Sequence record: OR083247.1
Length of the DNA: 64,000 bases
DNA from: Escherichia phage Bf23
Reading direction: 5' to 3' (one strand)
Below are positions 1-64,000 of the stretch, piece by piece. The notes beneath the pieces are model-generated. The model made no database searches. It worked only from the letters and a program-made list of their open reading frames with translations, and had not been told where the DNA came from. Every line of letters starts with the position of its first letter. The stretch's first letter is position 1. The translations under genes were made by a program, and so were the position numbers.

Positions 1-122
1 GCTCACTGCCTCCGGCGAAAATACTTAGTCTGCTAACCGCCACACCCGTTATTATTACCATGCTAACTGTTTCACCCTGCAACCATTTTAATTGCAAGGT
101 GAAACAATTTCAACCTTAATTA

Positions 123-857
123 TTATGCGACTTTTAGTTTTTCAATATATTGTTGCGGGCTGCAACTATATTCTGCGCGTTCTTCCTCGGTCATACTTTC
201 CCAACATAATTGCAAGCGATCGGCTAGGAACTGATAATCATTATCATCGTCGAGCGATTCATCGATAAAGGTTTCACCTATCAATGTCACGCCGATTGAT
301 AGAATATCATTAATAGCTTGTGCGTCCAGCGTTTTAAACCCGTATGATGCCGCCGCCGATAGCACGCCCTTATGATCATCAATCATCGTGAAATCAGCGT
401 TTGGATATAGCTGTTTAAATAACTCAAAGTAATGGCTTTTATATATAGCATCTTTACTGTGGTATATTTCGCTAACTTTATCAGCCTCAAAATATTTGTG
501 TAGTGTGTCGCGGGAAAATACACGGATATTACTATCCCCACGCCCTCGCAGTCCTTGTTTGCGTAGGTAATAATAATCTGACTTACTCATCAGTCGAGCG
601 GTACAAATAATGTTTAACGTGTTAACGTCATTCATACATTGGCGCATATATGTAACAAGCGGCAATAGTGTGTCCTGCATTATTAAATCATGTTTACATG
701 CTTCATTCTTATATTTATTTAAATCTAAATTACCATCGTTATCAAAGCAAGGCGCTACGCGATGGAATGAGTTAACGATAGTGCCGTCCAGATCCCAGAT
801 CATGACGCGGGAAATATGCGGGAAATTACGGGTAATATTCGTTTTAACTTGATTCAT
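123..857 (-). CDS. dmp: 5'-deoxyribonucleotidase, HAD-like (T5 Dmp-like)
   Basis: 244-aa ORF; N-terminal HAD motif 'MIWDLDGTIVNS'; first gene of the pre-early block as in T5. Confidence 0.75.
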   Translation of the reverse strand: MNQVKTNITRNFPHISRVMIWDLDGTIVNSFHRVAPCFDNDGNLDLNKYKNEACKHDLIMQDTLLPLVTYMRQCMNDVNTLNIICTARLMSKSDYYYLRKQGLRGRGDSNIRVFSRDTLHKYFEADKVSEIYHSKDAIYKSHYFELFKQLYPNADFTMIDDHKGVLSAAASYGFKTLDAQAINDILSIGVTLIGETFIDESLDDDNDYQFLADRLQLCWESMTEEERAEYSCSPQQYIEKLKVA

Positions 858-931
858 TTTGTTACGTTCTCCATTAAAGGGATTAAATTAAATTAATCCA
901 GCCCACTGGATGGGCTGGGCTATTCCAGCTA

Positions 932-1327
932 TTAAAGACCATAAGCCAACGCATCAGCGATGACGGTAATATCTTCACCCGATACATCGGAACGGATGCC
1001 CGCGCATGTAAATACTTTTGCGCTCATTAGCTGATCATCAAGGCAAGCGGGACAAGGGGCAACTACTGCGAAAGCTAAACCTGATTTTACGGCATCGATG
1101 ATAATCGTTTCTTGTTTCACCGTGTCAATATAAACGCCTTTCGCCTTGATGCGGCTGGATAACTTGCCCGTGGTATAGGCGAAAGTAGTGATCTGTAGCG
1201 CCTCGTTAAACTCGATTAAATCATCGACAACGTGACCGGCCTCAACGTGATACCGCTCACCATTAGAATAAACTAGGACGATAGAAGACTGAGCGCGATC
1301 GAATGGAATACGGTTAGAAATAGCCAT
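932..1327 (-). CDS. hypothetical protein
   Basis: 131-aa ORF between dmp and A1, same strand, tight spacing. Confidence 0.4.
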   Translation of the reverse strand: MAISNRIPFDRAQSSIVLVYSNGERYHVEAGHVVDDLIEFNEALQITTFAYTTGKLSSRIKAKGVYIDTVKQETIIIDAVKSGLAFAVVAPCPACLDDQLMSAKVFTCAGIRSDVSGEDITVIADALAYGL

Positions 1328-1396
1328 GTTTATAACTCCAATTAATTTAATAAACTTTTATAGCGGCGGTATATTTCAACCGCCAACCTGATTTAT

Positions 1397-3061
1397 TTAC
1401 GCAAAAAATTTACCATTCTTAAAGTCAATCAAGGTGCGCTGACCGTTTGCATAGGTAATAACATGCGTTTGTGTCCAGCTTGACGCGCCAACGTTGTAAC
1501 CCATGTCCAGACTACCAGACACGCCAGCGGTGTATACGCCGCCGTAAATACTGGCGGTATGAGTGTGCCCCGTGTTCAGTTTACCCAATTTCTTAAATTG
1601 CTTCGGATTGCCACGGCTCCCGTTAATGCCATTGTGACCGTGTACGCCGCATTCAATGCCTGCAATCTTGAAAGATTGGTCAGTCGTTAGGAAAATGGCG
1701 TTAAACTCGCAACCTGCAACCTTGCGCAACGCATAATCTAGCACGTTGAAAGTATCGTCTTTTTCTGCAATAGCTCCATAAATCGCGGCATTAAGGCGGT
1801 GATATAGTTCGGCGTTGGCTGGATCGTCTTTGATGTTAGCATTACGATCATCCAGCCAACGGGATAGCGCCAGATCGTGGTTTGATTCTACGATGATCGT
1901 TTGAGAAAAATCGCGCTCCATTGATTCCAACACGCGACCGGTATCGATAAGATCATCCAGAACTTTATCACGTCCGGCGGCGTATTGTTTTGCTAGGAAT
2001 ACACCCGAAGCGCGATTGTGATGGTTGCGTGATGTAAAATCATGCACGTCATGGACAAATTGATATTTTGGTTTAAGAATATCAAGCAAGCTATTTTCGC
2101 CAGCCCATGACGCAGCGGCGCAATCATCATCCAGTTTTTCAGCGTGGACGTCGCCATATTGTAAACCTAAAACGTGCCCCGTTGTTTCATAGCATCCGGC
2201 GGGAGTAGCGCAAACATTCAGATCGTAAAAAACGCCGCTTTCGTCCATAGTTTCAAGCTGGCGCACAAAAAACTCACCGTCCTCGTCGAACTCGACAACA
2301 AGCGCACCGAAATTATGCAACGCTTCCGCTTTCTGTCCTGCTTTCTGCTGGATGTAGTTTTTTAGCGTTGCCGTGCCGGTTGAATACATACGGCGCACTA
2401 CTTCACCTTTTAAAGCTGGGACGCTCTCGGCGGTGATTTTAGCCGCTCCAATTGCCAGACCTTCAAGGTTGAGCGCGGTTGCAGTTTCAGCAAATCCAGA
2501 AAGCGGATAATCTGCGGTAGGTAAAACGTTAATTTCAGCCATGAAAGCAAAGCGGCGATTATTCAAAAACACGTTTTTATTGCAGATATATTTGTCAAAT
2601 GCGGAATCATATTTGATTCCTTCGGCGCCCTCGCCATTTTGAAAACCGTTTTTGTTATAAATAAACTTGCTAACCAGCAAATCAGCGCCGATATATTTAG
2701 CAAATTGCTCCAGTGAGGCTAAAAAGTTTTTATGCGGGAAAGTATTATTCTGAATCGACGTAATAATAAAGCGTTTACCCTGCTTTACTTCCCAGCTTTC
2801 AACCGTGCTAGAAACAATCCCCGCCGCTTCTGGGCGCTCATCGTTTTTAATGGCTTTTGCTACTTTCGCCGCTTTCGGTTTAGCTGGTTTATTTGCTTCC
2901 AACCAATCACAAATCGCGGTCGAGTGTTTTGTAGTATCATAGACCGCCTTTGATATATCGTCGCAGACTTCCAGTTTAGTGGCGCGCAGACGTTTACCAT
3001 AGAAATTAAAGTCAGCGGCCATTTTCAGGATAACGGTTTGTTTTTCTGCGGAAATAATCAT
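1397..3061 (-). CDS. A1: A1-like pre-early protein with calcineurin-like metallophosphoesterase motifs
   Basis: 554-aa ORF; motifs 'GDVHAE', 'GHTHT', 'VESNHD'; size and position match T5 A1. Confidence 0.7.
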   Translation of the reverse strand: MIISAEKQTVILKMAADFNFYGKRLRATKLEVCDDISKAVYDTTKHSTAICDWLEANKPAKPKAAKVAKAIKNDERPEAAGIVSSTVESWEVKQGKRFIITSIQNNTFPHKNFLASLEQFAKYIGADLLVSKFIYNKNGFQNGEGAEGIKYDSAFDKYICNKNVFLNNRRFAFMAEINVLPTADYPLSGFAETATALNLEGLAIGAAKITAESVPALKGEVVRRMYSTGTATLKNYIQQKAGQKAEALHNFGALVVEFDEDGEFFVRQLETMDESGVFYDLNVCATPAGCYETTGHVLGLQYGDVHAEKLDDDCAAASWAGENSLLDILKPKYQFVHDVHDFTSRNHHNRASGVFLAKQYAAGRDKVLDDLIDTGRVLESMERDFSQTIIVESNHDLALSRWLDDRNANIKDDPANAELYHRLNAAIYGAIAEKDDTFNVLDYALRKVAGCEFNAIFLTTDQSFKIAGIECGVHGHNGINGSRGNPKQFKKLGKLNTGHTHTASIYGGVYTAGVSGSLDMGYNVGASSWTQTHVITYANGQRTLIDFKNGKFFA

Positions 3062-3157
3062 AGTAATAAAGCTCCATTAAAGGGATTAAAAACGTTTGTT
3101 ATTGGCAAATATTGCCAAATATAACGCCTTGAATAATAGGCGTTATAATTTGCAACA

Positions 3158-3403
3158 TTAATTTAAAGGCATAAGGCTAGAACTAACACCACAAGCAACG
3201 GCGGCAATAAAACAAATCAGACCTAAACGCTTTGCCAATTTAGACTTACGCTTAAAATAATATGAATCTAAATCATTTTGAAAGTATGCAAATAATAATG
3301 AGGCCGCCATAATAAATAAGCCTAGAATTAACGATTCAGTGGGGTAAAAGATCATTTTAATAACTCCAGTCAAAGGGAAATTATAGTGGGGAATATTCCC
3401 CAC
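3158..3403 (-). CDS. small membrane protein
   Basis: 81-aa ORF with two hydrophobic segments. Confidence 0.35.
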   Translation of the reverse strand: MGNIPHYNFPLTGVIKMIFYPTESLILGLFIMAASLLFAYFQNDLDSYYFKRKSKLAKRLGLICFIAAVACGVSSSLMPLN

Positions 3404-3412
3404 TAATTAAAT

Positions 3413-3829
3413 TTATTCACCTGCGGCTTGTTTTACTTCATCGGCAACGCCTAACAGTTGCGCCACGGCGTCCAGCGTTTCTAACTTTGCGCTTTCCAGA
3501 CTTGCCAAATCGTCGGCGTCTTTGATAATGCCGGAATCAATAGCATGTTTAGCGATAACGCGTACATAATGAGCTTTGCGAATTGAACTACCGCCGCCAA
3601 CTTTGCGCGGCTTATCGCTTTTCTGATACGCTTTCGCGCTGGTCAATTTTGAGCGAACAGACACGGGAGAAGCCGCGCCAACTGTTTTAGCAATCTCTTT
3701 CAGGCCGTCGCTGTTGGCGAACTCCAAGCCGTTTTCGTTGATCAACTGTTGATACATGGTAACAGCCTGTTGGGTGTTTTCTTCATTCCAAGCAAATTTT
3801 GCGGATTTTTCGGTTTTAACGTTAGCCAT
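3413..3829 (-). CDS. putative A2-like pre-early DNA-binding protein
   Basis: 138-aa ORF directly upstream of A1 on the same strand; assignment by position and size only. Confidence 0.4.
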   Translation of the reverse strand: MANVKTEKSAKFAWNEENTQQAVTMYQQLINENGLEFANSDGLKEIAKTVGAASPVSVRSKLTSAKAYQKSDKPRKVGGGSSIRKAHYVRVIAKHAIDSGIIKDADDLASLESAKLETLDAVAQLLGVADEVKQAAGE

Positions 3830-3927
3830 GATTATAACTCCTATTGAATTAATTTAAGGGATAAGATTAACATAATGTTAATCGTTATATACCCCAAACT
3901 ACTGGGGTATATAAAGTTAACACTAAG

Positions 3928-4179
3928 TTATAAAACAGCTTCCCATTTTTCGTTGCGTTGAACAACCTTTACAACGTCGCCGGATTTAACGCGAACGCTA
4001 AAAACGGTTTTGCCGTTGTTACTACGTTCATTTTCAGCGTATACCGCGTCGATTGTATCAAACGGCATAAGCGCCACACCTTTAATGCGTTCGGTTTTTC
4101 CGGTTAATTCGTCCGTTTTAGTAACGAAAGGAATAAAAACGGATTGACCAATTTTAGGCGCGGTAATAACGTTTTTCAT
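3928..4179 (-). CDS. hypothetical protein
   Basis: 83-aa ORF, same-strand operon context. Confidence 0.4.
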   Translation of the reverse strand: MKNVITAPKIGQSVFIPFVTKTDELTGKTERIKGVALMPFDTIDAVYAENERSNNGKTVFSVRVKSGDVVKVVQRNEKWEAVL

Positions 4180-4406
4180 AGTATAAACTCCTAGTTATTT
4201 GGGGATTGTTCCGCATTACCTGCTAGAAAGTAGCAGGTAATAAGAAAAAATCCGCTCGCCAATATAATCAATTTAAAGAACTCCACTCAGGCCGCTATAT
4301 CCCAGTTAGGGGGCGGGACACATTATGGTAAGTGCCGACCGTCAAATTGTATCAAGTTATCGCTCTTATCGAACTGGGTACATCTTAAAGCCTATCGGCT
4401 AGGGTG

Positions 4407-4610
4407 TCAAACAATTTTTTGCAGTTTTTTATGATTTTCTTTCAGGTCAATCATAATATTTCGCCAGATCATTTCCAGACCTTGCTGGCGGCCTTTCTTG
4501 TACTGCGTGAATCTATATCTTACGGATTGTTGAGCTACTGTCAACAATTTTTTAGTAGTAACATCTAATTTTTTAGCTGGTTTACCAGTGATCAAAAGCG
4601 TTTGTTTCAT
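4407..4610 (-). CDS. hypothetical basic protein
   Basis: 67-aa lysine/arginine-rich ORF. Confidence 0.3.
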   Translation of the reverse strand: MKQTLLITGKPAKKLDVTTKKLLTVAQQSVRYRFTQYKKGRQQGLEMIWRNIMIDLKENHKKLQKIV

Positions 4611-5060
4611 ATCTGCGATTCCTTATATAATTGATAAGTTTACCGCCGATAGACTTTAAGATGTACCCAATTTTTAAAGAGCGTGGCGGTAAACTTCCCG
4701 CCGTGTAGTTCGTCATTGCCGCCCTACGAGATAAATAATAGGGGATTCCCAAAAATGGCGCAACCTTATTTTTGTAAAGAAACGTAAAGAAAGCAAATAC
4801 TCGCAAGGTGTCCGGCGATTGCCCAAGTTTAAAGGAAACGGGCGCACGAATACCATAAAACCCAGCAGGTTGGCAAGTAATTTTTTCATTTATATTTGCC
4901 TTACCCTACTTGACAAAATCTAAAAAGCTCGTGGTAGCGATAAACGAGGGTAGGCAATGCAATGGCCTGGCTAAAACTTTCATCGCGTTCTAGGGCGTTT
5001 TAGGCGCATTCTAGCCTTGTTGATAACTTATCCCCAGAAGCAAAAATGAAATTTTCCTAG

Positions 5061-5093
5061 TTATCCACTTGACTTTTATTTTCCAGTGGATAA
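5061..5093. repeat. inverted pair of DnaA-box-like 9-mers (TTATCCACT ... AGTGGATAA)
   Basis: read directly; near match to DnaA box TTATNCACA. Confidence 0.6.
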
Positions 5094-5376
5094 CTACTTA
5101 TTTTATGAAATAAATTAATTGACTTTTATTTGTTAGTATGCATCGGAAAGATAGCAGACTAATAATTGCTAGGATGATAATCATGCTGGTGGATTGTAAC
5201 GGCTTAAACTATCAGCGGACTATTAATCACGGAAAATCTCGTTAGCTAACTAACTATTTCATGATGTATAATATACATATAAATTAATGAGAAATAATAA
5301 TTATAATAAATAATAACTACAGTAAATAATAACTATAAGAAACTATCGGCCTAAGTGAGAACCACTATCATTTAAG

Positions 5377-5458
5377 TTATCCACAAGTTTATTAACAGCA
5401 CAAAATGATTTGACACGATAGGCGGCGATATAAAGACTTATCCACAGACTTATCCACA
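5377..5458 (+). promoter_or_regulatory. three direct perfect DnaA boxes TTATCCACA (5377, 5438, 5450)
   Basis: exact 9-mers read in sequence, inside a non-coding AT-rich region. Confidence 0.65.
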
Positions 5459-5468
5459 GGTTATCCTA

Positions 5469-5484
5469 CTGTATAAATATACAG
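5469..5484. repeat. 16-bp perfect palindrome CTGTATAAATATACAG (copy 1)
   Basis: identical palindrome recurs at 8956-8971. Confidence 0.7.
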
Positions 5485-5750
5485 GGTAAATGGGTAGTGT
5501 TAACAACTGCAATCAATTTTAAGCGGCCTAAAACGCTTTCTAACGAGCTAAATGCGGTGGGGTAATATTAAAGTAAAGCCTTCACCCGTCGCCCTGGTGG
5601 CTTCGCCGTGTTTTGCTCTTTACTATACCGCTGCGCGGTTAACATAAAAATAAGCGTTAGGCAAGGAAAATAAAAAGGTAAAATAATATTTGCCCCTAGA
5701 AAGAAAATACCTTTATCATTCACTCACCGATTAACGAGGGAGGCCAACAA

Positions 5751-6743
5751 ATGAGGCTATATAAACCAGATAACGCAACCGTCTTAAAAGGTGCGCTGCG
5801 TAACCTGCTGGACGGTAGCAGAACAACCAGCATTAAACACTTTGTTAACAAGGCCGAAGATATTCACCAAAACTTTTTTGATGATTTCGATGCCTATGAT
5901 ATGAGTAGTTTTTTACAACTGTATAAGCAAGGGGCAACGCTTGTTTTGTATAATCGAGATAATCACCTGCTTACTAGTAGGGGGCCGGATACCGATTTCA
6001 TAATTGTAAAAGGTAGCACAGTAAAAGCCTATGACACTGGAGCGGGCTTAGAAGTTTTTTCAATAGAAAACTATGAAGCCAACCCCAATGATCTTTATGA
6101 CGTTGAAAACTTTCTTGATTCATTTTGGCGTTATTTATCCGTTGGCTGGAATCGGTCAATTGGTGACGGGTATCGTCTGGCGGCTGTAATGACCTTTGAT
6201 GATGATGGCAATTTTTTGCTACCGTCGGAAGTATACCCATACGTATATGATGGGGATATAGAAAGCGCGGGCTTTTCTTTCTGGAAAGAGGGGAATCAGC
6301 CTATTGACAACACGGAAAAACATGCTGTAAATTCTAACACTCAAAGCGTTAATACTCAAATCACTGAAAACAAAGGAAAAAACACCATGACCAAGATCGC
6401 TAATATTGTTGCCGCTAATAAATCCGCTGTTGTAAACGCTGCAAAACTGGAAGCGGGTAAAATTGCACTGACTCAAATTACGAAAGTAGCGGCTAAAAAA
6501 GCGCCGTTCATGATCAAAGGCTATATTGATACGCCGATTGGTCGAGTAGTGATTGCCAACCTGCTTAGCGTAGCGGTTGACCAGTACGCCCCGAGTAACC
6601 AGAAAGCGAAAGCGGTAGCAGGGGCAGCTATGGAAGCGGCAATGCTAGAAATGGTGCAAAGTTTTAACATCGCTGAGATGATCGATGAAATGGTAAAAGG
6701 TATCGATATTTCTACTTTCACCGTTAACAACGAAAGCGAGTAA
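5751..6743 (+). CDS. hypothetical protein
   Basis: 330-aa ORF; RBS 'gaggga' upstream; Ala/Lys-rich C-terminal third. Confidence 0.5.
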   Translation: MRLYKPDNATVLKGALRNLLDGSRTTSIKHFVNKAEDIHQNFFDDFDAYDMSSFLQLYKQGATLVLYNRDNHLLTSRGPDTDFIIVKGSTVKAYDTGAGLEVFSIENYEANPNDLYDVENFLDSFWRYLSVGWNRSIGDGYRLAAVMTFDDDGNFLLPSEVYPYVYDGDIESAGFSFWKEGNQPIDNTEKHAVNSNTQSVNTQITENKGKNTMTKIANIVAANKSAVVNAAKLEAGKIALTQITKVAAKKAPFMIKGYIDTPIGRVVIANLLSVAVDQYAPSNQKAKAVAGAAMEAAMLEMVQSFNIAEMIDEMVKGIDISTFTVNNESE

Positions 6744-6808
6744 TAATATTAAGCGGGGATTGTTACCCCGCTTTAATGTTCCCTTGTTAATTAATAGGAG
6801 GCTAATTA

Positions 6809-7303
6809 ATGGCTGAAGAAAAATATGGCTTCTCACTGGGAGAAGTGAGCACGGCAAAACATGATATGATCATTTTGGTCGATTGCCATACTGGCTATTG
6901 CGGAGAAGGTTGGACGGAGGAACATTTTGTTCCAGCTGGCTGTAATCTGGACGCTTTCGCTCAGGAAATGGCTATTGATAATGCTTCTCGTTTTGGTAGC
7001 GATGGTTACGAAGACGAAGAAACTGGCGAATGGTATGAAAATGAAAACGTATATGCAAGCCTTTATCATTATCAGCTAAGTAAATCCGGCACATATGTAA
7101 ACGGCGGCGATCCTATTAATTCCGTCATGAAATTAATTATTAAATATGGCGGAGTAGAGATAGTTGGTAACAAAGCGGTAATATACGCAAACCGATTAAA
7201 ACAGCTTGTTTATATTCCTGATAGTACCCGATGGGATGAATATGCTGTTTTGCATGACGAATTGAAACGATGTTTCAATATTGAAACCTTACAAGTAGTC
7301 TAA
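6809..7303 (+). CDS. hypothetical protein
   Basis: 164-aa ORF with RBS 'aggagg'. Confidence 0.5.
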   Translation: MAEEKYGFSLGEVSTAKHDMIILVDCHTGYCGEGWTEEHFVPAGCNLDAFAQEMAIDNASRFGSDGYEDEETGEWYENENVYASLYHYQLSKSGTYVNGGDPINSVMKLIIKYGGVEIVGNKAVIYANRLKQLVYIPDSTRWDEYAVLHDELKRCFNIETLQVV

Positions 7304-7407
7304 TGTAAAGTTTTGTAAAGGTCGCCTTTTATGGTGGCCTTTTTTGTTATAATGCTTTTACACCAAAACGGTGGATTGAAAATTTCCCAAAAATTTGGAG
7401 GCTTAAA

Positions 7408-7638
7408 ATGGTTGCATATTCTTCTTCTGACGCTCTTTTCACTGGAAAAGGCTGGGTATCAAATCGCTGGATCATTCATGAAATGGTGCAAGAATACGGC
7501 ATTGCTAAAACTTACACTACCATCCAGGCGCTTTATGATAATGATCAAATTGATCAGCAAACGGCTGGTTTTTTGCTGGATACCCTGAAAGCGGAGCACT
7601 GTACTAAAAAACAAGCCGCCAAAATTGTTTTAATGTAA
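7408..7638 (+). CDS. hypothetical protein
   Basis: 76-aa ORF with RBS 'ggagg'; hairpin after stop. Confidence 0.45.
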   Translation: MVAYSSSDALFTGKGWVSNRWIIHEMVQEYGIAKTYTTIQALYDNDQIDQQTAGFLLDTLKAEHCTKKQAAKIVLM

Positions 7639-7836
7639 TTAATAACGGGGCGTTACTTTCGCCCCGCTAACTAGGAGAATGAAAATGGTTATTTTTCGAG
7701 CTATTCTAGCAGGTATCTTGGGCGCTATTTTATCCCTTTTTGCTATAGCTTTTGGCGTTCACGCGGTTACTATTGGTGCTGGCATTGCTGTATTTTCTTA
7801 TCTGCTGGGCTGCATGACTAGTAAAGGAGAATAAAA

Positions 7837-8049
7837 ATGATCCGCAACGTTTCTCTTGCACGTTCGAAAGGCTTTAAGCTGGTGGATGTTAACACGTTCG
7901 AGCGGGAAGATTGTAAAATCGAATATGTAGCACGTAATAAAAATGCCTTTCGTGTTACCGAGAAAAAATTCGATAAGCGGGGCAACGTGATAGCTGAAAC
8001 GGTTAAACATTTTGCCACCTTTTACGCTGCATTTCGTGGGGTACTATGA
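7837..8049 (+). CDS. hypothetical protein
   Basis: 70-aa ORF with RBS 'aaaggaga'. Confidence 0.4.
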   Translation: MIRNVSLARSKGFKLVDVNTFEREDCKIEYVARNKNAFRVTEKKFDKRGNVIAETVKHFATFYAAFRGVL

Positions 8050-8170
8050 AAAGCGTTATTGTTGTTATCCTTGCAATGGTTGGAGGTTTTACCGCCACCT
8101 TATTTAAGAATGACCCCCTTTTACTGGGGGTTTTTATGCTTTTATCTGGATACCTGATTGGGAGGTTATA

Positions 8171-8517
8171 AAATGGTTATTTATGAAGGCAACCGCTTTG
8201 TTACTAATTGCCGTCCGGCATTACTAGCAAACTACTTAAATCAGCTTTCCCCAGCTTATAAGGGCGTCATTAATATTTATGAAGGCAAGGCGCATTATAA
8301 AATTAATGCGGTCGTTGCCCGTGAACTAGCGTTTCAATTTTTGACCTTTGCATCTTGTGATATTCAGGTCATGGGTGAGGCGTTAATTGCAGAAAATGAA
8401 GATGATTTTATTAATATTTTTCGCAAAGTATGCACCGAGCGCCTGATAATGAAAGGCGCATATATTCAATCCACTGCGGATAGTATTGAAACAGCGTTTC
8501 GAAAGGTGGCACAATGA
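8171..8517 (+). CDS. hypothetical protein
   Basis: ORF-track start trimmed to ATG at 8171, preceded by RBS 'gggagg'. Confidence 0.45.
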
Positions 8518-8617
8518 AATTATATATTTTCGCGGGTAATGTTGAGGCTGCAAATGATTCCGCTGGTGGCGATAACGTTCGCCACTATTGGCAAAAATAT
8601 ATTTACTAGGCGTTATT

Positions 8618-8812
8618 ATGAGCAATAAAATTATTATAACTAAAACTACCACAATGGTTGACGTTTTTTATGTGCCCGATACGCTGGAAAACCGGCGAGC
8701 GGTCGAGCGGGGCGAATATGATAGCGTTATTTATGATGCCGATGGTTACTACCGGCATTTGGTCGATTCCTATGGGGAGGAGGAGAAGATCACGCATCAA
8801 TTACCGGACTGA
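8618..8812 (+). CDS. hypothetical protein
   Basis: ATG at 8618 (ORF track begins at an upstream TTG); terminator follows. Confidence 0.35.
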   Translation: MSNKIIITKTTTMVDVFYVPDTLENRRAVERGEYDSVIYDADGYYRHLVDSYGEEEKITHQLPD

Positions 8813-8818
8813 TAACAA

Positions 8819-8841
8819 GCGGGGAGCAGATCCCCGTTTTT
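8819..8841 (+). terminator. rho-independent terminator
   Basis: hairpin GCGGGGAGCAGATCCCCG followed by TTTTT. Confidence 0.6.
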
Positions 8842-8955
8842 CACGCCTCCAGTTAAATACCCCTTTGTTTTAGTATCCCCACCAAAATTAAACGCGTTAG
8901 AATGCGATTCAGGACGTTTTAGGCGTATATTAGAATTATTCACTACGTAGGAATA

Positions 8956-8971
8956 CTGTATAAATATACAG
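8956..8971. repeat. 16-bp palindrome CTGTATAAATATACAG (copy 2)
   Basis: exact duplicate of 5469-5484. Confidence 0.7.
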
Positions 8972-8993
8972 TAGAATAACTTGGGGATAAGTC

Positions 8994-9063
8994 TGTGGAT
9001 AACGCCTCAAAATGGCTGGGATTCTGTCAAGTCAAATCGTGCTGTTAATAAGTCTGTGGATAA
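8994..9063 (-). promoter_or_regulatory. two DnaA boxes in reverse orientation (TGTGGATAA at 8994 and 9055)
   Basis: exact reverse complement of TTATCCACA read twice. Confidence 0.6.
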
Positions 9064-9089
9064 CTTAAATAACAGTGTTTCTCACTTCC

Positions 9090-9275
9090 GTTTTTAAATG
9101 CGAATCATTATCATTCGCATTTCACTATCTAACCGATAATCATTCCACTTTTTAAATGAGATTGATTCTCATTTCACTTTCTAAATGCGAATTATTATCA
9201 TTCTCATTCCGCTTTTTAAATGAGAATGATTCTTATTATCATTCTCATTTAGCGCAGGGCAATTGCCCTGCGCTT
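9090..9275. repeat. family of four related palindromic hairpin units plus a perfect 24-bp palindrome AGCGCAGGGCAATTGCCCTGCGCT
   Basis: units of form TTTAAATG(C/A)GAAT...ATTC(G/T)CATT, each an inverted repeat. Confidence 0.6.
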
Positions 9276-9880
9276 TTGTGCAAATCCGACATTTGCTCCA
9301 AGGGTTACGTGCTGGCGTATATGTGCAAATCCGACAATTTTTGGTAGTGTGCAAATCCGACCCGAAAAATTTTTATAGTGTGCGAATCCGACAATGAATT
9401 TTCCTAAAAACTCCAGCAATCACGAACTGCGTTCGAATCCTGTGGGATATGTGCAAATCCGACACGGTTTTTCTAGGGTTAAGATGTGCGAATCCGACAA
9501 GATTTTTGTGACTTCGATGGGAGGGTGTGTGATTGTATAGGTTTGAGGGGAAGATGAGAGAGCGAGAAAAATTTGAGGGGATAGAAGGATGTGGGCGCAG
9601 GATTGGTGCGGAGCACCTGATTTGCGGGGATTTTGGGGAAGAGTTGAGATAATTTGGGAAGATTTGAGATAGGTGCAGAAAAAGTAAAATTTTATTAGCA
9701 AAATGGGGCAAAATAGCTTGACAAGTGAAAATTCTTGTGGATCTAAAAACTCAGGCAATCACGGGCCTTCGGCCCGAAATAATGCTGCTATTTTCAGGAG
9801 AGTAAGAGTTCCTAAAAACTTAGGCGTTTGTGCAAATCCGACCAGTTTTTAAACTCTTGTCAGTGTGCAAATCCGACAGT
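9276..9880 (+). repeat. array of nine direct copies of 14-bp motif TGTGC(A/G)AATCCGAC, irregular spacing
   Basis: copies near 9278, 9323, 9349, 9379, 9451, 9486, 9829, 9864 and one more; a tenth lies at 11654 inside a CDS. Confidence 0.7.
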
Positions 9881-10341
9881 AATTTCTGGAAATGTGTTTT
9901 CAAAAAATGTCTTCTAGAAATAACCGCCCTCCCTATAACCGCCCTGTATTAACCGCCTATTGCTAGAGTTTCTAGGAACATGAAAACCGCCTGGGTTAAC
10001 TAGAGTTTTCCTAGAAACTTAGGAGTCTAGAAGAAAGTGTTGTGCCATCCTAGCAGATGAGCGGCAACAGGTGTATCATCTTGAACACAGATATTGCCAT
10101 TAAAAATATTTAAATAATATAAAGAAAAAGAGACCCCCAATTTCATGAGAGTCTCTCAGGGGGCGCGTGATTAATTACGTGAGTACTCATGCCGTCATAC
10201 CGCTGTTGCTAGGCCGCAAGCTATACGAGACATTCGTGTAATAATCATCGCCCCTAGAGTTAATCAACTAGAGTAGTTGTTAATCTATGAGATTATTATA
10301 ACATGTTTGGGTATGAGAATGCAAGAACTTTTTGTTAACTT

Positions 10342-11055
10342 TTATTCCTCCTTCTTGGATTTGAGTTTGATACCTAAGGATGCGAAGTAGATATAAGTTG
10401 CTAAATAGGAAGCAGTGGATCCTGTATCATCGTAATCCATAGTTCCACGAGCTGCTCTAGTATACTCCGGAGCGTAGTTTAATATCGTGTAACTTGGCAT
10501 TCCTAGCGACTTACATAGTTCTTTAAATGTATCCTCGTACTTGTGGCACATGAAATGCACAGCATTTTCTAGGGGCGTTAACTCTAGATCTTTATGGAGA
10601 GCTACTGTCAAACTCGCTAACATCGTGCCAATCCCACGATAAACTTCATCTTTAACTAGAGTTGGTTTCTCTTTTTCTAGTGGAGGAAGGTGGGCATATT
10701 TGCCATGTTTGAAAGGGATAAGATCTTCGCTAGCTAATGCTTCTTTAAATGATGCTTCCTTAAATCTTGGGAGATCTTCATCGATTAGGATATGAATCGC
10801 ATTAGAGGAGAAACCCTTTGCTTCAGGATCTAAAGCTTTCAATGCTTTATTCACCTCTACGTATGAGCCTGACCAAACAACTTGTTTTGCATCACGATCA
10901 TATTTGATCTTACCCTTATCCCACTTAGCAGGATAATGATCCCCTAAAAACATTACTGCATATTTTTCTTCATCAGTTAGCTGGGAAAGACTCTTTTGTG
11001 TAGCACCACGCGCTAACTGAATGAGACGTTTTAATTTTTCAGCTTCTTTAATCAT
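10342..11055 (-). CDS. hypothetical protein
   Basis: 237-aa ORF, first gene of the minus-strand early block. Confidence 0.5.
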   Translation of the reverse strand: MIKEAEKLKRLIQLARGATQKSLSQLTDEEKYAVMFLGDHYPAKWDKGKIKYDRDAKQVVWSGSYVEVNKALKALDPEAKGFSSNAIHILIDEDLPRFKEASFKEALASEDLIPFKHGKYAHLPPLEKEKPTLVKDEVYRGIGTMLASLTVALHKDLELTPLENAVHFMCHKYEDTFKELCKSLGMPSYTILNYAPEYTRAARGTMDYDDTGSTASYLATYIYFASLGIKLKSKKEE

Positions 11056-11399
11056 ACATCAGACGCTTGCTCCCCTGTTTCTTTCTTTTCTGGCTTAGGT
11101 TTTCTTGCAATCTCTGCAAAGGTTCCTTTGGTTCTTTCTTTAGCTGGAAGATCTACTTTATACCACAGGATTCCTAATTGTTGCGCTAAATGAGCTATAT
11201 TCTTTGGTGTTATACTTGGAATATCTTCCCTAGCAGAGACTATAGATATTATATCAAATAACTCTCCTATTTTTGGCTTATTAGTAGTTATTAGAATATA
11301 TTCTAATGTTTCTATTTCTACATTTTCATCTTTATAGTAAAGACTAAGAGTAATTAAATCGTCACCAGCAGAAGTTATTTTTGTTTTACCAAATATCAT
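11052..11399 (-). CDS. hypothetical protein
   Basis: 115-aa ORF overlapping its neighbour by 4 nt. Confidence 0.45.
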   Translation of the reverse strand: MIFGKTKITSAGDDLITLSLYYKDENVEIETLEYILITTNKPKIGELFDIISIVSAREDIPSITPKNIAHLAQQLGILWYKVDLPAKERTKGTFAEIARKPKPEKKETGEQASDV

Positions 11400-12007
11400 T
11401 AACTACCCCTCTTATCTTCATTAAGAGCAGCTCCCAACGCCTCAAGGATAGTATCATTTATACTCCCAGGCCTAAGATTATTAAAGTGAGTAACATAGAT
11501 GGGACTTCTAAAACCTTCAGCATCCACAGGCGCTACGCTTTTCATATCAGATTCAAAAGCTTCTTGAGTATGTTTCAACTGTACAGAAGGCCCATAATCT
11601 TCACCAACTCGATAGGACTGATTAGACGACAGCGTACCACCACATGGAACATTGTGCAAATCCGACGTTATTTTAGGATTATTATTTAACAGTGCAATAC
11701 CACTTTTTGACCATGGATCACTAACATGAGTACTAGGACGGTTCACTTCAGTCTTCATGAGTTTATAACCAGCATCTATTAATGCATTAATAAGGTTATC
11801 AGCGGGAATACGAGCCTTGCCAAAAATCTTACGAGCGTTGTTGAGCCTACCTTCAAAGTCTTTACATGCTTTAATACTAGTGTGTGCAAAGGTTAGCTTC
11901 ATAGATTTGAACTGTACAGTGGCAGTTAAATCTTTAAAGCTATAATCCCACGTATTCAATTCGTGATCTGGTACTACTTGAATAGATTGTTGTGCGTATA
12001 AAGTCAT
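11399..12007 (-). CDS. hypothetical protein
   Basis: 202-aa ORF; contains one copy of the 14-bp repeat. Confidence 0.45.
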   Translation of the reverse strand: MTLYAQQSIQVVPDHELNTWDYSFKDLTATVQFKSMKLTFAHTSIKACKDFEGRLNNARKIFGKARIPADNLINALIDAGYKLMKTEVNRPSTHVSDPWSKSGIALLNNNPKITSDLHNVPCGGTLSSNQSYRVGEDYGPSVQLKHTQEAFESDMKSVAPVDAEGFRSPIYVTHFNNLRPGSINDTILEALGAALNEDKRGS

Positions 12008-12192
12008 TATTTATTCTCCAGTTTGTCTAACAGCTTATGAGCTGCTAGATTATATTGTTTAAGTTCACGATTAAGGATTTGGTTCTCACACTTTAGTTCT
12101 AGGTTCTCCTTGTTAAGGAGATGGCAGATTAGTAGAAGTGCTAGTATAACTAGCAGAGAACCTACGAGCATTAAAAGAAAAAGAGTTTCCAT
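12007..12192 (-). CDS. small single-pass membrane protein
   Basis: 61-aa ORF with hydrophobic N-terminus. Confidence 0.4.
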   Translation of the reverse strand: METLFLLMLVGSLLVILALLLICHLLNKENLELKCENQILNRELKQYNLAAHKLLDKLENK

Positions 12193-12425
12193 TATTTAAT
12201 TCCCATGTAACGTTTGAGATACGTGATGAAGTCTTCTGTTGTATGTTCTACGCTACCCTGAACCACAAACAACTTTAAAGCCTCACGCTGTAATTTAAGA
12301 GCAGCTAACTCACCGCGTAATTTCGTTATATCTTCCGCTAGTTCTTTAGCTCTGCGCATAATAGCAAACGATACAAATGTTACAATAAATAACATAACTG
12401 CTAAAATAATTACTATGATCTCCAT
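12192..12425 (-). CDS. small single-pass membrane protein
   Basis: 77-aa ORF with hydrophobic N-terminus then coiled-coil. Confidence 0.4.
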   Translation of the reverse strand: MEIIVIILAVMLFIVTFVSFAIMRRAKELAEDITKLRGELAALKLQREALKLFVVQGSVEHTTEDFITYLKRYMGIK

Positions 12426-12703
12426 ATTAACATCCAGCTCTTATCGTATATTTGGGCATGTTCTACTAATTCATTTATCGATGTAGAATTATCGTAGATA
12501 CCCTCTAGTAAACGTTTTCTGTCAAATTTATCAACCAAATACTCCGCGCCATTTATCACTACCCTATACAGCTCTGGAACTAAGGGGTGTTTGTTTGGTA
12601 TTGGGCGACTACCTAAGTCTATTTCATTATATCCCCACGTTGTTTTAAATAGTTTGTTACTAAGTGCTGCTAGTGGGTTTGACCATACAATATAGCTACT
12701 CAC
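12413..12703 (-). CDS. hypothetical protein
   Basis: 96-aa ORF. Confidence 0.4.
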   Translation of the reverse strand: MSSYIVWSNPLAALSNKLFKTTWGYNEIDLGSRPIPNKHPLVPELYRVVINGAEYLVDKFDRKRLLEGIYDNSTSINELVEHAQIYDKSWMLIWRS

Positions 12704-13142
12704 TATTTATCTCCATTCTTAGCTTTGAAAACTTATTATACCAAACTATATGATTATAGTCAAGTACAAATTTATGGTAACATGCTGGTACGGTATAAGT
12801 TCCATAATCCGTGACACGCTGCACAACCTTGTGTGCGCACAGTCGACATCCATGCCCTTCTAAATGAGATCTAGCAGTTTGCCAGTAATAACCATCATGG
12901 TCTGGACAATAGATCTCAACTTGCTGTTGCATTGTCTTATAATTTACACGCTCATACCCGAAGAAAGCTCCATGAGCTGCAACAGCTTTCTTGATAAATA
13001 TAAGGTTTAGTGCTTCTTGCTGGAAGTCGGGATGTAGTTGCTTAATCTTAGTTCTATTAATAGACCCATCCGATTTTACGAATCTATTTATAGGGAAGTT
13101 GTTAGCTTCCTCGATTAATAATTCATTTACTTTCTCTCTCAT
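12696..13142 (-). CDS. hypothetical Cys/His-rich protein (possible zinc-binding)
   Basis: start trimmed to internal Met to avoid 100-nt overlap; motifs 'HLEGHGCRLCAH', 'CPDHDG'. Confidence 0.4.
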   Translation of the reverse strand: MREKVNELLIEEANNFPINRFVKSDGSINRTKIKQLHPDFQQEALNLIFIKKAVAAHGAFFGYERVNYKTMQQQVEIYCPDHDGYYWQTARSHLEGHGCRLCAHKVVQRVTDYGTYTVPACYHKFVLDYNHIVWYNKFSKLRMEINSE

Positions 13143-13143
13143 A

Positions 13144-13347
13144 TTAGATACTCTCACAACTAAGGTGGAAACATTCGTAAGCATCTCCAGTAAACTCTTT
13201 ATCTTGTAGTATACACTTAGCCTGGTCTTCCGGTACTCCAGCATCTAATAATTGTTGTTTACTTGGCTTTTCAGCAAATACCTTTACAAAATACTCACCA
13301 TCCTGATTATACTCATTTATATCTCTAGTAAGGACATATACTTGCAT
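13144..13347 (-). CDS. hypothetical acidic protein
   Basis: 67-aa ORF. Confidence 0.4.
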   Translation of the reverse strand: MQVYVLTRDINEYNQDGEYFVKVFAEKPSKQQLLDAGVPEDQAKCILQDKEFTGDAYECFHLSCESI

Positions 13348-13403
13348 TTGAAGTTCCTTGAAAACATAAAAGGCCAGAACAACTAAGTCCTGGCCTCCTA
13401 AAA

Positions 13404-13775
13404 TTAATGAAGTTGTTTACCACTTCTTAACATAGTGGCCGTTTCCATAAGACCTAGCGTAGCATCACGCTTATTGATCTGTTTACCAAGTTCATCAGTA
13501 CGTTTACTGATGTAAGCATTAATAGCCATATTCATAGCTGTAGCGAGATCTTCTTTGGTTATCTCTTCATCGTCTAAAGCTAATTTAGCCAAAGAATCAA
13601 ATGTGCTAGAGAGTCCTATAAGATCTGATGTTTCTCCCGCCAAAATAGGATTAATATTATCTACTGTTACTTCTAGCATGGAGTTGACAATATCTTCACC
13701 GTCTATTAGACCAGTTTCAATATTACTCTCCCACTCCTTCATCTGCTCCAATAATGGATTTTTCTTTTCTGTCAT
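13404..13775 (-). CDS. hypothetical protein
   Basis: start trimmed to Met preceded by RBS 'aggaa'. Confidence 0.4.
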   Translation of the reverse strand: MTEKKNPLLEQMKEWESNIETGLIDGEDIVNSMLEVTVDNINPILAGETSDLIGLSSTFDSLAKLALDDEEITKEDLATAMNMAINAYISKRTDELGKQINKRDATLGLMETATMLRSGKQLH

Positions 13776-14184
13776 GGTAGAGGTTTCCTGTGTCAGTCGG
13801 TAAGAAGGATGATTGCGTTTTAGGTGGATGTTGCTTAGCAATCCAGTTAAGAATCAGCACGCGACTAGGAACAATATCGGTGTTATACCAAAAATCGTGA
13901 ACCCATTGACGAGCATCTTCAAACTTACCAAATTTATATGCTTTCTTAAACAATTCAAATCCAAAACAATCTGGTGTAAAGTCTACTTCGCGATATTGAA
14001 TTACTTTAGAACCAGTTAGGTCTTGGATCGCTGCATTAATTTCTGTATGCGAGAATTTTGTTTCATGAAACTTATTAAAGAATCGGTAGTTGAAGCGTCC
14101 GTTCGTTTCGACAAACAACTGGATGAAAAGATCGTTAAATTGGTTATCAAACCAGTAATTCTGTAGTTGTTGTAGTGCTGTCAT
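13723..14184 (-). CDS. hypothetical protein
   Basis: 153-aa ORF. Confidence 0.45.
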   Translation of the reverse strand: MTALQQLQNYWFDNQFNDLFIQLFVETNGRFNYRFFNKFHETKFSHTEINAAIQDLTGSKVIQYREVDFTPDCFGFELFKKAYKFGKFEDARQWVHDFWYNTDIVPSRVLILNWIAKQHPPKTQSSFLPTDTGNLYHDRKEKSIIGADEGVGE

Positions 14185-14381
14185 TTACGAACCCCGTTAA
14201 TCGCCATAATGATGCCTTCGTACATAAAGGGAAGTAACCCAGAAGTATAGAATATATTTTCTGTTATTCCTAGATGTCGAAAAAGTATATTAAATAATGC
14301 TGTTAGAAATACAATCTGAGGCAGTAATACAAAATACTCAGTTACAATCTTTGGTGCCTGATAAACAAGACGTTTTACCAT
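14181..14381 (-). CDS. small membrane protein
   Basis: 66-aa hydrophobic ORF. Confidence 0.35.
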   Translation of the reverse strand: MVKRLVYQAPKIVTEYFVLLPQIVFLTALFNILFRHLGITENIFYTSGLLPFMYEGIIMAINGVRK

Positions 14382-14480
14382 TGTTTTTAAGTCTCCTTAT
14401 TACTTTGGCCTGCTCCACAATAATGAAAACTGCGAGCACTAATAGTGCTATTAGTCCCGCAGTAACTGGTACTAGATCAA

Positions 14481-14825
14481 TCATGGGAGACGCCATACAT
14501 AATTAGCTGTCTGTAGAACTTCAGAAACACCATCATGTTGCATCACTACAGACGTTGGAGAGTAACTATCCGCCAGTTCTGTACGAACCATCTCACGTTC
14601 TTCTCCGGTATTGATATTTTTAACAATCACTTTCATATTAAGGGGCGTTAATACAGAAAGTGGTTTCCAAGAGTCCTCAATTTCAATCCCTACCTTTTTC
14701 TCGATTACCATGAGAACTTCTAGTGTATCATCTGGAATACTAATATTATTATTTACAAACTGTAACAGCTCATGCAAAGTATTTAATTCGTTAAAATTAA
14801 GTTTCATCTTTAAGAATATCCTCAA
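14481..14825 (-). CDS. hypothetical protein
   Basis: 114-aa ORF. Confidence 0.45.
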   Translation of the reverse strand: MRIFLKMKLNFNELNTLHELLQFVNNNISIPDDTLEVLMVIEKKVGIEIEDSWKPLSVLTPLNMKVIVKNINTGEEREMVRTELADSYSPTSVVMQHDGVSEVLQTANYVWRLP

Positions 14826-15039
14826 TCATATCACAGGACTGTTGCAATTCGTCAGCAATGCGCTTAACATCGGTTTTCGTCACTTTACCGATTAACATCA
14901 CCAGTAACATAGAAAGTATAATAAGTGGGACTGGGATAACAAATAGTGCTACCTTAGCTATATTCTTTGGTGCCCATGTGTGATACTTAGTAACTAGAAC
15001 TCCTACCACGATTAGATAAAACGCTAGAATAAACATCAT
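14797..15039 (-). CDS. small membrane protein
   Basis: 80-aa ORF with two hydrophobic segments. Confidence 0.4.
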   Translation of the reverse strand: MMFILAFYLIVVGVLVTKYHTWAPKNIAKVALFVIPVPLIILSMLLVMLIGKVTKTDVKRIADELQQSCDMIEDILKDET

Positions 15040-15317
15040 TTTTTAATCTCCGTGATTATCTGTGTACGCATTACTTTAGCAGGTAATTTATTATTCCCAA
15101 CTATTGCTTCTATATTATTTAATTTTTCCTTAAGAATATCCGAGCGTCTCTGGGCTATTTCAATATCTTGCTCTTGCTCTAGCAAGCGGTGGTGTAGCCC
15201 ATCATTAGTAATGAGCATACTTTCCATGTTTTTTCGTGCGTTTACAATCCCAATAACTCCACCAATCGCTACTAGCGTAGTAAGAACTAGTAACCCAATA
15301 AGAATTTCAATCAACAT
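15036..15317 (-). CDS. small membrane protein
   Basis: 93-aa ORF, N-terminal TM then coiled-coil. Confidence 0.4.
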   Translation of the reverse strand: MLIEILIGLLVLTTLVAIGGVIGIVNARKNMESMLITNDGLHHRLLEQEQDIEIAQRRSDILKEKLNNIEAIVGNNKLPAKVMRTQIITEIKK

Positions 15318-15480
15318 TAAATGTCCTTACATTTTTCATTGTTTGGAACTAGTTTACACATCTCCACATTTAACTCGTGGATAGAATTGTCTAGTTCTGC
15401 TAAACGTGTGTGAAGAGAAACTGTACTATAAATTAACACTCCTACAAGGAATGATAGTATTGAAATTGATACTCTTTCCA

Positions 15481-15750
15481 TTATTTCTTACCTTTCAGTT
15501 GCTTAACTTCACGCTCAAAAGATGCCGCACGACGTTCAGCAGTTGCCTGATGCTCTTTAGCAAAACGTGCTTCTTGTTTTGCAAGGTTGAACGCCATAGC
15601 ATTCTTGTTAAGAGAATCGTACATCTTTTTCATTGCCGGAATAGACATCTTCATGAGCTGTCCCTCAAAACCCTGCATATCGAGGAGAATTGCCAGAACG
15701 TTAGCCATTTCATTTTTAGTCATGTTTTCCATTATAATTTCCTCTCTCAT
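15481..15750 (-). CDS. hypothetical protein
   Basis: 89-aa ORF with RBS; early promoter immediately upstream. Confidence 0.5.
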   Translation of the reverse strand: MREEIIMENMTKNEMANVLAILLDMQGFEGQLMKMSIPAMKKMYDSLNKNAMAFNLAKQEARFAKEHQATAERRAASFEREVKQLKGKK

Positions 15751-15764
15751 TAATTTATGAACTT

Positions 15765-15793
15765 ATTATACAGAATTTTAAGGCTTAAAGCAA
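15765..15793 (-). promoter_or_regulatory. T5-type early promoter (-35 TTGCTT, 17 bp, -10 TATAAT) with conserved AT-rich leader
   Basis: hexamers read as reverse complement on the plus strand. Confidence 0.6.
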
Positions 15794-15810
15794 CTGAATT
15801 TTTTAATTAC

Positions 15811-16242
15811 TTACCAATCGTTAACAACACCAGAGAACTCAGAAGCAAAAACTTTCTCAAATTTTTCTGCAATTTCAGGATGATCTTTACAGATTAACTC
15901 AATACATGCTTCTGGAGCCATTCCTTCGTCTTCAGGATCACCATAATACTTGTCCCAAAGATCATCAGGGATGATGTGCTCTGCCAAATCTTGGAAGGAG
16001 ATTAGCTGATAACGTTCTGCTTCCTCAGGGATAAGGATTTCACAAAGATCTTTGTCTATATCACTGCGGTAATCAGCAATTAGCAAGGCATTGCAAGCAT
16101 GACACTCCCAAACCATCAAGCGTTCAGAAATAGGATTAGACTTATCCTGAACGTAGGACTGAAACAGGGTTCGGAAAGTAGCTTTAACTTGTTCAAACTT
16201 ATCTGCTGCTGCAAAAACTAGAGCTTTATCAACTTTGTTCAT
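15811..16242 (-). CDS. hypothetical acidic protein
   Basis: 143-aa ORF. Confidence 0.5.
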   Translation of the reverse strand: MNKVDKALVFAAADKFEQVKATFRTLFQSYVQDKSNPISERLMVWECHACNALLIADYRSDIDKDLCEILIPEEAERYQLISFQDLAEHIIPDDLWDKYYGDPEDEGMAPEACIELICKDHPEIAEKFEKVFASEFSGVVNDW

Positions 16243-16272
16243 TTTTATTCCTTCTCATCAATTTATAAAGTA

Positions 16273-16301
16273 ATTATACAGAAACTTAGGCATTTTAGCA
16301 A
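16273..16301 (-). promoter_or_regulatory. T5-type early promoter (-35 TTGCTA, 17 bp, -10 TATAAT)
   Basis: same cassette as other early promoters. Confidence 0.6.
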
Positions 16302-16409
16302 ATAAAACTTTTAATTAAAATGCCTAATCCTATACCGATAGCAATACAAATGATTATAAGTATTGCTATTACTTGTATTACTCGTTTAATAATAGCCTCA
16401 GCTATATAC

Positions 16410-16931
16410 TTAGACATTTAACATCCAGCTAGTTTTATCGTGGGAAGTATACCTACCACTCATGATGTCTTCCAGGCGTACTGGTGATTTTGCATACTCT
16501 ACACAAACGTTAATATAACGGTGGTCTCCCATTAACTCAAAGTGAGTATGCCCGTGTAAGTTCTTCTTGCCCCTTAACTCTTCTGGGTGTACTGGAGCAT
16601 GGGAAAGCCAAAAGTTTTTATACTTAACTAGGGATTGTACATTATCTACTACTCCTACTAAGTCTTTGAAAGATAATCCTTCTCGCTCTAAATCGTGGTT
16701 CCCCAAAACTAATGTAGTTCTAACATTACTAAAGAGTTTTTCGAACTTCTCCAAACCATTTCTAGATACAAATGCATCTCCTAAAATATAAAATACTGTA
16801 CGCTTATCTTTCATGGATGTAATAGTATCCATAATAAATTCATCATGCTCTTCCATAGTAGAGAAGATTGGTCTGAATTTAGTAATATTTGCATGTCCTA
16901 AGTGGAGATCGCTCCAAAAGCAGACTTTCAT
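16410..16931 (-). CDS. calcineurin-like metallophosphoesterase
   Basis: 173-aa ORF; motifs 'DLHLGH', 'GNHD', 'GHTH'. Confidence 0.6.
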   Translation of the reverse strand: MKVCFWSDLHLGHANITKFRPIFSTMEEHDEFIMDTITSMKDKRTVFYILGDAFVSRNGLEKFEKLFSNVRTTLVLGNHDLEREGLSFKDLVGVVDNVQSLVKYKNFWLSHAPVHPEELRGKKNLHGHTHFELMGDHRYINVCVEYAKSPVRLEDIMSGRYTSHDKTSWMLNV

Positions 16932-17806
16932 TAAAGAATCCTCTGTACACCACAGCTATCTTCTCGAAGCGTGGTAAATGTTGTGATTTTCCCAGTTTCA
17001 TCATTAACCTGCGCAATCGTCAACTGCCCGTTGAAAACACCGCCAGTATCAAGATAAACACGGTTTTTATAAAGAAGCGGGTAAGGTACTCCAGTATGTC
17101 CGTGAAACACGAAATCTACTCCTTTAACTTCTGGCACTTCTACCATGTATTTTTCTTTAAATCCTGCATAACGCTGGAAATAGGGGTGTTCCTCACCATT
17201 TTTAGACAAGTGGAAGCCTATTTCTTGGATTACATCTCGATCCCATAAGTATGGTTCCACATGGTATCCAGGATGGTCATGTGGGTCTTCCTTAGCTGCT
17301 TCTACTTGTGCAATAAGGTTATCCCATACTGGGGTTTCTACTTCGTTACCACATTCTTTGTACGTAAAAGGTACACCACCATGAACAACACCGTATTTCT
17401 TGCCACGATGCAGCACAGTCAGAAATACTGGAAGTTTTTCAGCCATGTCTTCGGCAATATTTTTAATGGTATCTGCGTCTAGCTCATTCATAGCCCACAT
17501 ACCGCCATTATACATCCAGTTAGCCCAATCTCCTACAATCATAAATTGGTCATGATTACCACGTACACTGATAAAGCGTGGATTGTATAAGAATTTAGCT
17601 AGAACCTGTAGATTCTGAGTGCCTCGGTCAATTAAATCCCCTACACATACAACGCAATCTTTCTTGCCGTTATACCCAGCTAATTTCAACGCATCTTCTA
17701 GCAAATCGTTGCATCCATGAATATCACCAACAAAGAATAAGTTAACATCATCAGGTACTACTAGTGTTTTATGCACATTAAATTCTTTTTTCATAATTAT
17801 TCCCAA
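16931..17806 (-). CDS. serine/threonine protein phosphatase (PPP family)
   Basis: 291-aa ORF; motifs 'GDIHGC', 'GDLIDRG', 'GNHD'. Confidence 0.7.
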   Translation of the reverse strand: MGIIMKKEFNVHKTLVVPDDVNLFFVGDIHGCNDLLEDALKLAGYNGKKDCVVCVGDLIDRGTQNLQVLAKFLYNPRFISVRGNHDQFMIVGDWANWMYNGGMWAMNELDADTIKNIAEDMAEKLPVFLTVLHRGKKYGVVHGGVPFTYKECGNEVETPVWDNLIAQVEAAKEDPHDHPGYHVEPYLWDRDVIQEIGFHLSKNGEEHPYFQRYAGFKEKYMVEVPEVKGVDFVFHGHTGVPYPLLYKNRVYLDTGGVFNGQLTIAQVNDETGKITTFTTLREDSCGVQRIL

Positions 17807-18042
17807 ATAACATTTAAAATAGTTGTACCATAGTTATTAGATAGTTTGAGAGTATAACCCTCTTTATAAATGGCTTTTATGGCCTCATAACTAATTTCAT
17901 CACGGTTAAACTGCACATAAGAACCCCCACATTCTACAGAAGATATAATCCGTCTTTTAACGTATCTATACGGTTTCTTTCTGCTCTTGAGAAGAGCAGC
18001 TCTATTAACCCTAGCTAAATGTTTTGCTTGCTCTGCTAACAT
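17797..18042 (-). CDS. hypothetical protein
   Basis: 81-aa ORF. Confidence 0.4.
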   Translation of the reverse strand: MLAEQAKHLARVNRAALLKSRKKPYRYVKRRIISSVECGGSYVQFNRDEISYEAIKAIYKEGYTLKLSNNYGTTILNVIWE

Positions 18043-18046
18043 TTAA

Positions 18047-18424
18047 TTATCTCCAATGGTTGGTATGTTTTTCAGCCTCTTCATCATTAGGCTCAAATAC
18101 TACGTGGCAATCTACAGCTTCCCAAAAGGCTTCACGGATTAAGGAGTTTTTAGCTGAGATATCTAACTCTTCCCATTCCTCCAAAGTCTCTAAGTCTGTA
18201 TCAACTTCGGTATCACAGCCAACCAAACCCAGAGACACAACAAGAGTAAGACGATCTTCACGTTCTTCGGGATAAACCTCAGCATATTCCCAAGCAGCTT
18301 CTTCAACATAATATTGTTGTTCCTTTTCTGGAAGTGACTTATACTTTTCTTCTGTAATACCCATCTCAACAGCGCGAGTACCACAAACTACGTTATTATT
18401 AATAATTAGATATGCATAGTTCAT
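18047..18424 (-). CDS. hypothetical acidic protein
   Basis: 125-aa Glu/Asp-rich ORF. Confidence 0.45.
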   Translation of the reverse strand: MNYAYLIINNNVVCGTRAVEMGITEEKYKSLPEKEQQYYVEEAAWEYAEVYPEEREDRLTLVVSLGLVGCDTEVDTDLETLEEWEELDISAKNSLIREAFWEAVDCHVVFEPNDEEAEKHTNHWR

Positions 18425-18481
18425 TGGAATACCCCTATTTCTTGTAGTGCGTAGATAGCCTTCTCATCAATTTATATAAGT

Positions 18482-18510
18482 ATTATACCAAAATTTTTAG
18501 CAAAAAGCAA
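18482..18510 (-). promoter_or_regulatory. T5-type early promoter (-35 TTGCTT, -10 TATAAT)
   Basis: conserved cassette. Confidence 0.6.
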
Positions 18511-18520
18511 GTAAAATAAA

Positions 18521-18548
18521 AGCCTGATCCGCTAAGATCAGGCTTGGT
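18521..18548 (-). terminator. rho-independent terminator
   Basis: hairpin AGCCTGATC...GATCAGGCT with U-run on the minus strand. Confidence 0.55.
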
Positions 18549-18551
18549 TTA

Positions 18552-18842
18552 TTAATCCTCTGGATTATCATCCAGGAAATTTTTAATAGCTTCGTGCATA
18601 GTTTCTTTACGAAGCTGACGTCCAATCAAAATATGATTAGCTTCTACTCGACCATTAGGTAAGCGATCCGCCAGAACTACTACGGGAACTTGGCGTACAC
18701 CAAATTTCTGCATTAATTCTGTATTATCAGTCTCTTTATGGATTTCCAAATTATAGTCATTGACTACTTTATCAAATACTGGCTCAAACATTTTGCAAGG
18801 ATTGCAAGTAGAACCTTTCAATAGATATACTAATTTACTCAT
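18552..18842 (-). CDS. thioredoxin-like protein
   Basis: 96-aa ORF; active-site-like 'CNPCKM' and downstream pattern resembling E. coli thioredoxin 'CGPCKM'. Confidence 0.55.
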   Translation of the reverse strand: MSKLVYLLKGSTCNPCKMFEPVFDKVVNDYNLEIHKETDNTELMQKFGVRQVPVVVLADRLPNGRVEANHILIGRQLRKETMHEAIKNFLDDNPED

Positions 18843-19266
18843 AGTTATTAATGGCCTCTAAGAAGTTTTTCATAGTTTTTACGGTTGCGGTGCTCAGATC
18901 AAGATTTACACCCAAACACTCGGTTAATGCTTCCTGATAAGGAGCCTTTAATCTGCCTTCTGGGACTTCTACCTTCTTATATTCTTTATTTTTGACCTTT
19001 TTAATCATAGTCTCTAGTACAAGAAGCGGTAATTTAGCACCTTCAATATCAGTACCCAAAAGTTCAGTTAAAATTTTATTAAGATCAAGACGAGTTAACT
19101 TTTTGCCCTTAGACATAGATGCACCTACCTTTGTATCAATAGATTTTTCCGCTTTCTTTTCGAGCTTTTTGTACTCAGGAGAGTCATGATCACGGAGTGC
19201 AATGTTTAGCTCGTAATGTGGTATACGAAAATGTTCCGCCATTTGAGTGTAGAAACGATCAGACAT
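18835..19266 (-). CDS. hypothetical protein
   Basis: 143-aa ORF. Confidence 0.45.
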   Translation of the reverse strand: MSDRFYTQMAEHFRIPHYELNIALRDHDSPEYKKLEKKAEKSIDTKVGASMSKGKKLTRLDLNKILTELLGTDIEGAKLPLLVLETMIKKVKNKEYKKVEVPEGRLKAPYQEALTECLGVNLDLSTATVKTMKNFLEAINNYE

Positions 19267-19341
19267 AATATATACCTCTCTTAACTAATTTATGTATATA
19301 TTATATAATAACTAGGGCTAAAAGTCAACTACTTTTTTATC

Positions 19342-19758
19342 TTAATCTACTGCATGTATAAATCTTTTCCTAACTAGATACATAGTTATTGGATAAATTG
19401 AGTACATAAGTATAGGGGAGAAAAGGGTGAAATACGCTGTAACTCCCCCAGCTAACATCAAAGGTATTAATGCTAGAGTAAGGGCCATAAGAATCATACC
19501 GAATGAAACAGCCAAAGCTATGGATATAGGATTCTCTAGTTCCATCCATAACCAACAATATTTCGTATCTCTATGGCAATTGCATTTACAAACGCCGAAT
19601 GAACCCATAATTATATACTCTAGTCCGTGAATAACCTTTATTAATAAGCTATTTCGGGTAGTTAATGCAATGATAGTAAAGACTATCATTAAAACGAATA
19701 CTACTAGACTTATTTTCCAGATACCTAGCAGCATCATAGTGAATAGTTCTGCAAACAT
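19342..19758 (-). CDS. membrane protein
   Basis: 138-aa ORF with 3-4 predicted TM segments. Confidence 0.45.
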   Translation of the reverse strand: MFAELFTMMLLGIWKISLVVFVLMIVFTIIALTTRNSLLIKVIHGLEYIIMGSFGVCKCNCHRDTKYCWLWMELENPISIALAVSFGMILMALTLALIPLMLAGGVTAYFTLFSPILMYSIYPITMYLVRKRFIHAVD

Positions 19759-19802
19759 GGCTTTCTCCTATCTTCAAAAAATTATTAAAGCCCCCTTTGC
19801 CT

Positions 19803-19826
19803 AAAAAGGCGGGAGTATTCCCGCCT
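19803..19826 (-). terminator. rho-independent terminator
   Basis: hairpin GGCGGGAGTATTCCCGCC with U-run on the minus strand. Confidence 0.6.
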
Positions 19827-19836
19827 AAGTTATTAA

Positions 19837-20250
19837 TTAAACTAGTTCGACATGACCGCCATCATAGGTACCACGTTTTATTTCATCGTGATAGTCTCCC
19901 GAAGCATTCCAATCAGCACCAAAACGAAGTTTAATGCCTAGCTCTTTACCAGCTTGTTCAAAAGCCTTTTTAACTGCCCAAAATGCTTCTAAGTCATTCC
20001 AATCAATTTTGCCATTAATATATGGAGCAAAATCAATAGCATCCCCAGTAATATGTTTGCTTTTACTAGGATCTTTTAGAAATGAAGTACCATTAGCAAT
20101 GTTCTGGGCACTTTGTGCTACTGTACGAATACCTTGCACGATTGTGAAATCATACGGAGATAGTTCTAAAGCCCTACGAGCTACTTTTTGTAGTTCGGGC
20201 TTAACGGTAGCTAATTGTTTTTCGCTATTTTTACCAAATTTAAAACTCAT
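19837..20250 (-). CDS. lys: endolysin, L-alanyl-D-glutamate peptidase (M15-like)
   Basis: 137-aa ORF, the size of T5 endolysin; motifs 'HITGDAIDF' and 'DGGHVE'. Confidence 0.65.
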   Translation of the reverse strand: MSFKFGKNSEKQLATVKPELQKVARRALELSPYDFTIVQGIRTVAQSAQNIANGTSFLKDPSKSKHITGDAIDFAPYINGKIDWNDLEAFWAVKKAFEQAGKELGIKLRFGADWNASGDYHDEIKRGTYDGGHVELV

Positions 20251-20957
20251 ATTGACCTACCTAAAGACCTCTGTTGTGGGGAACAGAGCTTTGCTAAATA
20301 TTCCTTGAACTGTTCAGAATCAGCTGTATCTACCGGATTATCTTTCCAAGCAATACCAATGTACCCAGCATAGATATTTTTTAGATTGAAGTATGGACAA
20401 GTGTATATGTAATTAAAAGTAACGTTTTTAAACGCAGGTATATTTAACCCCATATATTTATTTACTCTTACACTTAAATCCGATGCGTAGTTAAAGCCCT
20501 CTAAATGACGTCTGTATAATTCAGACGTTTTATTTACCGCTTTATCGGCCAAGTCAGCCCTATCTAATTGCGCATTACTTTCCCATGCAATAATATTGGA
20601 ATAATCATTGATAGCATCTGGTTTATACTTGACTACAAAAACAGCATCTGCACCCGTCTGAGAGAAGAGAACCATGCTCTTTTCCCTCGCCACATTAGGG
20701 AAGTTATCTATCCTCTGGGTTTGTAAATCCTGTAAAACTGCAGACGTGGAAAAAGTCTTTAAGAATGACATCACTTCACTAGTATTACTAACAAATAAGA
20801 AAATAATGACAGCAACTAAGATAGTTAGCAGACGTTTAAGAAGCGATGCTGGGTCTTTCGCTTCTTGGAGCAGTACTGTTAATAATTGTAAGAACTTTTC
20901 CAATTTGTAACCTCCTCTAACCAGTACCATTATACTAATTTTGGAGGAAGATTTCAA
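20247..20957 (-). CDS. putative holin / lysis membrane protein
   Basis: 236-aa ORF directly upstream of endolysin with one strong TM segment. Confidence 0.45.
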   Translation of the reverse strand: MKSSSKISIMVLVRGGYKLEKFLQLLTVLLQEAKDPASLLKRLLTILVAVIIFLFVSNTSEVMSFLKTFSTSAVLQDLQTQRIDNFPNVAREKSMVLFSQTGADAVFVVKYKPDAINDYSNIIAWESNAQLDRADLADKAVNKTSELYRRHLEGFNYASDLSVRVNKYMGLNIPAFKNVTFNYIYTCPYFNLKNIYAGYIGIAWKDNPVDTADSEQFKEYLAKLCSPQQRSLGRSI

Positions 20958-21059
20958 TGGGTTTTTAAATGTTACACTTGGAGCACAAAATTATGTCGTT
21001 GTCAAGAAGAATTTTAGATAAAAGAAAAGCCAGGGTACTTAACCCTGGCTTAAAATTAC

Positions 21060-21659
21060 TTACTCTTCGTTGTGCTCCTCGGATTGAGGTAACTGCGCTT
21101 TATTATATTGCTCAGATCGATATTTTGCCAAGATTTCAATACGCTTATGAATTTCCTTGCTATCTAGATAGATATTTTTGTTGTCTTTTACCATCTCGTC
21201 GATTTCATCTATTGAGAAGAACGGATAGTAGACATCTAGCATCATATCTTCTACGAACTTGTTGTAAGATTCATAGGCTTTCTTGATTTCTTGACCTTTC
21301 TCACAGAACCCGCCAGAGAACGTGTGTCCCATTAGCGTAGCATGTGGATGTACTACCCATCCATGACAAGATAGGAAAATTGTGCAGTAAGCAGAAGCAC
21401 TAGGACCAATCAGGTGTCCTATAACTGTTCCACGGCAATTAGCAATTAAGTTAGATAACTGTGCAGCGGTATCAACATAGCCACCAGGGCCATTAATCAT
21501 CAGATTAATTTCGTCGTCCTCATTTGCCTGCATAAGTACCATTGATAAATCACGGTATTCATCCGGCGGACCAAGTTCTTCATCAAAGAAAAAGGTATAC
21601 TCGTTAGATTGGCGAATGGAGTGAAACAGGTTAGTCTTTTCTTCTTTTTTATTAGTCAT
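21060..21659 (-). CDS. ClpP-like serine protease
   Basis: 199-aa ORF; 'MINGPGGYVDTAAQL', 'GPSASAYCTIF' resemble ClpP. Confidence 0.5.
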   Translation of the reverse strand: MTNKKEEKTNLFHSIRQSNEYTFFFDEELGPPDEYRDLSMVLMQANEDDEINLMINGPGGYVDTAAQLSNLIANCRGTVIGHLIGPSASAYCTIFLSCHGWVVHPHATLMGHTFSGGFCEKGQEIKKAYESYNKFVEDMMLDVYYPFFSIDEIDEMVKDNKNIYLDSKEIHKRIEILAKYRSEQYNKAQLPQSEEHNEE

Positions 21660-21671
21660 AGCGATCCTTGA

Positions 21672-22424
21672 TTATCCAACTAGTGGTTCTAGCTCTAAGT
21701 CACAGAAGTTATACACTTCTAGTTTAAGGTTATTGATACCATCGAATTTATTAACTAATTCGTGAGTAATATATTTTGCAGGAATACCACTTTCAGATGG
21801 ATGATCTGATTTAATAGTGAACTTCTGCTCAGCGGGCACTACATTTACTAGTAAAGAATCCATATCTAAATGGTTTGTTTCTCTGAGTAACTCTCCTTCA
21901 TTGGGGAATCTCACATCTGTTATTACGGCGACATCTGGGTCGTCTTTAGCGATGGATTGCTCCAGAATTATGAGCCAAATGCGTTCATGTACCAGCTGCC
22001 TTCCTAGCTCTGTTCCTACGAGCTGTAACATTTTTCTCGGAGAAATAAATAAACTATAAAGTCCGTCTTCTTTATTCTCTGAGATAAGTTGTTGAGGATT
22101 AAGATATTTTTCCTCAAAAATCGGCCAAACGTACGAGAAGTCTTCAAACTTATCGATACCGTATTTAAACCATACGTCTCTAGCTCGCTCCAATTGAGAT
22201 TGTGTGACCGTAAACCATTGGTCAATCTCTTTCCCCCTGCGCTCTCCTAGAAACTCTGGAGTTACACCGAGGATTACGGATGCAAGTTCATAAACAGGCT
22301 TAGCAAAACTATAACGACGGGCTAAATACATTGGATACGTGTCATTACACCAATCGATAATTAATTTTGCAACGGTATCTTTTCCCGAACCAGCTTCACC
22401 ATGTAAACCGACTAATACTGACAT
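21672..22424 (-). CDS. dnk: deoxynucleoside monophosphate kinase
   Basis: 250-aa ORF; Walker A 'GEAGSGKDT'; size matches T5 dNMP kinase. Confidence 0.6.
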   Translation of the reverse strand: MSVLVGLHGEAGSGKDTVAKLIIDWCNDTYPMYLARRYSFAKPVYELASVILGVTPEFLGERRGKEIDQWFTVTQSQLERARDVWFKYGIDKFEDFSYVWPIFEEKYLNPQQLISENKEDGLYSLFISPRKMLQLVGTELGRQLVHERIWLIILEQSIAKDDPDVAVITDVRFPNEGELLRETNHLDMDSLLVNVVPAEQKFTIKSDHPSESGIPAKYITHELVNKFDGINNLKLEVYNFCDLELEPLVG

Positions 22425-22777
22425 TAATCTTTCCTATTGTTAATTGGTGGATAATATACTAAACAACGTTTTTCTTGTAAATCTTGGCGATAGAAGCAAA
22501 CCATACTAGTCAGTCGTGAAATAAAGGAATATTCTGCCTCACGGCATTTTGCCAACATATTCCAATCTTTATATGGTACAACAACTACTACGCCATCTTC
22601 GCCATTTGTAGCTAATTTCTTTTCGAATTTGAAATCAAAGCTACAAGGCTGAAGTCCTTTAGGCCAATCCACATGGGCTTGCTTTAACTCATGTGACGGC
22701 TCTGGTACTACCGTTTCTGCACAGCCTGTGATTGTGATTGTGGCTGCGAGCAGTATTCCAAGTTTCCAGTTAAACAT
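22424..22777 (-). CDS. putative lipoprotein
   Basis: 117-aa ORF; signal peptide with lipobox-like 'ITGCAE'. Confidence 0.45.
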   Translation of the reverse strand: MFNWKLGILLAATITITGCAETVVPEPSHELKQAHVDWPKGLQPCSFDFKFEKKLATNGEDGVVVVVPYKDWNMLAKCREAEYSFISRLTSMVCFYRQDLQEKRCLVYYPPINNRKD

Positions 22778-23151
22778 GCTAATCTTTCCTCGAACTCCTT
22801 ACTCTGCTTTTTAGCAATTAATGTAACCAATCCAGGCTTTGCAGCTATAATATCTTGACGACTAAGTGCTTTATCAAGCTGGGAGATCTTCTTATCAAGA
22901 TCTTGTTGAGAAATATTATGGAAAGTGAAATATTGATTCATACGTGTTTCACGTTGTTCACTTTCAACTTTAATCTTGTTTAAGGAAGTTTCTAGAGTAG
23001 AGATCTTTTTAGTAGCTACTGCAAGATCACCTGCTAGAGTCTCAACCTTATTAACTAAGTGATAAGCACCGAATCCGATGCCTATCGCTAGACCTGCTCC
23101 CAGGATATACCACTTACCTTGCCATAGGGAACTAATAAAGTTTTTTATCAT
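22708..23151 (-). CDS. membrane-anchored coiled-coil protein
   Basis: 147-aa ORF; N-terminal TM segment. Confidence 0.4.
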   Translation of the reverse strand: MIKNFISSLWQGKWYILGAGLAIGIGFGAYHLVNKVETLAGDLAVATKKISTLETSLNKIKVESEQRETRMNQYFTFHNISQQDLDKKISQLDKALSRQDIIAAKPGLVTLIAKKQSKEFEERLACLTGNLEYCSQPQSQSQAVQKR

Positions 23152-23846
23152 CTTTTCATATTCCTGAATGATGTAACCGTATCAAATCCATGTGCTGCTA
23201 GGCGGTCTTTATCTGATACAGTAATCATATCAGGCTCACCAGTTCCTAGTACACCGAAGATATACTGTTCGAGAACTTGATGCAAACGATATAAGTTGCT
23301 TTCAATTTCCTGCCACGGAATACCTGACTGATGGAAACGAATGTTAGTCTGAATCACGAAGTTACGAACATCATCGTTATCGTTCTTCTTGATACCTTTC
23401 ACATATGCAATCGGTACACGCAGTTCGGACAAGATACGTTCTGCTTTAGGTTTTGCTTCAACGAGCAAATCACGCATTGTTTCACGAACATCTCCACGAC
23501 TCTTATCCATTAAGTAGGAGCGAGCATGCAACCCCATCTCTTCCATTTTATCGAACATAGTGTCGAGGTCGAACGTTTTAAAGCTAAACGCTGGATGCCA
23601 GCAGTATAACTCGTGTAACCAGTAAACTTCACCTGCAACAAACAGTGGGTTTACAAAGTATTCGAAGTCGCCACGGAAAGATAGTGAACCCTCACGAAAT
23701 ACTTGGCGAGTATGCACAATGTTCTTTTCTGCATCATCAGTTACCTTAACCAGTAACTCTTCAGTTTTACGCTCCCAAACACGATCGGGGTCAAACAAAC
23801 TATTCTGCAAATCATACACATCTGCAAATTTAGAAATGATTCTCAT
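23148..23846 (-). CDS. hypothetical protein
   Basis: 232-aa ORF. Confidence 0.5.
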   Translation of the reverse strand: MRIISKFADVYDLQNSLFDPDRVWERKTEELLVKVTDDAEKNIVHTRQVFREGSLSFRGDFEYFVNPLFVAGEVYWLHELYCWHPAFSFKTFDLDTMFDKMEEMGLHARSYLMDKSRGDVRETMRDLLVEAKPKAERILSELRVPIAYVKGIKKNDNDDVRNFVIQTNIRFHQSGIPWQEIESNLYRLHQVLEQYIFGVLGTGEPDMITVSDKDRLAAHGFDTVTSFRNMKR

Positions 23847-23877
23847 ATTTAATCCTCTTGCCTCAATCTATGAATAT

Positions 23878-23906
23878 ATTATACAAAAGTTTGGGCATCT
23901 ATGCAA
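23878..23906 (-). promoter_or_regulatory. T5-type early promoter (-35 TTGCAT, -10 TATAAT)
   Basis: conserved cassette. Confidence 0.55.
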
Positions 23907-23926
23907 CTAAAATTTTATTACAAAAA

Positions 23927-23957
23927 TAGCCCAGTCGCAAAAGTGCAGGCTGGGCTT
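23927..23957 (-). terminator. rho-independent terminator
   Basis: hairpin AGCCCAG...CTGGGCT with U-run on the minus strand. Confidence 0.5.
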
Positions 23958-24000
23958 TGTCATTATTTGCTTTTGCTAGTAAGTTGACTTAGTGTCAATC

Positions 24001-24381
24001 TTATGTAATATTAGTTTCTCTAGCTTTGCGTAGTACCCCTGCATTTCTCCATAACTTAATATCGTCTACTGTTTCTTTATAAGGAGCTATGGTAAAACCT
24101 AGTGGGCCAGCACTAAATAATCCTAAGAATCCTATTGCACGCATATAGAATAAACATTCTTCGCCTGTCATTTCTTCAACTGCTTTTCTTTGTTTTTCGT
24201 TTTCAAACCCGTGCTCCTTGTTGTCTATACGAAGGTGTTTAATGAACCATTCAGCAGAATATTCATCTAAGTGTCTAAGTATAGCTACTGCATATCCAGC
24301 GCCAATTAAAAACCAGGTGGTAACAAGAATTAGTACTATAGTCATATCATCTCCAGTTAAGGTCAGCGACCAACTCACCAC
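24001..24381 (-). CDS. membrane protein
   Basis: 126-aa ORF with TM segments. Confidence 0.4.
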   Translation of the reverse strand: MVSWSLTLTGDDMTIVLILVTTWFLIGAGYAVAILRHLDEYSAEWFIKHLRIDNKEHGFENEKQRKAVEEMTGEECLFYMRAIGFLGLFSAGPLGFTIAPYKETVDDIKLWRNAGVLRKARETNIT

Positions 24382-24455
24382 TTACCGCACTAAGGGGCAC
24401 GACTCCCTTATCCGTAACAGTTGCAGGTGACGCAACTCGGTCCTACGCGAGTTCT

Positions 24456-24740
24456 TTAAGTATTCTGCATTTCTGCTCTAAATTTTTTCATATTACGAGT
24501 TTTTCGGTAATAGAAAAATACAGATGTTGGGCCTAGAAGAATGTCTATAATAAATATTGCAGATCTAGCACATCTGAGCAACGTTTTATCGTCAAGAGGT
24601 GCTAGGTCTGATGGACGTGTTTTATGTACAACATATAAGATCACATCTTTGTTCTTAGAGATATACAGATCATCAATCAAGCTGTAAATAGCAACTATAG
24701 ACCCAATGACGAACCAAAGAGCAAATGGAGAGATAATCAT
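24456..24740 (-). CDS. membrane protein
   Basis: 94-aa ORF. Confidence 0.4.
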   Translation of the reverse strand: MIISPFALWFVIGSIVAIYSLIDDLYISKNKDVILYVVHKTRPSDLAPLDDKTLLRCARSAIFIIDILLGPTSVFFYYRKTRNMKKFRAEMQNT

Positions 24741-25033
24741 TTCAGATCCTTTTCATTAACTAGAATATTTGTAAATAATGGAGTATTCCCTAAGCACATG
24801 GTAGGCCCAAAGGTTTGCATAGCTACCCACAACTGCATAGTAATCATACCATCCTTAATCTCTGGATCTTTATACTCCTCAATACGTTTTTTAGCAAAGG
24901 CAACTACATCTGGATTATTTTTATTTTCCTGAATATAGTCATGCCAAAATTGTGTATTCTCACTACGCAGGAATGTTAAGACGTCCTTAGTTGCTGGAAT
25001 CTGCACTGTGCTATTGATGTTTAGCTTTTTCAC
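24737..25033 (-). CDS. hypothetical protein
   Basis: 98-aa ORF. Confidence 0.4.
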   Translation of the reverse strand: MKKLNINSTVQIPATKDVLTFLRSENTQFWHDYIQENKNNPDVVAFAKKRIEEYKDPEIKDGMITMQLWVAMQTFGPTMCLGNTPLFTNILVNEKDLK

Positions 25034-25430
25034 GTTCTTCTCTCCGACGTTTGCATTCTTTCATCATATGAGCTGCTACAACTTCATGGTAGTAGTCATT
25101 AATGTTATCTTCTGGCAAGAAATGCTTAATAGTCTCTAGCTGACAAATAACTCGATGAAGATGGTTATTTGGTAGACACAATTTTATACCTGCAACAAAT
25201 CCAGAGAAGCCTGGAACACTGAACATGGGTTGGGCTTCTACTCTGCCTTCAGAGTTGATATTAAGCTCAATTGAGATACCCATTTTCATGCTATAAAGCT
25301 GGCAATATTCTCCATTACCAGACCTTGACCAAACAGTGAAGTCCTCATCAATTTGATCTTGGATTTCTGTAATTGCAAATTTAATTCTAGGATCTAAATT
25401 ATTCATCTTCACCTTCAAAGTCGCAATCAT
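25011..25430 (-). CDS. hypothetical protein
   Basis: 139-aa ORF. Confidence 0.45.
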   Translation of the reverse strand: MIATLKVKMNNLDPRIKFAITEIQDQIDEDFTVWSRSGNGEYCQLYSMKMGISIELNINSEGRVEAQPMFSVPGFSGFVAGIKLCLPNNHLHRVICQLETIKHFLPEDNINDYYHEVVAAHMMKECKRRREEREKAKHQ

Positions 25431-25698
25431 AACGACAAGTAAAAGAACTAGAGCTATTAGTACGTTGAGTAGTTATCTCACCACGTTTGCTAACAGTAAC
25501 AGCCGGAGTAGAGAAGTTTTTATTAGTATATATTTCTACTTTGCCATTACGTTCTTTAACATCACGCACTTTACCATATTCAGTAATGATGCCATTTTGT
25601 TGGACTTTAACATTACCGTTTTTCATAAAAACTTTGGTAGATGCTAGAGAACTGAAACTAACTGCCGAAACCATCAGTGCAATAATAAACTTATTCAT
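25399..25698 (-). CDS. secreted protein
   Basis: start trimmed to Met opening signal peptide 'MNKFIIALMVSAVSFSSLAS'. Confidence 0.4.
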   Translation of the reverse strand: MNKFIIALMVSAVSFSSLASTKVFMKNGNVKVQQNGIITEYGKVRDVKERNGKVEIYTNKNFSTPAVTVSKRGEITTQRTNSSSSFTCRYDCDFEGEDE

Positions 25699-25972
25699 CA
25701 GTATCTTCCTCACTACAGTCACGGCATACATCATAATCATTGAAGGAATGTTCATGAGCTTCACACCACCAAGAACAAGAATCACAGAGGAATATTTCGG
25801 TTTTCTCAAGTGCTTGGCCTAAAAGATCATCAGCTTCCTCAGCAGTAATCTTCAATCCACATACATCTGCCACACGTTCTTTAATTAAGCGACCTGCCTC
25901 ATGATAAGACATACAGGTTCCAACAACACTATGCTCGACAACGTGAATAGCACAGTCTAGACGAGTTTTCAT
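25691..25972 (-). CDS. Cys-rich hypothetical protein
   Basis: 93-aa ORF; early promoter upstream. Confidence 0.45.
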   Translation of the reverse strand: MKTRLDCAIHVVEHSVVGTCMSYHEAGRLIKERVADVCGLKITAEEADDLLGQALEKTEIFLCDSCSWWCEAHEHSFNDYDVCRDCSEEDTDE

Positions 25973-26001
25973 TTCAAACCTCTCTCATCAATTTATAAAT
26001 A

Positions 26002-26030
26002 TATTATAACAAGAAAAGAGAGGTTTAGCA
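26002..26030 (-). promoter_or_regulatory. T5-type early promoter (-35 TTGCTA, -10 TATAAT)
   Basis: conserved cassette. Confidence 0.6.
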
Positions 26031-26048
26031 AATGAATTATTTCAGAAA

Positions 26049-26396
26049 TTAGTCGTAGCACCACCATAATCCACGCTTACGCATGTCATGATCGCGATTA
26101 TAGTCGTAATTTTCTGGATCTTTCATCACGCGGTGGAGTTCTTGACGATTCCCTTGACGAACCATTTTATTAGAATGCCACTTAACATTCTTACTAACAG
26201 AATTCCAGCTATAACCATCCTTTTTCTCATTACGAATGGTTGCTTCTTCCATTTCCTGTTCTACCTCATCCCAGGATTTAGCATAAGTAACACGAATCCA
26301 GTAGCCACTTGCTTTGAGGAAAGTATATCCCTGGGTGTAAGTAGCTTTAGACTTCCACCACTGATCACCAGATTGTTTACGATAAGTACGGCTCAT
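26049..26396 (-). CDS. Trp-rich hypothetical protein
   Basis: 115-aa ORF. Confidence 0.45.
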   Translation of the reverse strand: MSRTYRKQSGDQWWKSKATYTQGYTFLKASGYWIRVTYAKSWDEVEQEMEEATIRNEKKDGYSWNSVSKNVKWHSNKMVRQGNRQELHRVMKDPENYDYNRDHDMRKRGLWWCYD

Positions 26397-26477
26397 ATTA
26401 CCTCCATTAAGTCTTTTAAATTAACCTAATGTGGATGAATTTTATTATACATAAATTATTTACCTGTATGCAGAAAA

Positions 26478-26512
26478 ACCCCAGACTACTTATTCAATAG
26501 CTGGGGTTTGTT
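26478..26512 (-). terminator. rho-independent terminator
   Basis: hairpin CCCCAG...CTGGGG with U-run on the minus strand. Confidence 0.55.
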
Positions 26513-26517
26513 ATTAA

Positions 26518-26832
26518 TCACAGATCGGGGCGTTCATCTTCGAAACAGCCTGAGCTAATTCCTTCTCCGAATCCTACAAAGCCATCAAATTCATCATTTG
26601 AAATATCCGTAATCATTGCTTCCATTTTCCTAATTTCCGAGGTTTTCATACCTGCTTTACTATTCTTAAAGTGTTTGCGAGGGTTCCCACACATCCAACA
26701 AGAACAGATGCAAGGAGTAGTAGTGATAATACCTAACCGTTTAGGGCTTTCTTCATGTGGGAAGACTGTCCAATACTTCTTGCGGTTGTTCTTTACACGT
26801 TGCCGGTGATGACGTCTTAATGCTCGATCCAC
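26518..26832 (-). CDS. Cys-rich (zinc-finger-like) protein
   Basis: 104-aa ORF; 'CICSCWMCGNP'. Confidence 0.4.
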   Translation of the reverse strand: MDRALRRHHRQRVKNNRKKYWTVFPHEESPKRLGIITTTPCICSCWMCGNPRKHFKNSKAGMKTSEIRKMEAMITDISNDEFDGFVGFGEGISSGCFEDERPDL

Positions 26833-26913
26833 ACATTTCTCCTAAAACTTGGGAGATAAATGGAGTTTGCTCGACTACCTTACGTAGTTCGTAGAAACCG
26901 TATCCAAGCCCCA

Positions 26914-27282
26914 TTACATCGCCTGAGTAAATGTACGACTAATAACGTCGTTCTGCTGTTCACGTGTCAGTGCGTTAAAGCGCACAGCATAACCAGAAAC
27001 ACGAATGGTTAACTGAGGGTATTTTTCAGGATGTTTCTGGGCATCCAAAAGCTGATCACGACTTAACACATTGACATTTAGGTGTTGACCACCTTCAATT
27101 TGAGGGGCGACCTCCACCTTGACTTCACGAAAGGATTCAGAGTCAAAGTGAGGTGTGATACCTTCTAGATCTTCAACTAGAACTTTTTGTTTAAGTTCAC
27201 CATCTTTAGAGTACAGTTGAATAATCTGATTATCATGAACAAGATTAATTACGCCAGACTTAAGATTTTGATATGCTTTCAT
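26914..27282 (-). CDS. grcA: GrcA-like autonomous glycyl-radical cofactor protein
   Basis: start trimmed to Met at 27282 (RBS 'aggaga'); the ORF-track N-terminus runs into tRNA-Met. '[10 protein letters not shown]' and '[20 protein letters not shown]' match E. coli GrcA (YfiD) as I recall it. Confidence 0.65.
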
Positions 27283-27299
27283 TAGCTCTCCTGTTTGGT

Positions 27300-27372
27300 A
27301 GTTAGTAGTGGATTTGAACCACTGTAGTCGCTCCGTATGAAGGAGGTGCATAACCACTCTGCCAACTAACTA
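27300..27372 (-). tRNA. tRNA-Met (anticodon CAT)
   Basis: hand-folded: perfect 7-bp acceptor AGTTAGT/ACTAACT, T-arm AGTGG-TTCAAAT-CCACT, loop TTCATAC; CCA not encoded. Confidence 0.6.
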
Positions 27373-27467
27373 TTATGTTTTACTAGACTAAGTAAGTATT
27401 CTTTGTACTCTTTAGACCAATTAGCTTTTTTAAACTTTCCTGGACGCATAGTCTTAATTCCTAGATT

Positions 27468-27544
27468 TGGTACTCCGGGAGGGATTTAAACCCCCGATCT
27501 CTCGGTTATCAGCCGAGTGCTTTAGATCGCTAAGCTACCGAAGT
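27468..27544 (-). tRNA. tRNA-Ile (anticodon GAT)
   Basis: hand-folded: acceptor ACTTCGG/CCGGAGT, anticodon stem CTCGG/CCGAG, loop CTGATAA, CCA encoded. Confidence 0.6.
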
Positions 27545-27545
27545 A

Positions 27546-27773
27546 TTAACATTTAATTGCAGAACGTTTACCATTTCTAGGCGCACCTGGAAGTCGTGCA
27601 CGTTCTGCCATTCTTCGCTTAATCTTTGAGATATTTTCTAGTGTTTGTTCTTCAGGCTTAATACCTGAAACACTACACCACTGATTACCATCCCATGCGG
27701 TAATGATCATAACACCATTACTCATGATCTTTTCTGTAAAAGTAATCCTCATTATAGCAACTCGTCTAAGCAA
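27546..27773 (-). CDS. hypothetical protein
   Basis: 75-aa ORF; start uncertain. Confidence 0.3.
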   Translation of the reverse strand: MLRRVAIMRITFTEKIMSNGVMIITAWDGNQWCSVSGIKPEEQTLENISKIKRRMAERARLPGAPRNGKRSAIKC

Positions 27774-28045
27774 GAGGTATAATGGAATTTAGCTTCTCCA
27801 GTCTTATCTATTTCTACCTCAGTTCGTGGTACTTGACGAACTACACCATGAATCATCTTATAGCGAACGCCTTTAGCTGGTTCATGATCTTTTGGAAATA
27901 CTTGTTTGACCGTTACTACTTTATACTCTTCACGCGGTGTTAATACAACTACTTGATCACCCTCTTTGATTTTCCAGGAAGATGGAAATTCATAGGTATA
28001 CCTTTGGCCACCAGTTTGGAATACTACAGAAAGATAACGTTTCAT
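27752..28045 (-). CDS. hypothetical protein
   Basis: 97-aa ORF with early promoter upstream. Confidence 0.45.
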   Translation of the reverse strand: MKRYLSVVFQTGGQRYTYEFPSSWKIKEGDQVVVLTPREEYKVVTVKQVFPKDHEPAKGVRYKMIHGVVRQVPRTEVEIDKTGEAKFHYTSCLDELL

Positions 28046-28076
28046 TTGGTTTCCCTCTCATTAATTTATATAAATA

Positions 28077-28105
28077 TTATAACAAGAAATAAGAGAGAAT
28101 GCAAA
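28077..28105 (-). promoter_or_regulatory. T5-type early promoter (-35 TTGCAT, -10 TATAAT)
   Basis: conserved cassette. Confidence 0.55.
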
Positions 28106-28119
28106 TGAATTTTTAAGTT

Positions 28120-28194
28120 TGGTGCTCCCACTAGGAATCGAACCCAGCTCAGATGCTTACAAGGCAACTGCATCGCCAACAATGCTTTAGGAGC
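28120..28194 (-). tRNA. tRNA-Thr (anticodon TGT)
   Basis: hand-folded: acceptor GCTCCTA/TGGGAGC, T-loop TTCGATT, loop CTTGTAA, CCA encoded. Confidence 0.55.
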
Positions 28195-28206
28195 GATAAT
28201 CCCATT

Positions 28207-28374
28207 ATTTCAATGGGATTTCTTTTTCAAATACAGGGGATTTATCTGACATTACTGTCATTGCCAACTGCTGAAGAAACTCGAAAGTTAGCTTTAAACG
28301 TTCTTCGCCTAATTCAACCTCAACGTATTTCTTTTGTTTGTCAACCTTTAATTTTAGGTTATCAGCCATCTTCG
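28207..28374 (-). CDS. small hypothetical protein
   Basis: about 55 codons read by hand beginning MADNLKLKV; not in the ORF track. Confidence 0.3.
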
Positions 28375-28583
28375 GATTCTCGTTGCTCAGCTACTGCTAG
28401 CCAGTCTGGTAAAAGAAACTTAGTACGAAACTCTTCATAAGATTCTTCTGGATAAAAGCTAAAACCTCCTTTCTCATCATTCAAGATAACAGAGCCGTCA
28501 GTTTGTTCATATGCTCGATATGTTTCTCCAATAATGATAACTCGCTTATCAGTACTTTTATTACGAAACTCAAAAACGTGCAT
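28362..28583 (-). CDS. hypothetical protein
   Basis: 73-aa ORF. Confidence 0.4.
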   Translation of the reverse strand: MHVFEFRNKSTDKRVIIIGETYRAYEQTDGSVILNDEKGGFSFYPEESYEEFRTKFLLPDWLAVAEQRESEDG

Positions 28584-28599
28584 AACGTTTCCTTAAAGT

Positions 28600-28675
28600 T
28601 GGAGCGGCTAGAGGGAATCGAACCCTACTCAGCGAGGCTTGGAAGGCCTGCGACACAACCCGTGTGCTTAACCGC
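28600..28675 (-). tRNA. tRNA, probably Gly (anticodon TCC)
   Basis: good acceptor GCGGTTA/TAGCCGC and T-loop TTCGATT; loop CTTCCAA; irregular D-arm. Confidence 0.45.
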
Positions 28676-28683
28676 TTATTGTT

Positions 28684-28759
28684 TGGCTGGAGAAGGAGGA
28701 GTCGAACCTACCATTAACGGAGTCAAAGGCCATTGTGTTAACCGTTACACTACTCTCCA
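28684..28759 (-). tRNA. tRNA-Gln (anticodon TTG)
   Basis: acceptor TGGAGAG/TTCTCCA, D-stem GTGT/ACAC, loop CTTTGAC; position 31-39 mismatched. Confidence 0.55.
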
Positions 28760-28765
28760 ATTATT

Positions 28766-28841
28766 TGGCTGGAGTGCCTGGGATCGAACCAGGAACCTTC
28801 GGAGTCAGAGGCCGACGATCTGCCAATTGATCTACACTCCA
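28766..28841 (-). tRNA. tRNA-Gln (anticodon CTG)
   Basis: perfect acceptor TGGAGTG/CACTCCA, T-arm CCTGG-TTCGATC-CCAGG, loop CTCTGAC. Confidence 0.55.
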
Positions 28842-28850
28842 AGAATGCTA

Positions 28851-29087
28851 TTAACTAGACACTGGTTCTGCTGGCTGAGATACGGCAGGCTGTTCTAATG
28901 TATCTGGTGCTGATACAGAGAAAAGAGCTTGTAATGCTGCAATATCACGCTCGTAAGTTTCAATACGAGTAGTAAGAGTATCTACCATCTGTTTATGATA
29001 GGCTAAGTTATTCTGAGATTCATCTCGAAGAGTTTGCAGTTCTGCAAGACGTGTTAACATAATTTCACTAATTAAAGCATTACTCAT
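28851..29087 (-). CDS. hypothetical coiled-coil protein
   Basis: 78-aa ORF. Confidence 0.4.
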   Translation of the reverse strand: MSNALISEIMLTRLAELQTLRDESQNNLAYHKQMVDTLTTRIETYERDIAALQALFSVSAPDTLEQPAVSQPAEPVSS

Positions 29088-37003: not shown

Positions 37004-37173
37004 TATTTCATCCCCAATGCTTGGTTAAAAGATTGTTCTGTCATAACTGCTGAGACTTTGGCGAAATCAAACTTTTTAGGGTTCGTAGTGATCTCAGCAA
37101 CGTTGGAAGTTTTAACAGTTTTCGTAGTACGAATACCGCGAGTGTTAACACCAATGACGATCAAGTTCTTCAT
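37003..37173 (-). CDS. small hypothetical protein
   Basis: about 56 codons, RBS 'aggggg', ATGA overlap with the upstream stop; read by hand. Confidence 0.35.
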   Translation of the reverse strand: MKNLIVIGVNTRGIRTTKTVKTSNVAEITTNPKKFDFAKVSAVMTEQSFNQALGMK

Positions 37174-37859
37174 AAACTACCCCCTTTCTGTACTATTGTG
37201 GCCCCCTCTTTCAAGAGGAATTCTTCTGCCTCTTCGGGGGAAATATTAAAGTATTCAGTAGATCCAGCAAATCCACTATAACCACAATTATGACTTTTAA
37301 AATACATATGTGCCTTCTTCTCTAAAGCAAGGGTTTCTGATTTAGAAGAGCTACCATATGTATAGTGGCCATAATACTTAGCTGTGGGATCCCCGGATGC
37401 AGTAATCAAATCCCTTAACCTACGAGCAGGAGAATTAGTAATTCCTATTTTTGTACCTAATGAACTAGTTATTATATAAAGTATCCCACCATCGCTCCAT
37501 ATATTGGAGCACTCAGGGCATCTATTACCCATATTTTTTATGGCACTAAAAGTGGTAATCCATACATGCCCCTTACTACAAGTAAGTTGTAGCTTAGAGT
37601 TATTATTTATATATTTGGTAATGGTGTAATATCCTAAACTACGCAAATATTCAGATACTTGTTCTTGAGTGTACCTAACATTTCCATAGCAGTAGGGACA
37701 ACCTCTTCCGTTCCTAATATTATTTAGGGTAGCATTAAAAACATGTCCATAGGTGCAACAGAACTGCATTTTAGTCCTAGTATTAGTATACTTATCATTA
37801 GTGAATAAGCCTCTACTAACTAGGTAACTCTCTACTTCTTCTTGTGTTAATTTTTTCAT
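37170..37859 (-). CDS. T5orf172-like domain protein with N-terminal Cys-rich zinc-finger repeats
   Basis: 229-aa ORF; 'GGILYIITSSLGTKIGITNSPARRL' shares the YxI...KIGxT...R motif of the T5orf172 paralogs. Confidence 0.5.
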   Translation of the reverse strand: MKKLTQEEVESYLVSRGLFTNDKYTNTRTKMQFCCTYGHVFNATLNNIRNGRGCPYCYGNVRYTQEQVSEYLRSLGYYTITKYINNNSKLQLTCSKGHVWITTFSAIKNMGNRCPECSNIWSDGGILYIITSSLGTKIGITNSPARRLRDLITASGDPTAKYYGHYTYGSSSKSETLALEKKAHMYFKSHNCGYSGFAGSTEYFNISPEEAEEFLLKEGATIVQKGGSL

Positions 37860-37870
37860 TTAATAAATTT

Positions 37871-38338
37871 TTAAGTTTTAGTGACAACAGGTTTATAAAA
37901 CGTATGTCCCTTAATCTTAGTTGTTTTCTTAAACTTCTTTGTCCAGTAAGGTTTATCTTTACCACTATGGAAGTATAAAGCTCCATGTGTAGGATCTTGT
38001 GGTAAATCAACGTAGTATATCACTCTAGCTAAATTCTTGGCGGTTTGCCAAGCCTCATCGGTTTTATCAACTTTTGGCCTCTTAGATACCCAAGAGAACT
38101 GGTTAGACTGATATACTACTTTACAGTAGGAATCTGGAAATTTGCCGGAGTTTACACGGTTTTTAGTAACATGTGCAATCGCCGTCATTCCCTTTATGCC
38201 CTCACCACGACTTTCGAAATAGATATTTTTAGCAATGCAATCTATTTCTTTTGCATCGTGCGATGCCTGACTACTAAAGCTGAAGGTAAGGGCAGCTACT
38301 AAAAGCAAAGCTGCCTTCATTCGTTTTACTCCTGCCAA
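37871..38338 (-). CDS. SleB-like cell-wall hydrolase with signal peptide
   Basis: 155-aa ORF; signal peptide 'MKAALLLVAALTFSFSSQA'; 'AIAHVTKNRVNSGKFP' resembles SleB/Hydrolase_2. Confidence 0.5.
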   Translation of the reverse strand: MAGVKRMKAALLLVAALTFSFSSQASHDAKEIDCIAKNIYFESRGEGIKGMTAIAHVTKNRVNSGKFPDSYCKVVYQSNQFSWVSKRPKVDKTDEAWQTAKNLARVIYYVDLPQDPTHGALYFHSGKDKPYWTKKFKKTTKIKGHTFYKPVVTKT

Positions 38339-38643
38339 TCGTATTCAATACGATTAGGGTTTTCTTTGTACCCCAAGTCAAGCAAATCATTACGCATAGT
38401 TTGCTTAGCTACGGGATTCGAGGTTACTAGTACCACTTTCTTTGGTCTCTGCCCAAATTCTAAGAGTAAACGAAGAATTTGATAACCTTCCATACCATCT
38501 ACAGCCAAATCGTTATCGAAATAAACAAAATGGCCAGTGGTATCAGTCTTATTCAGAAACTCAACAGCGGCTTCTGGGGTTCGAATGATAATGTCCATTC
38601 CGTGAAGATTACGCACATCATCAATCAAAATGTGAAAAGTCAT
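38326..38643 (-). CDS. hypothetical protein
   Basis: 105-aa ORF. Confidence 0.45.
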   Translation of the reverse strand: MTFHILIDDVRNLHGMDIIIRTPEAAVEFLNKTDTTGHFVYFDNDLAVDGMEGYQILRLLLEFGQRPKKVVLVTSNPVAKQTMRNDLLDLGYKENPNRIEYDWQE

Positions 38644-38673
38644 AATAGCCTCGTTTCATCAATTTAAAAATAT

Positions 38674-38702
38674 ATTATACAGAGAACTTAATAAATTAGC
38701 AA
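38674..38702 (-). promoter_or_regulatory. T5-type early promoter (-35 TTGCTA, -10 TATAAT)
   Basis: conserved cassette. Confidence 0.55.
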
Positions 38703-39085
38703 ATACATTTTTAAATTGTGAAACTAGTAAACCGATAAACAGCCTAGAGGCGCCACAGGCCATATCTTACGAGCCATGTACCTTTGATCTAGGGTTTGAA
38801 TCATCAACGAATACTTTGCATCTTTTAGCTTTAGAAGTTTAGAAGTTTGAGTTCTTTAAACTTTTCAGCTTTCATACTTAAATGTTGATCTTTGAAGTTG
38901 TGTCGGTAATATCAACGACTCTTTGTTTTTACGTGTCAGATTAAATGTCTGATGTAATAAACATAATCTCCAATAGATTATACTTTATAGTATGGTTAGC
39001 GGTCTTATTTAACCTCGTATTTCAACCGCTGCTGCGAGGTAAGATGCTTGGGCTTTCGTCTACCGATTTACTAGCTTTTAAATTA

Positions 39086-39724
39086 TTACTCTACTTCAAT
39101 GAAAGTAGAGGCGTTAGACTCGGACAGAACAAAATCAACATTTGTTGCAAAGTCCTGGTATTCCTCGTCATGCTGTTTAATCAGCTTCTCCAGTTCCAGC
39201 GGATCAATCAAGAATGGAGTATTCTTGAGTTCCAACAGGTTGAGCTGCATTTTAACTTCATCTTCGGAAGTTTTCTTATCGCGGGTAGCCATGCTATCCT
39301 GCAAACGCTCATATTTAGCATCAAACTGTGCTTTCTGCGTATTAAACTTAACCGTAGCGGCATGGAACTGCTTACGCATATTAGCCAGCAACTGAGCTTT
39401 AAGCTCCATAGAACGTTTAGCTTCAATTGCTTCTGCAACAGTCATTTTACGAGAACCAATCTCAACGATTGTTTCCGCATTGCTCTTAATCAAAGCAGCT
39501 TTGATTCGGTCACGCTGGGACATCATATCCAGCAGAGACTGGAAATCTGTCTTAATACGATTAGACAGATCTTCTACTTCGATTGCAGCGCCAACTACAA
39601 CCTGGTTTTTATCCTTACCCTCACCAACAGCGATCAGAAGCTGTTGTTCAGTAGCTTTACGGATTTTAGCTTCCAGAGATTTGATGGTTGCCAGAGCACG
39701 AGTTTTAGAAATACGAGTGGTCAT
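39086..39724 (-). CDS. coiled-coil protein
   Basis: 212-aa ORF with RBS, co-oriented with neighbours. Confidence 0.5.
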   Translation of the reverse strand: MTTRISKTRALATIKSLEAKIRKATEQQLLIAVGEGKDKNQVVVGAAIEVEDLSNRIKTDFQSLLDMMSQRDRIKAALIKSNAETIVEIGSRKMTVAEAIEAKRSMELKAQLLANMRKQFHAATVKFNTQKAQFDAKYERLQDSMATRDKKTSEDEVKMQLNLLELKNTPFLIDPLELEKLIKQHDEEYQDFATNVDFVLSESNASTFIEVE

Positions 39725-39776
39725 TGTTTCTTCCTTATATGAAGTTTAAGATTTGAATTTATTTAAAGTTGGCCTA

Positions 39777-39959
39777 TTACAGACCCATTGCCAGTAAGGT
39801 ACGCAGAACAGTATCTTTACTGTTATCAATTTTAGGGTTAGCACGATTTAGCAGATCAAAGATTTTCTGGACACCTGATTGACGTTCAACCATACGACGG
39901 ATACCCAGATTACGAGTAGCTTTCTTACCATTTTTACGAACATTTTTAGATACTGGCAT
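39777..39959 (-). CDS. small basic protein
   Basis: 60-aa Lys/Arg-rich ORF. Confidence 0.4.
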   Translation of the reverse strand: MPVSKNVRKNGKKATRNLGIRRMVERQSGVQKIFDLLNRANPKIDNSKDTVLRTLLAMGL

Positions 39960-39999
39960 ATTTGTTTTCCTTTTATTGTTTTCTCAAATTTATGAATAT

Positions 40000-40028
40000 A
40001 TTATACAGAATTTTGGAGCCGGAAGCAA
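40000..40028 (-). promoter_or_regulatory. T5-type early promoter (-35 TTGCTT, -10 TATAAT)
   Basis: conserved cassette. Confidence 0.55.
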
Positions 40029-40029
40029 A

Positions 40030-40731
40030 TCAAATTTTCATTTTTTCGATCATAGCTGCAACACAATAGCTCTCAACTAAGGCATCAAATGCTGGGTCGT
40101 GCTTAACCGGATAGATTCCATAACGAATGGTGTCCATCTTCTCCATCTTAGCTTTTGCCCAGCTAATCCCCTCTGCTTCTAGGTCTTTGTAACTATAACC
40201 AGCCTGCATCCAGAGATTGCGGAGAGATCGAACATTACCCAAATTCCAGAATTTCCACGGAATTATTTCCTCATGGGTTCCAGCATGAAACGTATTTGCA
40301 GAATAGATAGTCATATCAAATTCTGGGCCATTACCGTAGTATAGAGCATTTTCACCTAGAGCCAACTCCATAATGTTTTTAGCCATAGAATAAGCTGCAT
40401 AGTTAGAGCCGAGCTTATTAGTACAGTGATGTTTACCGTCTTGAAAAGCAATCAGCTTTGGATTGCATTCCTTCATAGCTTCCATAATATGTAGAGCTGA
40501 TGGGCTATTTTTAGCTTGATCCATCCAGAATGCTAGGGTAGATGCCGTAACTTTAGCTCCAGAATTAAGCTGATCTTGTACATCCAAAGTAACAAACACT
40601 AGATCAGGATCTTTATCAATTCCATGCATAGCCACAAAAGCGAAAGAAGGCATTACGATATGAGTAGTACCGCAATCTCCCGGAGTTCCTAGAGATTCAA
40701 TATCTAACATACCAAATGGTTTTACTTTCAT
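40030..40731 (-). CDS. putative DnaQ-like 3'-5' exonuclease
   Basis: 233-aa ORF; Exo I-like 'MLDIESLGT' and Exo III-like 'HDPAFDA'; weak assignment. Confidence 0.4.
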   Translation of the reverse strand: MKVKPFGMLDIESLGTPGDCGTTHIVMPSFAFVAMHGIDKDPDLVFVTLDVQDQLNSGAKVTASTLAFWMDQAKNSPSALHIMEAMKECNPKLIAFQDGKHHCTNKLGSNYAAYSMAKNIMELALGENALYYGNGPEFDMTIYSANTFHAGTHEEIIPWKFWNLGNVRSLRNLWMQAGYSYKDLEAEGISWAKAKMEKMDTIRYGIYPVKHDPAFDALVESYCVAAMIEKMKI

Positions 40732-40759
40732 AACTTATCCTTTATTGTGTAGAAAACTA

Positions 40760-40996
40760 TTAAAGAGCTGTCTCTTTAATAGACTCCCACTTCTTGGGGT
40801 CTTTAAAACCAGGAAGCATATCTTCACTAACATCCCAGTTTTCTTCCATAGAAAAGTCTGGCCATTCATTCCAGCTACCTTCTAGCTCTTCATAACAGGT
40901 ATCCATTACCTCATGACTAGAAAGTCGTGTATAATCTCTAGCGGACTTATGAGTGCTAGCACGGTTAAAATCATTCTTTGCTACAAAATTACGCAT
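40760..40996 (-). CDS. hypothetical protein
   Basis: 78-aa ORF. Confidence 0.4.
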   Translation of the reverse strand: MRNFVAKNDFNRASTHKSARDYTRLSSHEVMDTCYEELEGSWNEWPDFSMEENWDVSEDMLPGFKDPKKWESIKETAL

Positions 40997-41037
40997 AGTT
41001 TCTCCGAACTAAGAGGGGCTTTCGCCCCTCTTATCTA

Positions 41038-41553
41038 TTACTTCGCTTTACGTTTACGAGCTGGTTTAGCAGATTTACGAGCAGAATCACCCGTGAACTT
41101 AATGCCTACACCGTAACACAGAGCACGAACATTATCTTTACTATACTCTACGCCAAAGATATTTGGCTTAACAGAACCAAACTGTCCACGAGTATCACGC
41201 AATACATCTGCCGTTGGTTTGCGTTTCTGGTTAACTGCTTTCTCGTAATCTTTCATGGCCATGCCATTACGAGGGAACAATTCTGCTCCAGCATTGAAAC
41301 TCAGTGTTACTGGAACAGATTTGTGACCATAACCCTGTACATAGGTCACAAGGCGGGCTACAGAACGAGTAGCATTCTTAGCCTTCGGCTTTTGACGAAT
41401 CGGAGCCGGATGATTCAGTGCCTGTGCAGCTTGAGCATCAGTAGGGTGCTTGCGCAGGTGGCGTTCCAGACGAGCTTTGCGGTTAGCCTCAGTCTGCGGG
41501 AAAGTTTTAACTGTAGTAGCTGCTTGAGTTTTTGCGTTTTTCTGCTTAGCCAT
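41038..41553 (-). CDS. basic hypothetical protein
   Basis: 171-aa Lys/Arg/Ala-rich ORF. Confidence 0.45.
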   Translation of the reverse strand: MAKQKNAKTQAATTVKTFPQTEANRKARLERHLRKHPTDAQAAQALNHPAPIRQKPKAKNATRSVARLVTYVQGYGHKSVPVTLSFNAGAELFPRNGMAMKDYEKAVNQKRKPTADVLRDTRGQFGSVKPNIFGVEYSKDNVRALCYGVGIKFTGDSARKSAKPARKRKAK

Positions 41554-41591
41554 TATTTGTTTTCCTTTTTGTTTATCAATTTATGAAGTAT

Positions 41592-41620
41592 ATTATACGA
41601 GAATTTGAAGCGTTTAGCAA
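41592..41620 (-). promoter_or_regulatory. T5-type early promoter (-35 TTGCTA, -10 TATAAT)
   Basis: conserved cassette. Confidence 0.55.
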
Positions 41621-41636
41621 ATGAATTTTTTAAAAA

Positions 41637-41915
41637 TTATCTGCCGACCAGCTTAGCTTGTTCTTCATCAGAAACGTATTGATATGCACCCTTGTTATAC
41701 GCCGGAGCAGTACACATTTTCTTACGCTCAATCTCTTCTTGAGCTTTTCTTTCGCGTTCAGCTAATTCTTCATCCAGATAAACTAAACGTTGTTCTGGAG
41801 GAGGTGGAAGACGTGTTTCTGGCTCACCAATATTAGCCTTTCTTATTTGACGAGGTGATTGTGCACGTTTTCTCAACGGTTTAAATCCTAATGAATTTGA
41901 GTTATAAATTCGCAT
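41637..41915 (-). CDS. hypothetical protein
   Basis: 92-aa ORF. Confidence 0.4.
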   Translation of the reverse strand: MRIYNSNSLGFKPLRKRAQSPRQIRKANIGEPETRLPPPPEQRLVYLDEELAERERKAQEEIERKKMCTAPAYNKGAYQYVSDEEQAKLVGR

Positions 41916-41991
41916 AAAGCCCTCCTCACTTTCAATATGAATATTATACTAAATTAGAGGGCTTTAAGCAAGAAGATTTTTAATTTATTTA

Positions 41992-42468
41992 TCACATCTC
42001 AGCAAGTTCTTGCTCAGTAATAACTGTATTACATAGTGCATCTACAGCTTCATTACCACTAATTCCTGAGTGCCCTTTTACCTTAATAAAAGTAGGATTA
42101 GTATTGTGGAAGTTAATGTATTGCTGAGTTAATTTAAATGCTTCTTGCCAAAGCTCTAGATTAAGAGGGATTTCACCATCTGCTTTCTTCCAGCCTTTCC
42201 TCTGCCAAGAAAACATCCAACTTTCCATACCATTTTTGCAATAAGCAGAATCAGTATAGATAACAATTGGTCTATTATCTTTTTTAACTGACCAACGTAG
42301 AGCCTCTACAATAGCCGTGAGTTCCATCTCATTATTTGTAGTTTTAGGACTATATCCAGATTTAGAACCTAGACGATCGTCGTTATCATCATAGACAATA
42401 AAACCCCAAGCACCTAAACCCGGATTGCCTTTACATGCACCATCTGTATATATATGAAATGTACTCAT
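41992..42468 (-). CDS. rnh: ribonuclease H
   Basis: 158-aa ORF; 'IYTDGACKGNPG', 'TNNEMELTAIVEAL', 'IYTDSAY' are RNase HI hallmarks. Confidence 0.7.
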   Translation of the reverse strand: MSTFHIYTDGACKGNPGLGAWGFIVYDDNDDRLGSKSGYSPKTTNNEMELTAIVEALRWSVKKDNRPIVIYTDSAYCKNGMESWMFSWQRKGWKKADGEIPLNLELWQEAFKLTQQYINFHNTNPTFIKVKGHSGISGNEAVDALCNTVITEQELAEM

Positions 42469-43010
42469 CTATTAAGTTCCTCTAATGTAGGATAATAGTT
42501 ATTATAAAATGTTTCTTCTACAGCATCTTTACCATGTAACTCATGTCGCAAGGTATTTGCTTTTAATACGGCGTTCTCTAAATCTAGATATTCGAATATT
42601 CCACCATAAATATTCTTACCCTCACAATTTATTATCTGTACTTGCCACTTTTGTAGCTGTTTATTCCAATGTACTCCTAAGTACCCTGATTTGCTAGAGG
42701 CAGTGCAGTTTCTATTATTAATTTGACTAGTAGATTCTCTTAAATTTTTCCATCTATTATCTGACCGTATACGATTTATATGATCTACTAAGTCAGGAAT
42801 ACTTCCTGTCATATACAGAAATGCCAGTCTATGGGCTAGATAATCTACCTTATCTATTTTTATAGTTATATAACCATCTTTTCTTAAATAGCCAGCAACT
42901 GCTCCGGCTTTACCTCCCCTACCTCTACTTATTTTATTAGTAAATATTCCAGTATCGGGATCATAATTTAGAAGTTCTTTTAATCTCTCTAGTGTCGGTT
43001 GTTTACTCAT
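42465..43010 (-). CDS. HNH endonuclease-like protein
   Basis: 181-aa ORF; 'DHINRIRSDNRWKNL' HNH-like plus AP2-like 'YLGVHWNKQLQKWQV'. Confidence 0.5.
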   Translation of the reverse strand: MSKQPTLERLKELLNYDPDTGIFTNKISRGRGGKAGAVAGYLRKDGYITIKIDKVDYLAHRLAFLYMTGSIPDLVDHINRIRSDNRWKNLRESTSQINNRNCTASSKSGYLGVHWNKQLQKWQVQIINCEGKNIYGGIFEYLDLENAVLKANTLRHELHGKDAVEETFYNNYYPTLEELNR

Positions 43011-43386
43011 CCAACCATCCTATGTCTATACTAAGTAATGCTTTTATTCCTGTAATACCTGTACCATAAGTATTATATCGAATAGCACTTCTGCTCTTTA
43101 CTTCAAGTATATTTTCATGCTCTGTATTTTCTAGAATTTCTGTAGATATACCTAAATATCCTGATTGATCTTCCTCGTCCCAACCCATATCTTCTAGAAG
43201 ATTTAGACGTAATTCTACCTTCTCATCTCCATTGCCTACAGAGTAGTAGTCTTCTAAAGTCCTGAATTTAGAAGTGATAGAGTCTAGTATTAATAATATC
43301 TGTTCCTTAGTAATAGTTTCTTTATCGCCATGCAAGTAATTGGAGTAATTCAGAAGGGCTTGTTCTAATTCAATTTCTTTACTCAT
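43003..43386 (-). CDS. hypothetical protein
   Basis: 127-aa ORF. Confidence 0.4.
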   Translation of the reverse strand: MSKEIELEQALLNYSNYLHGDKETITKEQILLILDSITSKFRTLEDYYSVGNGDEKVELRLNLLEDMGWDEEDQSGYLGISTEILENTEHENILEVKSRSAIRYNTYGTGITGIKALLSIDIGWLDE

Positions 43387-43485
43387 TTTATTATCCTTTT
43401 GTACTTATTGAGTATATTATACTTAAAATTTCACTAAATAAGCAAATGAAATTTTAAATATAATAGCCCCGAAGGGCTATTTAAT

Positions 43486-44325
43486 TTAAGAGGACATTTT
43501 AGCTTTAAGAGCTGGATGAGGATCATACCCCTCTAAATGGAATGACCAAGCTGCTGTATTATTTTCTAATAAATCGTAAAGATCTACAAACTCTGGCATT
43601 ACTAGAGTTGGCAGAGGGCGTGGCTTGCGTTTTACCTGTTCTTCTACCTGTTCCATGTGGTCATTATAGATATGAGTATCACCGCCACTAAAGATAAGAT
43701 AACGAGGTTTTAATCCTGTCAGTTTTGCTAATATATGCGTTAATAAAGCATAACTAGCAATATTGAAAGGTAAACCGAGGAAACAATCCACAGAACGTTG
43801 TGTCCATTTAAGATCTAGGTATCCATCGTTACTTACATAGCACTGGAAGCCGTAGTGACAGGGTGGTAATGCCATTTTATCAAGTTCAGCTACGTTCCAT
43901 GCAGAAACTAGATGTCTGCGGCCATGAGGATTATTCTTGAGTCCTTCAATAAGTTCTAGAATCTGATCTCGCCCACCAAAGTTGCGCCACTGTTTACCAT
44001 ATACTGGTCCTAGATTACCCTTATCATACCCCATACTTATAGCTTGGTCTTCATAATTTGGAGTCCAGATGGTCCACTGTCCTTCGTCACGACCAAATGT
44101 GAATACACGTAGATCATGGAGATTTGTGGAACCAGACAAGAACCATAAGAGTTCTCCTACTACTGATTTCCAGGCCAGGCGTTTAGTAGTTACAGCCGGG
44201 AATCCCTCACGTAGGTCGAACTTAGCATAGGAATCAAAAATCGAAACTGTGCCCGTTCCTGTACGATCGTTACGTGGTTCACCTAGTAAAATTACATCTG
44301 TCAAAATTTTTAAGTATTGTTGCAT
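43486..44325 (-). CDS. thyA: thymidylate synthase
   Basis: 279-aa ORF; 'RNDRTGTGT', 'LPPCH', 'GDTHIY'. Confidence 0.8.
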   Translation of the reverse strand: MQQYLKILTDVILLGEPRNDRTGTGTVSIFDSYAKFDLREGFPAVTTKRLAWKSVVGELLWFLSGSTNLHDLRVFTFGRDEGQWTIWTPNYEDQAISMGYDKGNLGPVYGKQWRNFGGRDQILELIEGLKNNPHGRRHLVSAWNVAELDKMALPPCHYGFQCYVSNDGYLDLKWTQRSVDCFLGLPFNIASYALLTHILAKLTGLKPRYLIFSGGDTHIYNDHMEQVEEQVKRKPRPLPTLVMPEFVDLYDLLENNTAAWSFHLEGYDPHPALKAKMSS

Positions 44326-44858
44326 TAATAAGTAACCAATTCCTGTACAAATCGCAGGCTGTTATCACTGTTTGCGCCAGTTGCGTAAACTAAACGAGTA
44401 GATTCATAGTTGTAATCTAGAATCGTATTATCCAGATGTACATCTGCCTCTAGTTTTTGATCACTAAAGATTGTGGATACAAAAGCACTTTCAATATGTC
44501 CATGAATATACATTTCTAGAAGAAGGTTAGCCCCACCTAGAACTACTGTCTGCTGATCTTTCAGAAATGTAGGTAAAGCATCCCCAATCTTAGAAATTGG
44601 AGTGTAAATATCATGTGTAATATCGTCTGGCAGTGGACGATCAGCACGAATAAATAGGTCAGAAGCTCCAATCATACGTTCTCTAACGGCGTATGGAAGA
44701 GCTAAATAAGTACCCGCACCAATGATGATGTTATCTGGATTCAACACGTCCAGTTGAGAATAGAAAGCATCTAGTTCTTCTTTGAAGGAACCCCATGGAA
44801 GTTTACCGCGGAGGCCGAACTCCCCATTCGGCCCAACTGCATACATTGCTGTAATCAT
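44325..44858 (-). CDS. frd: dihydrofolate reductase
   Basis: 177-aa ORF adjacent to thyA; DHFR-like N-terminus. Confidence 0.6.
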   Translation of the reverse strand: MITAMYAVGPNGEFGLRGKLPWGSFKEELDAFYSQLDVLNPDNIIIGAGTYLALPYAVRERMIGASDLFIRADRPLPDDITHDIYTPISKIGDALPTFLKDQQTVVLGGANLLLEMYIHGHIESAFVSTIFSDQKLEADVHLDNTILDYNYESTRLVYATGANSDNSLRFVQELVTY

Positions 44859-46000
44859 AAGAAATCTCCAAATTCATTACCTAGATCTTTCAGAGTATCA
44901 GCAGAGGTCTCAGTTACCTGACCTACACGGTAAGCTGCACCAATCTGGATTTCTTGCGGAGCAGGCTGTAGAGAAGTAGTATCCAACCAGTTCATGATCC
45001 ATGGAATAGGGTTTTTGGTGATTACTGGTAAGTGACTAGGCCATTCTACACCGATGTGCATAAATGCATTACGCCCCACAAAGTACAGATATTCTTCTAG
45101 AAGTTCTGCATTCAAGCCAATCAGACTACGACCTTTGAAAATGAAATGACCCCATTCAATTTCAGTTTTCAGAGTTTTCAGGAGCTGTGCTGGTGCTTTA
45201 GCCACTGCTTCATCTACCAGATCTTTGTCAAACTGCTGGAACATAATCTGGATGATTGCTTTAGACATCTGAGTGTGCAGAGCTTCATCTTTAGCGATTA
45301 ATTGCAGATTTTTAGCAATACCTTGCAGAATATCGTTCTCTGCTAATGCAAAGGTACATGCAAAGGATGCGTAAAACTGCATTGCTTCCAGACCATAGAT
45401 CGCAAAGTAAGCGTCTAATAGCTTAGCCTGAGTTTCACGTTTAACCTCAGGGAACTCAGTTTCTGGATATGTATTGTCGCCACGATGATCGCGTACTGCG
45501 ATGAAATACTGACCTAACTGGTACAGTTCATCGAATAGTTCAACAGAATCAGCGATGCGTGCGAATGCTTCTTGGTTTTTGGTTACAGAATCAATAAATT
45601 CTGCTGGATCAGTCAGAACATTACGAATAATATTGCTATAAGCACGACTATGCAGGTCTTCAAAATAGCTCCACTGTTTGAGCATACCTTCCAGTTCTGG
45701 ACGACTTACAAGCGGCATAATAGCTGCTTCAGGGGCACGACTGATAAAGGAATCAGTTTGAGTCTGCCATGCTAAGTTCAGGAGTGTGATTTCCTGGATT
45801 TCACGTGGGAGATTGGGCCATTGTTTCTTATCTGCTTCCAGACTGATTTCAGTTTCAGTCCAAAATTGAGAGCGTTGCAGAAGTGCCAGACGTTCTAGTT
45901 CTGGATGTGCTACACGTACATAATCTGCGATACCTAGAGAATCGCCCAGGAAAAGATCAGCGTTAGTATGATCCCAATTCAGGTTTAGTAAAGTAGTCAT
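44855..46000 (-). CDS. nrdB: ribonucleotide reductase class Ia, beta subunit
   Basis: 381-aa ORF; 'AEFIDSV', 'KDEALH' di-iron/tyrosyl-radical-type motifs. Confidence 0.75.
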   Translation of the reverse strand: MTTLLNLNWDHTNADLFLGDSLGIADYVRVAHPELERLALLQRSQFWTETEISLEADKKQWPNLPREIQEITLLNLAWQTQTDSFISRAPEAAIMPLVSRPELEGMLKQWSYFEDLHSRAYSNIIRNVLTDPAEFIDSVTKNQEAFARIADSVELFDELYQLGQYFIAVRDHRGDNTYPETEFPEVKRETQAKLLDAYFAIYGLEAMQFYASFACTFALAENDILQGIAKNLQLIAKDEALHTQMSKAIIQIMFQQFDKDLVDEAVAKAPAQLLKTLKTEIEWGHFIFKGRSLIGLNAELLEEYLYFVGRNAFMHIGVEWPSHLPVITKNPIPWIMNWLDTTSLQPAPQEIQIGAAYRVGQVTETSADTLKDLGNEFGDFL

Positions 46001-46031
46001 TGATTTTCCTCTTTCTCACTATTTCAGGAAT

Positions 46032-46060
46032 ATTATAGCAAATCAGGTAGCGATTAGCAA
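46032..46060 (-). promoter_or_regulatory. T5-type early promoter upstream of nrdB
   Basis: conserved cassette; palindromic hairpin at 46081-46098 between nrdA and nrdB. Confidence 0.5.
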
Positions 46061-46107
46061 GTAAAATTTCAAAGAAAAAGGAGACCCGAAGATCTCCTTG
46101 TTTTTTA

Positions 46108-48438
46108 TTATAACTGGCAACCACCCGAAGCACAACCCGCTGCTTCTTCACCAGCCCCACCACCATTTGCAGTGTTGAAGTTTGCGTAGTACCAAGTCTT
46201 CCAACCATATTTAACAGCAGTCATGAAATCACGAACTACTACCGGGCCAGGAATGATTTCATTCTCAAACTTGGTGTAGTCATAGTACATATTAGTACTG
46301 ATAGACTGGCTGAAGAATTTCTGCATAGTTGCTACCCATTTGATCCATTCAATACGATCTACATCATAAGCCAGTTTATAGCTCATTAACGTTTCCCAGT
46401 CGGTTGCACCTGGAGCAATTGCAATTACTTTATTCACTGCACTACCCTTGATAGATACAATCTTACGAGGTGGTTCAATAGAGTTAGTAACCCCTAACAG
46501 AACGGAAGAACTTTCTCCCGGCATCTGCGCAGTCAGAACAGAATTACGCATACCGTACTTCAGAATGTCTGCACGCAGAGATTCCCAATCCATTTCTAGA
46601 CCTACGGATACCAACTCATCAACAGTTTTCTTATACGTGTCGATTACCAGGATTCCTTTGGATGGTTTAGTACGATTAAACCATTCACATGCACCTTGCT
46701 CTTTGGCTAGACGTACAGAGGCTTTATGCAGGAAGTAGGACAATTTTTCAGCTTCACGATGAATCCAGTTACGAGCCTCAATACCTTCATAAGCCAGACC
46801 TTCTGCTGCCATTGCACCTGCTGCGTTCATAAGGCCAATACCAACGTTACGACGTTTCTTAGCTGTATATTCCATGGTCGGGAACGGATAGTCCTGAATT
46901 TCAATAATTGTATCAACGAATTTCAGGAGGATGTAGCAGGTTTTTTCCCACTCAGCCAGAGATTCCATGCGTCCAAGTACAACACCACCTAAGTTACACA
47001 GAGATACTTCACCAATATCCTCCGGCTTCATTTGATCAAGTTGTTCTTTTGTTTTATACAGTTCCGTGATATGATGGAACGGGCGTGTAGGTTGAGTAAT
47101 TTCAACACAAAGGTTTGTCATACGGATCGGATCAAGGAAGTTACCGTGACGATTAGATTCCCCGATGTGGTGAGCATACATACGTCCTGTTTCCATTCGG
47201 ATACGTAGCCAAGTATCTAGGATTTCTTTTGCAGAGACTTTAGGAGCTGCTGGAACTGTTTTTCCTTCGTGGTCGATCTTTGTAAGAGATGCCACACGTT
47301 TCTCCGCTGCCACATAGATTTCTTCAAATTTAGCCTCGTCATCACTATAAAACGCTTCATGAACTTCTGGAGCATAGAAGTATGACATTAGCGTAATATC
47401 TTCATTTTTCAGATAACGTTTTAACAAAAGATTGTTGAAGCTCAGAGAATAATCCATCTTATCGATTTTATTCTCATCTGTAGCACGTTGTTGCTTAACC
47501 TGCATCAATTGAATGATTTCAGGGTCAAAGTATGGATAAGACACTGTAGCAGAACCACCACGAGTTTGCTGAGTATTGGCCTTTACTGAGCGGTCAATGT
47601 GTCGATAATATGGCAGTTTTCCGGAATGCGGGAATGCCCCATTTCGCACCGGATCAGCAATTGATCGGCTTTCAAGATGATACCCGATTCCCGCTCTGGC
47701 TGCGACCATTTTGAAGACGATGTGCTCGGCGGTGTCGATTGAATCCAACGTGTCAGTGGAATCCACGAGGCAGCAACTAGCAAATCCACGGTCACTAGAG
47801 CGCAGACCAACCAGTGGCGGCGTAGGAACGTTGATTTTGTGGAGCGACATTGCGTTGTAGAGGTCGATTGCATCTAGAATTGTCCAGTTAGGTTGAGATA
47901 ACATCGCCATTGCCATACCCATGTAGGCAAACTGCGGAGTTTCATAAATTTCACCAGTGGCTATGTTGCGGCGGGAATACTTATCAAAGAACTGCTTCAG
48001 TCCACCACTAGTAAAAAGACGGTCACGATCATGGTCGATAACCTGATTCAGAGCTTCAAATTGCTCATCGGTAATCCATGCACTCATGTCTTCCCATGCA
48101 CCTACGCTAACCATGTGGTCATGGAAGAAGCGCAGAGAAGGTGGTTCGAAAGAATCATAAAGGCGTTTACGCATTTGCGCAAGACGTAATTCCTTTGCTG
48201 GCACATCGTATGCTGGGTTATCTTTGATAAGACTTTCAGCAGCCTTAATTAATGCGTCCATCAGAGTGTCGGAATCTACAACCCCTTTAGGCAGAGTTTT
48301 TTGAGCAGCCATAGTAATGGCTGACCAACTTACATCAACTGTTTTGCAACCATACTCTGCCCAACCATTGAGTTTTTCAGGAGCAAAGTCTTCTACAGTA
48401 CCGTCACGTTTAATTACTTTTTCAATGCGATGGCTCAT
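46108..48438 (-). CDS. nrdA: ribonucleotide reductase class Ia, alpha subunit
   Basis: start trimmed to 'MSHRIEKVIKRDG' (ATP-cone-like) with RBS 'aaggaaag'; catalytic-cysteine context 'CNLGGV'. Confidence 0.8.
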   Translation of the reverse strand: MSHRIEKVIKRDGTVEDFAPEKLNGWAEYGCKTVDVSWSAITMAAQKTLPKGVVDSDTLMDALIKAAESLIKDNPAYDVPAKELRLAQMRKRLYDSFEPPSLRFFHDHMVSVGAWEDMSAWITDEQFEALNQVIDHDRDRLFTSGGLKQFFDKYSRRNIATGEIYETPQFAYMGMAMAMLSQPNWTILDAIDLYNAMSLHKINVPTPPLVGLRSSDRGFASCCLVDSTDTLDSIDTAEHIVFKMVAARAGIGYHLESRSIADPVRNGAFPHSGKLPYYRHIDRSVKANTQQTRGGSATVSYPYFDPEIIQLMQVKQQRATDENKIDKMDYSLSFNNLLLKRYLKNEDITLMSYFYAPEVHEAFYSDDEAKFEEIYVAAEKRVASLTKIDHEGKTVPAAPKVSAKEILDTWLRIRMETGRMYAHHIGESNRHGNFLDPIRMTNLCVEITQPTRPFHHITELYKTKEQLDQMKPEDIGEVSLCNLGGVVLGRMESLAEWEKTCYILLKFVDTIIEIQDYPFPTMEYTAKKRRNVGIGLMNAAGAMAAEGLAYEGIEARNWIHREAEKLSYFLHKASVRLAKEQGACEWFNRTKPSKGILVIDTYKKTVDELVSVGLEMDWESLRADILKYGMRNSVLTAQMPGESSSVLLGVTNSIEPPRKIVSIKGSAVNKVIAIAPGATDWETLMSYKLAYDVDRIEWIKWVATMQKFFSQSISTNMYYDYTKFENEIIPGPVVVRDFMTAVKYGWKTWYYANFNTANGGGAGEEAAGCASGGCQL

Positions 48439-48559
48439 TTGGCTTTCCTTTTTATAGTTATCAGGATTTAAGGAATATTCTACTTTATTATCGGTCATTA
48501 GGCAAATAAAATTTTCTGATAGAAAAGGCCCGAGTATTTTCATACCCAGGCCCTGTATA

Positions 48560-48802
48560 TTACCAGTCTAGCTTTTTAGCTTGTTCAATTACTTTAGCTC
48601 TAGCTACTTCTTTTAATAGAATATCTATAGAGGTGCTCAGCTCGTTATAATTGAATGGTTTATTTGGATTTGAGGTTACAATTTTCCACGCTAGGGTTGT
48701 CTTAGGACTTTCTTCCCCTTCCTTACGTGTAATCATATTAGCAGCACTCAGTGAAGTACGATGTATTTTAGTTTTACGGCTCAGATGAACGACGTTTCCC
48801 AT
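48560..48802 (-). CDS. hypothetical protein
   Basis: start trimmed to Met with RBS 'aaggtg' to avoid overlap with phoH. Confidence 0.4.
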   Translation of the reverse strand: MGNVVHLSRKTKIHRTSLSAANMITRKEGEESPKTTLAWKIVTSNPNKPFNYNELSTSIDILLKEVARAKVIEQAKKLDW

Positions 48803-48803
48803 A

Positions 48804-49565
48804 TTACACCTTCCCCATGTCTTTAAAAATATCATAGAATGCTTTAGACTCAACAGAACGAACGTTATCAATCAATTCGATCATTGAGAAGGGGGCATTT
48901 TCGTATTTCTCATAGACTTCCATAAGTAGTGCTAGACCTGAGTCACCTTTAATGTCTTTCTGAGCTATATCTCCGCAGATAATTAAACGGCAGTCTTGCC
49001 CTACACGAGTTAGGAGACAAATCATTGCCTCAACGGAAATATTCTGAGCTTCATCGACAATTACATAGGAGTTGTTGAAAGTTCTGCCACGAGCATGTTC
49101 GACAGCCAAAAATTTAATTTTCTGACGTTCGACATATCCTTTATATGCATGATCGCCGATGGCCCATTTCATACCATCAGCTATTGGCTCTAACCAAGGC
49201 TCTAGCTTTTCCGCTAGATCACCAGGAAGCATACCAAGAGACTTACCTAGAGGTTCATTAGGACGTACGAGGATCACTTGCTCAATATCTGAGTGAATGT
49301 CTACGAGTTCCTGAGCTGCAAGAACAGACGGGATAAAGGTTTTACCAGTACCTGGCTCACCAATACCCACAGTCACTGTGTTGTTCTTGATCATATTGAT
49401 ATATGATTTTTGCTCGCGGTTTTTACCTACTAGGGATTTAGCAACTGGGTTAGCGTAATCATTAGAAAAATCAGCCTGAATTACGTTATTCTCATATTTG
49501 TTGCCACGCTTTCTTGAACCATTGCGGTTCTCTCTTTTTTGACGTGCTTTTCCCATAAATAACAC
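48804..49565 (-). CDS. phoH: PhoH-like ATPase
   Basis: 253-aa ORF; Walker A 'GEPGTGKTF', Walker B 'VIVDEAQN'. Confidence 0.7.
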   Translation of the reverse strand: MLFMGKARQKRENRNGSRKRGNKYENNVIQADFSNDYANPVAKSLVGKNREQKSYINMIKNNTVTVGIGEPGTGKTFIPSVLAAQELVDIHSDIEQVILVRPNEPLGKSLGMLPGDLAEKLEPWLEPIADGMKWAIGDHAYKGYVERQKIKFLAVEHARGRTFNNSYVIVDEAQNISVEAMICLLTRVGQDCRLIICGDIAQKDIKGDSGLALLMEVYEKYENAPFSMIELIDNVRSVESKAFYDIFKDMGKV

Positions 49566-49629
49566 TCCTATAGTGTACTTCGCTAACAGAGGATCAACAA
49601 AAAGATCTTGTTTATCAACTTACAAATAT

Positions 49630-49658
49630 ATTATACCAATATATACAGTAAAAAGCAA
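49630..49658 (-). promoter_or_regulatory. T5-type early promoter upstream of phoH
   Basis: conserved cassette. Confidence 0.55.
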
Positions 49659-49850
49659 CTACAATTTTAAATAAGCCTATGATATTGCATTTAAATAAAA
49701 AATTTGCTTGCTTTTAACGTGAGATGTGTGATACTAGATAATCATTTTATATCGCGTGCACGAGTGCGTGATTATACAATTTTTAATAGAGATTGGCAAA
49801 TAAAATTTTTTGACTCAGATCATGTTACAGAACTTTATAGTAAAATATTG

Positions 49851-49879
49851 TTGACATCCGCCCTCGAATGAGTTATAAT
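49851..49879 (+). promoter_or_regulatory. consensus sigma-70 promoter TTGACA-17-TATAAT upstream of nrdD
   Basis: exact consensus hexamers with 17-bp spacer. Confidence 0.65.
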
Positions 49880-49908
49880 AGTAGTCTTAGTTAGAGAAGG
49901 AGAGTATA

Positions 49909-51783
49909 ATGAATCGTAATGAAGAACTAAAGTATAAAGAAATGCAGGCGTTAATTAGAAACTGCAAAGAGATTATCGAAGGATCAGCAGATGAAGAGCT
50001 GCTGTTTAATAATGCCAATAAACCCTCAGAACGTTTCCCTACACAAAGGGATATGCTTGCAGGGGAATTGAGTAAATATCTGATTCTAGAAGAAATGCCA
50101 ATTCAGATTCGAAATGCTCATATGATTGGAGATATTCATTTCCATGATGCTGATTACGCTGCTTTAGGTATGACTAACTGTTGTCTAGTAGCTCTGGAAG
50201 ATATGCTAAAAAATGGTATGAAAGTTGGTAATGCTGAAATTAGTACACCAAATTCTATTACTACTGCGGCTGCTATTACAGCTCAGATTATCACACAGGT
50301 TAGCTCCCATCAGTATGGCGGTACTTCTGTAGACCGATTAGATGAAGTATTGGCTCCTTATGTTCGTAAGTCTTATGATAAGAATCATGCGTTTGCAAAA
50401 CGTTGGACTAAGGATGAAGCCAAAGCATCAGTAATGGCTACTGAGATGACTGAAAAAGAAGTCTATGATGCTTGTCAGGGTCTAGAGTATGAAATCAATA
50501 CGATGTTCAATTCTAATGGTCAGAGTCCATTTATTACCTTTGGTTTTGGTCTAGGAACTTCTTGGGAAGCACGTCTAGTACAGAAAGCAATACTGAAAGT
50601 ACGTATGGATGGCCTAGGCATCAATAAACGTACAGCTATCTTTCCGAAACTGGTGTTTGTTCTGCGTGATGGCGTAAATATGAAGCCAGGAGATGTTAAT
50701 TATGACATCAAGAAGTTAGCTATGAAATGTACTGCTGAACGTATGTATCCCGACTATATCAGCTACGATAAGGTTGTGGAAGTTACTGGTGACTATAAAG
50801 TTTCTATGGGCTGCCGTTCATTCCTGGCTGCTACAGAGGATGGTGAAACTGCCGGTCGTAATAACTTAGGTGTTGTTTCTGTAAACTTGCCTAGAATTGC
50901 TATCGAAGCTGAAGGGAATATTGATCTATTCTTTGATTTGCTTGAGCTACGTGTGGATACAGCGTTAAAAGCATTGGAGTGGAGAGTTGATCGCTTAAAA
51001 TACATTCAAGCTAAAGCTGCGCCTATCCTCTATATGTCAGGAGCCTTTGGATTACGCTTAGGGCCTGATGAATATGTATTCGATCATTTCTATAACCGTG
51101 CTTCTGTATCTCTGGGGTATATTGGTTGCCATGAAATGCTACAGTTCATGTTTGGCAAAGATGTAGATACAATGTCTGAGACCTGCATCAAGTTTGTTCA
51201 GCGTGTGCTGCAGTACATGCGGGATAGGGTCGATCAGAAGAAGGAAGAGACTAAGTTAGGTTATAGCCTGTATGCTACACCATCAGAGTCCCTATGTGAT
51301 CGCTTTTGTCGTCTAGACCGTGAATATTTCCCGGAGCATGAAGATATTCTGTCCAAAGGATACTACACTAACTCTCACCACCTTGATGTGGAACGTAAAG
51401 TTGCTCCTAACGTGAAATTTGATTATGAATCTAACTTTACTCCGATTGCTTCTGGTGGATGTATCTCTTATGTAGAACTACCAGATATGAAACGATTCCC
51501 GGATGCACTGGAATGGGTTATTAATTATGCTGCTAGTAAGGTTCATTACTTCGGTATTAATACTCCAGTGGATTCCTGTGGTAAATGTGGATTCTTAGGT
51601 GAAACAGTAGCATCCGAAGATGGATTCAAGTGCCCTATCTGTGGTAATCATGACCCTGAAACTCTTGAAGTAACTCGTCGAGTTTGTGGGTATCTTGGAA
51701 ATCCAGGTGCTCGTCCGTTTAACCCAGGAAAACAACATGAGGTTATGGGCAGGGTGAAACATCAGGATATTCGAGCTAAATAA
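49909..51783 (+). CDS. nrdD: anaerobic ribonucleoside-triphosphate reductase
   Basis: 624-aa ORF; C-terminal zinc ribbon 'CGKCGF...CPICG' and glycyl-radical motif 'RVCGYLG'. Confidence 0.8.
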   Translation: MNRNEELKYKEMQALIRNCKEIIEGSADEELLFNNANKPSERFPTQRDMLAGELSKYLILEEMPIQIRNAHMIGDIHFHDADYAALGMTNCCLVALEDMLKNGMKVGNAEISTPNSITTAAAITAQIITQVSSHQYGGTSVDRLDEVLAPYVRKSYDKNHAFAKRWTKDEAKASVMATEMTEKEVYDACQGLEYEINTMFNSNGQSPFITFGFGLGTSWEARLVQKAILKVRMDGLGINKRTAIFPKLVFVLRDGVNMKPGDVNYDIKKLAMKCTAERMYPDYISYDKVVEVTGDYKVSMGCRSFLAATEDGETAGRNNLGVVSVNLPRIAIEAEGNIDLFFDLLELRVDTALKALEWRVDRLKYIQAKAAPILYMSGAFGLRLGPDEYVFDHFYNRASVSLGYIGCHEMLQFMFGKDVDTMSETCIKFVQRVLQYMRDRVDQKKEETKLGYSLYATPSESLCDRFCRLDREYFPEHEDILSKGYYTNSHHLDVERKVAPNVKFDYESNFTPIASGGCISYVELPDMKRFPDALEWVINYAASKVHYFGINTPVDSCGKCGFLGETVASEDGFKCPICGNHDPETLEVTRRVCGYLGNPGARPFNPGKQHEVMGRVKHQDIRAK

Positions 51784-51790
51784 GCTAAAC

Positions 51791-51823
51791 AGCCAGGTTG
51801 CTAGTCGACCTGGCTTTTATTTT
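51791..51823 (+). terminator. rho-independent terminator after nrdD
   Basis: hairpin AGCCAGGT...ACCTGGCT followed by a T-run. Confidence 0.6.
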
Positions 51824-51825
51824 AT

Positions 51826-51854
51826 TTGCTTTCAGCTAAAAATATATGTATAAT
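51826..51854 (+). promoter_or_regulatory. T5-type early promoter (TTGCTT-17-TATAAT)
   Basis: conserved cassette plus leader 'agatttataaatttgagaggag'. Confidence 0.65.
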
Positions 51855-51882
51855 AGATTTATAAATTTGAGAGGAGAAAGAT

Positions 51883-52164
51883 ATGAGCGAATTGCTTCCG
51901 AAAGTAGATATTTCTCATCTTGGAGAGCCTAGTGAAGAACGTAAGGCTCTTGATTGGCTAGGTTACTTTGATTATCGTCGTGTTGTTGCAACATGGAATG
52001 ATAAGAAAGTTAAGAAGTTTCGGGTACATTATGTAGGTAAAGACAAGTGGCTCTGGATTGATTATGAAGAATCGAAGGGGTCTACTAAGGCTGTGAAAAT
52101 TTATTGTATGTATGGGTATTATTATGCTCACTGTGATAAGAATGAATTTACAGTACAGAACTAA
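51883..52164 (+). CDS. hypothetical protein
   Basis: 93-aa ORF with RBS 'gaggag'. Confidence 0.5.
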   Translation: MSELLPKVDISHLGEPSEERKALDWLGYFDYRRVVATWNDKKVKKFRVHYVGKDKWLWIDYEESKGSTKAVKIYCMYGYYYAHCDKNEFTVQN

Positions 52165-52173
52165 GGAACAAGA

Positions 52174-52377
52174 ATGAAAAACGTAAAACATCTTAAATAT
52201 CGCTTAATCTATAATGGACGTATGGAAACTGAAGAGCTAGCTCAATTAGCTATTAACTCTAATGAGGTTATGGTGCGTGCGCTAGCAATTGAAAAGTTGC
52301 GGGCTTCTTATGAAAGTCGTATTATGGAACTAGAGGAGAAACTTTATGGCATTCTCGAAGCCGATGCTACCCGATAA
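52174..52377 (+). CDS. hypothetical protein
   Basis: 67-aa ORF. Confidence 0.4.
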   Translation: MKNVKHLKYRLIYNGRMETEELAQLAINSNEVMVRALAIEKLRASYESRIMELEEKLYGILEADATR

Positions 52378-52567
52378 TGGCTTAAATGCTGCGCTGGAAA
52401 ATGCATTGATGCAGCAGTGGGAGGCTGGATATAAGGATGGGGTTGAATCTTGTGCGAAAATAATGGATATAATGGCTAATTCTGTAGTTGGGAAAGCCCA
52501 TCCAGAAGTATCTGATATACTCCATAACCTTAGTAAAAACTTCAGAGAGCAGGTGAAAAATGCGTAG
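52346..52567 (+). CDS. hypothetical protein
   Basis: 73-aa ORF. Confidence 0.4.
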   Translation: MAFSKPMLPDNGLNAALENALMQQWEAGYKDGVESCAKIMDIMANSVVGKAHPEVSDILHNLSKNFREQVKNA

Positions 52568-53396
52568 ATTAATTATTATTAGTGGTGCAGGTTTGAGTGT
52601 TGAAAGTGGTGTACGAGCCTTCCGTACTGATACTGCTAGTGGTAAAGCATTGTGGGATGATTATGACTTAGAAGAGGTATGTAATATTCATGCCTTTCGT
52701 GGTAATTTTTATCATAAAACCCACACGTTTTACAACAAACGTCGTGAAGAGTTAGAAACTGTTGAACCCAATCTTGCACACCTGCGTATTGGTGAATGGT
52801 ATAAGAAATATCCGGGTCAAGTAGTAAACTTAACTACCAACGTTGATGACCTTATTGAGCGTGCTGGCGTTCCACATAGTGACATTCTGCACATTCATGG
52901 GTATTTAAAAGAGATTGTTGTAGCTGATAGCTACAATAGTAGCAATAAACGAGTTATTGATGTTGGGTATAACTCTATTGACCCAGATGATTATAAATGG
53001 GTTAAACCTAATGTAGTCTTCTTCGGAGAACATGCTCCAGCATATGCAGAAATGTACAATGTTTTTGATGGTATTACCAGTCAAGATATGATCATTGTGG
53101 TTGGTTGCTCTAACCAAGTAATTAACTTCTACTGGGAATTATTCCCTGTTCTTAATCTGACTGCTGCAAAACTTATGGTAGTTAACTACTACGATAGTGC
53201 CTTAGCGGCGGAACCAGGCTATCAAGGTATGACTCGTAGTGATATGTACCAACTGGAAGATCGTGGTATTCCTTACTGGAGTAAAGGTGCGGTAGATGCT
53301 TTCAGTGACCCTGGTTTTATTGCTCGTGTGGAAGCTCATCTAGAGGGTAGGCCTTATGTGCCGGAGAGAAGGGGAAACAGATATGTCCATAGTTAA
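52560..53396 (+). CDS. Sir2-like NAD-dependent deacetylase / NADase family protein
   Basis: 278-aa ORF; N-terminal 'IISGAGLSVESGVRAFRTD' matches the sirtuin NAD-binding motif GAGIS-ESG-IP-FR. Confidence 0.55.
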   Translation: MRRLIIISGAGLSVESGVRAFRTDTASGKALWDDYDLEEVCNIHAFRGNFYHKTHTFYNKRREELETVEPNLAHLRIGEWYKKYPGQVVNLTTNVDDLIERAGVPHSDILHIHGYLKEIVVADSYNSSNKRVIDVGYNSIDPDDYKWVKPNVVFFGEHAPAYAEMYNVFDGITSQDMIIVVGCSNQVINFYWELFPVLNLTAAKLMVVNYYDSALAAEPGYQGMTRSDMYQLEDRGIPYWSKGAVDAFSDPGFIARVEAHLEGRPYVPERRGNRYVHS

Positions 53397-53565
53397 ATCT
53401 GTATATACACATCCCGATGATATATTTGTATGGGCGGATGGTAGTTGGTGCTATCGATGTGAGCTATGGGAAATGGACTATAAATCCGATGACTATGGTG
53501 TCATATATGTTGATACAGTTGAGTATGATACGTTCTTAGAAAGGGACAAAAATGAAAATAAGTAA
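53383..53565 (+). CDS. hypothetical protein
   Basis: start trimmed to Met with RBS 'gagaagggga'. Confidence 0.35.
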   Translation: MSIVKSVYTHPDDIFVWADGSWCYRCELWEMDYKSDDYGVIYVDTVEYDTFLERDKNENK

Positions 53566-54058
53566 TACTCCAATTATTTTTCTAGATATTGATGGGGTGC
53601 TCAACTCGAGCATCTCCCATCACCATGCACCTGATGATGAAAAGATTTTCTTTGGAAGTGACTGGGTCTTTAAACCGCTTCTCAAGGCTTTTCAGGACTT
53701 TATTCGTCCTTCTCCAATAATGATTGTTGGGGTATCTTCATGGTTCTCTGTTAGGAATGAGGTGGAGAACGTTCAGATTATGACCGGATTAGATCTTATC
53801 GATCGTTTTCTTGGTACAACGGATTTTACTGGTGGTGGATTATCTAGAGGTAATTCTGTTCTTCGCTTCGTTGAAAAGCATAAGCTCAAACATTGGTGTG
53901 TGCTGGATGACGCTGGTGCTATGATGTACCAGTATCCAACGGTTATAGTCAACGGTAGAACTGGAATAAATCTTCAAGATTTAAGAGCTGTTAGCTATAT
54001 GCTAGAATTTAGCCCAGATCTTGAAATGTGTAAATCCTTACAACAATTTAAGGTGTAA
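53552..54058 (+). CDS. HAD-like phosphatase
   Basis: 168-aa ORF; N-terminal 'IIFLDIDGVLNS' HAD motif I, C-terminal 'VLDD'. Confidence 0.5.
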   Translation: MKISNTPIIFLDIDGVLNSSISHHHAPDDEKIFFGSDWVFKPLLKAFQDFIRPSPIMIVGVSSWFSVRNEVENVQIMTGLDLIDRFLGTTDFTGGGLSRGNSVLRFVEKHKLKHWCVLDDAGAMMYQYPTVIVNGRTGINLQDLRAVSYMLEFSPDLEMCKSLQQFKV

Positions 54059-54060
54059 AT

Positions 54061-54489
54061 ATGTTCAATAATGTATTCTCTAAAGAAGCTAACCCAATTT
54101 TGGTTAATTTTTGGCGTACTCTTCCAGCCAACCTGTACAATGAGGCTATTAATGCTCTGAAAATATGGTGTGAGAATAATGAAATCTCCTTTGCTTTTAA
54201 GGGTGAGATTGAAGAAGCTCCCTGTATTGGTTTAATTGTGCAGGTAGAGGATGGTTTGGAAGAGATTGTCGGCTGGAAAGAGTTGGATGAAATGGGGTTG
54301 GTTTTTGCATTAAACTATAAGCTATTTATGCCCAATAAACACCGTATTGTTGTTAACTATAAAACCAGTGAATCTCCGGGCTTTCAAGTTAATGAACATT
54401 ACGGTTGGTCTTACTCACCGGAAGAAGTAAATGATGGTATCCAAAAACTTCGTCGTTTTGGTTATCAAATTCCGGGTTTAACCGCCTAA
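54061..54489 (+). CDS. hypothetical protein, paralog A of a tandem pair
   Basis: 142-aa ORF; shares 'PCIG', 'E(L/M)xxMGL(V/I)xALN(Y/F)xLF' and C-terminal 'PGL' with 54499-54891. Confidence 0.5.
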   Translation: MFNNVFSKEANPILVNFWRTLPANLYNEAINALKIWCENNEISFAFKGEIEEAPCIGLIVQVEDGLEEIVGWKELDEMGLVFALNYKLFMPNKHRIVVNYKTSESPGFQVNEHYGWSYSPEEVNDGIQKLRRFGYQIPGLTA

Positions 54490-54498
54490 GGGGGCACA

Positions 54499-54891
54499 AT
54501 GGAACAAGTATATTGGCGTCAGATTGATCCTAGTTTGGTGAAGCGTGCGGAGAAGCTGCTACAACGTTGGTTGGGGGTAAGACAAGCCTCCTTCACTTTT
54601 CCGGAGCAGCAAATAGACGATCCCTGTATTGGTGTTTTCCTATCAGGCTACGCTAGGGAATGGGAATTGGATTGGAATGAGTTGTCTGCTATGGGTTTAA
54701 TTGTTGCACTAAATTTCTCTTTGTTCCATCCACGTGGTTTGGCCCTATGTCGTGTGCCTGATGACGGTTGTTCGCCCCATCTTTTACAGGTGGAAGATGA
54801 TATTTGGGAGTACACTCCAGATATTCTCAAAGAAGCTAAAGAACAGTTAAACCATGTTGGGATCTATGTTCCAGGCTTGAATGATGAATGA
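54499..54891 (+). CDS. hypothetical protein, paralog B of a tandem pair
   Basis: 130-aa ORF with RBS 'aaggggg'; paralogous to 54061-54489. Confidence 0.5.
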   Translation: MEQVYWRQIDPSLVKRAEKLLQRWLGVRQASFTFPEQQIDDPCIGVFLSGYAREWELDWNELSAMGLIVALNFSLFHPRGLALCRVPDDGCSPHLLQVEDDIWEYTPDILKEAKEQLNHVGIYVPGLNDE

Positions 54892-55508
54892 TTTTTATTA
54901 GCTGAACTCTGATTACCGAGTCATTTTGGCTCGGTTTTCTCTGTGCTTAAAGACACTGATAGCACCTTTGGGAAAAATTTACTTGCATGATGCCCAAAAT
55001 CTTGATATAATATTTATATTGAATTGAGAGACATTAGTAAAAATTGATTTTGCTAATTTTTCTTGTTTACAATCCGCGATACGGAACAGTTAGGCTGCCC
55101 CATTAAGGGTTGTTTTAACTATTACTAGTGTTTATATTGCATTAGTTAATCTTCAATTAAGTGATCTGTGTACCCTGAATTCGGAAAGGTAAATCCAAAC
55201 CGTGCATATTTAGCTCGTTATATAGGCAGAGTTTTATATGGGGGTGCGAACGAAAAGAGCAGCGAATGGCGGCACGTACAGTAGTCACCTACCAATAGGA
55301 TAGTGAGGACAAATAGAATCGGCTTAGCGGCCAATGACCTAGGTTCTATTCTGTATATGAGCGAAGAGAGCACAGCACTGAGATATGATAACTTATTCAT
55401 ATTGTTTGATGATAATTGATGTTTACGTAAATAGTAGTAATAGTTGTTCTATTCTTTCTGAATAGTCCTAAAGAAAAGATTTCGATTAACCAACATAGGA
55501 GTATTGTT

Positions 55509-64000: not shown

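Follow-up and report, generated by a model that had tools for sequence, protein, structure and literature searches.

What use does a lytic phage have for a sirtuin-like protein and a phosphatase encoded side by side among its early genes? An initial annotation of the window, the whole 64,000-nucleotide stretch of Escherichia phage Bf23 DNA analysed here (OR083247.1), grouped four ORFs between nrdD and a replication ATPase into one compact module: a Sir2-like protein, a HAD-type phosphatase and two tandem paralogs. The four ORFs lie on the + strand where they had been placed (Table 1), with the expected flanking genes, and the quoted motifs are present: GAGLSVESGVRAFRTD in the Sir2-like protein, FLDIDGVL in the HAD, PCIG and MGL-x-ALN in both paralogs. 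The position of the block thus stands, but the block is not free-standing: it makes up the 3' portion of an early transcription unit of eight ORFs (51883-54891) with terminator-like hairpins at both ends, matching a T5 unit annotated from the early promoter T5P31 to a terminator. Three small ORFs head this unit, and the earlier gene list, correct for its four members, overlooked a conserved ORF of about 60 aa between Sir2 and HAD that overlaps the stop of the former and the start of the latter. This ORF is an annotated 183-nt CDS in GEC_vB_N3; Sugarlandvirus has it, as do most T5-like phages, but some of the latter lack it. All four proteins match PHROGs families with E-values (1e-56 to 1e-121) that chance could not produce, and an Rfam scan of positions 51700-55600 returned no non-coding RNA. 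The DNA of the region is about 93% identical to that of NBEco001, has related copies in 529 phage records and is 92-96% identical to that of many T5-like phages, so the sequence is not new; the four-ORF block is a known early gene block of this phage group.

Table 1. Features of the Bf23 early unit and its flanks (positions in the window).
Feature	Position	Strand	Length	Basis and remarks
nrdD	49909-51783			upstream flank
Terminator-like hairpin after nrdD	51791-51815	+		10-bp stem, 6 GC pairs, T-run; T5 terminator at the equivalent place, followed by T5P31; upstream boundary of the early unit
Small conserved ORF	51883-52164	+		phrog_7953; no informative Pfam match
Small conserved ORF	52174-52377	+		phrog_5236; no informative Pfam match
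Small conserved ORF	52346-52567	+		phrog_5827; no informative Pfam match; 8-nt overlap with the Sir2 start
Zinc-less CobB/class-III-like sirtuin (T5 'cobb'/Sir2-like protein)	52560-53396	+	278 aa	Pfam, PHROGs, PDB match, alignment
Small acidic ORF	53383-53565	+	~60 aa	phrog_5116, E=8e-29; mechanical ORF 53356-53565, likely start 53383
HAD_SAK_2 (PF18143) phosphatase	53552-54058	+	168 aa	Pfam, motifs I-IV, fold model
DUF7415 paralog A (T5.106/ORF098)	54061-54489	+	142 aa	Pfam DUF7415 E=3e-33, two matched stretches; phrog_2502
DUF7415 paralog B (T5.107, 'Aeh1ORF298c-like')	54499-54891	+	130 aa	Pfam DUF7415 E=1e-31
Terminator-like hairpin	54915-54935	+		24 nt past paralog B; T5 terminator at the equivalent place; downstream boundary of the early unit
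Replication ATPase (T5 'obp'/D1)	55509-58298		929 aa	downstream flank; NCBIfam CyRepA1 match, 6e-35

What kind of sirtuin is the first protein? The Pfam SIR2 profile (PF02146) is matched over positions 1-178 of 180 (E=5.7e-25; 88.7 bits, cut-off 24), phrog_2162 is hit at E=4e-121, and the best PDB match is E. coli CobB (1S5P, E=7e-18). The protein retains the GAGxSxxSG..FR NAD loop, FYNxRR, TxNxD and the catalytic His of HxHG; in an alignment of phage Sir2s with CobB, residues G9, A10, G11, S13, S16, G17, F21, R22, N94, D96, H113 and G114 are invariant, and the NAD loop, Asn/Asp and catalytic His persist among phage Sir2s down to about 50% identity. The Sir2 fold and the catalytic His and Asn, on which the initial annotation had made its assignment depend, are thus in place. 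The protein is not, however, of the same kind as the NAD-consuming Sir2 effectors of bacterial defence, which the annotation had brought up: no PADLOC family matched at E<=0.01, and the nearest relatives are CobB/SIRT5-type sirtuins. The defence SIR2 NADases (ThsA, DSR1/2, SIR2-HerA, SIR2-APAZ) share with the phage protein the Sir2 superfamily and NAD+ as substrate, but the latter is a stand-alone, single-domain protein of 278 aa that lacks a sensor or partner domain, is encoded in the early operon of a lytic phage and has a HAD phosphatase and small ORFs as neighbours. A defence-type SIR2 effector was accordingly rejected.

Affinity to CobB and SIRT5 brings up protein deacylation. On this view the phage enzyme would be a CobB-like, NAD-dependent lysine deacetylase or desuccinylase that resets the acylation of phage or host proteins while the cell is infected (reactivation of acetyl-CoA synthetase would be one example), and the HAD would deal with an acyl-phosphate donor or a by-product. 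Among solved structures and curated families, the nearest relatives are indeed the CobB/SIRT5 deacylases, with which the phage protein has the NAD loop, the catalytic His and the Tyr-x-x-Arg pocket in common. Residues F57, Y58, N59, R61 and R62 do not vary and line up with FYNARR of CobB; in CobB and SIRT5 the Tyr/Arg pair binds an acidic group, and Tyr-x-x-Arg is the class III signature for succinyl- and malonyl-lysine. The phage protein also keeps the FGE loop and the Val in the acyl-lysine tunnel. However, the phage protein departs from CobB and SIRT5 in having TTNVD for TQNxD (the Gln is replaced by Thr in phage Sir2s), a phage-specific C-terminal extension of about 60 aa and no Zn-Cys4 module: the segment H113-F155, which corresponds to a CobB segment with four cysteines, contains none, and C41 and C183 are the only cysteines in the whole protein. 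The zinc-binding module is lost throughout the phage clade, yet to our knowledge every characterised deacylase sirtuin has it. Scores also fall far under the NCBIfam CobB equivalog cut-offs (101.6 bits against 243 for NF001753; 90.8 against 320 for NF040867). The partners of phage Sir2s are RNA-repair and NAD-salvage genes rather than metabolic ones; among them, the RNA-ligase/cREC/kinase operons that house orthologs have no obvious tie to protein acylation, and the conserved pairing with a phosphatase would be left unexplained. Deacylation, which Skliros et al. (2016; PMC5107563) proposed for zinc-less phage sirtuins, is therefore an unlikely role in our estimate.

The identification of the second protein as a HAD phosphatase is secure. 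HAD_SAK_2 is matched at E=2.1e-20 (73.9 bits, cut-off 27.5), none of motifs I-IV varies (FLDIDGVLN, VSSWF, GGG..RG and V.DDAG), and residues D12, D14, S62/S63, R99 and D119/D120 are unchanged in 13 homologs down to 37% identity. A confident model gives a predicted HAD Rossmannoid fold with a minimal, C0-like cap; MDP-1 and the protein phosphatases SCP1 and UBLCP1 are among the solved structures closest to it. Such capless HADs have open active sites and accept bulky substrates.

Do the two enzymes work together? In the T5-like loci surveyed, their ORFs overlap or abut, and the Sir2-HAD order is found at every intact locus. Synteny is maintained even where the HADs are 43% and the Sir2s 62% identical. 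Sir2 and HAD have been lost together in DT57C and SHSML-45, and they co-occur anew in far-diverged islands of Namat, NADAR, Macro, Adps and NUDIX genes; in one island (L131) a HAD_SAK_2 gene at 5504-6067 and a Sir2 gene at 7001-7753 lie amid Namat, NADAR, Macro, Adps and a Thg1-like gene, and in another (L141) the two are at 3882-4355 and 6995-7744. Overlapping or abutting ORFs, joint loss and renewed co-occurrence in these islands are the behaviour of a functional pair. This gene context in other phages also supports the suspected link to NAD/ADP-ribose pools; of the initial interpretation as a whole, the Sir2 fold, the HAD and this link are supported, and the defence kind of Sir2 and the four-gene module are not. 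A zinc-less, NAD-using sirtuin with a HAD partner probably serves RNA-end repair or NAD/ADP-ribose housekeeping.

Which of these is it? Sir2 orthologs (57-64% identity) sit in phosphoesterase - RnlA-type RNA ligase - cREC - kinase - Sir2 - MazG operons, seen in rV5-like and related phages of about 147 kb, and some distant HADs adjoin RnlA, kinase and phosphoesterase genes. Such an rV5-type operon, combining ligase, kinase, cyclic-phosphate enzyme and Sir2, mirrors the combination of Trl1 and Tpt1. Moreover, Iyer et al. (2022; PMC9503650) predicted NAD-dependent RNA repair for exactly this pair, Sir2 followed by HAD_SAK_2, in the T5-like phage SP15, and the Bf23 locus, with a phage-clade sirtuin beside a HAD_SAK-type phosphatase in the same phage group, belongs to that neighbourhood type and shows no structural difference from it. 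The passages of that paper available to us name the sirtuin and the HAD for this type, and not the small ORF or the DUF7415 pair. Our tentative preference, somewhat short of even odds and drawn from sequence and gene context, is that the Sir2-HAD pair carries out NAD-dependent removal of RNA 2'-phosphates and dephosphorylation of the ADP-ribose (ADPR) phosphate formed, with the DUF7415 pair separate; the block would then be the tail of an early accessory operon whose functional core is the Sir2-HAD pair and not all four genes.

Such a pathway would proceed in four steps. (i) The sirtuin would bind NAD+ and split off nicotinamide, as its intact NAD-binding and catalytic residues suggest. (ii) ADP-ribose would be transferred to an anionic, phosphate-type acceptor in the Tyr-x-x-Arg pocket, most likely the 2'-phosphate on broken tRNA or RNA ends, because the orthologs lie in RNA-ligase repair operons and a published prediction points the same way; the sirtuin would then be a functional analogue of the unrelated Tpt1/KptA. 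(iii) A phosphorylated ADP-ribose would be freed, presumably as ADPR-1'',2''-cyclic phosphate and then ADPR-1''-phosphate. (iv) The minimal-cap HAD would strip the remaining phosphomonoester from ADPR-1''-phosphate, on the model of yeast Poa1p and phage Adpp, to leave plain ADP-ribose, or act on a terminal RNA phosphate. The proposed analogy is to the yeast tRNA-splicing by-product pathway, in which Tpt1/KptA acts with Cpd1 and Poa1p in ADP-ribosyl transfer followed by ADPR-1''-phosphate dephosphorylation. It is not one of homology: the phage enzymes have Rossmann-sirtuin and HAD folds in place of the ART fold of Tpt1 and the Macro fold of Poa1p, and the Sir2-like protein matches sirtuin families only, with no homology to Tpt1.

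The distribution of KptA is consistent with 2'-phosphate removal by the sirtuin. A query with E. coli KptA matched 98 phage records, mostly of jumbo phages; KptA appeared in no T5-like phage among 30 sampled records or in the organism tallies, and in none of the sampled medium-sized coliphages that carry a phage Sir2. Two jumbo-phage KptA loci contained none of the genes used as seeds in comparing neighbourhoods, which says little either way. Set against RNA repair is the incompleteness of the pathway: T5-like phages lack the RNA ligase, cREC and kinase partners, none of which is encoded within the window, and RnlA occurs in few Salmonella phage records. Since T5-like phages lack an RNA ligase of their own, sealing would fall to host enzymes. 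T5-like phages already meet tRNA damage with about 20 tRNA genes, the Tyr-x-x-Arg pocket suits succinyl- or malonyl-lysine equally well, and the Macro, NADAR and NARP1 context suits any reaction that turns NAD+ into nicotinamide and an ADPR derivative, deacylation included; Macro and NARP1 neighbours could just as well recycle O-acyl-ADPR and nicotinamide. Phage muut has an RNA-repair cluster beside NARP1 without Sir2, so part of the proximity of Sir2 to NARP1 may be an island effect. Finally, a comparison of charge argues weakly against direct RNA binding: the pI of phage Sir2s is in the acidic range (4.6-5.6), that of KptA homologs in the neutral to basic range (7.1-9.4). The isoelectric point is a weak clue to RNA binding in general: even phage RNA ligase is mildly acidic.

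Could the pair handle small molecules instead? HAD homologs (37-39% identical) lie directly upstream of the NARP1 genes Adps and Namat in ChuuTotoro-type phages, where no Sir2 gene lies closer than 6 kb, and in phiAS5 the HAD adjoins DUF4326, a predicted processor of ADPr terminal phosphates. The position of close homologs just upstream of NAD-rebuilding genes suggests that the HAD is an ADP-ribose-phosphate phosphatase, a new lead that would support step (iv); the passages of Iyer et al. (2022; PMC9503650) at hand contain no mention of HAD-NARP1 adjacency. NARP1 operons also recruit an ADPR-1''-phosphate phosphatase, the Macro-domain Adpp (Osterman et al., 2026, preprint; 10.64898/2026.01.28.702374). 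In NARP1-AP (Adps, Namat and Adpp), as with the HADs of ChuuTotoro-type phages and of the two islands above, a phage phosphatase lies in or beside NAD-reconstitution genes, but there it is a Macro protein and here a HAD, and no Adps or Namat gene is found within the Bf23 window. The same evidence could be read as an RNA-free counter-defence, which would add a new pathway on the phage side of the NAD+ arms race. The HAD could then be a non-Macro analogue of Adpp that opposes RES-type NAD depletion, or a feeder of NARP1, with ADPR-1''-phosphate (a RES-type defence product) or another phosphorylated NAD fragment as substrate; the zinc-less sirtuin could process an NAD-derived metabolite or immune signal, running an undescribed reaction on such a metabolite or on a phosphate acceptor. 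Besides the islands that hold both Sir2 and HAD, this is favoured by the habit of NARP1 loci of recruiting accessory enzymes that turn odd NAD products into ADPR (Adpp, RyDEP), and both proteins are acidic, as metabolite enzymes should be. On the other hand, genes in the window provide no rebuilding of NAD+ from ADPR, the sirtuin itself uses up NAD+, the solved folds nearest to the HAD include protein phosphatases, and the RnlA-operon setting of Sir2 orthologs would go unexplained. We know of no sirtuin reaction that regenerates NAD+ or degrades cyclic ADPR signals. We thus judge counter-defence in place of RNA repair improbable, at about one chance in five. A sirtuin that runs the RES reaction backwards (ADPR-1''-phosphate and nicotinamide to NAD+) was considered and set aside on a rough thermodynamic estimate and because the partner phosphatase would pull the wrong way.

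The association of Sir2 with HAD and the prediction of NAD-dependent RNA repair are already published (PMC9503650), and the Bf23 copy, a typical example of that neighbourhood, is of modest value in itself. The wider clade matters more: these sirtuins occur in about 1,000 sequenced phages, T5 among them, yet the searchable literature holds no enzymatic or genetic work on T5 or other phage sirtuins and consists of genome notes, an in-silico and transcript study that noted the T5 homolog (Skliros et al., 2016; PMC5107563) and the 2022 comparative-genomics prediction. Settling between RNA repair, deacylation and the handling of NAD fragments would tell what an accessory gene very common among phages does. 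Should RNA 2'-phosphates be removed, the phage Sir2 would be a sirtuin-fold analogue of Tpt1. NAD+ depletion and reconstitution have recently become a main bacteria-phage battleground, with defence SIR2, TIR and RES NADases on one side and NARP1/2, Adpp and RyDEP on the other; here the HAD partner might turn out to be a second kind of ADP-ribose-phosphate phosphatase against NAD-depleting immunity and, should the arms-race reading be true, the ChuuTotoro-type HAD with Adps and Namat would be a second, HAD-based NARP1 with an associated phosphatase.

Where does this leave the last two genes? That they are tandem paralogs is confirmed by 29.8% identity over 124 aa (tblastn E=3e-14), and both match DUF7415 in two stretches each, scoring 114.2 and 109 bits where the PF24187 cut-off is 27. 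In paralog A, residues 68-128, in the C-terminal half, match a widespread single-domain form of DUF7415; paralog B has two alpha/beta subdomains, and its residues 57-118 carry the widespread motif WNELS..GL..N..HP.GLA..R..G.SP. Some records name these proteins 'exonuclease' or 'tail tube protein', for which neither profile nor fold searches gave support. The grouping of all four genes would make the DUF7415 paralogs regulators or partners of a Sir2 that acts as an NADase effector in host shut-off, superinfection exclusion or as a decoy. The order Sir2-(small ORF)-HAD-DUF7415-DUF7415 is fixed in Tequintavirus and Epseptimavirus, Sir2-DUF7415 adjacency is kept in Sugarlandvirus and two further lineages, all the genes share one transcription unit, and the T5 annotation cites homologs in Aeromonas phage Aeh1, ORF302c (HAD) and ORF298c (DUF7415), that lie close together. 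However, the DUF7415 pair is intact in DT57C although Sir2 and HAD are deleted, and DUF7415 is near Sir2 or HAD in T5-like lineages only, with none within 5-7 kb of either gene at any non-T5-like locus examined. An NADase effector is further disfavoured by the lack of a PADLOC defence-SIR2 match; T5 uses an NAD-dependent DNA ligase, and NAD depletion would be self-harming. Such a four-gene module is therefore very improbable, and DUF7415 was rejected as a part of the Sir2-HAD system. The two genes appear to be lineage-specific, unrelated neighbours of the pair (SP15 paralog A is 97.9% identical to that of Bf23). Outside T5-like phages, single-domain DUF7415 adjoins the P2 gpA replication protein, helicases and ribonucleotide reductase and is fused to thymidylate kinase or to dATP/dGTP pyrophosphohydrolase; the Bf23 genes are more plausibly tied to the adjacent replication and nucleotide-metabolism genes.

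All intact T5-like loci in the survey have the gene order nrdD ... Sir2 - (small ORF) - HAD, and in several phages Sir2 and HAD overlap directly. The two genes are also lost together: in phage DT57C, a single deletion runs from within Sir2, most of which is gone, across the small ORF into HAD, which has lost its N-terminal part, and a 90-aa chimera remains; in SHSML-45 Sir2 is absent and HAD is reduced to residues 64-168; the genes 3' of the deletion are intact in both. Synteny persists at a distance, in a 122-kb contig (L027/L094) whose proteins retain 62% (Sir2) and 43% (HAD) identity, and in far-diverged phage contigs, with Sir2 only 32-39% identical to that of the window, the genes are found again 1-3 kb apart. 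On these four grounds (order, joint deletion, distant synteny and reappearance in diverged contigs), Sir2 and HAD are a pair. The DT57C deletion shows the pair to be dispensable for laboratory growth; this phage (L005) and its close relative DT571/2 (L016/L074), which has the intact locus, offer a natural comparison for what the pair does. Two IMG/VR loci that hold both genes, L131 and L141, are dense NAD/ADP-ribose gene islands broken up by homing endonucleases; the former includes a relative of Thg1, a tRNA 5'-end repair polymerase family.

Features of the Bf23 window and of the phage loci compared with it
Feature	Sequence	Coordinates	Details
Sir2	window	52560-53396	Pfam SIR2, E=5.7e-25, full-length
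Small ORF, ~60 aa	window	likely start 53383	phrog_5116; conserved; overlaps Sir2 end and HAD start
HAD	window	53552-54058	Pfam HAD_SAK_2 ('HAD domain in Swiss Army Knife RNA repair proteins'), E=2.1e-20
DUF7415 paralogs A, B	window	54061-54489, 54499-54891	E=3e-33 and 1e-31; each with two matched stretches
Tightly packed eight-ORF unit	window	51883-54891	Sir2-to-DUF7415 genes make up its 3' part
Terminator-like hairpins	window	51791-51815, 54915-54935	bound the eight-ORF unit
Sigma-70 consensus promoter	window	49851-49879	perfect TTGACA-17-TATAAT, directed at nrdD
Promoter match, opposite strand	window	49799-49771	11/12, directed at phoH-like gene
Paralog B to 929-aa replication protein	window	54892-55508	618 nt
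NAD/ADP-ribose island	L131 (IMG/VR)	139-11813	NUDIX - Namat-like - NADAR - Macro - HAD_SAK_2 - Sir2 - Adps-like - Thg1-like - metallophosphoesterase
NAD/ADP-ribose island	L141 (IMG/VR)	721-9950	Namat-like - NADAR - HAD - dCMP deaminase - Sir2 - Adps-like
HAD-NARP1 locus	L006 (Serratia phage vB_SmaM-ChuuTotoro, ON287369)	6001-9217
HAD-NARP1 locus	L007	6001-9569
RNA-repair island	L229 (Escherichia phage muut)	2251-13517	RNA ligase, kinase and phosphoesterase cluster, NARP1 and 15-tRNA array side by side
Split nrdD	L069 (T5-like IMG/VR genome)	4189-5511, 5513-6160	two adjacent ORFs

How far does this association extend? The initial annotation placed four ORFs exactly where the ORF check finds them, overlooking the small one, and rightly took the last two as tandem paralogs: they are 29.8% identical (tblastn E=3e-14) and share the motifs pointed out. 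Its four-gene module, by contrast, finds no support, since the DUF7415 pair is whole in DT57C, from which Sir2-HAD is deleted, and was found near Sir2 or HAD in T5-like lineages and in no other. The tandem pair goes back to the ancestor of the T5-like phages, with two copies in Tequintavirus, Epseptimavirus and Sugarlandvirus. An exhaustive profile search brings up 162 DUF7415 relatives, only ~20 of them full-length; most match the C-terminal subdomain only, a ~55-aa unit (WNELS..GL..N..HP.GLA..R..G.SP) found in small phage proteins and fused to thymidylate kinase (a 515-aa protein) or to the PF04447 dATP/dGTP pyrophosphohydrolase (287 and 307 aa; the three fusions are P0082, P0096 and P0098). 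In a set of 34 non-redundant IMG/VR neighbourhoods, most of them on 30-40 kb contigs, the P2 gpA replication protein is the neighbour seen most often (8 matches among the 145 neighbouring proteins scanned), accompanied by helicases, D12 methylase, ribonucleotide reductase and NUDIX proteins; neither Sir2 nor HAD_SAK ranks in the top 25 neighbour families by frequency. We conclude that the DUF7415 pair neighbours Sir2-HAD by synteny; its function more likely belongs with the replication and nucleotide genes beside it. T5-like records call these proteins 'exonuclease', 'Phage exonuclease (ACLAME 70)', 'tail tube protein' or 'tail protein', names that neither our profile nor our fold searches support.

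Annotation of HAD has its own confusion. The family phrog_18062, labelled 'Sir2 (NAD-dependent deacetylase)', corresponds in fact to HAD residues of the C-terminal half (E=2.6e-58), with only a weak match to Sir2 residues 169-216; its source is probably the Sir2::HAD deletion chimera of DT57C/SHSML-45. Because of this label, many RefSeq T5-like genomes name the HAD gene a second 'Sir2'.

The first protein of the pair is a sirtuin, as initially proposed. Of the solved structures, E. coli CobB matches it best (1S5P, E=7e-18), with archaeal Sir2 and human SIRT5 next. In an alignment of the window protein, phage homologs down to ~50% identity and CobB, the GAGxSxxSG..FR NAD-binding loop, the Asn and Asp of TxNxD and the catalytic histidine of HxHG are invariant, and so both fold and catalytic residues are kept; the FGE loop and the FYNxRR segment are likewise invariant. 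Unlike bona fide CobB, the phage protein lacks the four zinc cysteines (its only two cysteines lie elsewhere) and scores far under every curated CobB cut-off. Nor does it match any defence-system SIR2 model, which leaves the suggested analogy with defence effectors unsupported. The Tyr and Arg of FYNxRR are the counterparts of the pocket for acidic groups in class III sirtuins; this Tyr-x-x-Arg pocket and the Macro, NADAR and NARP1 neighbours would suit a desuccinylase no less than they suit RNA repair, and a deacetylase role has been proposed for zinc-less phage sirtuins (Skliros et al., PMC5107563), but we consider a protein deacylase unlikely.

The clade to which this sirtuin belongs is widespread (997 phage records by tblastn, including rV5-like, phAPEC8-like, Sugarlandvirus and jumbo phages). 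T5-type Sir2 is 57-64% identical to rV5-like Sir2 and only ~52% to the Sir2 of the sister genus Epseptimavirus, a protein with a ~25-aa insertion after residue 47, whereas for the adjoining HAD the two T5-like genera (Tequintavirus and Epseptimavirus) share 88% identity; this discrepancy suggests, at the level of sequence, a sirtuin cassette that can be exchanged at a fixed site.

What chemistry might a phage sirtuin without zinc, and the HAD paired with it, contribute to the NAD+ arms race? Herein lies the interest of the locus; the literature searched holds no biochemical test of the function of this neighbourhood. The window copy itself is an ordinary member of a neighbourhood that has carried annotation from the T5 genome papers onward and was explicitly described in 2022. 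That description (Iyer, Burroughs, Anantharaman, Aravind 2022; PMC9503650) distinguishes a viral sirtuin clade with three neighbourhood types and proposes that the sirtuin acts like KptA/Tpt1, removing RNA 2'-phosphates with NAD+. The second type is reproduced in our survey: rV5-like and related ~147-kb phages have the order phosphoesterase - RnlA-type RNA ligase - cREC - kinase - Sir2 - MazG, an operon similar in logic to yeast Trl1 plus Tpt1. KptA is rare among phages (98 records, mostly jumbo phages). A role of Sir2-HAD in RNA repair, argued from these contexts, is a tentative model to which we give somewhat less than an even chance. It has weaknesses: T5-like phages lack the rV5-type RNA ligase, cREC and kinase, already carry many tRNAs, and phage sirtuins are acidic (pI 4.6-5.6) as against 7.1-9.4 for KptA homologs. 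Some of the Sir2-NARP1 proximity may be an island effect, because the RNA-repair cluster of phage muut adjoins NARP1 with no Sir2. That island also lacks cREC; Sir2 and cREC look like optional add-ons to it.

A different set of contexts bears on HAD. In ChuuTotoro and a related contig, HAD_SAK_2 homologs (37-39% identical to the HAD of the window) lie directly upstream of PRPP-synthetase-like and NAPRTase-family genes, the Adps plus Namat composition of NARP1, and the surrounding 6 kb contain no Sir2. The NAPRTase-family protein of ChuuTotoro shares 40% identity with its counterpart in phage JohannRWettstein, in which NARP1 has been demonstrated. We found no description of HAD upstream of Adps and Namat in the literature searched. 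NARP1 operons recruit enzymes that turn unusual NAD+ breakdown products into ADP-ribose, such as Adpp, a Macro-domain ADPR-1''-phosphate phosphatase (10.64898/2026.01.28.702374), and the glycosidase RyDEP. NARP1 combined with Adpp (NARP1-AP) overcomes aRES. The phosphatase beside the NARP1 genes is a HAD protein in ChuuTotoro-type phages and a Macro domain in Adpp, and the former may be the HAD-type counterpart of the latter. In Aeromonas phage phiAS5, HAD adjoins DUF4326, predicted to trim phosphates on ADP-ribose. We infer that HAD acts on phosphorylated ADP-ribose: hydrolysis of this compound, which a Tpt1-like sirtuin reaction should give off as a by-product and which NARP1 needs as its precursor, is the simplest reading to fit the RNA-repair and NARP1 contexts alike. 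The lack of NARP1 genes anywhere in the 64-kb window counts against it. That the pair instead manipulates NAD/ADPR in counter-defence, independently of RNA, seems to us improbable.

The window covers the left-hand part of a genome of T5-like type (Demerecviridae, Tequintavirus); dmp and A1, pre-early genes of T5, stand at its start, and it has 20 tRNA genes. Across 52000-55500, its DNA is ~93% identical to that of phage NBEco001, and 529 phage records match. The T5 record gives the unit equivalent to the eight-ORF unit as early promoter T5P31 - ORF094 - ORF095 - cobb - 'Aeh1ORF302c-like' - ORF098 - 'Aeh1ORF298c-like' - terminator. The two promoters between 49771 and 49879 look, from their sequence, like a strong divergent early pair. 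The stretch 3' of paralog B has no convincing ORFs, no Rfam family match and a terminator-like hairpin; T5 has early promoter T5P32 in the equivalent stretch. The split nrdD of L069 reflects a frameshift or else an error in the sequencing.

Follow-up and report, generated by a model that had tools for sequence, protein, structure and literature searches.

What occupies the long non-coding gap in front of the D2 helicase gene of T5-like phages? T5 is a classical model phage, yet little is understood of how its replication starts and how its early genes are regulated, a point that has been stressed for replication initiation in particular (PMC3632103). We analysed this gap in a window of 64,000 nucleotides from Escherichia phage Bf23 (record OR083247.1), in which positions 54700-55700 share 98.2% identity with Escherichia phage T5; a search with this region matched 523 phage records. 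The original prediction had described a leader with a structured, GC-richer segment, and had named a replication origin, a regulatory RNA and a long structured 5' UTR as candidates. The gap is neither an empty leader nor a classical replication origin; its plus strand very probably encodes an RNA structure under selection.

Organization of the gap upstream of D2

By the bounds of the flanking reading frames, the upstream ORF ends at 54891 and the 929-aa ORF opens with GTG at 55509, leaving a gap of 617 nt (54892-55508) in which the ORF list holds no frame longer than 60 aa. The predicted non-coding stretch of ~620 bp is therefore exact, and the predicted GTG start at 55509 is also the start in the T5 annotation; that this is the longest gap in the plus-strand block agrees with the ORF list, in a check that was non-exhaustive. 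The gap consists of the following features, with the gene that they precede:

54915-54935, plus strand: intrinsic terminator of the upstream operon, hairpin and T-run (terminator scan; rho-independent terminator in T5 records)
54967-55036, plus strand: putative early promoter region T5P32 (annotation of AY587007 and AY543070 carried over to the window; sequence)
55497-55511, plus strand: D2 Shine-Dalgarno AGGAG (55497-55501) and GTG start codon (55509-55511) (sequence, ORF list and T5 annotation)
55509-58298, plus strand: D2, 929 aa, an SF2 bipolar helicase annotated as 'replication origin binding protein' (Pfam, PHROG, PMC3632103)

The gap thus comprises a terminator belonging to the upstream operon, the early promoter T5P32 and a D2 leader of ~490 nt; in this T5-like phage it is predicted to be transcribed as the leader of the early D2 helicase mRNA. 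The T5 record AY587007 labels window positions 54967-55036 'putative early promoter T5P32', and the promoter-like TTGCAT that had been picked out from the letters lies inside this segment. It forms the -35 element (54983-54988) and is followed by a 17-nt spacer and an extended -10 element, TGATATAAT (55003-55011; TATAAT with a TG extension), from which we infer a transcription start near 55018. T5P32 was not flagged by a simple consensus scan because its -35 hexamer matches at just 3/6 positions. Beyond terminator and promoter, the remaining ~470 nt of the gap carry no annotation in the T5 records, and one record calls three ORFs of ~40 aa there. A signal scan of T5-like leaders found no terminator or promoter between the structured domain described below and D2.

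D2 has been characterised biochemically as a bipolar SF2 helicase, and the recombinant protein is an active helicase without any RNA (PMC3632103). Its residues 389-533 correspond to the Pfam domain Herpes_ori_bp, and the protein to PHROG 3712, 'replication origin binding'. Residues 1-380 were modelled by AlphaFold without an alignment at a pLDDT of 38.9, too low for use, and a PDB sequence search on the idea of a primase-like N terminus returned nothing. The ORF upstream of the gap is a homologue of T5.107 with a DUF7415 domain; the two genes 5' of the gap (142 and 130 aa; window 54061-54891) are paralogues, each with two DUF7415 repeats (E 1e-31 to 1e-33). Elsewhere in the window, transcription diverges at 49565-49909, with minus-strand genes to the left and plus-strand genes to the right, a point that coincides with the GC-skew minimum, and 20 tRNA genes, 19 of which reach the Rfam threshold, are clustered on the minus strand at 27296-34574, as is typical of T5-like phages.

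A pseudoknotted domain in the leader

GC content rises from 0.27-0.34 on the two flanks to 0.48 at 55200-55349, as had been predicted for a GC-richer core at about 55200-55350. That this core is a structured segment held in part: it is structured, but it is only the centre of a larger domain (55117-55445), the closing stem of which is formed by the AT-rich flanks. A repeat search showed the core to be bracketed by two adjacent 18-nt inverted repeats ~290 nt apart, which are the arms of covarying RNA helices. Folding of the plus strand gave a long closing stem around a multi-branched core, with energies below those of shuffled sequences (z of -2.4 for the leader and -2.8 for the core) and a weaker signal for the minus strand (z of -1.1); together with covariation in related phages, described below, this upholds the structured segment of the original prediction. 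The elements of the leader are as follows:

55026-55064, plus strand: H1, the 5'-proximal leader hairpin, GAGAGA...UUUCUU (minimum-free-energy fold)
55069-55113, plus strand: H2, a conserved hairpin holding GGAACAGUUAGGCUGCC at 55083-55099 (invariant in type A and type B phages; RNAalifold)
55117-55445, plus strand: core structured RNA domain, 329 nt (inverted repeats I1/I2, folding, helix table of 9 lineages, pair counts)
55160-55170, plus strand: 5' strand of P3, AGUG, an AU bulge and CUGUG, with its partner CACAG CACU at 55370-55378 (helix table, covariation)
55172-55246, plus strand: P4-P5-P6 three-way junction, in which P4 is ACCCU/GGGGU (helix table; double-sided changes in P4 and P6)
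55313-55349, plus strand: P10 hairpin, AUAGAAUC/GGUUCUAU, with a loop of ~21 nt (helix table; stem differs in every lineage)
55449-55465, plus strand: post-P1 hairpin, CUAUUC UUUCU GAAUAG (folding)

The core domain is closed by P1, which pairs 55117-55127 with 55435-55445, and continues through a P1b/P2 stalk into the multi-helix junction. P1 (11-12 bp), P1b (7 bp) and P2 (10+2+4 bp) form a stack, interrupted by small bulges, that is kept in all lineages, and P1-P1b-P2 provides the about two helical turns of double-stranded RNA expected of an RNase III substrate. Within the P10 loop, a mini-hairpin (P10a; GGC-UUAGCG-GCC, 55321-55332) presents the hexaloop UUAGCG (55324-55329). The same loop contributes the 3' half of a pseudoknot, CCUA (55338-55341), to the 5' half, UAGG (55223-55226), in the hairpin loop of P6.

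Several unpaired stretches are invariant: the UUAGCG hexaloop, GAGAAGUG between P7 and P8 (GCGAAUGG in the T5-type version) and CAG before the 3' strand of P3. The H2 element GGAACAGUNNGGCUGCC (55083-55099) is likewise invariant and unpaired, and occurs once in the window. Hairpins of other sequence are predicted at the place of H1 in Sugarland, My1, DU_PP_V and PSTCR5, and the post-P1 position is taken by a hairpin of different sequence in Sugarland, DU_PP_V and PSTCR5.

Compensatory substitutions maintain the fold

Eleven helices (P1, P3a, P3b, P4, P6, P7, P8, P10, P10a, P12 and the P6-loop/P10-loop pseudoknot) were found at the same positions in 9 lineages despite differing sequences. In this helix table native strands pair at 100% and strands swapped across lineages at 54%; the table was hand-built from each sequence and is partly circular, and pair counts in MAFFT alignments are the main evidence. 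The class II alignment (18 sequences; the two classes are defined below) had 119 pairs with pairing at 94.5%, and 53/119 had changed on both sides, compared with 12.4±2.7 in shuffled controls (0/500); the class I alignment (15 sequences) had 111 pairs with pairing at 88.3%, and 41/111 had changed on both sides, compared with 17.7±2.8 (0/500). Slid partners gave 8-22 and 6-12, respectively, a comparison biased in favour of the fold in that the structures come from one member per alignment. MAFFT misaligns some helices in the most divergent lineages, phiR2-01 and Sugarland being visibly off in class I, and the pair counts are therefore conservative.

Individual helices show the same pattern. P3a occurs, by lineage, as CUGUG/CACAG, CUGCG/CGCAG, CCAUA/UAUGG, CUAGA/UCUAG, CUACA/UGUAG and CUGUA/UACAG, and H2 shows a compensatory change from GCAU/AUGC to GUAU/AUAC in a Sugarland-like contig. 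Covariation of the pseudoknot spans 7 lineages (UAGG/CCUA, UGGG/CCCA, CAUGU/ACAUG, UGAGG/CCUCA, UAGAG/CUCUA, UUAAGG/CCUUAA and UAAGG/CCUUA), and 3/5 of its pairs are compensatory in class II. Co-folding of native 5' and 3' halves gave -97 kcal/mol and that of cross-lineage chimeras -85, a mean cost of ~12 kcal/mol, and the comparative structure of the window sequence lies within 4 kcal/mol of its unconstrained optimum (≤4 kcal/mol). G-U pairs make up 35/401 helix pairs, including 3 in the 10-bp P2 helix of the stalk, and T5 has a G-U pair in P1 where the window has A-U; many such pairs, which form on one strand only, are among the compensatory changes, and they fit an RNA of plus polarity, or at least a single strand, and speak against duplex DNA.

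Compensatory changes were found in Tequintavirus, Epseptimavirus, Sugarlandvirus, My1, DU_PP_V, Priunavirus and the Proteus phages, so that maintenance of the fold extends to every enterobacterial Demerecviridae lineage sampled. On comparative grounds, the domain of ~330 nt is predicted to fold autonomously into a pseudoknotted structure maintained by compensatory substitutions, and we infer that it works as RNA, not as duplex DNA. The long structured 5' UTR or regulatory RNA that had been among the original candidates is borne out by a promoter, a leader and a covariation-supported fold of the plus strand.

Two classes of the domain among T5-like phages

Alignment of relatives revealed two very different versions of the core, equal in length, between near-identical flanks. 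Class I comprises T5, the window and Epseptimavirus, and Yersinia phage phiR2-01 and the Klebsiella Sugarland-like phages have divergent forms of it; class II is that of many further Tequintavirus genomes, and a divergent form of it is present in the Pectobacterium phages My1 and DU_PP_V and the metagenomic contig L087. When the window was compared with type-B Tequintavirus genomes in 100-nt bins, identity was 85-100% in the flanks and 75-95% in D2 but fell to 60/39/47% across 55109-55409. Since the drop is limited to the core between similar flanks, sequence comparison indicates that the two structural classes swap as a cassette.

In each Demerecviridae lineage examined, those of Providencia, Proteus and Vibrio phages among them, the D2 homologue follows a non-coding gap of 590-820 nt; a metagenome scan for D2 relatives added just 14 loci. 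The distance from UUAGCGG to the start codon is 172-189 nt in 7 lineages, and in PSTCR5 and Stubb the RNA lies 283-412 nt from the start codon. In the Providencia phages an 11/11-bp P1 closes a 312-nt domain with a UUAGCG hairpin, and a closed domain with this hairpin is also present in the Proteus phages; the leader of the Vibrio phages is just as long but shows no recognisable homology to the T5-type RNA. Each genome has one copy of the RNA.

A covariance model of the class II P4-P6 junction (R1) recovered all class II members; even with filters off it missed class I, PSTCR5, Stubb and the Vibrio leaders, and the rest of the window gave no hit. It is therefore the architecture and motifs in common, and no model hit, that argue for homology between the classes. 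In pattern scans of IMG/VR and GTDB with AGAAGTG-N55-85-CTTAGCGG, the matches listed, My1 aside, were chance or an unrelated conserved coding stretch, and a scan of IMG/VR with the H2 pattern returned known T5-like contigs and 7 unrelated matches only; among the matches listed in these scans, none was a copy of the domain away from D2.

Known RNA families and coding potential

The Rfam scan suggested with the original prediction matched no family to the leader, tmRNA and 6S RNA included. At gathering thresholds Rfam 15 reported 19 tRNAs only in the window, a permissive scan of 54700-55700 (E<=10) gave chance snoRNA-like matches far below threshold, and scans of nine relatives' loci gave no relevant match in the leader. 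The sequence AGAAUCGGCUUAG has what we take to be a resemblance to CR-V of RNase P. In RNase P, CR-I and CR-V pair as the P4 pseudoknot, and CR-V adjoins the 3' strands of P2 and P1. The leader motif CUUAGCGG lies in the loop of the local P10 hairpin, the stem of which covaries, ~110 nt before the 3' end; RNase P RNA was rejected on the absence of an RF00010/RF00011 match and on the incompatibility of this arrangement with the required CR-I/CR-V P4 topology. Group I introns have a P3-P9 core with a G-binding P7 and interrupt a gene, with pairing at the splice sites; this class was also rejected (no RF00028 match; the element is intergenic).

The small ORFs at 55168-55284, 55303-55419 and 55218-55400 (minus strand) were rejected as genes, as they contain stops in the 91%-identical Epseptimavirus, phiR201 and Sugarland versions. 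Their variable sites fall at codon positions 1, 2 and 3 in counts of 1/3/2, 8/5/4 and 4/7/6, with no third-position bias, and none of the three has a PHROG match. Six-frame proteomics of phiR2-01 added g18.1 and g54.1 only, with no product from the gap (PMC8624392).

Possible roles of the domain

The primary role of the domain is possibly cis control or processing of the D2 transcript, a reading to which we give slightly less than an even chance. The domain would then be a discrete factor-binding module at the head of this transcript. The P1-P2 duplex (~35 bp, AU-rich and of the RNase III type) would insulate it from the coding part, and may also excise it from there. The contact surface would consist of the UUAGCG hexaloop, the GAGAAGUG junction, the CAG before the 3' strand of P3 and the H2 loop, and a phage or host partner bound at these invariant motifs would set the stability, processing or translation of D2 mRNA.

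Thermodynamic modelling in 7 lineages found no consistent link between the state of P1 and the predicted accessibility of the Shine-Dalgarno sequence, and sequestration of the latter by the domain was rejected for want of a consistent signal there. The Proteus phages Stubb and PM135 (L071/L072) have two perfect (12/12) sigma-70 promoters, at 505-533 and 1235-1264, the first before a structured non-coding region of ~700 nt and the second 37 nt before the D2 start, with no terminator between them. This second promoter, downstream of the RNA, and the spacing of 283-412 nt argue that control of the D2 ribosome-binding site is not the whole story. The lack of a terminator and of a link between P1 and the Shine-Dalgarno sequence, and the separate D2 promoter in Proteus phages, therefore indicate that the domain behaves as an autonomous module.

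An autonomous module closed by P1 might instead be a stable trans-acting ncRNA or RNP scaffold, released by cutting at P1-P2 and active elsewhere than on the D2 mRNA; its target could be the helicase or replisome, host RNA polymerase or a host defence, among others. Exchange of the classes as a cassette without a matching change in D2, the RNA's own promoter, uncoupled from D2, in Proteus phages, the failure to find Shine-Dalgarno coupling and the precedent of phi29 pRNA for a fold kept under strong sequence divergence all suit this interpretation, but we consider it rather unlikely because no terminator follows the domain and the matches listed include no copy of it away from D2. We also doubt that the leader is a classical riboswitch, in which a small-molecule aptamer, sensing for example a nucleotide-pool signal, would switch D2 translation or transcription elongation via P1. 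Its 5' UTR position, P1-closed domain, kissing-loop pseudoknot and invariant unpaired nucleotides, and the constant spacing to the start codon in seven lineages, would suit a riboswitch, with no feature of the conserved fold that marks it as ligand-binding; however, there is no conserved expression platform (no terminator and no consistent change in Shine-Dalgarno accessibility) and no Rfam riboswitch match, aptamers are typically smaller than this domain, a single ligand would have to fit two very different classes, and D2 has a separate promoter in the Proteus phages.

The replication origin proposed in the original prediction did not stand in its classical form: a search for iterons or repeated initiator boxes (of the iteron/DUE or UL9-box type) returned two-copy short repeats at chance level only, the cumulative GC-skew minimum (a weak criterion in phages) lies 5.5 kb away at ~49-50 kb (~49.7 kb), at the switch in gene orientation and point of divergent transcription, and no record annotates an origin here. 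These observations also tell against a transcript-primed origin, in which the early promoter would drive a structured pre-primer RNA that hybridises to AT-rich DNA where D2 loads, after the model of ColE1 RNA II or of R-loops such as T4 oriF/oriG, and known R-loop origins need no pseudoknotted multi-junction fold. A strong promoter and a long non-coding structured transcript nevertheless stand directly 5' of a putative initiator helicase, AT-rich stretches lie on both sides of the core, the corresponding place in T5 (59.0-59.5 kb of 121.75 kb) falls at the centre of the genome, the T5 origin is not known to have been mapped at sequence level (PMC3632103), and the RNA stays beside D2 even where D2 has its own promoter. 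On balance we hold a transcript-primed origin to be improbable, and give the same slim chance to the domain being a part of the T5-type initiation of replication, and no device for gene expression; it could then be an RNA II-like pre-primer or a scaffold that loads or positions D2 at the genome centre. If true, this would define a new class of large functional phage RNA and, with it, the T5 origin that has long been sought. Covariation alone cannot separate RNA from single-stranded DNA of the same strand, G-T pairs are tolerated in DNA and the neighbouring gene encodes a replication helicase, all of which would allow a plus-strand DNA structure used in replication as an ssi/sso-like priming signal. 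We consider this very improbable because the element lies directly 3' of a strong early promoter, within an mRNA leader, the loop-loop pseudoknot, A-rich loops and many G-U pairs of the stalk (3 in 10-bp P2) are typical of RNA, and known ssi/sso signals are smaller. Finally, a non-functional fold, left by a decayed MITE-like mobile element or by small protein-coding genes, would account for the 18-nt terminal inverted repeats, the cassette-like replacement of the core, the HNH endonuclease genes near the leader in some relatives and the three ~40-aa ORFs annotated in one record. We find it scarcely credible: the small ORFs are broken in relatives, show no third-position bias and have neither a PHROG match nor a phiR2-01 peptide (PMC8624392), the element is present in a single copy per genome, and its internal helices covary, which transposon terminal repeats would not require.

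Comparison with known RNAs

GOLLD, ROOL, OLE and raiA are large structured RNAs of bacteria and phages, of unknown function. The T5-type RNA resembles them in spanning hundreds of nucleotides, in its multi-junction fold with tertiary loop-loop contacts, in having been found by covariation, in being phage-borne and in having no known role. It differs from them in being tied to the leader of a single specific gene, in phages that infect Gram-negative hosts; it matches none of their Rfam models in any lineage and is smaller than GOLLD or ROOL. With riboswitch and other structured mRNA leaders that use kissing loops (for example cobalamin, lysine and T-box) it shares the position in the 5' UTR, closure of the domain by P1, a loop-loop pseudoknot and conserved nucleotides at the junction, but it has no Rfam match or conserved expression platform, exists in two divergent classes and, in Proteus phages, is followed by D2 with a promoter of its own. 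ColE1 RNA II, T4 oriF/oriG and the transcript-primed origins of T7 likewise combine a promoter with a long non-coding structured transcript beside replication functions, whereas the T5-type locus has no skew or iteron signature and a fold far more elaborate than such origins need.

The pRNA of the phi29 family is another phage RNA in which the fold is kept across barely alignable classes and which is encoded beside an ATPase-related function, but its size and architecture differ, and recombinant D2 works without RNA (PMC3632103). The closing stem recalls the RNase III stems of rRNA precursors, the T7 early mRNA and the lambda N leader, as a long interrupted duplex of ~35 bp that flanks a structured RNA in a phage early transcript; in contrast to these processing stems, it is a covarying part of the domain itself.

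We assign the element to none of these groups. Full-text literature searches, outside the scope of which fell the 2005 T5 genome papers, returned no description of a structured RNA or origin in this T5 region, and in this model phage the domain appears to represent a family of large structured RNA that has not been described before. A stretch left empty in the annotation of hundreds of T5-like genomes would encode an RNA that is among the larger structured ones known from a phage of Gram-negative hosts. This corrects annotations that leave the gap blank or call spurious ORFs of ~40 aa, and gives the few large RNAs of bacteria and phages without assigned function a further candidate family. Its two interchangeable classes and many compensatory variants amount to a ready natural experiment, and the domain offers a concrete, mutable target for the control of D2 synthesis and of T5 replication initiation.

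Variation in and around the leader

The loop of P12 (window 55390-55399) ends in NCCA (GCCA, ACCA or UCCA) in 6/7 lineages; the version of T5 and the window, UAACUUAU, lacks this end. An insertion of 97 nt between H1 and H2, with a hairpin of its own (ATTTACGG...CCGTAAAT), is present in DT571/2 (L005; columns 181-278 of alignment A1) and phiR2-01 (L036, ~955-1050) and, judged from two-piece matches, also in Kenya-K44, 26175V and phA11. In Salmonella phage oselot (L004, 556-586), AATTTTGCT is triplicated in the 3' arm of H1 and annotated as a repeat_region; GCUAA is the complement of the invariant UUAGC in the loop of P10a, and My1 and DU_PP_V also have this pentamer between H1 and H2.

The Vibrio Demerecviridae (Brizo-like L077, 808 and 1107; L040) have a non-coding leader of ~710 nt before obp that lacks UUAGCGG and contains a 16-nt direct repeat, TGATCTCTG[T/A]GGGAGT, in copies ~300 nt apart, the first of which begins AGTGATCT, like P3 of the T5 RNA. 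Genes for HNH homing endonucleases adjoin the leader in S132 (L007, 540-992), where the gene is inserted between terminator and promoter, and in SP15 (L008, 1-368), where it replaces the T5.107 homologue; such endonucleases may drive the cassette-like exchange of the RNA classes.
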